Shown: one piece after another, positions 1 through 32,000 of the stretch | How the letters are laid out: every line of letters starts with the position of its first letter | Numbering within the stretch: the first letter of the stretch is position 1 | From: Hyperthermus butylicus DSM 5456 | Lineage (GTDB): Archaea > Thermoproteota > Thermoprotei_A > Sulfolobales > Pyrodictiaceae | Reading direction: 5' to 3' | NCBI RefSeq assembly: GCF_000015145.1 | Contig: NC_008818.1 | Location: 990,001 to 1,022,000 of the forward strand | Length of the DNA stretch: 32,000 nt | Notes under the pieces: generated by a model | What the model was told of the DNA's origin: nothing | Database searches by the model: none | The model's input: only the letters and a program-made list of their open reading frames with translations | Program-made: the position numbers and the translations under genes

Positions 1-174
1 AGGTCCGCCCATCGCTCCTCACGGGGCCGCCACTCTCCTACATACCCGGCTACAACAGCTATTATAGCTGCTGCCCGCAGCCTCCAACTCCGGGGGAGGA
101 GTGGGGCCGATGAAGCACTATGGTAGCGGGTATGGGGAGGCCAGCCGTTGACCGGCACGCCGGCCCCCGAGGCC

Positions 175-744
175 CTAGCAGGTAACCTCATCTATTTCCA
201 TTCCGTGGTTCTTGTTTATCTCGTGTTGGAGCAGGTAGAGCAGATCGCTGAGCCTATTGAGGAGACGGGCTGGAAGCTCCACTTGGCCCTGCGGGAGCCC
301 TACCTCCCATACACAGCGCCAGAATGCTCTCTCAGCCCGCCTTGTAACAGCCCTTGCAAGTGATACGGCAGCAGCTGCTGGGTGGCCCCCATTCAGTTTG
401 AACGTTGGCTCAAGGTTCTGGGAGAGCTTCTCCACCAGGCTTTCAACCCACTTGAGGTCTTCGGGGCCTAGACAGGTGCGGCCATTAATGGTGAAGCCTA
501 TACGGAAGAGTAGTTGCTGAACCTTCTTTAGTATGATGGCTATGTGTCTATTCCTCTTGTCGAGCCACTCTAGAATGCTCATTGCCAGTCCTATAGCTGC
601 TTCAGCCTCGTCGAGGGTGCCGACAAATTCTACACAAGGGTGAGACTTGGGAACCCAGCCAGCGCAGGGTACGAATGTGTAGCCGCTATCACCGAGGCCG
701 GTGGAGAGTTTTAGCCCTAGTCTTTGCTCTACTGGCACAACCAC
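175..744 (-). CDS. ATP:cob(I)alamin adenosyltransferase, PduO-type
   Basis: 189-aa ORF with a GTG start. It has an N-terminal 'GDSGYT' stretch, 'VGTLDEAEAAIG', 'HPAAAAVSLARAVTRRAERA' and a C-terminal 'LNRLSDLLYLL', the helix-bundle motifs I associate with the PduO/MMAB family. Confidence 0.75.
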   Translation of the reverse strand: MVVPVEQRLGLKLSTGLGDSGYTFVPCAGWVPKSHPCVEFVGTLDEAEAAIGLAMSILEWLDKRNRHIAIILKKVQQLLFRIGFTINGRTCLGPEDLKWVESLVEKLSQNLEPTFKLNGGHPAAAAVSLARAVTRRAERAFWRCVWEVGLPQGQVELPARLLNRLSDLLYLLQHEINKNHGMEIDEVTC

Positions 745-861
745 CGCCGTTAAAGCATTGGCCTACACGGTGGTTTTACGGGGTTTAGGGTACATCGCTG
801 TTATTTGGTGCCAGAGGTTTTGCAACTATTTAACACTTAGTATCTAACGGTTTTCAATATG

Positions 862-867
862 TTTAAA
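862..867 (+). promoter_or_regulatory. TATA-like box (TTTAAA) upstream of the oxidoreductase operon
   Basis: AT-rich island in the 187-bp divergent intergenic region, ~65 nt upstream of the TTG start. Confidence 0.35.
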
Positions 868-931
868 GGGATGTTTGGCTGCGTTGGTACATGGAAGTAA
901 CGGCCAACTTTCGATGAAGGTGTAGCTCGGC

Positions 932-3808
<2,877 letters not shown>

Positions 3809-3809
3809 C

Positions 3810-3814
3810 TTTTT
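3810..3814 (+). terminator. oligo-T tract immediately after the oxidoreductase beta stop
   Basis: T5 begins 2 nt after the TAG, and further T-tracts lie at 3857-3868. Archaeal RNAP terminates at oligo-T. Confidence 0.4.
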
Positions 3815-3993
3815 ATCACTATAGTGGGCTGTATGTCGTGTCCTCTCTAACCATAGTTTTGTTTTATTGGCGTGTGCTGCAGAGATACCATGTGGAAACC
3901 CTTTAGCCCCTCTACCCGGAATCCCAGTAAGCATATGGGGCTCCTCCTAGAGCCACCCATGAGTCCTCGGTATGCCGGGGGGCGCAGCTACCC

Positions 3994-4506
3994 TTGGAGG
4001 CTGAGACTGAGGTTACGAGTAAGCGGCAGGGCTTAGGGTTTATTGTTAGACGTGCCAGACCTGAGGATCTGCCGAAGGTTATAATGATAAACAAGGTTAC
4101 ATTGCCAGAACATTACCCCGAGTGGTTTTGGCGCGAGCATCTCGAGAAGTGGGGCGAAGCGTTCTTCGTAGCAGAGGTTGACGGAGAGGTTGTAGGCTAC
4201 GTCATGACCCGTGTGGAGTATGGGCCTCCGTTTGTTGCTAAAGGGCTCATAGTCAAGAAGGGCCATATCGTCTCGATAGCTGTGCTTGAGGGGTATCGTA
4301 GACGTGGTATAGGCAGGGCCCTTATGGAGGCTGCTATGGAGGCTTTGAAGACAAGGTATGGCTGTAAAGAGGTCTACCTCGAGGTTAGGGTCTCGAATAA
4401 CCCGGCTATAAGGCTCTACGAGAAGCTTGGTTTTAAGAAGGTGAAGGTGCTACACATGTACTATCTTGACGGCGAAGACGCATACCTCATGGCTCGCGAA
4501 CTCTAG
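3994..4506 (+). CDS. ard1: N-alpha-acetyltransferase, GNAT family (archaeal Ard1/Naa10-like)
   Basis: 170-aa ORF with a TTG start. It appears collinear with my recollection of Sulfolobus Ard1: 'INKVTLPEHYP', 'GHIVSIAVLEGYRRRGIG', 'EVYLEVRVSNNPAIRLYEKLGFKKVKVL..YYLDGEDAYLMA'. Confidence 0.85.
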   Translation: MEAETEVTSKRQGLGFIVRRARPEDLPKVIMINKVTLPEHYPEWFWREHLEKWGEAFFVAEVDGEVVGYVMTRVEYGPPFVAKGLIVKKGHIVSIAVLEGYRRRGIGRALMEAAMEALKTRYGCKEVYLEVRVSNNPAIRLYEKLGFKKVKVLHMYYLDGEDAYLMAREL

Positions 4507-4570
4507 CCCCATCTAGCACCCCATGTTTATAAGTTCTAACCCGACTGTAAATCTTCACGGATTGAGTGTC

Positions 4571-5971
4571 ATGCAACACTTGAGGGTAAAGATTATAGCC
4601 TCTATAGGCCCTTCATCCGGCTCTCCCGAGGTCATACTCAGGCTTGCAGAGCTTGGTGTTAGCGGCTTCCGCATAAACTTCGCCCATGGTGAGCCGAGTC
4701 TTTGGCGTGAATGGGCTGAGTATGTTAGAGAGGCTGAACGCAAGACTGGGAGGCCGCTAGCCCTTATAGGTGACTTGGTGGGTCCTTCAATCAGGCTTGG
4801 AAGGGTGAAGAATCCGATTAAGCTTAACGCGGGAGACAGGGCTGAGTTTAGATGTGTTGAGGAGAGCGAAGGCGGAGATACGAAGATCATACCGCTGCCC
4901 GTAAGGAGGGTCTACGAGGTTCTCGATGAAGGCGACTTAATAGTCATGGATGACGGTAGGGTTAGGCTTAGGGTTCTCGAGGTATCCGGATATAGTGCTA
5001 TTGTTGAGGCATTAACACCAGCGACTATAACGTCCAGAAAGGCTATAGCTATAAGAGGTAAGGATCCGGGCCTCCCAACACTCTCCCAGCGGGATGTCGA
5101 GCATGTAAAGTTCGCCCTTGACAATGGCTTTGACTACATAGCTCTTAGCCATGTTCGCACTCGTGACGACGTTGACGCGCTTCGTCTCATCGTTCTGCGG
5201 GAGGGCGGTGACGCGGGTATAGCCGTAAAGATAGAGAATAAGTCGGCAGTAGAGAACCTACAAGACATCATTCGTGCAGCAGATCTCGTAGTTGTCGCGC
5301 GCGGAGACCTAGGGATGACGTATGGTCTTGAGGAGGTTCCAGTACTCCAGGAGCGTATCGTAGCTGCAGCTAGAAGTGTAGGTAAACCCGTCATAGTCGC
5401 TACACAGCTTCTAGAATCGATGATCGAAAACCCTGTCCCAACCAGGGCTGAGGTTACAGACGTGTATGTTGCGGTGCGGCAAGGTGTGGATGGCCTTATG
5501 CTTACCGGCGAGACAGCTATTGGACGCTACCCAATTGAAGCTATCCGCTGGTTAAGGAAGATTATTACTCGAGCTGAACAGGTACTACACATTGAACGTT
5601 ATACCCCCAAGGATAAGAGATGGGCATACGCTGCAAGCATTGTCGAGACTGCGGAGAAGCTTTCGGCCGCTCTTATTCTCGTCTATAGTATAACCGGCAG
5701 CCTACCCCCATGGATAGCGGCTTCTCGTCCGATGGTGCCTGTTGTAATCGGTACAGGCAGCCCCCAGAGAGCACGTAGGCTAGCCGTGCTGTGGGGACTT
5801 GATGTCCGCATAGTGGAGGCTGGAGGTTACGAGGAGGGCCTAGCTAAGCTCGAGGATGTGTTGAGCGAAGAGGGTTTACTATCGGAGGGCGACGTCATTG
5901 TTGAGGCTTACCGTGAAACAGAGCATAAGCAAGTAATTGTCGTTAAAAGGGTCTTTAAAGGGCTTACTTGA
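4571..5971 (+). CDS. pyk: pyruvate kinase
   Basis: Motifs KIIASIGP, RINFAHG, GPSIRLG, VARGDLG, ATQLLESM, PTRAEVTDV..GLMLTGETAIGRYP. The ORF opens at 4523, but ATG 4571 (MQHLRVKII..) matches the usual N-terminus. Confidence 0.85.
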   Translation: MQHLRVKIIASIGPSSGSPEVILRLAELGVSGFRINFAHGEPSLWREWAEYVREAERKTGRPLALIGDLVGPSIRLGRVKNPIKLNAGDRAEFRCVEESEGGDTKIIPLPVRRVYEVLDEGDLIVMDDGRVRLRVLEVSGYSAIVEALTPATITSRKAIAIRGKDPGLPTLSQRDVEHVKFALDNGFDYIALSHVRTRDDVDALRLIVLREGGDAGIAVKIENKSAVENLQDIIRAADLVVVARGDLGMTYGLEEVPVLQERIVAAARSVGKPVIVATQLLESMIENPVPTRAEVTDVYVAVRQGVDGLMLTGETAIGRYPIEAIRWLRKIITRAEQVLHIERYTPKDKRWAYAASIVETAEKLSAALILVYSITGSLPPWIAASRPMVPVVIGTGSPQRARRLAVLWGLDVRIVEAGGYEEGLAKLEDVLSEEGLLSEGDVIVEAYRETEHKQVIVVKRVFKGLT

Positions 5972-6287
5972 GTCCAAGCTTTTTCAGTGCATAGTATATC
6001 GTTGACTCCGGGCGGCCTAGCTGCCTAGCTATCTCATAGACCGTTGCGCCCTTGAGATATAGCTCGCGTATTGGTGCTAGCTCCTCCTCTGTCAGCCTCC
6101 TATGTTGCCGGTACCTACCCTTCCTCCTTTTAATTCTGCCCATGGCTTCAAGCTTTTCTAGCGCCTTGTACACAGTGCTCATGCTATTGTTGCACCTCTT
6201 AGCAATCTCTTTGACCGGTACGCCGTCCTTGTAGAGCTTCTCGACTATGTCAAGGCAGTCGTTAACGGAGGGCAAGGCTTGTCCCAC
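5964..6287 (-). CDS. DNA-binding protein with two tandem helix-turn-helix units
   Basis: 107-aa ORF with an internal duplication: 'IVEKLYKDGVPVKEIAKRCNNSMSTVYKALEKL' versus 'IRELYLKGATVYEIARQLGRPESTIYYALKKL'. A basic linker (RRKGRYRQHRR) joins the units. Its stop overlaps the pyk stop by 8 nt, convergently. Confidence 0.6.
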   Translation of the reverse strand: MGQALPSVNDCLDIVEKLYKDGVPVKEIAKRCNNSMSTVYKALEKLEAMGRIKRRKGRYRQHRRLTEEELAPIRELYLKGATVYEIARQLGRPESTIYYALKKLGLK

Positions 6288-6487
6288 AAAGCCTGGGACT
6301 GCAAAAAGGGTTTTTCAGCATTCGGTTCCACGCGTCCTGTACCGATATGCGGGGCCCGGTTTCGTGGGCGTAACCTGGCTTTTCAGCGTGTGAAGGATAA
6401 CACTAAAAACCTCTAGCGAGAACGTATAGAGAGTTGACTGAGCAAGCCACATGAGCAGCCCTATGCAGTGCATGGGGTGCGTATGTC

Positions 6488-6745
6488 GTGGCTGTTGGGG
6501 AGGGAAGGGTTGTAGCCTTTGTGCTTTGTGTAACCGAGATCGGTAAGGAGTACGAGGTTGTAGAGAAGATCAAGGATATAGCGAGGCAGGTTGGCGTTGA
6601 GGTCGAGGCCTATGTAGTCTATGGTGAGTACGATGTTGCGGTAAAAATCGTAGCTGATAATCTCAAAAAGATAGACAAGGCTGTTACTATGATTAGGAGT
6701 ATACCGAGTATAATGAGGACCGTCACCCTCATAGCTGCCGAGTAG
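6488..6745 (+). CDS. stand-alone Lrp/AsnC-type ligand-binding (RAM) domain protein
   Basis: 85-aa ORF with a GTG start. The beta-alpha-beta-beta-alpha-beta pattern 'AFVLCVTEIGKEYEVVEKIKDI..VEAYVVYGEYDVAVKIV..KIDKAVTMIRSIPSIMRTVTLIA' is typical of AsnC_trans_reg domains. There is no HTH part. Confidence 0.6.
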   Translation: MAVGEGRVVAFVLCVTEIGKEYEVVEKIKDIARQVGVEVEAYVVYGEYDVAVKIVADNLKKIDKAVTMIRSIPSIMRTVTLIAAE

Positions 6746-6787
6746 GCATGGAGATTCCGTGACAATCGTGTATCCTCCTTTTTCCCG

Positions 6788-7624
6788 GTGGCTAGCTCGC
6801 ATTTATTCTCCGGGGACTTACTGTTGGGTTGGGGATTGCTTGGCCCGGGCATCCATAGCTTTTGCGGCCAGCAACTAGTTGTTGAAGAGCTGTCCAGGGG
6901 CATCTGTAGGTATCGTAGGCCTAGCGGTGCCGTCCAAAAGCTAGTACCATGTGAGGGTCTTCACGTGTATCCGCAGCCACCGGTTTATTATCCGGAACAT
7001 GTAACCAGCTATGTTATGGTCAGGTTTGAGGAGCCGATAGTAGTCGACAAGGGTGCTTCTACCAACTTTTGGGTCCACATAGACTTCGACGTCGTTGTTG
7101 TCGCGGGCTCCGAGGAGGATCCTGCAAGAGTAGTTGATGCGTTCCCGTCGACAGGCAGGGGAAAGTATGCGCTATATGGACCGCCCAACCGTGGACTACT
7201 TGCAAGGTATGTTCGTGCGCAACCGCTCATGGAGCCCGTAACCGAGCAGTGCCGTGGCCTTGCACGCGTCGTGATCGTCAACCAGGGGTTGCAAGCAGTT
7301 GAGGTTACGCGGGTTGTCTTCCCGGCGCTACACGCGCCAGTCTACTTTGATGAACAAGGCGCTGTTTACTATCCTGAGATCCGTGTGGTGGCTACAAGCT
7401 ATTTTTCCAGCCATAGTAAGCGTTTCCGACAAGCCGCCCAGCCGGGGGCTACGGAGGGCGCCGCTGCTTGCAAAACCCAGAAGCATAGTCGGCGTACATG
7501 GGGTAGGGCTTATCCGCTCCCCAAGCTACGTAATGGCTCACGGTCTATAACGGATTCGAGAGGCAACTCAGCATGGTGGGGTCTGGTAAAAAGAGTAGAG
7601 CCAGTCCTAGCCAGGGCACCATAA
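6788..7624 (+). CDS. conserved hypothetical protein (possibly DUF432-like); 3' end uncertain
   Basis: 278-aa ORF with a GTG start. The core 'VMVRFEEPIVVDKGASTNFWVHIDFDVVVV..GKYALYGPPNRG..ARVVIVNQG' looks like a genuine beta-rich protein. The last ~75 aa are R/S/W-rich and unconvincing (see finding). Confidence 0.45.
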   Translation: MASSHLFSGDLLLGWGLLGPGIHSFCGQQLVVEELSRGICRYRRPSGAVQKLVPCEGLHVYPQPPVYYPEHVTSYVMVRFEEPIVVDKGASTNFWVHIDFDVVVVAGSEEDPARVVDAFPSTGRGKYALYGPPNRGLLARYVRAQPLMEPVTEQCRGLARVVIVNQGLQAVEVTRVVFPALHAPVYFDEQGAVYYPEIRVVATSYFSSHSKRFRQAAQPGATEGAAACKTQKHSRRTWGRAYPLPKLRNGSRSITDSRGNSAWWGLVKRVEPVLARAP

Positions 7625-7702
7625 GGCATTGTGTCGCCGAGGCCTGGAGGTAAAGTAGCTTCTGAGGATTGTAGGTCCGGTTCGAGGAAGGGGCTGCTGG
7701 GA

Positions 7703-9061
7703 CTAGCTACTACATGGCTTGTAGATATAGCCTTGAAGCACTACGCCAATGCTGTAGTCCACAAAGTATGTATTGTCGTCGCCTATGAGTGCTATGCTTG
7801 TAGCTACTACCGGTAGTGGGGGGTCTGTGCGTATGTTGGCGATGCCTGCATCAGTGAGGTATGGGTTCTGGGTGTACCCCATTACTACTAGGATTTTGTC
7901 TGGTGGCGCAGTAATGTTGAACTGTACAAATACTCTGTCGTTTCTCTCATAGTATAGCACTATACCGTTGAGTAGTCGTGCTCGTAAAACTAGGAGGCGG
8001 TAGGGGAGGCTTCGATCCTCCATATTATTGTAGGCGTAGTGTATTGATAGTGTTACATCGTCAATTGTCGTATTTACTTTGAGGATACTGTATTTCTCTG
8101 CTTGGCCTAGCTCTATCCATGTGCCGTTGGGGAATACTAGCCATGCGAGCAGCTTGGACTTGAGAGTATAGTATATTGTCACCACGGCTCCTAGGCCTGG
8201 GATGTACACTATATCGTCTACGAGATAGTATTTGAACCACCAGTATCTGTTGCAAGCGTTGGTGAGGGGTGTAGTGTTTACTCCGAGGCGCTCCAGCATT
8301 GTGAGGGGCTTTGGTGTTGCCCAGCCTGTAGGGTTATTGTATATGAGGCCGCTGGCGCATATGTTGTACTCGTCTCCGTCTATTGTGCCGCTGTTGTAGG
8401 CGTCGTAGTATGCTGCAGCTAGTAGAGTGTTGAGCTTCCCCCCGGGTATGTAGCCCCGGTAGGCTTCTGGATCACTCGTTATATTGTAGACCACTGGGTC
8501 CAGGTACCAACTACAATTTGTCATGTTTGAATATATGGATGTGAGGTTTAGGCAGAGTTGTGGCTCCAAGAGTTCGGTGGCGCGTACGATCCTGCCGCTA
8601 AGACAGAGCCCTGCTTTGGTCGGGTCAATCTCGTAACTGTAAAGCCAAAGAGACTCCCCACGGACAAGTATTACGACCGGCTCATTGCATGGCAGCTCCA
8701 GCAGGGCGGTATTATTCACTACGGGGGCCCTAGCGATAGGCCTGCGGCTTGCTACGCTGTAGGCTATGACCTCAGAGGCCTTGTGGCCCATAGCTATGGG
8801 TTTTATGGTAAGCCTTACTGGGAGCACATTGTTGATGCATTCATCTGAGAGGGGAACTAGCTCCATGCGTGGCGGTACTGCTGCAGCGGCGGCGTGCACG
8901 GCAGCTCTCACGGTAGTCTTGGTAGCGGAGACCACGTATGCAGCTATTAGCGTAAGCGAGAGCGTAGATATGAGCGCGACTATAAGCGCTGATACTACGC
9001 CTCCAACACCCTTCAGCTGCAAGCCTCTATTACACCCAGTAAGGGGGCCTCTTCCAGGCAC
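7703..9061 (-). CDS. secreted glycoprotein with prepilin-like (class III) signal peptide
   Basis: 452-aa ORF. The N-terminus '..RGLQLKG|VGGVVSALIVALISTLSLTLIAAYVV' fits the archaeal [KR]G-cleavage motif followed by ~25 hydrophobic residues. An alternative TTG start at 9022 would give 'MQLKG|V..'. It carries 9 N-x-S/T sequons and 9 Cys, has no other TM segment, and is beta-rich. Confidence 0.6.
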   Translation of the reverse strand: MPGRGPLTGCNRGLQLKGVGGVVSALIVALISTLSLTLIAAYVVSATKTTVRAAVHAAAAAVPPRMELVPLSDECINNVLPVRLTIKPIAMGHKASEVIAYSVASRRPIARAPVVNNTALLELPCNEPVVILVRGESLWLYSYEIDPTKAGLCLSGRIVRATELLEPQLCLNLTSIYSNMTNCSWYLDPVVYNITSDPEAYRGYIPGGKLNTLLAAAYYDAYNSGTIDGDEYNICASGLIYNNPTGWATPKPLTMLERLGVNTTPLTNACNRYWWFKYYLVDDIVYIPGLGAVVTIYYTLKSKLLAWLVFPNGTWIELGQAEKYSILKVNTTIDDVTLSIHYAYNNMEDRSLPYRLLVLRARLLNGIVLYYERNDRVFVQFNITAPPDKILVVMGYTQNPYLTDAGIANIRTDPPLPVVATSIALIGDDNTYFVDYSIGVVLQGYIYKPCSS

Positions 9062-9112
9062 GGCTGGGATGGGGACTAAGTCGTAACTATTGGCTGGAGG
9101 CGTCCCAGTGGG

Positions 9113-9595
9113 CTATTCGTGGCCTAGCTCTATCACGATAACCTTCTCCCTCTCGACAACCCGAAGTCCATAGCCCGAGGCGAGCCCCACGACGTAGCCT
9201 ACTAGGGGGTCTTTGCTACCGCGGAAGATGAGGACGCGGTTATAATCAACGATGCCTAAGCCTAGACGGTCGGTTATGAGGGATATCAGCTCTGAAACGT
9301 CAAGCCCAAGCTCCCTTAGCGCGGCTCCCAGGCGCTCGCCCTCAACCCTAGCCTCCCTGGTTCCGGCCCCGAGGAGGGTGCGGGGCACCGGTACGGCGCC
9401 AAGTCGGGCGAGAGCCTCGAATAACAATGCACGCCTTATGAGGCTGGGTGCGTGGAACCCCCTTTCCTCAGCCTCTGCAGCCGCCTCCACGAGGCTCCTA
9501 ACGTATCCTGATATGGTGACGCCGTAGCGGGTGGCTAGCTCCTGGAGAATCCTTGCATGCTCCTCGTCGAGCATAATGCTTTTACGCCGGGGCAA
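9113..9595 (-). CDS. ribbon-helix-helix (CopG-like) domain protein, paralog B
   Basis: 160-aa ORF. The N-terminal 'KSIMLDEEHARILQELATRYGVTISGYVRSLVE' follows an RHH pattern. It shares 'ALARLGAVPVP' and a C-terminal alpha/beta domain with the upstream gene. Confidence 0.6.
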   Translation of the reverse strand: MPRRKSIMLDEEHARILQELATRYGVTISGYVRSLVEAAAEAEERGFHAPSLIRRALLFEALARLGAVPVPRTLLGAGTREARVEGERLGAALRELGLDVSELISLITDRLGLGIVDYNRVLIFRGSKDPLVGYVVGLASGYGLRVVEREKVIVIELGHE

Positions 9596-9597
9596 GG

Positions 9598-10173
9598 CTA
9601 ACCAGCCGCCTTAAACCTTACAACCACGAGGCCTGGAGACTCATCACCACCATTGACGGCTAGGCCGAAACCCTCTACTACGCCAGAGACAATGGCATGT
9701 ACAAACCTCCTTATACGACTCCCAGATAGTACAGGCGATGCAACAACAATTTTTCCCGATTTACCCTCGTCAACTATGTCCACAGCCATGCCTGGCAGCA
9801 GAGCCCTCAGAACCATCGCCAAAGCGAAATTATCGTCGAGGCCCCTAGCGCGGGTAGATGCAGCAACAAGGCTGGCAAGTCTCGCAACGCTAGAGGTGAA
9901 CTCCTCTACTGCATCATCCTCTGCCCTCTCCAGGACTCGAGCAAGAGCCTCCAATGGCACCGGAGCCATACCCAGCCGTGCCACGTCTGCAAGTACGGCG
10001 CTATCAGATAGCACCGAGGCAACATCATCGCGGCTCCGGAGGATACGGACAGCCTGGCTCAGAATAGTCTCAACTAGCTCTGGAACACTCATACCAGCTC
10101 TCCTAGCAATAGGTGTAAGCTCTTCAACAAGCCGTTCACTCACTGGTATAAGCCTCCTAGACCCCTTCGGCAC
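9598..10173 (-). CDS. ribbon-helix-helix-like domain protein, paralog A
   Basis: 191-aa ORF ending 2 nt before the next gene. 'RLIPVSERLVEELTPIARRAGMSVPELVETILSQAV' follows an RHH pattern, and 'DVARLGMAPVP' aligns with paralog B. Confidence 0.55.
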   Translation of the reverse strand: MPKGSRRLIPVSERLVEELTPIARRAGMSVPELVETILSQAVRILRSRDDVASVLSDSAVLADVARLGMAPVPLEALARVLERAEDDAVEEFTSSVARLASLVAASTRARGLDDNFALAMVLRALLPGMAVDIVDEGKSGKIVVASPVLSGSRIRRFVHAIVSGVVEGFGLAVNGGDESPGLVVVRFKAAG

Positions 10174-10367
10174 TCACAACCCACCCTAGCCGCTCAACCG
10201 TCACGCCCATACACTACTCAGACCCGGTCCATGATAAGAGGTTCCCGCTCCAACACCCATTTTACACAACACTGCATGCAAGAGTAGGCACACCCGCCTT
10301 AAACCCCCACCAACCCGCTAACACCACCGGCCGGAAAGGTAAAGCCCAGAAAGAGGTGTAGCTCGGC

Positions 10368-13300
10368 ATGAGTAGGCTAGCCCTAAACATACTCACAATA
10401 CTCCTCATAACACTCCCAGTCATAGCTCCAATGCTACCAGTAGCAAAGGCACAGACGGTATACGCTGAGATAATAAACTGCACCAACTGTGTAAGTGTGA
10501 TTAACAACACCTATGCAGTGGTTACAATCGGCAGCGAGATAACGTTCCTAATACATGACGACGACGGCCTAACCTACAACTGGGAGAACATCACAGCCAA
10601 CATAACAGTCAACGGTGTACTTAACACTGTAAACGTAGGCTTCTACGGGATCTACGGCGACTACGTGGGTAAGCTAGTAGTCGAGCAGGTTGGCGGCCTC
10701 ATCAAGGTAAGGTACTACTACTATGACAACGCAACTGACAGCTTCGTCGACATGGGTTACCTCAACGGTACAATCACCGCTACCAACCAGACAATAGTCA
10801 TAGAGTACAAGGGTGCCAAGATAACCCTAGTGTACCAGCAACCACTAGCAACCTACACCCTAGAGATCTACGGCCGCCTACACGAAGGCAAGTACTGGCT
10901 ACCAAGGCTAGGCGATGACGGCGTAAACAACATAACAGCACTATACAACGCCCTTGGCGAGTGGAGGATAAAGGCCGACCAGCCAGTATTCACGCCCGGC
11001 AACAACTACACTGTAACACTCTACGCTAGGCTTGTAGGTGAGACAACACCACTATTAACACAGGACGTAGTATTCACGGCTAGTGACGAGTACACACTAG
11101 TACCAGCCAACGCCACCGAGGCAGAAAAGATCAAGAGCTTCCTACTAAATCTAAGCAGCGCAGTCAACCCATGGTACATTGAGGGTATAGACTTCGCCAA
11201 CCCAACAATGATGGGCGACATGCTAAAGCTAAAGGCCGAGATACAGGGCTTCGGAGAGACAGCCGAGGTAGATGCAGTAATATTCGTCAGCATAGCTAAG
11301 ATAGAAATAGACAGTGCTGGCTTCAACAACCCAGAGGTAACCATAACAGTATATGACGCTGACACCAACCTAGACACAACCGCTGCAGAGGCAACACCAT
11401 TCACATTCGACATACTAGTGAATGGCGTACCAGTAATGCAGCTACAGCTACAAGAGACTGGTGCTAACACTGGCGTATTCACAGCAACAACAAACATGTT
11501 CGACCTATACAGCTTCGGTGTCATCAGTGAGACCGACAACGTGATAGACTACAACTTCACAGAGGTACGTGTAGACGATCCATCAGCAAAAGTGATATGC
11601 TTCAGAGGTGGCAGCTTCACAGTAACCTACTACGCAGCAGAATTCAGCGTCAAGGAGGAGCAGCTAACGCTAAGGAACATCATACAGTGCTGTCCACCAC
11701 TAAAGCTAACACTGCAGATAATAGATGAGGATCTCAACCTGCCAAACCAGGAGATAGTAGCAATAGCAACACTCAATGCTGGCGACTCGCTAACCAACGT
11801 TGTTGCCTACTACTACTACAACGACCAGATAACGACTGTACCAGCACTGAACTTCTCAATGTACATGGCTGACGAGGAGGGCAACCTCTACGACCTAACA
11901 GTACGCGAGCAATTCACCATCTACTTCATCAAGGTAGCGCCTGGCGTAGTTGAAGCTAGCATAGATCTATCAAAGATCGACTGGCAGGCTACAAACGCTG
12001 CAGCTTCAGCAGCTGGCCACCAGCTAACAAAGATAGTGATAGTATACAGTGACAGGTTCAACCCGAACCTAACAATAGTCAACAAGCAGGCAGAGGTAAC
12101 ACTACAGAACGTAACCATACAGGTTGACCGTGACACCCTACCAATATCATTCAGGATCGTAAGCAGCAACAACCCACCAAGGATAGGCCTTGGTAGCTGT
12201 CCAGCATGTGCAGCCTGGGAGGTTGACACCTGGTCTGATGTATCAGCCCAGACAGTACACATAACAATCTACGACGATGGGCACAACGAGGACTGCTGTA
12301 GTGTTGACGTGATAACACCAGCAGAGATAGAGCTAACACTCTACAAGGTAGTTGACGGCCAGACAGTAGTATTCGGCAGCGGCACTGGCAGCCTAAGCAT
12401 CGACCTATACGCCATAAACGCCACTGGCCACTGGGTAGACTATGGCACATGCTACATCGAGGTAAGCGACCTGGTAGAGACTGGCTTCAACACTGGTGTA
12501 TTCACCGGCACCCTAAGCATCTACTCAGAGATCGACGTAGACCTTGACGGCACACCTGATATAACAATAGCAGGCTGTCCATCACTATGGCTGCAGGGTG
12601 CAACACTAGAGATTAAGTACACAAGCCCGGCAGTAGGCTTCGCAGTACAGAAGATAACATTCGCAACCTACACAGCCAAGCTACAGCTAAACACACACGT
12701 AGTACACTATGGCGACGAGCTAGTGATAACAGTCGAGGACCCAGATGCTAACCTTGACAGCACAATCAACGAGGCTATCAAGGCAACACTAAGCTTCTAC
12801 TGCCCACTAACAAGGACAACTGAGGAGTACACAGTCTACCTGAAAGAGACCGGCACCAACACTGGCGTGTTCGTAGGCAGCATCACCATCGACTCCAGGC
12901 TAGCAGGTCCATGCGTAGACCTCTACTGTGCAGAGCTAACAGTAACCTACGTGGACAGAACACCATTCGACGAGAACACACTGAACTACGCCGAGCAGCT
13001 ATTAAAGCAGAACCTATCAACATATGGTGTCAACGGCTTAATGATATTCAGCGAGTGTGACTGTAACAAGGTACTAATAACAGATACGATAGTAGAGCAG
13101 CCGGTCAAGGGCAGTGTGGAGGTCTACTACAAGTTCCCAGCAGGGCTAGAACAGCTAGCACCATGGAACAAGGTTTGGCAGAAGGTAACCAACGATGTAG
13201 TACCAGCCTATGAGGGCATTGAGCTCAACATAACAGTCTACGACCCTGACAGGAACAGACTCTACGATGTGGTAGACAACATACCGTACAGCAAGATAGC

Positions 13301-14474
13301 AGTAACAATTGAGGGCCTCAACGCGCCACCACTAATACTAGAGCAGCTAGTTGGCAGCGGCTACCTAACAGAGACTGGCGCCAACACCGGCACGTTCAGC
13401 ACTGTCATAACGCTAGGTGACCTGCTGGCAGGCTTCCAGAGGCTTGGCTACAACGTAGACCTAACAAGCGTAATTGGCAAGAAGATAGCGTTCATCTACT
13501 ATGATGACCAGACAGCATGCCAGGCAGCAATATGTGGCAGCTACACTGGCGGCTCCACCAGCGTATGGATCAAACCAGTAGACATTGAGGGCGGCGTCAC
13601 TGTAATCAATGCTGTAACTGGTAAGCCGAACCCAGACAACATCTACAACTGTGGCTGTACAATAGGCAGTTGTCCATCAGCAACTGGCGATATAATAGAC
13701 ATCATCGTCAACGACGTATCGCTGCTAAAGTACGTGCAGGCTGGTGGTATACGGCTGGTAGGCAACCTAACACTAAGGCTGCTCTACAACAATACTGAGC
13801 AGCCACTAACATACGGCGGTCTCGAGACACTAAGCTACATCGGCTATGAGAACCTAACACTGCCAGGCAGCAATGTAGTCATACCAGTACCAAAGTTCGC
13901 TGCAGAGAACGTACTGATCTACTGCAGCGTACCACTGGCAACAGCCGGCCAGCCATACATAGTAGCACCAGTAGGCAGCAGGGTCAAAATAATCTACCAC
14001 GACCCAGCAATAGAGGCTGGTACTGCTAAGGACGTAGAAGTAACAATTGGCATTGGCGTACCAGGCCTACTACCGACACCAGAACAGTCAGTACAGTTCG
14101 TTGAGCAGCAGCTAGAGGTTAGGGTATTCAATGGCACAGCATTCGTAGAGACGACAACAGTCAAGCGCGGCCAGCCAGTATCGATCTACGTGCCGCTCAA
14201 CTACGATGCACTAACGGTGAGGACATACACTGGTGCCAACGTATTCACAGTGCTACTAGTAATCAAGGATGCAGAGGGCAAGGTAGCACTATTCACGTAC
14301 ACCTACATTGACGTCAGCAAGATGGAGAACGAGGTAAGCTTCGGCATACCAGCAGAGTTCACCAAGCTACTACCAGCGGGCACATACACTGTAGAGCTAT
14401 ACGCTGTAACCAGCCTAGACGCACTAATGCCACTATCACCGGTACTATCATTCCAGCTAACAATAACCGAGTAA
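10368..14474 (+). CDS. large secreted surface glycoprotein, candidate S-layer lattice protein (SlaA-like architecture)
   Basis: 1368-aa ORF. GAGGTG lies 9 nt upstream of the ATG. It has a Sec signal 'MSRLALNILTILLITLPVIAPMLPVAKA|QT' and no TM anchor. It is beta-rich, with ~22 N-x-S/T sequons and four DxDxN...ETGxNTGxF modules. Codon bias is extremely A-ending. Confidence 0.85.
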   Translation: MSRLALNILTILLITLPVIAPMLPVAKAQTVYAEIINCTNCVSVINNTYAVVTIGSEITFLIHDDDGLTYNWENITANITVNGVLNTVNVGFYGIYGDYVGKLVVEQVGGLIKVRYYYYDNATDSFVDMGYLNGTITATNQTIVIEYKGAKITLVYQQPLATYTLEIYGRLHEGKYWLPRLGDDGVNNITALYNALGEWRIKADQPVFTPGNNYTVTLYARLVGETTPLLTQDVVFTASDEYTLVPANATEAEKIKSFLLNLSSAVNPWYIEGIDFANPTMMGDMLKLKAEIQGFGETAEVDAVIFVSIAKIEIDSAGFNNPEVTITVYDADTNLDTTAAEATPFTFDILVNGVPVMQLQLQETGANTGVFTATTNMFDLYSFGVISETDNVIDYNFTEVRVDDPSAKVICFRGGSFTVTYYAAEFSVKEEQLTLRNIIQCCPPLKLTLQIIDEDLNLPNQEIVAIATLNAGDSLTNVVAYYYYNDQITTVPALNFSMYMADEEGNLYDLTVREQFTIYFIKVAPGVVEASIDLSKIDWQATNAAASAAGHQLTKIVIVYSDRFNPNLTIVNKQAEVTLQNVTIQVDRDTLPISFRIVSSNNPPRIGLGSCPACAAWEVDTWSDVSAQTVHITIYDDGHNEDCCSVDVITPAEIELTLYKVVDGQTVVFGSGTGSLSIDLYAINATGHWVDYGTCYIEVSDLVETGFNTGVFTGTLSIYSEIDVDLDGTPDITIAGCPSLWLQGATLEIKYTSPAVGFAVQKITFATYTAKLQLNTHVVHYGDELVITVEDPDANLDSTINEAIKATLSFYCPLTRTTEEYTVYLKETGTNTGVFVGSITIDSRLAGPCVDLYCAELTVTYVDRTPFDENTLNYAEQLLKQNLSTYGVNGLMIFSECDCNKVLITDTIVEQPVKGSVEVYYKFPAGLEQLAPWNKVWQKVTNDVVPAYEGIELNITVYDPDRNRLYDVVDNIPYSKIAVTIEGLNAPPLILEQLVGSGYLTETGANTGTFSTVITLGDLLAGFQRLGYNVDLTSVIGKKIAFIYYDDQTACQAAICGSYTGGSTSVWIKPVDIEGGVTVINAVTGKPNPDNIYNCGCTIGSCPSATGDIIDIIVNDVSLLKYVQAGGIRLVGNLTLRLLYNNTEQPLTYGGLETLSYIGYENLTLPGSNVVIPVPKFAAENVLIYCSVPLATAGQPYIVAPVGSRVKIIYHDPAIEAGTAKDVEVTIGIGVPGLLPTPEQSVQFVEQQLEVRVFNGTAFVETTTVKRGQPVSIYVPLNYDALTVRTYTGANVFTVLLVIKDAEGKVALFTYTYIDVSKMENEVSFGIPAEFTKLLPAGTYTVELYAVTSLDALMPLSPVLSFQLTITE
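11349..11480 (+). repeat. protein-level module 1: 'VYDADTNLD' ... 'ETGANTGVF'
   Basis: In-frame motif pair separated by 35 codons. Confidence 0.6.
12267..12503 (+). repeat. protein-level module 2: 'IYDDGHNED' ... 'ETGFNTGVF'
   Basis: In-frame motif pair separated by 70 codons, so this module carries an insertion. Confidence 0.55.
12732..12872 (+). repeat. protein-level module 3: 'VEDPDANLD' ... 'ETGTNTGVF'
   Basis: In-frame motif pair separated by 38 codons. Confidence 0.6.
13236..13397 (+). repeat. protein-level module 4: 'VYDPDRN' ... 'ETGANTGTF'
   Basis: In-frame motif pair separated by 45 codons. Confidence 0.6.
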
Positions 14475-14511
14475 CCAGCGAGTTTGAAGGGGCAAACCTA
14501 TGACCCAACGC

Positions 14512-14517
14512 TTTTTT
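14512..14517 (+). terminator. oligo-T tract after the SlaA-like gene
   Basis: T6 lies 38 nt after the stop, with a second T5 at 14544-14548. Confidence 0.4.
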
Positions 14518-14577
14518 ACACATCCAGTTTACGGGCTTCATGGTTTTTACTATGCAACTATGTGTTTGCCTCAATGC

Positions 14578-14584
14578 TTAAATA
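14578..14584 (+). promoter_or_regulatory. TATA-like box (TTAAATA) upstream of the stalk-protein gene
   Basis: 'gcTTAAATAgc' lies ~40 nt before ATG 14623 and ~70 nt before ATG 14656. It implies the SlaB-like gene has its own promoter. Confidence 0.4.
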
Positions 14585-14655
14585 GCTACCCGTGTAGGAT
14601 TCGTGTAATGGTGTAAGAACATATGGCTTGGAGGATTAGGGGGAAGGTGGTAGCA

Positions 14656-16002
14656 ATGAAGACAAGAATGATACTGGCAAGCCTTGCAGTGCTAATCTTC
14701 GCATTCTCGACAATCGCTATGGCTGCTTCAAACTATGCTAGCTATGGCCCAGTAGAATTCTACACCGACAAAGCCAGCTACCTGCCTGGCGAGACTGTAA
14801 GGTTCACCATAGTGATACATGATAGGACTGACTTCCTCGACAGGATAGACATATACATTCTCCGCAACGGCCAGGTAGAGTACCTATGGCACTACCCGGC
14901 AGATAACGGCACCGGCGTAGTCTTCTACCTACAAAACGTTAACGGGAATAGCGTAATTACGTTCAGCAAGGCATTCAGCGAGAGTGGAAGTTATGAAGCA
15001 AGAATAGCCATTCCAAGTCTTAACGTGGCTGCAAATGCTCTAGCAATAACATTCACTGTGGGCCCGCGATATGAGATAGCTGGCATAGTCGTAGATGAGG
15101 AGGGTACACCGGTAGCTGGGGCCACTGTAACAGTACTAGAGACGGGCGACCAGGTCACAACGAATAGCACTGGCGGATTTAGCGTTGGCGTCTCCTCACC
15201 AGGGAACTACACGCTATACGTAAAGGCTAACGACTTCCTACCAACTACAGTAACTGTCACTGTTGAGGATGTTGGCACAACAAACGCTGGCACAATAGCT
15301 ATTGAGAGTGTAGCACACGCCATAACAACCATAAGACAAGAGCTAGAGGATGTAAAGGCCGTCCTCACACAGCTAGAAGCCAACCTAACAAGCCTAACCG
15401 AGGACTACCAGGCAGCAATAGAGGACATTTACAACAGCATAGCATCTCTATCCGATAGGCTCACAGCAGTAGAGAGTGCTGCTAGCCAGCTACAGAGCAG
15501 CCTCAGCAGCCTAAATGCAACGGTTAGCCAGCTACAGGAGATGCTAGGTGAGCTACAGAGCCAGCTAAGTAGCCTTGCACAGCAGCTAGGAGAGCTATCC
15601 AAGGGCCTAAGCGTGCTGGCACAAGACCTTAATGCAAAGATCGAGAAGCTAAACAGCGAGATAACTAAGATAAAGGAAGCCTACGCAACTAAGGACGAGC
15701 TAAACACAGCTATAAACAATGTCAACTCGAGAATAGACCAGGAGAAGGCATCTCTCGAGCAGCAGATATCGGCGCTCAACGAGGAGATAAACAAGCTCAA
15801 GCAGAGGCTCGACCAGCTAGAGTCAGCAACAATACAGCAGCTATCAAACAACATACAGCAGCTAACCAGCGAGCTACAGTCGCTAAGCGATAAGATAGAT
15901 AGCGCCTCCCGGACTGCACTCATAGCAGTCATACTAGCAGTGATAGGCATAGTTGTAGCTGTAGTAGCAACAGTACTCGTATACCGCAAGATAACAGCCT
16001 AA
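14656..16002 (+). CDS. membrane-anchored coiled-coil stalk protein (SlaB-like architecture)
   Basis: ATG 14656 follows GGTGG by 7 nt (the ORF opens at 14623). It has a Sec signal 'MKTRMILASLAVLIFAFSTIAMA|AS' and a beta-sandwich region. A CarboxypepD_reg-like domain follows ('IAGIVVDEEGTPVAGATVTVLETGDQVTTNSTGGFSV..GNYTLYV'), then a ~195-aa heptad coiled coil and a C-terminal TM 'TALIAVILAVIGIVVAVVATVLVY'+RK. Confidence 0.85.
   Translation: MKTRMILASLAVLIFAFSTIAMAASNYASYGPVEFYTDKASYLPGETVRFTIVIHDRTDFLDRIDIYILRNGQVEYLWHYPADNGTGVVFYLQNVNGNSVITFSKAFSESGSYEARIAIPSLNVAANALAITFTVGPRYEIAGIVVDEEGTPVAGATVTVLETGDQVTTNSTGGFSVGVSSPGNYTLYVKANDFLPTTVTVTVEDVGTTNAGTIAIESVAHAITTIRQELEDVKAVLTQLEANLTSLTEDYQAAIEDIYNSIASLSDRLTAVESAASQLQSSLSSLNATVSQLQEMLGELQSQLSSLAQQLGELSKGLSVLAQDLNAKIEKLNSEITKIKEAYATKDELNTAINNVNSRIDQEKASLEQQISALNEEINKLKQRLDQLESATIQQLSNNIQQLTSELQSLSDKIDSASRTALIAVILAVIGIVVAVVATVLVYRKITA
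15322..15906 (+). other. continuous heptad-repeat (coiled-coil) coding segment
   Basis: Hydrophobic residues (L/I/V/A) recur at strict 3-4-3-4 spacing for more than 110 residues counted by hand (LEDVKAVLTQLEANLTSL...KLNSEITKI). The pattern continues to ...LQSLSDKIDSA. Confidence 0.75.
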
Positions 16003-16037
16003 AGATATTAAGGGCGTATGAGCCCCAAAACAAGTAG

Positions 16038-16043
16038 TTTTTT
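16038..16043 (+). terminator. oligo-T tract after the stalk-protein gene
   Basis: T6 lies 36 nt after the stop. Confidence 0.4.
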
Positions 16044-16274
16044 ACGCTATCATTATCACCCACAGCCTTGTTGCTGGCCCATTCTTCTCCTTGACAATAT
16101 CGTTGCGCAACTCTCGCATTCCTCAACCTCCCCGGCTGCACTTACTAGGCTAGCTTTCCAGCCATTATCTGAAGAGGGACACCAGCCCCCACCCGTGCCA
16201 TTGCCATACTAGTTTTGCTTGTGCGCGACTAGCCCGTTGTGTATCACTGTTCACACATGATATTGTGTTATAGC

Positions 16275-16297
16275 GTTTAAGATAAGTTTTTTAAATT
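16275..16297 (+). promoter_or_regulatory. AT-rich promoter region with two TATA-like elements upstream of the protease gene
   Basis: 'TTTAAGATAAGTTTTTTAAATT' lies 35-57 nt upstream of ATG 16332. Confidence 0.4.
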
Positions 16298-16331
16298 GTA
16301 TTAAGGGTGTCTGGGCTTATGGAGGGTAGAC

Positions 16332-19300
16332 ATGTTGTCACGTAAGGCTTTATTATATCGTTTTGTATCAGCGTTTACAATAATGATATTCATTCTACCC
16401 TATATACCGATGGCTGTAGCAGAAGGACAGACAGATAGCGGAGTTAACGTGACAAGCGTGGGACCATACATACATCCTGCGTTTAAGACTAAGGAGTACT
16501 GGGAGTATGGTGGCTTATCTGGCAAGGTTTTCCGGGAGATTCTAAGCCTAGCTGAGGAGTTTGCTAATCATAGAGGGATAGTTGTTGAGAAGCCTAGTGA
16601 GCCCTATGCAGCTGCTATACTACTAGTCGAGCCACATGTAGATATGAGCTTCTATCGGAGCCTTGCAAAGGCTATTGTAATTACAGGTATCTACCCAACA
16701 CATGCCTATACTATTGTGACTGGCTGGGTTACGCCGAGCAGTATTGAGAAGCTCTCAAAGATGGCCGGCATCGTGGCAATACTGCCTGACGTGACACTTG
16801 ACAACCTCCTATCGAGTGCAAGGAATGATGAGCTACTCAGAGAGCTGCAGATGATGGGCCGGGTAGATCCTGACGAGTTAATAGCTTCGAAGCCGGTGCT
16901 TGAGAAGCCGAGAGAGCTACCAGCAGCTCCAGCTGGTCCCGTGGATCTCCTATCAATACCAGGAATGTACCACTATACTGTCAATATTACTCGTGCAATA
17001 GAGGTCTGGAGCAAGTACGGTATTATGGGTCAGAATACGACATTGGCAATCATAGACACTGGTGTAGACTACGCTAGCCCAGGCCTAGGCCTCGACGCTA
17101 TTGCCAGGGACGAGTATGGTATACCGCTAATCTTTGATGCTGATAGCCTAGGTCTTGTATTAACACCAGTGCCAGCAATACCTGTAAACGAGACACACGT
17201 ATACGTCGATGTTAGCGAGCTCTACTTCTTCTACCCGCCATACAACGTGTTTAAGGATAATGTCAGCTTCGCCCGCTTTGGAGATGTATGGCTATACTGG
17301 AACCTCCCAGAGTACTGGAGGGTACCACTGGACGTCTACGCCGGCTTTAGCACCTCTGGTGTTGTGCCAAGGTTTGGTATTGCAGTAAGGATAATCAGTA
17401 CGCCCGTAGGTACTGTAGCCTTTGGCGCGCCAGTGCTAGTCTACGACAGTGACGGTGATGGCTACTATGACACCGTGCGTGTTGACATGACCACCACTTA
17501 CTACTACTTCTACCAAGCAGTAAACCAGAGTGGAGCACTAGCAAGTCTCTACCTATACCAGCCACCCTATAGTGGGCCCGACTATGACTTTAGCGACGAA
17601 CCAGCAATAAGGTATGGCAATGAGATAGCGGCACTGGACCTGGATGGCGATGGTGTATACGACTTTAGTGTTGGTACACTAGCAGGCTACATCTATGATG
17701 CCTTTGGTATTGTGCTACTGGAAGAAAATAATGTTCTAAAGCAAATGCTAGCTGGCCTAGAGCCCGGCTATGGCGTCAGCGTGTTCAACGTGTGGGACAT
17801 GTGGAGCTTCGACTACCTAGGCTATGTGTGGCCAGGCATGGATGTATGGGCTGGTAGGTACGTTGTGCTAGAATACGACTTCCACAGCCATGGCACCTTC
17901 TGTGCCACCACTGCTGCTGGTAGGCCGGCATGGGGCTACACAGGGTACGGTGAGTACAGTGGATGGAGCCTAATAGTGGGCCAGGCGCCTGACACCAAGA
18001 TTGCTGCAGCATCCGCGCTCTCCATGGGCAACGTGTTTGCCGCTGTATACTTCTTCAGCGGGTTCGACGTGGTTAACCCATATGGTGTCGAAAACGGGTT
18101 CTTCCACTACTACGTCCCGGTGCCGGGCAGCGTCAATCCATGGATAGCATTTGAGGGTGGCATACTTGTCTGGAACTACACGGGCAAGCCTAGGGTTGAT
18201 GCTACAAGCAACAGCTGGGGCGCCAGTGGATGGGCGCTATGGGGCTGGGCTAGCGGCATGGACCCGATAAGTGTTGTATTCGACTATACCAGCCTAGTTA
18301 GCAAGACACCGCACTTCGTCGCGGCTGGCAACGGCGGTCCAGGCTGGGGCACCGTTACAAGCCCAGGAGCCTCTGCCATGGCTATAACAGTGGGTGCAGC
18401 CACAGAGTTCACCTATAGGCCGTTCTACGGCTATCTGCCGGGTGGCAACAAGGAGATAGTGTCGTGGAGCAACCGCGGCCCAGCCGAGACGGGTATCGCC
18501 AAGCCAGACATAGCAGCAATAGGCAGTTTCGCATGGGCAATGGGTAGGCCATGGGACGCATTGGCGTGGGGTGCACTTGACGGCTTCTTCGCCTTCGACC
18601 TCTTCGGAGGCACAAGCCAGGCAACACCGATGACAGCTGGTGTAGCCTCACTAGTCATTACAGCCTACAAGCAGGCAACAGGCAAGGACTTCATGCCTGC
18701 ACCTCTACTAAAGACAATACTGATGAACACCGCGCACGACACCGGGTTTGACCCGTTCAGCCAGGGTGCAGGCTTCGTAAACGCCCTTGCAGCGGTTGAA
18801 AAGGCGCTAGCGCTAGCTCATGGCAGACCAACACTGGTCTACAGTACGTCGGTGCCAGACTTCATACTCTCACAGCAAGCGCCAAACTACGAGACAATAG
18901 CGCATGGCGGCATAGAGGAGGGCGGCTGGGCTGAACCAAAGCTAGTACTAGCCGGTACGAGCTACGCTAAGGCAGAGCTAACTGTGAAGGGTGTTGGCAG
19001 GTATAAAGTATATGCTATGGAGCTTGTGAAGACGCTAGAAAAGCCGCTAGTATACATGCTCGGTGTTAGTGTGCCAACAATAACAGTTGATGGAATCAAG
19101 ATAGTATGGCGGAGCGGGAGCAAGATAGCAATCAACCTCACCGGCCTAGACTACGTTGACATGGTTCCACTGGCGTACATCGATCCATCGAGGCTACTAA
19201 GCTACGACCTCGTAGAAATATCCATGGTTTATCCATACCAGTACTTCGATAGTGCCGGCAGGTACGGCACATGGAGAGGCGGCATCTACTACAATGGCAT

Positions 19301-20594
19301 AGAACTATGGTACTGGATCGACCTCAACCGTAACGGCATAATGGAGCTCAACGAGACTGCTAGAATACAGTACGACCTGCGCGGCGCAAACGCATTCCAC
19401 ATACAGGTAGCAAAGCTAGCTGAGCAGCTTAGCGAGATAGAGCGCCTAGTAGCAATGCATACAGGTATGGATGTCTCAGCAGCACCAAAGCAGCTGGTAC
19501 TAGTGTACAGGGCGTACTACAATTACTGGAGCTACGAGGTCTACAGCGGTAAGCCAGTAGTAATATACGCTGATGTCACCATCAAGGGGTACGAGTGGAA
19601 GTCATGGAACAACATTAGGGTCTACCCATCAGTATTCACTGCCAGCGGTACCCGCACAGTCAAAATATTCGCTGTAATGCCGCGCGGCCCAGGCATATAT
19701 ACAGGCTACATCGTTGTAGAAAACACGCTCACCGGCGAGAGAATACTGGTACCAACAACAATCATAAAGATACTAACAATGAACGACGCCTACCGCTCAT
19801 ACACTATAAGCCGTGCATACTACTATGGCGACCGTAACGACTTCTACCGTAACGATGTGCTGCGTGGTGCGTTCGACTGGACCTGGAGGTATGAGAGTGG
19901 CGACTGGAGAACATACCTGGTAGAGGTAAAGGACCCGAAGATAAAGTATTTGGTGCTAGAGCTAAAGTGGAGTGGCGGCACCAAGAACTATATGAGCAAC
20001 CTTGACGTAATGGTATTCGGCCCATACACCTACAAGCTGGTAGACATTGAGAACGATACAGCACCGTACAAGGTATACAGCATGAATGTCAACGGGCTAC
20101 AGCTAGGTGGAGAGCTAACAGAGGACTTTAGAATGTTCTGGGACGACCCAGCGCCAGGCACTAGCAGGATAATAGTGCCGATAAGCGGTCCCGGCCTCTA
20201 CAGGATAGTCGTTAGGAACATCGAGTATAGTGGCGTACAGCAAGAGGAGTCGTTCATGCTGAAGATAGCACCTGGCAGCCTGAGCATATGGCCACGTGTG
20301 GTGAAGCTGTCAGATGGTTCTAGGGCTTACGTGAGGATACTAGCAAAGATACAGGCAACCATCGATACTTCGACGGTTGCAATAGTGCCGCTGGACGAGA
20401 TGTTCGGCGGGTACTACGAGTGGTACTATCCATACAACAACTTCACAGTTAGCGTTGAGAATATTATAGGTAGGAGCTACCGCTACGCCAGCTACATAAT
20501 AAGCCTAGTATCAATCTATGCACCGGTAGGCCTTGGAGAAGGCACCTACATTCTGCCACTAGCGCTGATAACTGGTACGCCTGTAACAGCGTAG
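16332..20594 (+). CDS. giant secreted subtilisin-family (S8) serine protease, pyrolysin-like
   Basis: 1420-aa ORF with GGAGGG 6 nt upstream of the ATG. Signal peptide 'FVSAFTIMIFILPYIPMAVA|EG'. Catalytic motifs: Asp 'LAIIDTGVDY' (D242), His 'HSHGTFCATTAAG' (H520), oxyanion 'TSNSWG', Ser 'GGTSQATPMTAGVASL' (S762). There is a 278-aa insert between Asp and His and a ~660-aa C-terminal extension. Confidence 0.9.
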   Translation: MLSRKALLYRFVSAFTIMIFILPYIPMAVAEGQTDSGVNVTSVGPYIHPAFKTKEYWEYGGLSGKVFREILSLAEEFANHRGIVVEKPSEPYAAAILLVEPHVDMSFYRSLAKAIVITGIYPTHAYTIVTGWVTPSSIEKLSKMAGIVAILPDVTLDNLLSSARNDELLRELQMMGRVDPDELIASKPVLEKPRELPAAPAGPVDLLSIPGMYHYTVNITRAIEVWSKYGIMGQNTTLAIIDTGVDYASPGLGLDAIARDEYGIPLIFDADSLGLVLTPVPAIPVNETHVYVDVSELYFFYPPYNVFKDNVSFARFGDVWLYWNLPEYWRVPLDVYAGFSTSGVVPRFGIAVRIISTPVGTVAFGAPVLVYDSDGDGYYDTVRVDMTTTYYYFYQAVNQSGALASLYLYQPPYSGPDYDFSDEPAIRYGNEIAALDLDGDGVYDFSVGTLAGYIYDAFGIVLLEENNVLKQMLAGLEPGYGVSVFNVWDMWSFDYLGYVWPGMDVWAGRYVVLEYDFHSHGTFCATTAAGRPAWGYTGYGEYSGWSLIVGQAPDTKIAAASALSMGNVFAAVYFFSGFDVVNPYGVENGFFHYYVPVPGSVNPWIAFEGGILVWNYTGKPRVDATSNSWGASGWALWGWASGMDPISVVFDYTSLVSKTPHFVAAGNGGPGWGTVTSPGASAMAITVGAATEFTYRPFYGYLPGGNKEIVSWSNRGPAETGIAKPDIAAIGSFAWAMGRPWDALAWGALDGFFAFDLFGGTSQATPMTAGVASLVITAYKQATGKDFMPAPLLKTILMNTAHDTGFDPFSQGAGFVNALAAVEKALALAHGRPTLVYSTSVPDFILSQQAPNYETIAHGGIEEGGWAEPKLVLAGTSYAKAELTVKGVGRYKVYAMELVKTLEKPLVYMLGVSVPTITVDGIKIVWRSGSKIAINLTGLDYVDMVPLAYIDPSRLLSYDLVEISMVYPYQYFDSAGRYGTWRGGIYYNGIELWYWIDLNRNGIMELNETARIQYDLRGANAFHIQVAKLAEQLSEIERLVAMHTGMDVSAAPKQLVLVYRAYYNYWSYEVYSGKPVVIYADVTIKGYEWKSWNNIRVYPSVFTASGTRTVKIFAVMPRGPGIYTGYIVVENTLTGERILVPTTIIKILTMNDAYRSYTISRAYYYGDRNDFYRNDVLRGAFDWTWRYESGDWRTYLVEVKDPKIKYLVLELKWSGGTKNYMSNLDVMVFGPYTYKLVDIENDTAPYKVYSMNVNGLQLGGELTEDFRMFWDDPAPGTSRIIVPISGPGLYRIVVRNIEYSGVQQEESFMLKIAPGSLSIWPRVVKLSDGSRAYVRILAKIQATIDTSTVAIVPLDEMFGGYYEWYYPYNNFTVSVENIIGRSYRYASYIISLVSIYAPVGLGEGTYILPLALITGTPVTA

Positions 20595-20705
20595 GCGGTA
20601 CCCATGCTGGTAACAGCAGCGTGTACTTCTCATGGTATGTATTGCCTGTTGATATACCAGTAGTGCTGCGTTAACCAATGTAGTCCCTTGTTTTCCACAC
20701 AAATA

Positions 20706-20711
20706 TTTTTT
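20706..20711 (+). terminator. oligo-T tract after the protease gene
   Basis: T6 lies ~110 nt after the stop. Confidence 0.3.
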
Positions 20712-20764
20712 CGTAGCTGGTAACTTCTTCTGCTAGCCTTAAACCTAAAACGAGCATCTACTCT

Positions 20765-20774
20765 TTTATAAATA
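20765..20774 (+). promoter_or_regulatory. TATA-like box (TTTATAAATA) upstream of acdA
   Basis: Strongest AT element in the 263-bp intergenic region. Confidence 0.4.
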
Positions 20775-20857
20775 TTTTCATAGTTCTCTTGTTTGTTTTC
20801 TCCATCTTATTTATTTATGCAGACTCTGGGATACTACTTAGTGGGAGGTGGAAAGTT

Positions 20858-22288
20858 ATGGCGCTCCCTAGGCCGCCGGTTGGCGAGGGCGTGGAGGTTC
20901 TCTTCAAGCCCAAGGGTGTAGCGGTTATTGGTGCCTCTAGGAAGCCTGGTAAAGTAGGCTACATGGTTCTATACAATCTTAAGAATAGCTACGAGGGTCC
21001 AATATACCCTGTAAACCCGAACGCGGACGAGATACTGGGGCTCAAAGCCTATCCGACAATAATGGATGTACCTGACCCTGTAGATCTTGCAGTAGTGACT
21101 GTGCCGGCAAAAATGGTGCCAGATGTAGTAGACCAGGCTGGAAGGAGAGGTGTTAGGGCGGTTATAGTGATTAGTGCTGGCTTCAGGGAGGTTGGCGGCG
21201 AGGGGGTCGAGCTTGAGAAGCGGCTGCTCGAGGTTGTGAGAAAGCATGGTATCCGAATGCTGGGCCCCAACTGTCTAGGAGTATACTCTCCATCAACCGG
21301 CATTAACGCGACATTTCTCGACCCGGAGAAGCAGGGTCTACCAGGTAAGGGCCCCATAGCATTCATCAGCCAGAGTGGTGCTCTTGGCGCAGCCTTGCTA
21401 GACTGGCTTGACGCTAACCAGTTTGGCATAAGCAAGTTCATAAGTATTGGCAACAAGGCTGACATTGATGAGGCCGACCTGCTAGCCTATCTAAGAAAGG
21501 ACCCGGAAACCAAGAGCATTGCAATGTATATCGAGGGCGTCGCGCCCGGCGAGGGTGGGAGATTCCGCCGCGCTCTAGAAGAGACAACACATGAAAAGCC
21601 AGTGGTCATACTAAAGTCTGGCCGCACCGCTGCTGGTGCACGTGCCGCTTCAAGCCATACTGGCAGCCTTGCAGGTAGCTATCAGCTATACGAGACTATC
21701 TTCAAGCAAACCGGAGTAATACCAGCCTACGACACGGCACAGCTATTCGAGATGGCGTTAGCGCTAGCGCTACAGCCGCCAATGCTGGGTGATCGTGTGG
21801 CAATAATAACGATGGGTGGGGGCAGCGGTGTAATGGCCTCCGATAACCTCGCCGAGAAGGGGCTGAAGGTTGTGGAGCTTAGCCCAGAAACGCAGGCTAA
21901 GCTACGCAAGGTTCTACTGCCGATTGCTAGTCCGAGAAACCCCGTGGATGTAACAGGCTCTGCTACTGATGAGCACTTCCTAGAGTCAATTAGAATCGTT
22001 GTTGAGAGCGGCGAGGTTGACGGCATATTCCTCATACCATACCTAAACCTTGCATCCATAACCCCGGAGCTTCCACGCAAAATAGCTGCACTCGTGAAGG
22101 AGATACAGCAGAAGTACCGAATACCATTCGTAGCCTCGGTAACCGCTGGCAAGAAGACATGGGCTCTAGCAAAGATTATGGAGAAAGAGGCTGGAATACC
22201 GGTATATAGTAACGAGGCTAGCGCAGCCAGAGCCATGTGGGCACTCCGCCAGTACGGCAAGTGGCTACAGAAGATAGGTGTAGCCTAG
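20858..22288 (+). CDS. acdA: acetyl-CoA synthetase (ADP-forming), alpha subunit / CoA-binding succinyl-CoA-synthetase-like
   Basis: Appears collinear with my recollection of Pyrococcus ACS alpha: 'LFKPKGVAVIGASRKPGKVGY', 'GPIYPVNP', 'DLAVVTVPAK', 'ISAGFREVG', 'RMLGPNCLG', 'FISQSGALG', 'SIGNKADID', 'ASSHTGSLAG' (the phosphohistidine loop). ATG 20858 follows GGAGGTGG. The ORF track's TTG at 20789 adds a non-homologous leader. Confidence 0.85.
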   Translation: MALPRPPVGEGVEVLFKPKGVAVIGASRKPGKVGYMVLYNLKNSYEGPIYPVNPNADEILGLKAYPTIMDVPDPVDLAVVTVPAKMVPDVVDQAGRRGVRAVIVISAGFREVGGEGVELEKRLLEVVRKHGIRMLGPNCLGVYSPSTGINATFLDPEKQGLPGKGPIAFISQSGALGAALLDWLDANQFGISKFISIGNKADIDEADLLAYLRKDPETKSIAMYIEGVAPGEGGRFRRALEETTHEKPVVILKSGRTAAGARAASSHTGSLAGSYQLYETIFKQTGVIPAYDTAQLFEMALALALQPPMLGDRVAIITMGGGSGVMASDNLAEKGLKVVELSPETQAKLRKVLLPIASPRNPVDVTGSATDEHFLESIRIVVESGEVDGIFLIPYLNLASITPELPRKIAALVKEIQQKYRIPFVASVTAGKKTWALAKIMEKEAGIPVYSNEASAARAMWALRQYGKWLQKIGVA

Positions 22289-22359
22289 ACGGTACAAAAA
22301 CAATAAGGGTAGTGTTTTGCTAGCACCCTCTCGCCACACCTACGCACGCCAGGCCCTGC

Positions 22360-22944
22360 TCAGCTCCTTGCCAGGCCTTTCTCGCGGAGCAGCTGTATGA
22401 ATAGCCGGAAGCCCTCACCCATGCTGCTTGTGTGCCTCACAGTGACTATGTTGCCATCTAGAACTGCGCCGGCATCAACGTATTCTGCGCCTGCGTTCAC
22501 AAGATCGTCCTTTATGCCTGGGTAGCCTGTAACCCTACGGCCCCTGATGACACTAGCTGAGGCTAGGAGTAGTGGGCCGTGACATATGGCTATGATTGGT
22601 TTACCCTTCTCAGCCATCCTCCTAGCTATCTCCACTGCCTCTCGGTGCTGCCTAGCCCTTTCCGGGCTCCTCCCGCCGGGGATTACAAGGACGTCGTAGC
22701 TGTCAAGCCTCTCCACTGCCTCCCGGTAGCTGAGCGTAGCCTCAACCTCGAAGCCCCTCTTGCCCTTTATCTTCAGCGGGCGGGGTTCTAGCCTCCCTGT
22801 TTGGGGGTCGTAGCGGGGCACGTCGCTGTACTTGGCGTGAGACGCTATGTCGATTTCGAAGCCTTCTTCGAGGAGACGGTGGTACGCGTAGAAGAATTCG
22901 AGGTCGTCAAAGTCGGGCTCTACTATGAAGAGAGCGCGGGGCAC
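22360..22944 (-). CDS. pfpI: DJ-1/PfpI family intracellular protease/deglycase
   Basis: 194-aa ORF with 'YDVLVIPGGRSPE' and the nucleophile elbow 'KPIIAICHGPLLLASA'. Confidence 0.8.
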   Translation of the reverse strand: MPRALFIVEPDFDDLEFFYAYHRLLEEGFEIDIASHAKYSDVPRYDPQTGRLEPRPLKIKGKRGFEVEATLSYREAVERLDSYDVLVIPGGRSPERARQHREAVEIARRMAEKGKPIIAICHGPLLLASASVIRGRRVTGYPGIKDDLVNAGAEYVDAGAVLDGNIVTVRHTSSMGEGFRLFIQLLREKGLARS

Positions 22945-22970
22945 AGCTGGTCACCCCTTATGACTGTGGA

Positions 22971-23447
22971 TTATTTGTGTAGGTCTAGGGGCAGAGTGGT
23001 TGTTAGCCTCAGCTTTAGCCGGTGCAGCTCAGCCATAACCTTCTCAACGAAGGCATCCAGCTCGGCGGGAGCTACACCCTTCCCAGCCGCGACCCTCTTG
23101 ACCTCAGCCTCTACCAAGGCGTAGCGTTTATACTTCTCGTTAAGCCTGCGCCACGGTATGCCCTGGAGCGCCTTGGCGAGCCTCTCGTCGTAGGGGAGAA
23201 CGCCCTCCAGCATCAACACAGCTATTATCGGGTAGCCTACGTAGCCCCGGAGCTTCGTACCATTATCATCGCTGTACGCCAGGCCCTGGCCTGGGTCTAC
23301 GTAGACTCGGTAGACCCGGTCCCCCTCGCTGCTAACTACGCGGTAGACATGGTCGCCGGTCTTCTCAACACGGCCATCAGCTATTGCGCCAAGAGCCTCG
23401 AGCACCTTTATCCTTGGAGGCAGTCTTAGAGGCCTAGCCGTAGCCAC
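22971..23447 (-). CDS. hypothetical protein
   Basis: 158-aa ORF, 26 nt upstream of pfpI on the same strand. Its balanced K/E/R composition reads better than the antisense ORF 23022-23429. I recognised no family. Confidence 0.45.
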   Translation of the reverse strand: MATARPLRLPPRIKVLEALGAIADGRVEKTGDHVYRVVSSEGDRVYRVYVDPGQGLAYSDDNGTKLRGYVGYPIIAVLMLEGVLPYDERLAKALQGIPWRRLNEKYKRYALVEAEVKRVAAGKGVAPAELDAFVEKVMAELHRLKLRLTTTLPLDLHK

Positions 23448-23512
23448 TGCCCGGCAGCCCTCTAGGATTACTAGAGGGGCGTGGGAGCCCTTATCACAGT
23501 CTAGCCCTACAC

Positions 23513-24190
23513 TTGTCTAGGGGTTTGAGGGTTTTGGGCCAGCTGACCCAGTTCCTCGGCGAGATACGTAGGGTTCTAGACAGGCTCTACGGGGAGGCGG
23601 CTGCCGGCCTCCGCGAAGCCTTCAACATTGCATGTGGGGGTGGGGGGAGTGCTGAGTCGGTGGGGGAGCATAGTAGGATTGCGTTAGGGCTGCGGAGCGA
23701 GGTTACAGACATGGCTACCATAGCTATTGCTAGGTTTCAGCCGGTTGCGAGGGATCTTCGCAGACTCACATCCTACCTCGAGGCGGCCTATGACCTCTTC
23801 AGGATTTCAAGATATGCATTCGAGATCGCGAGGCTCTACCAGCTAGTACCCCGTGAGTGTAGGAGGTGTAGCGAGAGCATCCGGGTGGTGCTCGGCAAGG
23901 CAGAGGAGATGCTAGACATGGCCTATCGCGCCCTCGTCGAGGAGGATGGTGGGCTCGCGGAGAAGGTCTCCGAGCTGGATGCATCGGTGGATGAGGCCTA
24001 CGTCGAGGCTGTCCGAAGGCTTGGCACCGTCGCCCACCTCTCTAGATGCGAGGTTGCAGAGATGCTACTGCTACGCCATGTTGAAAGAATTGCAGACCAT
24101 GCAGTCTACATAGCAGCCGAGGCCTACTACATCGCCACCGGCCACCGAGTATACCCCCAGGCCCCACCAAAGCCTAGAGGGAGCGTATAG
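23513..24190 (+). CDS. PhoU-domain protein
   Basis: 225-aa helical ORF with a TTG start. 'LLLRHVERIADHAVYIAAEAYY' resembles the PhoU 'ERIGDHA.NIAE' signature, and the first half has a matching repeat ('AAYDLFRISRYAFEIAR'). Confidence 0.6.
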   Translation: MSRGLRVLGQLTQFLGEIRRVLDRLYGEAAAGLREAFNIACGGGGSAESVGEHSRIALGLRSEVTDMATIAIARFQPVARDLRRLTSYLEAAYDLFRISRYAFEIARLYQLVPRECRRCSESIRVVLGKAEEMLDMAYRALVEEDGGLAEKVSELDASVDEAYVEAVRRLGTVAHLSRCEVAEMLLLRHVERIADHAVYIAAEAYYIATGHRVYPQAPPKPRGSV

Positions 24191-24242
24191 CCCCGAAAAC
24201 CATGAGATTAGCTCTGCACAGCTGGGGTAAACGCCGGGGATG

Positions 24243-24686
24243 CTAGATCATCATTGTTGGCGGCCGTCTTGGTGCTTCTTCCTCCTCGCCGCCGGCCTGC
24301 TTGACGGTTGCTACTAGCGGGTTTAGCTTGCCCTCCCTTGCCAGCTGCTCGAGCAAGTTTCTCACGTCGCTCGTGTGCTTAATGTCTATCTCGAGGAGCT
24401 GCTGCAGCACGCTAAACATTACCTTCCAGACCTCTAGCAGCATCTCCCGGGGCACATGAGCTATTATCACCGGGTCCTGGAGCCAGTTGTCGAAAGCCTT
24501 GATAGTCCTCATCATGTGCTGGAACGCCGCCCTAGTAGCAACTATGAGGTCTAGCCTGTCACCATGCTCGACCTTGGCTGCTGTCTCCTTGAATGTCTGG
24601 AGTAGCCTCTTCTGCATCCTAACCCACTCGTCGAGCTGTTTTAGGAACACATAGTCTATCACGCGTACCTCACCTGGCCTACTCAA
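24243..24686 (-). CDS. hypothetical helical protein with acidic tail
   Basis: 147-aa ORF whose start overlaps the upstream small ORF by 8 nt. I recognised no family. Confidence 0.45.
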
Positions 24687-24846
24687 GGCTTATCCTCCCT
24701 TTCCGGGGTATATCTGGGCTCCCAAACCCCCGTTTAGCTCCTTCCTCACGTATTATAGTACGTGCTTCCATGCGATAAGCGCTGTAATGGTTTACACTAG
24801 CCCGGATTTCCTTCGGTATCTCTGAAACCTCTAGCACATCCTGCAT
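24679..24846 (-). CDS. small hypothetical protein (55 aa from ATG 24846; ORF open to 24927)
   Basis: Supported only by translational-coupling geometry with 24243-24686. Evidence is weak. Confidence 0.25.
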
Positions 24847-24888
24847 ACCGTGTTTTAGGGCTCTAACAGCCCCTATCCTAGGCCTGGG

Positions 24889-25722
24889 GTGTGTGGCCTG
24901 GCGGAGCTTAAAGCTGTGGAGGTACACGTACGGGGCGTTGAGGGGCTCGAATACGTGCTTGCTGCTGGCCAGCGTGTAGCCGACCTTGCGCTTTCGAGGC
25001 GCAGGCTATACTACATCCTCCTCCGAGCACGTGGAGATGGTGTAGTCCTTGGCCTCTACGGTAGCCTTGCTGACGAGGCGGGTGTTGTGGGCATCTACCG
25101 CCGTATAACGGGTGGCAGGCCTGCCTACGTTGAGCACGACACCTACTACCTTGCCGTAGCGTTGCCCGGTGCTAGGAAGCTGGAGAGCCTAGCCCCGAAG
25201 GCCCTAGAGCTTGAAAGGTGTAGTAAAGGCGTAGTAGGCTTCACCCTCCTCGGTGAGACGGGTTTCCTAGAACTCTTCGCGGATAGTGACCCTCTCCAAT
25301 GCCTCCTCGAGGTATTCAATGCTAGGCCAGGCGGCAGGCTGAGCCTAAGCCCATCGGTTCTCGCCGAGACCGCACAGCTGTACGCTTCGCCCAGCTGGAG
25401 GCTCTACAAGTACAACCCGGCAACAGCCGAGGCGGCTGCATACCGGGGCAGCTACTGGGTAAAGGCTAGCATTGAGGTAACAGATGGCTACGTAACCGGG
25501 GTCTGGCTTAGCGGCGTCTTCTACGCTGCACCACCTATGGAGCCCTTCAGCATACTGGAAACCATCCGTGGTACAAGGTTTGACGAGCTTGTGCTGAGTA
25601 ATGCTGAGCTGGCGGTAGACTACCGTGTCGAGCTGTGGGGCGTAACCCGCGACGACTTCAAGAACGTGCTCCGAAGCCTCCACGAGAAGGCTGGGGAGAA
25701 GTATTTCACTGTGCCCGACTAG
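24889..25722 (+). CDS. lipoate-protein ligase (LplA/BPL) family-like protein, divergent
   Basis: 277-aa ORF with a GTG start. 'YRRITGGRPAYVEHDTYYLAVALPG' resembles the 'RR.SGGGAVYHD.GNL.YS' core. The C-terminus 'ASPSWRLYK..YWVKASIEVTDGYVTGVWLSGVFYAAPP' resembles the LplA C-domain ('GDFF' region). I could not locate the catalytic Lys motif. Confidence 0.45.
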   Translation: MCGLAELKAVEVHVRGVEGLEYVLAAGQRVADLALSRRRLYYILLRARGDGVVLGLYGSLADEAGVVGIYRRITGGRPAYVEHDTYYLAVALPGARKLESLAPKALELERCSKGVVGFTLLGETGFLELFADSDPLQCLLEVFNARPGGRLSLSPSVLAETAQLYASPSWRLYKYNPATAEAAAYRGSYWVKASIEVTDGYVTGVWLSGVFYAAPPMEPFSILETIRGTRFDELVLSNAELAVDYRVELWGVTRDDFKNVLRSLHEKAGEKYFTVPD

Positions 25723-25834
25723 CGTTGCCAGGATAAAGTCAACGGTAAACTCACCAAGGAAAGGTATTCATATGTGGGACAAACACAGAATAAATCTGCA
25801 GGACAAATGGTGTGCAACGGGTGAAGATGTAGCC

Positions 25835-27700
25835 ATGGAGTTCAAGCTTCTGAGAATAAACCTCTGGACACAGAAGGTCCGCGAGGAGAAGATTGACGAA
25901 AGAACCCTGCGCCGCTTCCTCGGCGGCCGTGGCCTCGGAGCATACCTGGCGCTCAAGGAGATCCCCAAGGGCGCTGATCCCCTGGGCCCTGAGAATAAGC
26001 TCTACATACTAACCGGCCCCCTAACCGGTACGGCCGCAGTGGAGACCGGTAGGTACCATGTTGTCGGTAAGAGCCCGCTAACGGGCATCCTCGGCGACAG
26101 CAACTCTGGCGGCCAGTTCGGCCCCTGGCTAAGGTTCTCGGGCTATGACGGTATTGTGCTTGAGAGTGTTAGTGAGGAGCCAGTCTGGATAAGCATTATC
26201 GACGGCGAGGTAAAGTTCCATGATGCACGCGACCTCTGGGGCCGCGGCGTAATCTACACTGAGAAGAAGATACGTGATCGGGTTGGTATAACAAAGCCAG
26301 ACCTAGGTAGCGTTCTGTCAATAGGTCCGGCGGGCGAGAACCTCTCGAAGATCGCTGCTATAATGAACGACAAGTACCGTGCAGCGGGCCGTACAGGTCT
26401 AGGCGCGGTAATGGGCAGCAAGAGGGTCAAGGCAATATTCGTCTACGGTCACCGGAGGATAGAGCTCTACGACAGGCAGAAGTTCCTCGAGGCTGCAAAG
26501 AAGCTGTCCAAGGCCATAGTTGAGCATAGTATAAGCCAGTCACTAACAAAGTATGGTACAGCCGTACTAGTAAACATCATCAACGAGCACGGCGGCCTCC
26601 CTACAAAGAACTGGACCCGTGGCGTATTCGAGAAGGCACAGCAGATCAGCGGTGAGTACCTAGCCGAGCACTACCTCAAGACAAACAAGGGCTGCTGGGG
26701 CTGCGCTATAAGGTGCTCGAGAGTAGCTGAGGTTAAGAGTGGTCCGTACAGGACACCGGTCTCTGAGGGCCCAGAGTACGAGACCATCTGGGCTAACGGC
26801 GCCAACACCATGATAGGCAACATGGAGGCCATAATAAAGATTAACTACCTCCTCAACGACATGGGCTTAGACACGATAAGCTTCGGCAACACCGCCGCCA
26901 CACTAATGGAGCTCTACGAGAAAGCCCAGAAGGGCGAGCTACCAGAGGACAAGGCTAAGAAGCTACTCGACCTCTTAGAGGACGTTGAGCCCACATGGGG
27001 CAACGCTGATGCCGTGATAAGGCTGATCTGGAAGACAGCATACCGCGACGGAATCGGCGACTACACAGCCGAGGGCGCCGCAAGGCTCGCCGAGGAGTTC
27101 GGCTGCCCAGACTGCGCAATACACGTTAGGGGTCTAGAGCTACCAGCATATGACCCAAGAGCAATCAACAGCATGGCGCTAAGCTATGCTACCAGCAACC
27201 GCGGAGGCTGCCACCTCAGAGCCTACGGCGTAAGCTTCGACGTGCTTGGTGTGCCGAAGAAGTTCGACCCGCTCAAGATAGACCTTGAGAAGGTCAAGCT
27301 CATAAAGTGGCAGCAGGACTACTTCGCCGTGATAGACAGCCTTGTAGTCTGCAAGTTCAACACGTTCGCCGACGCGCCAGAGTACTATGTGGAGCTGCTA
27401 AAGTACGCTATGGGCTGGGAGGACCTAACAGTTGAGGAGCTGCTAACCATAGGCGAGAGGATATACAACGTGGAGAGGCTCTTCGCAGTACGCGAAGGCA
27501 GGGGCTACAGGGACTACCTGCCAAAGAGGCTGCTGGAGGAGCCACTACCAGACGGTCCAGCCAAGGGCAGGACGGCTAAGGAGGCGTTGGAGACGTACCT
27601 GCCAGAATACTACAAGCTACGCGGCTGGGTAGACGGCAAGCCAACACCTGAGACCCTCAAGAGGCTCGGCCTAGGAGAGTTCCTCTACATCGTAGCCTAG
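25835..27700 (+). CDS. aor: aldehyde:ferredoxin oxidoreductase (tungstopterin AOR family)
   Basis: 'MEFKLLRINL..', 'RRFLGGRGLGAYL', 'LTGPLTGT', 'GRYHVVGKSPLTG', 'CWGCAIRC' (Fe-S ligands), 'EGPEYETIWA', 'DSLVVCKF', 'LGLGEF'. ATG 25835 gives the canonical N-terminus (the ORF opens at 25772). Confidence 0.9.
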   Translation: MEFKLLRINLWTQKVREEKIDERTLRRFLGGRGLGAYLALKEIPKGADPLGPENKLYILTGPLTGTAAVETGRYHVVGKSPLTGILGDSNSGGQFGPWLRFSGYDGIVLESVSEEPVWISIIDGEVKFHDARDLWGRGVIYTEKKIRDRVGITKPDLGSVLSIGPAGENLSKIAAIMNDKYRAAGRTGLGAVMGSKRVKAIFVYGHRRIELYDRQKFLEAAKKLSKAIVEHSISQSLTKYGTAVLVNIINEHGGLPTKNWTRGVFEKAQQISGEYLAEHYLKTNKGCWGCAIRCSRVAEVKSGPYRTPVSEGPEYETIWANGANTMIGNMEAIIKINYLLNDMGLDTISFGNTAATLMELYEKAQKGELPEDKAKKLLDLLEDVEPTWGNADAVIRLIWKTAYRDGIGDYTAEGAARLAEEFGCPDCAIHVRGLELPAYDPRAINSMALSYATSNRGGCHLRAYGVSFDVLGVPKKFDPLKIDLEKVKLIKWQQDYFAVIDSLVVCKFNTFADAPEYYVELLKYAMGWEDLTVEELLTIGERIYNVERLFAVREGRGYRDYLPKRLLEEPLPDGPAKGRTAKEALETYLPEYYKLRGWVDGKPTPETLKRLGLGEFLYIVA

Positions 27701-27738
27701 CGGTATCCACGAGCCTCAGAGGATTCCCTACCCAAATA

Positions 27739-27743
27739 GTTTT
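27739..27743 (+). terminator. oligo-T tract after aor
   Basis: T5 lies 39 nt after the stop, in the convergent intergenic region. Confidence 0.35.
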
Positions 27744-27904
27744 TGGTAAGGATTAAGCTTCCCCCTCCTCCAGGCTCTCCAAGCTTCACACTAGGCTTCA
27801 CGGATTTCTATCCCTTGGCTATGCTGGTAGCAACAGCTGGCAGTGCTGGTAACGGGATGGACGATTTGTGCTCCCCCGAAGGAGGGATGGTAATGTATAG
27901 CATG

Positions 27905-29134
27905 CTATCCTGGGGAGTTAGATGCTTGCGGCGTATTTGCTCTCGAGGGTTCCTTGCTATGCTGCCTCCTTACAGCTTGTACGAGATGGGTAACCTTTAC
28001 TTTTCCATAGAGCTTTGCTAGTAGGACCCCGTGGCGGAGCACGGTGTAGCACTTTATGCATGGCGTGACTATTTCCCTCGCCTTGCAGCCTTTGCAGAGA
28101 TTCCTAATCCTCCACTCGTAAATCCTATTGCGTAGTGTTGCGAGTGGCTGCTCTCTCAGATAGTTTAAGCCTCCACCACCGCCACAGCACAGCGTGTAGG
28201 GAGGCTTATCCCTTGGCGGCTTAGCATGGGTAAGCGCCTTCACCGAGGGGTACGACTCTCTCTCGAAACGTGCAAAACCACAGCTCGGAAAGAGCAGGCG
28301 GTCCTTGTTATTCTCCCCTCTACCCCCTCCACTCATCCTTATATGCTGGTGTATCAGCTCGTAGATGTTCACGGCTTCCATGTTGCTGGTAAGCCAGGAG
28401 TAGTGCTTGGCTAGTAGCAGGAGTTTATGGTCAGCACCGCAGCCCGAAAGCACTATACCCCTAACACCTAGTTCCTCTGCGGTATTGATCACGTTTGCCA
28501 GAGCATTTAGCGCGACATCCGGCCTTGCAGCATCGAAGGCTGCGTTGCCGCCTAGATCGAGCGCCTTAGTGGATACAGCAATACTGTACCCCGCTTTCTT
28601 CAGAACTGTGAGAGCGTCCTCAAGAATATCCGGGTATATTGTTGTCTCGAAGGGGGATGGAATGTAGAGGTAGTCTGCTGGCTCGTCCACGGGGACCCCT
28701 ACCTTCTCGGCAATGCTGAGGAGAAGCTTCTTCGGCGCCTCTGGGTTGGGTGTAAAGCTGTGGCCCCGTACTATATTGCGAGCTATCTCCTGCAGGCTCT
28801 GCGGCTGTTTCCCCTCAATGCTGAGCTTTATCCTTGCTGCTAGCACGACCCTCCAAACCTCAATACCATAGGGGCATAGGATTGTGCATGCTCCACACAT
28901 TGTGCATGTGTAGATGGTCTCGATATCCTCGCTTGTCGGCGAGCCCTTCACAAGCACATGATATGCAGCCCTTAGACGCCTAGGCGGGGAATACCGTGCA
29001 GCACCGAGCGCTCTGTAGGAGACGCAGCCTGGGGTGCAGAGCAGGCAGCCTATGCACGCCCTGTGGTACTCTTCGGCTAGCATGCGCGCTTCGTCAATAA
29101 GCTCCCTAGCCACCCTCCCATAGCCTATATTCAT
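27905..29134 (-). CDS. Fe-S oxidoreductase with two [4Fe-4S] motifs and CCG domains (HdrD/DsrK/GlpC-like)
   Basis: 409-aa ORF with 'CIGCLLCTPGC' and 'CTMCGACTILCP' (both CX2CX2CX3C). It also has 'LSGCGADHK' and 'YTLCCGGGGGLNYL...CKGC...CIKC', the CCG-type cysteine-rich domains. Confidence 0.8.
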   Translation of the reverse strand: MNIGYGRVARELIDEARMLAEEYHRACIGCLLCTPGCVSYRALGAARYSPPRRLRAAYHVLVKGSPTSEDIETIYTCTMCGACTILCPYGIEVWRVVLAARIKLSIEGKQPQSLQEIARNIVRGHSFTPNPEAPKKLLLSIAEKVGVPVDEPADYLYIPSPFETTIYPDILEDALTVLKKAGYSIAVSTKALDLGGNAAFDAARPDVALNALANVINTAEELGVRGIVLSGCGADHKLLLLAKHYSWLTSNMEAVNIYELIHQHIRMSGGGRGENNKDRLLFPSCGFARFERESYPSVKALTHAKPPRDKPPYTLCCGGGGGLNYLREQPLATLRNRIYEWRIRNLCKGCKAREIVTPCIKCYTVLRHGVLLAKLYGKVKVTHLVQAVRRQHSKEPSRANTPQASNSPG

Positions 29135-29203
29135 CTCTACCCCTTGCAGTCTCTACAACGACGTGTAGCATATAGGGCATTGTTCAAAAACTTCAATAGT
29201 AAC

Positions 29204-29213
29204 CTATATAAAG
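29204..29213. promoter_or_regulatory. TATA box (CTATATAAAG) in the 116-bp divergent intergenic region
   Basis: Lies between the CCG Fe-S gene (-) and the Trx-fold/TusA-like/cytochrome-b operon (+), ~40 nt upstream of TTG 29251. A second 'CCTATATG' (reverse orientation, ~29170) could serve the minus gene. Confidence 0.45.
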
Positions 29214-29250
29214 TAACATACTAGGCGCAATTTCTCACCAGGGGGAATTA

Positions 29251-29895
29251 TTGATCTCCAATGGGGACATGTTGCACAAGACTATCACGGATATACTGCT
29301 CAGCTCCATAGGCCTACCAACACTTAGCAGGGCTAGAAAGCTTGTCGGCGAGATAGAGGAGAGAACCGAGGTAATAATCGGCCTCTCCAGGGGCTCCAAG
29401 CTCTCCGAGGATGGGCTAGCATACGTGAAGAGCTTGGTAGGCGAAAACGAGCACGTAAGGATAATACCGGTTTACGTCAAGGAGTGGCCTAGCAATAGGC
29501 CAGACCCGCTGATAATCATCGGTGGGAGGCTCGGTGGACGATACAAGTTCTACGGCATACCCACCGAGATCCTGGCGTCAGCATTCCTCACAGCTATCGC
29601 AGCCGCGGGGGGCGCCTGGAGGCCAAAGAGCTGCCGGGGCTTTTAAACGGCCTCGGGAAAACTCATACTGTACGTTGTACCTGGTCTACCCTGCGCCAAG
29701 GCTATGTACTATGTGATCCAAGTCATCTACTGCAGTGAGAAGGCCGAGGTGGAGATAGTAAATCTTAAGACGATGCTGCTTAGGGGAATACAGCTGCCAG
29801 TCAAGCAGGTACCAGCATTTGTCACGCCAAAGGGTACACTATACCAAGGCCTACCCGGTGATGCACAGGGTGTTGCAAGGCTATGGGAGTCCTAG
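29251..29895 (+). pseudogene. two-unit thioredoxin-fold protein (PDO/glutaredoxin-like), interrupted and lacking CxxC sites
   Basis: ORFs 29251-29646 and 29704-29895 are in the same frame, separated by TAA at 29644-29646. The joined product parallels Pyrococcus PDO: 'YKFYGIPTEILASAFLTAI' ~ 'RYFGLPAGHEFAAFLEDI', 'LILYVVPGLPCAKAM' ~ 'ILVFVTPTCPYCPLAV', 'VPAFVTPKGTLYQGLP' ~ 'VPKIVI..FEGAYP'. The active-site positions read SKLS and GLPC instead of CxxC. Confidence 0.5.
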
Positions 29896-29973
29896 AACTA
29901 GCGTTTATCCCGGAAAGCCCCGGGGGTAAGTGTATGAGTCCGGGAGGGCCACCGTGAATAAGGGGTGGTCGAT

Positions 29974-30213
29974 GTGGCGGAGCGTGTGCTCGACCTGAGA
30001 GCATATACCGCCCTGTGCGGCGATTATAGCGTACATTTACTCGGCAAGCTCGAGCAGATGAGTAGTGGTGAGAAGCTCAAAGTATATGTCGCTAAGAGCA
30101 GTGCTGGCCTTCTAAAGGAGTCTGTGAAAGCCATAACCTCTGCTGGCCTAGCTGAACTCGCTGGAGAGGGGGAGGAGGGAGACGCCTACTACGTCATCCT
30201 AGTGAAGAGGTAG
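29974..30213 (+). CDS. TusA/SirA-like small protein (non-canonical Cys motif)
   Basis: 'VLDLRAYTALCGDYSVHLLGKLEQMSSGEKLKVYV....YYVILVKR' parallels TusA 'LD.RG..CP.P....K.L..+..GE.L.V..D....Y...I.K'. 'CGDY' stands where 'CPxP' is expected. GTG 29974 follows AGGGGTGG by 6 nt (the ORF opens at GTG 29965). Confidence 0.45.
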   Translation: MAERVLDLRAYTALCGDYSVHLLGKLEQMSSGEKLKVYVAKSSAGLLKESVKAITSAGLAELAGEGEEGDAYYVILVKR

Positions 30214-30229
30214 CGGGGGGTGGGGCCGC

Positions 30230-30820
30230 TTGGCCCTCCTCCTACCCCTAAGTGCAGGGTTTTACGTATTTGCCGGAACGCTTGTTCTGGTGCTGGCGGC
30301 GGGCATAGCTGCCACAGTGAGGAGCAGAACGGTTCTCGGCATTACTCCTCAGGCTAGGGTTCTCCGTTCCGCCTATGCCTCGCTGCTCCTGGGGAGCACT
30401 AGGTCCTTTGTAGCCGCTATTGCTAGCTTCGTGTTCCACCTGGGCCTAGTGGTTATCGCTGTTCTCCACCTAACAATGCTTGGATACCTTGGCGCTAGAC
30501 TCTACGTACTAGACGCGGGGGCTTTCCAGGCGATCATATACTGGCTCCGCGCGGTAGCAAAGACTGTAGCATTGTCGGGGACCATACTCCTACTCCTACA
30601 TGTAGAACAGATGCTGCGGGGCTTCAGGCCAGCACTGGGCAGCATTACTGGCACTCTAATCCTCACAACGGCAGCCCTAGCCATAGCCACGGGGTATGCA
30701 TCGCTAAATACTCACATAGCCCTGGGGCTCCTAGGAGCAGCATATGCCGCCTACACGGTGCTCAGCAGCCACATAACCAGAGGCTCGAAGCTCCTCGCCC
30801 AGAGGATCCTCCGCACATAA
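30230..30820 (+). CDS. integral membrane protein, NarI/DsrM/HdrE-like di-heme cytochrome b candidate
   Basis: 196 aa with ~5 TM helices. The TTG start is 16 nt after the TusA-like stop and is preceded by GGGGGTGGGG. 'FHLGLVVIAVLH' (H70-x9-H80) has the same spacing as NarI 'FHIGILGIFVGH' (H56/H66). A second pair, 'THIALG...SSH' (H162/H181), sits in the last TM region (NarI H187/H205). Confidence 0.5.
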   Translation: MALLLPLSAGFYVFAGTLVLVLAAGIAATVRSRTVLGITPQARVLRSAYASLLLGSTRSFVAAIASFVFHLGLVVIAVLHLTMLGYLGARLYVLDAGAFQAIIYWLRAVAKTVALSGTILLLLHVEQMLRGFRPALGSITGTLILTTAALAIATGYASLNTHIALGLLGAAYAAYTVLSSHITRGSKLLAQRILRT

Positions 30821-31257
30821 AAGCCTCAAGCCATAAGCCAGCTCTCCAGCACGATAGACAGTATAGACGCGCCTTTCCACAGACTATAGGACCACTAGGT
30901 ACGATGCTAAGCCGTGCTGTGGGGCACAGAGGCACGTAAGCATAGCGCAGCGGGTTGATCATCGCTGCTGCCGGGAGGATATGGATACTGGTGCCATAGC
31001 GACAAATATGGCGGCGCGGCAGAGAGGAGCCTAACCTGGAACGAGTATAGAGGTCCACATGCCGCGTATATCCCTCGTGTACGATACTGCTTGCGCTACC
31101 TCACCACCACGATCTCTGAGCGTGTGCTAATGGGAACCAGGGCTATGGCGATGCCTGGGCCCGGCGAGACCCCTGGAAGCGGTGGTTGTAGGGCTCGGGA
31201 AGCGTGAAACCATGGTTCCTGCATGCCTCGACAATGGATGGCCTGGTAAGGCATAAA

Positions 31258-31275
31258 TGTGTCTCCGGAGACACA
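31258..31275. repeat. 18-bp perfect palindrome TGTGTCTCC|GGAGACACA
   Basis: Read directly: the 9+9 nt arms are exact reverse complements with no spacer. Confidence 0.9.
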
Positions 31276-31407
31276 CTCATGCTCAGCTCTAACGTGCAGC
31301 ACTCGTCAGGCTCCAACGAGCCCTAGGCCTACTCATAGACGATATTGCCGGGCTGTTCTACCCCCTCTACCAGGCTGCCCGAGAGGCTACTCTACCCCAA
31401 GGACAGA

Positions 31408-32000
31408 ATGGAGGAGATCTACGCCTGGCACATTAGGCTCCCAGAGCTGAGCCAGCTCGCCAGCTTCCTCATCCTCGGCTACCTCTTCGGCTACGTGCTC
31501 AACACCCCGAGCCACTACCGGCTAGGCTTCATAGCGTTCGGGCTAGCGTCGCTGCTAACGACTCTCTACCTGGTAAAGTTCCTGCCAAGGCTCGACGCCG
31601 AGGAAAGGATCAGCGTTGAGGGCTTCAAGTTCAGGGTTGACAGGGAGTTCAAGCTCATACTGCTAGTCGAGGCCCTAATAACCCTCGCATGGTCGCTAGC
31701 ACCGGAGATAGTACTCCTCAACTACATAGTAAACGTGTTGGGGCTAACACTGTTTGAGGCAATGCTCGTCGAGGCATTCATATCGCTAGGTGCAATCCTA
31801 GCAACATACATATCGAAGATGCTGGATCGCCACCACCGCTTCAAAGCCATGGCCATAGGCTATAGCCTCGTATCGCTATGGGCGCTAATAATGTCCCAGG
31901 GAGCACCGTTCCCCCTTGTACTCGCTGCACACTTCTGCAAGGCTTGGCGAGGTACTCGCCTTCCCATCTACCGTTCATGGATCCTATCAAAGATCCCAAG
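31408..32000 (+). CDS. MFS-type transporter, 5'-truncated/degraded and running off the window (possible pseudogene)
   Basis: An open frame from ATG 31408 runs to the window end and was not in the ORF track because it has no stop. It reads TM-loop-TM: 'LASFLILGYLFGYVL..GFIAFGLASLLTTLYLV', then the loop 'KFLPRLDAEERISVEGFKF', then 'LILLVEALITLAWSL..'. The preceding helix ('LGLLIDDIAGLFYPLYQAAREATLP') lies in another frame at 31293-31398. Confidence 0.45.
   Translation, partial: MEEIYAWHIRLPELSQLASFLILGYLFGYVLNTPSHYRLGFIAFGLASLLTTLYLVKFLPRLDAEERISVEGFKFRVDREFKLILLVEALITLAWSLAPEIVLLNYIVNVLGLTLFEAMLVEAFISLGAILATYISKMLDRHHRFKAMAIGYSLVSLWALIMSQGAPFPLVLAAHFCKAWRGTRLPIYRSWILSKIP

Follow-up and report, generated by a model that had tools for sequence, protein, structure and literature searches.

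The question raised by this locus is whether two adjacent genes of Hyperthermus butylicus (Pyrodictiaceae) encode the lattice protein of its cell surface and the membrane-anchored stalk of that lattice. The analysis covered a 32-kb window of the genome (the whole stretch of DNA considered here), in which the two genes are:

10368..14474, + strand: ORF of the candidate slaA-type lattice protein, 1368 aa (UniProt A2BLH8 / WP_011822157.1)
14656..16002, + strand: ORF of slaB, 448 aa (UniProt A2BLH9 / ABM80840.1), predicted membrane-anchored coiled-coil stalk

A sequence-only reading had proposed a SlaA/SlaB-type S-layer pair from a Desulfurococcales/Pyrodictiaceae-like lineage. The lineage was right, the large protein matching a hypothetical protein of H. 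butylicus with 100% identity, and SlaB homology, an NmSLP-like predicted fold and synteny agree on the pair. We consider it highly likely that the two genes encode the H. butylicus cell-surface lattice protein, NmSLP-like in architecture, and a membrane-anchored SlaB stalk. This reading appears correct but it is not new as that first reading implied, because von Kügelgen et al. 2024 (Nature, Supplementary Table 1 and source data; PMC11153153) already list both proteins as H. butylicus SlaA and SlaB. The published designation is itself bioinformatic, the literature yielded no experiment tying either gene to the H. butylicus envelope, and the function of the pair is a computational prediction.

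Regarding the gene calls, the second ORF at its full extent spans 14623..16002 (+) and encodes 459 aa; initiation at the second ATG, at 14656, would yield 448 aa instead. The shorter product was preferred because an SD-like GAAGGTG (14643-14649) lies 6 nt 5' of the 14656 ATG, and both the orthologue alignment and the published A2BLH9 sequence begin at this start; translation probably does not begin at the in-frame ATG at 14623. Residues 1-399 of the large and small proteins are identical to those of A2BLH8 and A2BLH9, respectively.

The small protein presents a signal peptide, beta domains, a coiled coil and a single C-terminal transmembrane (TM) helix:

14728..15288, + strand: two N-terminal beta domains, aa 25-135 and CarboxypepD_reg-like aa 141-211 (Pfam PF13620, E 1e-13)
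15298..15915, + strand: coiled-coil stalk, aa 215-420, about 205 aa (heptad analysis: proline-free, period 3.5)
15916..15999, + strand: C-terminal TM helix and short basic tail, ...VLVYRKITA (hydropathy)

Its best PDB match by phmmer was 8QOX_B, from the S. acidocaldarius SlaA/SlaB assembly (8QOX), and the profile comparison with this chain (E 3.2e-14) covered three stretches: the N-terminal beta domains aligned with residues 60-211, the coiled coil with that of SlaB, and the TM helix and tail with the SlaB C-terminus ...IVLVYRKIS, this last part being conserved in eight orthologues. The best NCBIfam match was NF040788 "S-layer protein SlaB" (E 5.5e-17), although the score of 61.8 bits sets the protein apart from the Sulfolobales SlaB covered by the equivalog cut-off of 700. 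With hhalign, Sulfolobales SlaB was matched at a probability of 98.1% and Ignisphaera SlaB, along its entire length, at 99.6% (E 6e-25); the match to thaumarchaeal SlaB, whose coiled coil is much shorter, was weak (24%). These profile matches identify the small protein as a true homologue of SlaB. The 448-aa length, Sec signal, beta domains and C-terminal TM helix described earlier were all recovered, but the heptad pattern is not strictly uninterrupted as had been claimed, because the best register shifts four times or more (near aa 250, 305, 330-351 and 385).

The identity of the large protein is less direct. Its main features are:

10368..10451, + strand: Sec-type signal peptide, aa 1-28 (...PVAKA/QTVY, predicted cleavage site), the only hydrophobic segment
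11355..11480, + strand: repeat module 1, DADTN...ETGANTGVF, aa 330-371 (motif scan)
12270..12503, + strand: repeat module 2, YDDGHNEDCC...ETGFNTGVF, aa 635-712 (motif scan)
12738..12872, + strand: repeat module 3, DPDANLD...ETGTNTGVF, aa 791-835 (motif scan)
13242..13397, + strand: repeat module 4, DPDRN...ETGANTGTF, aa 959-1010 (motif scan)
13665..14471, + strand: two C-terminal beta-sandwich domains, aa 1100-1368, candidate stalk-facing end (AF2 model)

The description of a 1368-aa, Sec-secreted, anchor-less, beta-rich protein with about 22 sequons held throughout. Indeed, its sole hydrophobic segment is N-terminal, a C-terminal anchor is absent, and 22 N-x-S/T sequons were counted, against 11.5 ± 3.1 in shuffled sequences (z 3.4, p about 0.001), with enrichment in all six orthologues (z 3.4-8.4). 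The protein is strongly acidic (net charge about −85, K+R 5.2%) and contains 14 invariant cysteines. The AF2 model of aa 30-1229 (pLDDT 74.5) is nearly all beta; since its pTM is 0.45, the inter-domain arrangement and the whole-chain TM-score are uncertain. The last 269 aa (aa 1100-1368) were modeled as two beta-sandwiches (pLDDT 76.7, near 90 for the last domain), whose PDB matches are generic only (Ig/MG/FnIII-like); by analogy with NmSLP and SlaA, this region is a candidate for stalk binding.

Exact ETGxNTGxF motifs occur four times (aa 363, 704, 827 and 1002). In three of the four modules DxDxN lies 33-43 aa N-terminal to the motif, and the copy at aa 704 has YDDGHNED at aa 635. Residues D330, D332, N334, E363, G365, N367, T368 and F371 of module 1 are invariant among six orthologues, as is D791-P-D-A-N-L-D797 of module 3 among orthologues. 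The different repeat module noted previously is thus present in four copies, but it is not private to the family of the H. butylicus protein: it is a widespread Ig-like domain subtype, carried by the Ignisphaera "SlaA", the anammox Kustd1514 S-layer family, Bathyarchaeota and bacterial giant Ig proteins and found, as a motif, in thaumarchaeal S-layer proteins. Its occurrence in giant, probably non-lattice, bacterial proteins counts against a lattice role.

The region matching Kustd1514 (NF052345, aa 699-864, E 2e-12) includes the ETG end of module 2 (aa 699-712) and module 3, and most of the distant matches fall there as well. Kustd1514 is likewise a large glycosylated S-layer protein with an Ig-like module (van Teeseling et al., PMC5088730), but its family is bacterial and the H. 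butylicus protein scores 45 bits where the family cut-off is 1400; therefore it shares the domain type only and is not a member. Module 3 is also the best local match to the "ITDLWLNIDPTDEDSW" motif of NmSLP, at a non-significant level (E 0.13); thaumarchaeal S-layer proteins have similar acidic D-x-D-x-N-x-D and E-T-x-x-N-S/T-G-x-F motifs. Module 4 aligns with residues 293-360 of the Ignisphaera aggregans "SlaA" (E0SPF1), which has the same module (DxDLNLxP...ETGSNTxVF), yet the similarity is at module level only (hhalign probability 48%, E 1.8e-4, 61 columns, first ~400 aa compared). The Ignisphaera "SlaA" and "SlaB" (E0SPF1/E0SPF2), adjacent judging by their accession numbers, and the H. 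butylicus pair are both placed under Desulfurococcales in PMC11153153 (Supplementary Table 1).

At the level of the predicted fold, the four best Foldseek matches of the large protein were N. maritimus S-layer structures (E 7.8e-27 to 2.9e-20, TMq 0.32), followed by generic MG/Ig arrays (about 1e-15), H. volcanii csg (1.7e-11) and SlaA 7ZCX (E 2.8e-10, rank 46, TM about 0.15-0.17). The structure prediction had been proposed as a check on the lattice assignment, and its best match is a lattice protein rather than an enzyme or thioester protein. We take the Ig-array fold and NmSLP as its closest structural relative to be established for the model. Ig-like arrays of this kind are also found in adhesins and alpha-2-macroglobulins (E about 1e-15), an observation that counts against the lattice reading. 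Neither HMMER, run against PDB sequences including NmSLP and SlaA, nor hhalign revealed sequence-level similarity to any solved lattice protein; the hhalign comparison, with nothing significant, used the first ~400 aa of proteins of the NmSLP family and of Sulfolobales SlaA. As noted from the outset, Sulfolobales SlaA is not recognizable in this protein, whether by phmmer, by a six-sequence hmmsearch profile or by hhalign. We read the architecture as of NmSLP type rather than Sulfolobus SlaA type, within a two-component S-layer reading held with high confidence.

The expected co-occurrence of the pair was found in relatives: the large gene has a SlaB-like gene downstream of it, in the same orientation, in 9/9 loci examined, including Pyrofollis japonicus and distant ~1100-aa relatives (Pyrodictiaceae and Desulfurococcales MAGs). 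Next to the pair, on its 5' side, lies one further conserved element:

9113..10173, − strand: two small paralogous genes, 160 and 191 aa, divergently transcribed, with weak ribbon-helix-helix (RHH) N-termini

These genes adjoin the pair in the window and in L002, L004, L006, L007 and L008; their RHH-family matches are sub-threshold but consistent, and their products may be regulators within the S-layer system. Directly 3' of slaB is a gene for a 1420-aa secreted subtilase (Peptidase_S8). It is missing at this position in the relatives examined (L001, L002, L006-L009), and in Pyrofollis slaB is directly followed by a CoA-ligase gene; therefore, the subtilase is a lineage-specific insertion.

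Among the other explanations, the large protein could be an orthologue of Sulfolobales SlaA, of the same family and eroded past sequence recognition. Gene order, size, anchor-less secretion and the SlaB partner are as in Sulfolobales, Foldseek does retrieve 7ZCX, the published tables name the protein SlaA, and a distant relative (P0017) has a weak precomputed match to Pfam PF28202 "SlaA-like". We regard this as unlikely: all three sequence searches were negative, the window protein has no precomputed Pfam hit, 7ZCX scores a TM no better than unrelated Ig arrays and lies 17 orders of magnitude behind NmSLP, and the Sulfolobales lattice is p3, whereas that of H. butylicus is hexagonal by electron microscopy (EM; review PMC5744192). 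It is quite unlikely, in our view, that the pair forms a minor surface structure, for instance one in which a coiled-coil stalk displays an adhesin or a matrix glycoprotein, and that a gene elsewhere supplies the main S-layer protein. The module does occur in adhesin-looking giant multi-repeat proteins (7180 and 7799 aa, and a 3140-aa bacterial "Ig-like domain-containing protein"), and a SlaB-like neighbour alone is no proof of stoichiometric lattice anchoring, because in N. maritimus the abundance of the SlaB homologue is far below that of the lattice protein (PMC11153153). As the analysis covered 32 kb, a further S-layer candidate of higher abundance may also lie outside the window. Against this, the best structural match is a bona fide lattice protein, with an E-value ~12 orders of magnitude better than those of generic Ig arrays, and the partner is a true SlaB homologue by its profile matches. 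Size, acidity, glycosylation sequons and the missing anchor also fit lattice proteins, and in both Pyrodictiaceae and Desulfurococcales the genes stay paired 1:1, including cases in which the large proteins have diverged to similarity at module level only, as expected of an essential envelope pair.

The downstream subtilase raises a further alternative, that of an alpha-2-macroglobulin/complement-like protease trap or other MG-domain protein tied to this secreted protease. Complement C5, bacterial alpha-2-macroglobulins and CD109 are matched by Foldseek at E about 1e-15 to 1e-13, and relatives of the large protein have sub-threshold Pfam MG2 matches. We hold this to be very improbable, as the protein lacks both a thioester motif (no C[GA]EQ, no CxEQ) and an A2M Pfam domain, its matches to S-layer structures are far better, the protease gene is missing here in the relatives examined, and the TM-scores of about 0.1 with rmsd of 50-70 Å to MG/complement targets imply a shared domain type only.

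The two-component S-layer reading can be placed among known systems. Like the large protein, NmSLP (PMC11153153) is secreted without an anchor, is strongly acidic, poor in K and R and N-glycosylated, glycosylation being predicted in H. butylicus, and consists of Ig-like domains in tandem; it is by far the best fold match, and its lattice is hexagonal too, with an integrity sensitive to EGTA. The two differ in the lack of significant sequence similarity and in length (1734 vs 1368 aa), and a peptide-fermenting hyperthermophile offers no obvious parallel to the proposed role of NmSLP in concentrating ammonium. The N-to-C charge gradient of NmSLP is not evident in the large protein, which counts against the lattice reading. 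Sulfolobales (Saci_2355/Saci_2354; 7ZCX, 8QP0, 8QOX; Gambelli et al. 2024, PMC10903991) share slaA followed by slaB on one strand, similar sizes, the division of labour between outer lattice and membrane stalk, and the SlaB plan of beta domains (including CarboxypepD_reg-like), coiled coil and TM helix with VLVYRKI tail; their SlaA is unrelated by recognizable sequence, with a generic fold match only, and they are acidophiles, whereas H. butylicus is a neutrophilic marine hyperthermophile. Tetrabrachion of Staphylothermus marinus, another Desulfurococcales S-layer with a long coiled-coil stalk, binds STABLE, a subtilisin-like protease, which recalls the subtilase gene beside slaB. However, tetrabrachion holds lattice and stalk in one polypeptide, with a tetrameric right-handed coiled coil and a p4 lattice, and the H. 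butylicus subtilase is missing from this position in the relatives examined.

The non-coding sequences of the locus suggest how the pair may be transcribed:

10298..10304, + strand: candidate TATA-like element CTTAAAC 5' of the large gene, in the conserved CACACCCNCCTTAWACCCC block (six-locus alignment)
10353-10358, + strand: SD-like GAGGTG of the large gene
14512-14517 (T6) and 14544-14548 (T5), + strand: oligo-T tracts 3' of the large gene, candidate archaeal termination signals
14572..14585, + strand: conserved promoter box CAATGCTTAAATAG before the stalk gene (TTAAATA, 14578-14584)
16038..16043, + strand: T6 tract 36 nt 3' of the slaB stop, candidate terminator of the unit

The oligo-T tracts and TATA box reported between the genes are real: T-tracts stand at the equivalent place in 5/5 aligned loci, and TTAAATA is invariant in five loci, while the rest of the intergenic DNA is about 49% identical. 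Both genes would probably be cotranscribed from the promoter 5' of slaA, with partial termination at the oligo-T tracts, and the second conserved promoter would serve slaB alone.

In the model that we propose, the 1368-aa product would be exported by Sec, N-glycosylated and probably stabilized by disulfides, and its chain of about ten Ig-like/beta-sandwich domains would build the extracellular hexagonal lattice seen by EM. The acidic DxDxN...ETGxNTGxF module, present in four domains, is a probable cation-binding (Ca2+) site where domains or subunits meet. The SlaB orthologue would be held in the membrane by its C-terminal helix. The ~205-aa coiled coil, probably trimeric like that of Sulfolobus, would extend over roughly 30 nm as a stalk, and the pair of beta domains at the N-terminal end would touch the lattice and keep it clear of the membrane, enclosing a pseudo-periplasm.

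Two adjacent genes on the same strand were found exactly at the positions at which the sequence-only reading had placed a candidate S-layer pair. The large gene (slaA) encodes 1368 aa (10368..14474, plus strand), and the adjoining ORF (slaB) extends over 14623..16002 with 459 aa, or with 448 aa when read from its second ATG at 14656. We preferred the 448-aa form because the SD-like sequence GAAGGTG lies 6 nt 5' of this ATG, three orthologues of the small protein align starting at the same methionine, and the published protein begins there too. The lineage had been guessed to be Pyrodictiaceae-like and, indeed, a Hyperthermus butylicus 'hypothetical protein' matches the large protein with 100% identity. 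On the coding strand of both genes (10001..16000), the AT skew ranges from +0.14 to +0.31 (A over T), most of the window being at about 0 ± 0.1; this probably reflects their Thr/Asn/Asp/Glu-rich composition.

The small protein carries the complete SlaB architecture: a Sec signal peptide, N-terminal beta-sandwich domains (CarboxypepD_reg type, Pfam E 1e-13), a long coiled coil, and a single C-terminal TM helix with a short basic tail. The proline-free heptad region covers approximately residues 215-420. An uninterrupted heptad coiled coil of ~195 aa had been proposed here; its length was confirmed (~205 aa) but its continuity was not, as the register shifts at least four times. Among all PDB sequences, the best match of the small protein is chain B of 8QOX, the SlaA/SlaB assembly of Sulfolobus acidocaldarius, and a profile built from three syntenic orthologues matches the same chain with E 3.2e-14 over three stretches, which correspond to the beta domains (residues 60-211 of SlaB), the coiled coil, and the tail with the TM helix (...VLVYRKI). 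Further coiled-coil matches (SMC, Rad50, and viral spike HR1) involve the helical part only, and we discounted them as compositional because only with SlaB does the match extend to the beta domains and the TM tail.

The top NCBIfam match of the small protein is NF040788 'S-layer protein SlaB' (E 5.5e-17), with a score of 61.8 bits that does not reach the equivalog cut-off of 700 bits. Since this model is specific to Metallosphaera/Sulfolobales, the low score indicates divergence and not non-homology, as expected for a different order. The hhalign comparison to reference sequences from the supplement of the 2024 Nature paper (PMC11153153) gave 98.1% probability against four Sulfolobales SlaB (E 6.6e-14), 99.6% over the full length against Ignisphaera SlaB (E 6e-25), and only 24% against thaumarchaeal SlaB. 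A homologue search with the SlaB beta-domain part found nothing but a bacterial CarboxypepD_reg protein, which is unrelated. On the basis of sequence homology, we assign the small protein to SlaB.

The conservation of the pair was assessed on nine loci of relatives (L001, L002/L003, L004, which ends at a contig end, L005, L006, from the complete Pyrofollis japonicus genome, and L007-L009). In all nine, a SlaB-like gene (432-475 aa) lies directly 3' of the large gene in the same orientation, and the pairing persists even in loci whose large protein is a module-level relative only. The SlaB-like product has a signal peptide and a TM tail in every locus; in the distant loci, it was recognised with HMM E values from 1e-72 to 9e-41.

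The large protein contains one hydrophobic segment, which is N-terminal, and no C-terminal anchor. Its N-x-S/T sequons number 22, where shuffling gives 11.5 ± 3.1 (z = 3.4), and all six orthologues show this enrichment (z 3.4-8.4). Of its 22 cysteines, 14 are invariant. Its net charge is about -85 (K+R 5.2%, D+E 11.3%), the published values being -95.8 for H. butylicus SlaA and -23.3 for SlaB (PMC11153153). Per 100 aa, the negative charge peaks at aa 230-530 and 630-730 and is weakest at the C-terminus.

The claim that this protein does not align to Sulfolobus SlaA was borne out by the sequence comparisons. No Pfam family was found on it, and no PDB chain was matched significantly by phmmer or by a six-sequence profile; NmSLP (the Nitrosopumilus maritimus S-layer protein) 8C8x gave no match, and SlaA 7ZCX gave none at E<=1 (phmmer) or E<=10 (profile). 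With hhalign on the first ~400 aa of the references, four Sulfolobales SlaA aligned at the signal peptide alone (probability 1.8%) and four thaumarchaeal S-layer proteins at a 30-column motif only (E 0.13), and the Ignisphaera 'SlaA' gave a module-level match (E 1.8e-4). Matches to picornavirus VP2 (E 0.05) and to the STIV turret domain (E 0.009, sub-cut-off), and those of the profile to ErpP, BMC shell proteins, and a protocadherin (E 0.09-1.5), were considered chance or generic beta-sandwich matches. The precomputed Pfam field for PF28202 'SlaA-like' is empty for the large protein; a weak precomputed match to this family is present in P0017, a distant relative in L008 (6001..9354, ~1117 aa, from a Desulfurococcales MAG). 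At the sequence level, this match could represent a transitive link between P0017-type proteins, with the large protein, and SlaA.

The AlphaFold2 model of residues 30-1229, computed from a six-sequence alignment, is almost entirely beta (pLDDT 74.5, pTM 0.45). Residues 1100-1368 were modelled as two more beta-sandwich domains with generic matches only. The Foldseek comparison of the model to the PDB gave the following matches.

Foldseek matches of the large-protein model in the PDB
N. maritimus S-layer protein (8C8M, 8C8O, 8C8R, 8C8L): E 7.8e-27 to 2.9e-20, top four, TMq 0.32
Complement C5 and alpha-2-macroglobulins: E about 1e-15, TM about 0.1
csg of H. volcanii (7PTP): E 1.7e-11, rank 34
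SlaA (7ZCX): E 2.8e-10, rank 46, TM 0.15-0.17

As modelled, the large protein consists of Ig-like domains in tandem. Among solved structures, the closest to it is NmSLP, a bona fide lattice protein of an archaeon with a hexagonal S-layer. The H. butylicus system can be compared to two known S-layers. With respect to Sulfolobales SlaA/SlaB, the small protein is homologous, whereas the large one has no detectable sequence similarity to SlaA. With respect to NmSLP, the large protein is likewise an Ig-array, strongly negative and Lys/Arg-depleted, but it has no sequence homology to it (HMMER, and hhalign on the first ~400 aa of the references) and does not present the negative charge rising from N- to C-terminus. 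The H. butylicus lattice is hexagonal by electron microscopy (PMC5744192), while that of Sulfolobus is p3. The hexagonal NmSLP as nearest solved relative agrees with the former and differs from the latter, and a lattice protein that is predicted to be NmSLP-like rather than Sulfolobus-SlaA-like in structure fits the hexagonal lattice.

A distinct family with a different repeat module (DxDxN...ETGxNTGxF) had also been proposed for the large protein, and the module turned out to be more widespread. The protein has four exact ETGxNTGxF motifs, three of them preceded by DxDxN at 33-43 residues, and the motif at aa 704 is preceded by YDDGHNED at aa 635. An exhaustive profile search with aa 30-1229 of the large protein against 1.84 billion representatives gave 206 matches, about 14 of which are full-length relatives, from Pyrofollis japonicus and uncultured Pyrodictiaceae, Desulfurococcales, and Thermoproteota, all annotated 'hypothetical'. 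The remaining matches include many proteins of 1100-1300 aa and a few giants (3000-7800 aa), with the module present 4-33 times; among the carriers are Bathyarchaeota proteins and a bacterial 'Ig-like domain-containing protein'. Furthermore, aa 699-864 match the Kustd1514 family S-layer glycoprotein of anammox bacteria (NF052345, E 2e-12), with 45.3 bits over a single region against a family cut-off of 1400 that is not reached, so that the domain type alone is in common. The Ignisphaera 'SlaA' carries VVDQDLNLNP...FQETGSNTNVF, and thaumarchaeal S-layer proteins carry DSDINDTD, ITDLWLNIDPTDEDSW, and ETEPNTGIF/ETQSNSGIF. Because of this spread across Bathyarchaeota, bacteria, anammox, Ignisphaera, and thaumarchaea, the module is not the signature of a new family; judging from the motifs, it is a widespread Ig-domain subtype of surface proteins. 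Its acidic cadherin-like pattern and, by analogy, the EGTA sensitivity of the N. maritimus lattice (PMC11153153) suggest that it may bind cations.

Candidate transcription signals were found on both sides of each gene.

Candidate transcription and translation signals
10298-10304: CTTAAAC/CTTATAC in a conserved block 5' of slaA (alignment of loci)
5' of slaA: SD-like GAGGTG (sequence)
14572..14585: promoter-like box CAATGCTTAAATAG between slaA and slaB, containing TTAAATA at 14578-14584
16038-16043: T6 tract 3' of slaB (sequence)

TTAAATA is invariant in five divergent loci whose slaA-slaB spacers are otherwise about 49% identical, and T-tracts lie 5' of it in each of the five aligned loci (14512-14548 in the window). 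These data support the proposal that slaB has a promoter of its own between the two genes and that transcription partly terminates after slaA. The conservation of the box is unusually strong for non-coding DNA, which makes it a candidate strong archaeal promoter.

The pair is surrounded by the following genes.

Genes neighbouring the S-layer pair
6788..7624, plus strand: DUF432 protein (Pfam E 4e-34), between metabolic genes and the envelope gene cluster
7703..9061, minus strand: 452-aa protein with an N-terminal TM helix and several N-x-S/T sequons
9113..9595 and 9598..10173, minus strand: two small paralogous genes (160 and 191 aa), directly 5' of slaA and divergent from it
16332..20594, plus strand: secreted Peptidase_S8 subtilase of 1420 aa (Pfam E 1e-24), directly 3' of slaB

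Orthologues of both small paralogues adjoin the S-layer pair in L002, L004, L006 (Pyrofollis), L007, and L008. No Pfam or NCBIfam family covers them; their N-termini gave consistent sub-threshold ribbon-helix-helix (RHH) matches, to the Arc repressor (E 0.054) and, in three of six members, to RHH_1 (best E 1.7e-4). It is possible that the two RHH-like proteins are dedicated regulators of the S-layer genes. The 452-aa protein is also without a Pfam or NCBIfam family. By BLASTP (E 3e-16 to 3e-14), its first ~150-200 residues are homologous to proteins of 479-681 aa whose genes adjoin the S-layer genes of L001, L004, and L006. The protein may be another envelope component, comparable to Saci_1846, the third S-layer-associated protein of S. 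acidocaldarius (10.64898/2026.08.21.746120).

The subtilase beside slaB is reminiscent of the Staphylothermus tetrabrachion. There, the protease STABLE is bound to the tetrabrachion stalk. In L001, L002, and Pyrofollis, no subtilase gene occupies this position and slaB has the CoA-ligase gene (window 20789..22288) directly 3' of it; the subtilase therefore looks like a lineage-specific insertion. Because of this non-synteny, we rejected a functional link of slaAB to the downstream subtilase. The non-synteny also bears on the reading of the large protein as alpha-2-macroglobulin-like and linked to the neighbouring protease, to which the Foldseek matches could lead; with the thioester motif absent and TM-scores so poor, we consider this reading highly improbable. 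That the pair forms a minor surface structure or an adhesin is less remote, yet still unlikely, because the match to NmSLP is specific and the large gene is strictly paired with slaB. SlaB homology, the NmSLP-like fold, and synteny support instead the S-layer pair with SlaA/SlaB logic that had been proposed.

This assignment is already in the literature. A 2017 review knew of no SlaA homologue outside Sulfolobales and described the H. butylicus lattice by EM only (PMC5744192). Supplementary Table 1 of von Kügelgen et al. 2024 (Nature 630:230; PMC11153153) then listed H. butylicus SlaA as WP_011822157.1 and SlaB as ABM80840.1 under 'Thermoproteota (order Desulfurococcales)', and A2BLH8 and A2BLH9 appear in the source data of its Extended Data Fig. 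5, the first 399 residues of each being those of the window proteins. In a 2026 preprint, the same group argued on the basis of HHpred comparisons for evolutionary links among Thermoproteota S-layer proteins (10.64898/2026.08.21.746120). In the literature, we found no main text tying these accessions or the Hbut locus tags to the S-layer, no experimental work on either protein, and no experimental tie between the lattice, imaged in 1990, and a gene. The SlaA/SlaB assignment is thus published and bioinformatic, and it was not carried into database annotation, where both proteins are labelled 'hypothetical'. The discovery value is small because of the published supplement, while the correct label is of practical value for annotating Pyrodictiaceae/Desulfurococcales genomes because the records still read 'hypothetical'. 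Our analysis supports it independently through the predicted fold, the homology of the small protein to SlaB, the synteny of nine loci, and the conserved promoter box. The RHH-like gene pair conserved beside the S-layer genes and the invariant internal promoter box 5' of slaB were apparently not described previously and are possibly new.

In general, the evidence supports an ordinary, under-annotated archaeal two-component S-layer locus. What we show are the structures of the genes, the homology to SlaB, the class of fold with its nearest solved relative, the synteny, and the conserved promoter box, while assembly, stoichiometry, glycosylation, ion binding, and transcription are inferred. SlaA would most likely be Sec-exported, N-glycosylated, and disulfide-stabilised, and would form a hexagonal canopy of Ig-domain arrays as in NmSLP, probably with bound cations. 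SlaB would be anchored via its C-terminal helix, with a coiled-coil stalk, probably trimeric and roughly 30 nm long (205 residues × 0.15 nm), and its N-terminal beta domains would bind the canopy. A common origin of two-component S-layers has already been proposed (PMC11153153; 10.64898/2026.08.21.746120). More speculatively, and with the balance presently against it, H. butylicus could combine an NmSLP-type hexagonal canopy with a Sulfolobales-type SlaB stalk under the RHH-like pair as dedicated S-layer regulator, and the Pyrodictiaceae could be a 'missing link' to one ancestral SlaA/SlaB of Nitrososphaerota, Desulfurococcales, and Sulfolobales.

Follow-up and report, generated by a model that had tools for sequence, protein, structure and literature searches.

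A putative DsrK-type sulfur redox module with a TusA-like protein and a four-histidine membrane protein in Hyperthermus butylicus

We identified in a 32,000-nucleotide stretch of the genome of Hyperthermus butylicus DSM 5456 (contig NC_008818.1, positions 990,001 to 1,022,000; hereafter the window) a conserved three-gene core that encodes a homologue of the iron-sulfur protein DsrK, a small TusA-like protein and a membrane protein with four invariant histidines. We estimate a probability of about one half that these components work as a lineage-restricted analogue of the DsrMK and HdrDE systems acting on TusA-bound sulfur. The distribution of the module is restricted to the Pyrodictiaceae and related Desulfurococcales.

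Conserved organization of the locus

The open reading frames (ORFs) of 409, 82 and 196 amino acids, and the 116-bp gap between the first ORF and the plus-strand genes, were read directly from the sequence. The gene for the DsrK homologue (the CCG gene) is on the minus strand (27905-29134) and diverges from the plus-strand unit, an orientation described in the preliminary account of the locus and kept in the relatives. The intergenic region (29135-29250, no strand assigned) carries the expected TATA-like, A/T-rich boxes. One of them, TATATAAA at 29205-29212, faces the plus-strand operon and a second, TATAT at 29170-29174, is read on the minus strand for the CCG gene; both may be regarded as putative promoters. 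The plus-strand unit had been described as a three-gene operon. Its TusA-like (29965-30213) and membrane protein (30230-30820) ORFs are indeed intact, but its first, PDO-like gene (29251-29895) is interrupted by an in-frame TAA. The two intact genes are 16 nt apart, and the spacer (cGGGGGGTGGGGccgc, 30214-30229, plus strand) contains a G-rich run resembling a Shine-Dalgarno element, both as first described; the translational coupling proposed from them is plausible. The two genes are close together in the relatives as well, separated by up to 22 nt or overlapping by up to 11 nt.

Orthologues of all the ORFs of the locus are present in other genomes with their order kept, more than would be expected by chance. 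The genes for the CCG protein, the TusA-like protein and the four-histidine membrane protein occur together in 8/8 informative loci, across which the identity of the CCG protein falls from 57% to 38%, and in every one of them the TusA-like and membrane protein genes adjoin the CCG gene in divergent orientation. This is the linkage in relatives that the preliminary description had proposed to look for, and contigs of matching length point to four further co-locations of the core genes. The operon is longer in five loci of four distinct relatives (L001, from P. occultum, L003, L083, L084 and L085), which carry two added genes whose family labels are sub-threshold matches and motifs. The first encodes an exported, membrane-anchored CPHC protein with weak matches to the Pfam families Glutaredoxin (0.0038) and Thioredoxin_2 (0.046). 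The second encodes a CcdA/DsbD-like membrane protein of ~205-226 amino acids with the motifs 'NPC' and 'LLPCSGGP' and a weak match to DsbD_TM (0.16). This thioredoxin-like and CcdA-like pair is missing from the window and from loci L087 and L006, and none was seen on the short contig of L005; the window carries ~500 bp of non-coding DNA where the relatives encode the pair. We saw no dsrAB, dsrC or dsrJOP genes in the relatives' loci (flanks of up to 7 kb around the CCG gene) and no genes for DsrE, rhodanese or LbpA in the loci.

The DsrK homologue, its candidate sulfur carrier and the PDO-like gene

The 409-amino acid protein, counted from an ATG, has a shorter database copy (P0001, 402 amino acids) that starts at a GTG at position 29113. 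As first described, it contains two CX2CX2CX3C ferredoxin sites (C27-x2-C30-x2-C33-x3-C37 and C77-x2-C80-x2-C83-x3-C87), whose eight cysteines are invariant in the 17 members of the family alignment. The protein matches Pfam Fer4_8 (5e-11), and its N-terminal domain resembles HdrC chains in a PDB profile search (2e-09). The CCG domains had been described in the plural. We found a single complete five-cysteine motif (SC...CCGGGGG...PCIKC) with residues C278, C309, C310, G311, C352 and C355 (P0001 numbering) invariant in the family, whereas the first repeat is degenerate and keeps one invariant cysteine ('SGCGADHK'); the Pfam CCG score (PF02754, 20.6 bits) is exactly the gathering score. Alignment of the family profile with 46 DsrK sequences (hhalign) covered 359 columns (Prob 99.8%, E 5.8e-28), in agreement with the HdrD/DsrK-like identity originally assigned. 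In this alignment, the CCG motif of the 409-amino acid protein pairs with that of DsrK, and the 'sgCGAD' cysteine of the family pairs with the 'GECGH' cysteine of DsrK even though the flanking residues differ. The best NCBIfam matches were DsrK (7e-12), HmcF (3e-11) and TmcB (3e-10). However, the score of 44.7 bits against the DsrK equivalog NF045796 is far under its 400-bit cutoff, so the protein is a DsrK homologue rather than an orthologue. On sequence grounds, it is a full-length homologue with the cofactor signature of DsrK.

The signature of one CCG motif plus a lone cysteine is known for DsrK, HmcF and TmcB (PMC10861901). In the DsrMKJOP complexes of Archaeoglobus fulgidus, Desulfovibrio and Allochromatium, DsrMK is a menaquinol:DsrC-trisulfide oxidoreductase. 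The partner of DsrK there is DsrM, a dihaem cytochrome b, and electrons flow from menadiol via the DsrM haems and a noncubane cluster to the DsrC trisulfide (PMC10861901). Like DsrK, the H. butylicus protein combines a pair of [4Fe-4S] sites with a single CCG motif and an isolated cysteine at the GECGH position (PMC10861901), although the lone-cysteine motif is S/T-x-CGAD instead of GECGH. Also unlike the arrangement in DsrMKJOP, the catalytic gene diverges from the membrane protein gene and the dsrAB, dsrC and dsrJOP genes are not seen in the loci. HdrDE, the membrane-bound heterodisulfide reductase of Methanosarcina, similarly combines a cytochrome b anchor (a candidate one here) with a cytoplasmic fusion of HdrC-like ferredoxin and HdrB-like CCG domains. 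HdrD has, by contrast, two complete CCG motifs and thus two noncubane clusters, as opposed to the one motif in our protein (PMC10861901). HdrDE acts on CoM-S-S-CoB, whereas the substrate here is probably a protein-bound thiol or sulfur, and the hosts are not methanogens. The comparison with HmcF and TmcB of sulfate reducers concerns the catalytic subunits. Hmc and Tmc are transmembrane complexes with an architecture similar to that of the DsrK-containing complex (PMC10861901), but the scores of our protein are far under their equivalog cutoffs and, unlike in HmcEF and TmcBC, periplasmic multihaem cytochrome c subunits are not encoded here.

A small, putative sulfur-carrier protein bearing a cysteine is encoded alongside, as in the DsrMK system, although DsrC has two cysteines and the 82-amino acid protein has only one (C18, in the motif DL...CGD..H). 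The sequence 'LCGDY', reported earlier as the replacement of the 'CPxP' motif, is present in this ORF; CPxP is absent from the whole family alignment, where the motif is C-G-D-(Y/P/L). The invariance of the cysteine in the orthologues, also anticipated, was borne out. The proposed search with the TusA model had a divided outcome, because 5/9 orthologues match Pfam TusA (PF01206, best 1.4e-05) and two of the nine match the related DUF2249, but the copy in the window has no match in Pfam or NCBIfam even at E<=1. The only PDB sequence matches of an orthologue are to the TusA-family structures 1JDQ (TM0983, E 0.21) and 1JE3 (YedF, E 1.2), with the family cysteine aligned on the CPxP active-site cysteine. 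These sequence hints point to a TusA-like protein at the family level. Published sHdr-TusA-DsrE3 clusters, such as those of Metallosphaera cuprina and Hyphomicrobium, also place a TusA-family carrier beside CCG-type, Hdr-like proteins (PMC4175335, PMC6067878). Those systems, however, consist of soluble complexes of the HdrABC type together with DsrE and lipoate-binding proteins and function in sulfur oxidation, whereas our loci combine one protein of the HdrD/DsrK type with a putative membrane partner and encode neither DsrE nor LbpA.

The PDO-like gene comprises 131 N-terminal codons (29251-29646, plus strand) that end in the TAA at 29644-29646 and a remainder in the same frame (29647-29895, plus strand) with a 'YVVPGLPC' cysteine and a 'VPAF' motif. 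The remainder has no ATG, GTG or TTG upstream of the cysteine motif, its first such codon (29704) being downstream of the conserved 'PC'. In tblastn, the 211-amino acid orthologue from P. occultum spans the TAA in one frame (29272-29886, E 1e-44), and the remainder matches the L083 orthologue in its C-terminal half (E 5e-28). The protein is intact in the relatives (196-232 amino acids), with Glu, Gly or Ser where the TAA stands. The preliminary description had assigned it a two-unit, PDO-like thioredoxin fold, an assignment that gained no statistical backing: there were zero Pfam matches among the 13 family members, the copy in the window matched no Pfam or NCBIfam model even at E<=1, and the best PDB profile match, the Methanocaldococcus jannaschii (M. 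jannaschii) thioredoxin 1FO5, had an E of 0.45 (hhalign Prob 2.8%, P 0.017). Further, the CXXC motif is absent from the family alignment. The family has instead a conserved 'PC' and, in almost every member (P0096 may be an exception), a second cysteine 13-23 residues upstream. Truncated in the window and missing from two relatives (L005 and L006), the gene is therefore accessory.

The four-histidine membrane protein

The last gene of the operon (30230-30820, plus strand, TTG start) encodes a 196-amino acid protein with five predicted transmembrane (TM) helices, as first described, and histidines at positions 70, 80, 124, 162 and 181. H70 and H80 are in predicted TM2 and H162 and H181 in predicted TM5. 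Conservation of the four paired histidines within TM helices was a check set in advance, and all four are invariant in two alignments (8 and 7 sequences). Apart from one or two leucines, they are the sole invariant residues of the family, with spacings of H-x9-H in TM2 and H-x16-18-H in TM5. A C-terminal motif, R-x-L-(R/E/K)-(V/T), is also conserved, and no cysteine is conserved in the alignment. An AF2 model of moderate confidence (pLDDT 77.5, pTM 0.65) has helices at residues 4-31, 57-87, 96-129, 136-153 and 159-195. The charged residues suggest, by the positive-inside rule, an N-out/C-in topology, which would place one histidine of each pair near each face of the membrane.

The five predicted TM helices and the predicted topology are shared with NarI, the di-haem b subunit (PF02665) of nitrate reductase A, as are the histidine pairs in TM2 (H56/H66 in NarI, H70/H80 here) and TM5 (H187/H205 and H162/H181). 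A forced alignment to a NarI sequence makes all four histidines collinear and also aligns the local motifs FH(I/L)G(I/L) and HxxLG. DsrM too is a small membrane partner with histidine pairs in TM2 (H78-x9-H88) and TM5 (H191-x17-H209). The family tests nevertheless did not support the earlier assignment to a NarI-type cytochrome b, which agrees in histidine spacing alone. None of the 8 family members matches PF02665 in Pfam at E<=1 and the window's protein matches nothing in Pfam or NCBIfam at that threshold. NarI was not retrieved in the PDB profile search with the family and was outside the 50 best Foldseek matches of the model. Profile alignment (hhalign) gave a probability of 2% against DsrM and 0.4% against NarI, as opposed to 93.9% in the control alignment of DsrM with NarI. 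Membership in the NarI/DsrM family is thus not supported, homology to NarI, DsrM or HdrE being undetectable; the remaining link is the collinear four-histidine pattern, a motif only. At the sequence level the protein is an orphan, its family being rare enough to have 6 representatives among 1.84 billion proteins. Foldseek searches of the PDB had a best E of 0.65 and TM-scores all below 0.5; the matches of highest probability, with E values that are not significant, were cytochrome b561 (TMq 0.47) and the transmembrane domain of NOX5, both four-histidine, di-haem membrane proteins. We consider the 196-amino acid protein a candidate di-haem b subunit.

Proposed function and alternative explanations

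In the proposed module, the 196-amino acid protein would be a membrane anchor with two b-type haems; H80 and H162 would ligate the outer one, H70 and H181 the cytoplasmic one. Electrons would pass between this anchor and the membrane redox pool. The anchor would form a complex with the cytoplasmic DsrK-like protein, in which two [4Fe-4S] clusters could pass electrons to one noncubane [4Fe-4S] cluster on the CCG motif, with the lone conserved cysteine (CGAD) assisting as proposed for the GECGH cysteine of DsrK. The substrate would be sulfur on the single cysteine of the TusA-like protein, either as a persulfide or polysulfide or in a mixed di- or trisulfide formed with another thiol, for example of the PDO-like protein where present. 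Given the sulfur-dependent, anaerobic lifestyle of the hosts, the likely direction is reduction with release of H2S. A haem biosynthesis pathway is present in H. butylicus, which also requires sulfur reduction (PMC2678158). The module could provide a membrane-coupled sink for sulfane sulfur that faces the cytoplasm. More tentatively, the 196-amino acid protein may be the first of a new family of di-haem membrane cytochromes and couple to the membrane a DsrK-like enzyme that reduces TusA-bound persulfide, its NarI-type four-histidine geometry having been reached anew or kept beyond recognition. If true, the Pyrodictiaceae would respire elemental sulfur by a new route that faces the cytoplasm and is independent of molybdopterin sulfur and polysulfide reductases, and the DsrMK/HdrDE principle would extend to organisms that have neither Dsr nor methanogenesis.

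The exported CPHC and CcdA/DsbD-like proteins in the relatives' operons opened another explanation, because their presence in four relatives favours thiol-disulfide exchange over sulfane sulfur. The locus could encode a transmembrane thiol-disulfide relay for the folding of exported proteins or cytochrome c maturation, rather than sulfur respiration. In such a relay, the DsrK-like enzyme would act together with the haem protein to control how reduced the cytoplasmic cysteine proteins (PDO-like and TusA-like) are, and these proteins would feed or drain the CcdA/DsbD-like and CPHC proteins, the export half having been lost in H. butylicus. The same-strand operon does run on into the added genes in all five longer loci and Pyrodictium species possess c-type cytochromes (PMC4429474). 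Yet the core persists in the loci without the pair, and the pair is labelled by sub-threshold matches and motifs. CXXC is missing from the PDO-like protein, and members of the TusA family carry sulfur instead of acting as dithiol reductants. To reduce a thioredoxin-type disulfide with quinol would probably be energetically unfavourable, too. We regard the relay as unlikely. Even less probable, in our view, is a role of the membrane protein other than that of a cytochrome, in which its histidines would bind another metal or serve in structure or transport. TusA-family proteins partner membrane transporters of sulfur compounds, as in YeeE/TusA; here a sulfur compound could likewise be moved to the TusA-like protein, and the DsrK-like protein would be paired with soluble electron carriers. 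The undetectable homology to haem protein families and the Foldseek results fit this explanation. By contrast, the two histidine pairs on two helices, with one histidine per pair near each face and the asymmetric spacing (9 and ~17) of NarI and DsrM, argue for haem ligation; the conserved cysteines of YeeE-type transporters are absent, and DsrK-type proteins with one CCG motif sit in the membrane complexes DsrMKJOP, Hmc and Tmc (PMC10861901).

The window has lost, or carries in broken form, three of six ancestral genes of the plus strand, and the locus may therefore be a decaying remnant without current function, which we judge improbable. The in-frame TAA and the non-coding DNA in place of the thioredoxin-like and CcdA-like genes are in line with decay, as are the low coding density of H. 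butylicus (83%) and the frameshift known in at least one of its essential genes (PMC2678158). However, the TAA could be a sequencing error, and the CCG, TusA-like and membrane protein ORFs, the intact set in the window, keep all the family-invariant residues. Furthermore, L005 and L006 naturally lack the PDO-like gene, and L087 and L006 lack the added pair, so the reduced set is a viable configuration.

Conservation of the gene cluster

Direct reading of the sequence placed the open reading frames (ORFs), Cys motifs, 'LCGDY' peptide and His positions where the preliminary description had located them, together with the 116-bp divergent spacer and its TATA-like boxes and the 16-nt G-rich spacer. 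The CCG gene (27905-29134, minus strand, 409 aa) is divergent from plus-strand genes for a PDO-like (29251-29895), a TusA-like (29965-30213, 82 aa) and a four-His membrane protein (30230-30820, 196 aa), and none of these three plus-strand products matched a Pfam or NCBIfam model. We fetched the neighborhoods of relatives and matched their ORFs across eight informative loci: L001 from Pyrodictium occultum, source of the best-named relative, and L003, L083, L084, L085, L087, L005 and L006. The proposed association of the genes was borne out in all eight, where the TusA-like and membrane genes adjoin the CCG gene on the opposite strand; the two are separated by gaps of up to 22 nt or overlap by as much as 11 nt. 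Matches from separate searches that fall on contigs of the same size suggest four more co-locations. The PDO-like gene lies between the CCG and TusA-like genes in six of the eight loci and is missing in L005 and L006. The linkage across the eight loci therefore defines an invariable core of CCG, TusA-like and four-His membrane proteins, exactly the genes that are intact in the window.

The PDO-like gene had been read as encoding a two-unit protein, a reading that fails at an in-frame TAA (29644-29646) located at a linker position. The P. occultum orthologue aligns through this stop in a single frame and relatives carry Glu, Gly or Ser in its place; this makes the interruption a nonsense point mutation or an error in the sequence, not a frameshift. 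Recoding at the TAA was rejected on the basis of the in-frame flanks, the residues in the relatives and the absence of an ATG, GTG or TTG codon downstream until past the conserved Cys motif. The thioredoxin fold claimed for the protein was likewise unconfirmed: 13 PDO-like members had no Pfam match, the best PDB profile match of the family was a thioredoxin at a non-significant E of 0.45, and hhalign returned a P of 0.017. The family keeps the Cys of a 'PC' motif and a 'VP' motif, and almost every member has another Cys 13-23 residues ahead of the 'PC' one. Within the lineage the PDO-like protein is an accessory component, and in the window it is truncated.

The CCG and TusA-like proteins

All eight ferredoxin Cys and the full CCG motif are invariant in 17 close relatives of the CCG protein (38-61% identity), as are one Cys in 'CGAD.K' and the family-specific motifs GHSF, PSPFETT and DLGGNA. 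Pfam and the family alignment identified a single complete CCG motif in the window's protein, correcting the plural domains of the preliminary description. A GlcF- or GlpC-type enzyme with two CCG repeats was rejected because Cys ligands are missing in the first repeat. The combination of a single noncubane-cluster motif with a conserved catalytic Cys is described for DsrK, HmcF and TmcB, in contrast to the two CCG motifs of HdrD and of HdrB (PMC10861901). A profile scan of genome contigs with the CCG alignment returned mostly proteobacterial DsrK loci and only four close loci; we reused the proteobacterial dsr loci as the source of DsrK and DsrM control alignments. Compared by hhalign to the DsrK control (46 proteins), the CCG family aligned over 359 columns (Prob 99.8%, E 5.8e-28), with the CCG motifs superposed and the lone Cys of the family matching the Cys of DsrK 'GECGH'. 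The window's protein scored 44.7 bits in the NCBIfam DsrK equivalog against a cutoff of 400 bits and is therefore not a DsrK orthologue. In the DsrMKJOP complex of A. fulgidus, electrons flow from menadiol via the b haems of DsrM and the noncubane cluster of DsrK to the DsrC trisulfide (PMC10861901). P. occultum (L001, 1-1233) and the closest Hyperthermus-like MAG (L083, 1-1383) each have a second, larger Fer4 and CCG gene (HdrD-like, 467-472 aa) some 5 kb away from the module, next to genes for YdjM and short-chain dehydrogenase.

The single Cys of the small protein (C18) is invariant in its family, along with D10, L11, G19, D20, H24, G35 and G61. Its description as TusA-like held for the family, in which five of nine orthologues matched Pfam TusA (best, 1.4e-05) and two matched DUF2249. 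Furthermore, the only PDB sequence matches of one orthologue were TusA-family TM0983 and YedF, whose CPxP Cys aligns with the family Cys. The description did not extend to the window's own copy, which had no Pfam match; because this copy falls below significance, the TusA-like reading applies at the family level only. A PDB profile search with the family alignment found nothing significant. The best reading of these sequences is a predicted TusA-like fold with an altered active-site motif (CGD).

The four-His membrane protein

Apart from one or two Leu, the four His H70, H80, H162 and H181 are the only residues invariant in two alignments, of 8 and 7 sequences, of relatives 18-33% identical to the window's membrane protein; all four fall within predicted transmembrane helices. 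A first AF2 model, from three sequences, had a pLDDT of 56 and gave an uninformative fold search. A second model, from seven sequences (pLDDT 77.5, pTM 0.65), has helices at 4-31, 40-53, 57-87, 96-129, 136-153 and 159-195, with H70 and H80 in the second transmembrane helix and H162 and H181 in the last one. Arg and Lys concentrate in the 32-58 loop, at 130-133 and in the C-terminal tail, from which we infer an N-out, C-in topology by the positive-inside rule. This topology would orient H80 and H162 outward and place H70 and H181 on the cytoplasmic side.

The haem ligands of NarI, the di-haem b subunit of nitrate reductase A, are H56/H66 and H187/H205, positions reproduced by the NarI sequence used for comparison. 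DsrM proteins from 48 dsr loci conserve H78-x9-H88 and H191-x17-H209. The matching spacings in DsrM and NarI thus form the same four-His pattern as in the membrane protein, and a forced alignment to the NarI sequence left all four His collinear. This is the part of the proposed NarI-DsrM-like cytochrome b that stands; homology to that family was not recovered. No member of the membrane family matched Pfam, and a PDB profile search with the family alignment retrieved neither NarI nor anything significant. With hhalign, the family scored 2% against DsrM, in a local match across the H-x9-H helix only (P about 0.02), and 0.4% against the NarI sequence, versus 93.9% for the DsrM-NarI control. Foldseek with the second model returned nothing significant and NarI was outside the top 50; the highest probability (0.72) among these non-significant hits went to two four-His di-haem proteins, cytochrome b561 (TMq 0.47) and NOX5 (transmembrane domain). 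A word-indexed search with the membrane alignment found four proteins, and the family numbered six when HMMER was run exhaustively over 1.84 billion representatives; none of the six has a name. The membrane protein plausibly works like a di-haem anchor of the NarI/DsrM type, yet should not be filed within that family. Should it bind haem, it would represent either convergent evolution or a branch of the NarI family that has diverged extremely far. The haem biosynthesis pathway is present in H. butylicus (PMC2678158).

The C-terminus of the window's protein (30779-30817) and of its orthologues is a conserved tail, R-x-L-(R/E/K)-(V/T/A/I)-COOH, in which the Leu is invariant; this tail may be a docking motif for a cytoplasmic partner. 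Shorter membrane proteins (121-135 aa as called) that run from the H-x9-H helix onward occur in L006 (6600-7007) and as P0084; such proteins may be able to do without the first transmembrane helix, or their starts may be miscalled.

Proposed mechanism and metabolic setting

The best-supported model, to which we assign a probability of about 0.5, is a DsrMK/HdrDE-like complex acting on carrier-bound sulfur. Homology of the catalytic subunit, conserved gene linkage and invariant ligand-type residues are its observed elements. Haem binding, docking, substrate and direction we infer: the 196-aa protein would be a di-haem membrane anchor for a cytoplasmic DsrK-like reductase bearing a single noncubane cluster plus a catalytic Cys, and the substrate would be sulfur that the TusA-like carrier binds on its only Cys.

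A thiol-disulfide relay is an unlikely alternative, though the foremost one, and is tied to CcdA-like and thioredoxin-like genes of the relatives. The operon extends in L001 (3086-4302), L083 (3860-5270), L084 (4198-5364), L085 (4106-5334) and L003 with genes for a membrane-anchored CPHC protein and a membrane protein of about 205-226 aa carrying 'NPC' and 'LLPCSGGP' ('PCSGGP') motifs. Because L003 and L083 are close relatives, these loci represent four distinct lineages. Sub-threshold Pfam matches (Glutaredoxin, Thioredoxin_2 and DsbD_TM) lend support to their reading as putative exported thioredoxin-/glutaredoxin-like and CcdA/DsbD-like proteins, and tblastn with four relatives' proteins found no remnants of either in the window. 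A role of the membrane protein other than haem binding would suit its failure to match NarI in profile searches and sits poorly with the NarI/DsrM-type spacing of its four His; we consider it somewhat less probable than the relay. Least probable is that the locus is decaying in this strain, as the stop in the PDO-like gene could signal, in the presence of three intact core genes.

The cytochrome b and CCG-protein principle is already established in DsrMK and HdrDE, from which this cluster differs in its membrane partner and carrier. The cluster is described nowhere in the literature searched, the members looked up have no functional name, and all three partner families are nameless in the protein collection searched. 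With nameless partners and a six-member membrane family, the locus therefore offers concrete, testable functions for orphan genes. Electron disposal onto sulfur in obligately sulfur-dependent hyperthermophiles is only partly understood; sulfur reduction is at present attributed to molybdopterin sulfur reductases and NADPH:sulfur oxidoreductase (PMC2678158). If the DsrMK/HdrDE-like model is true, the conserved DsrK-type enzyme, working with a membrane partner of its own and a TusA-like carrier, would provide a further, membrane-coupled path for protein-bound sulfur. The pairing of a cytochrome b with a CCG protein, familiar in methanogens and sulfate reducers, would then extend to sulfur reducers without either pathway. 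This lineage has no methanogenesis, and no dsrAB or dsrC was seen in flanks of up to 7 kb around the CCG gene of relatives.

Elsewhere in the window lie genes for peptide fermentation (2-oxoacid:ferredoxin oxidoreductase, pyruvate kinase, subtilase, ADP-forming acyl-CoA synthetase, PfpI and aldehyde:ferredoxin oxidoreductase); Rfam and tRNA scans of it were empty. About 500 bp without an ORF (30821-31330) lie 3' of the membrane gene, a place that thioredoxin-like and CcdA-like genes occupy in relatives, and contain neither a tblastn remnant nor an Rfam match; a membrane-protein ORF runs in frame 3 from near 31400 past the window end. A 277-aa ORF (24889-25722, plus strand) had no Pfam match and a weak likeness of its C-terminal ~70 residues to LplB, the lipoate-protein ligase small subunit (NCBIfam, 2.8e-04, 21 bits against a 65-bit cutoff). 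The likeness may be of interest, since sHdr sulfur-oxidation systems come with lipoate-binding proteins. Two ORFs of 1368 aa (10368-14474, plus strand) and 452 aa (7703-9061, minus strand), with no Pfam match at E<=0.001, adjoin a coiled-coil/CarboxypepD_reg protein and a 1420-aa subtilase and so may encode cell-surface proteins.
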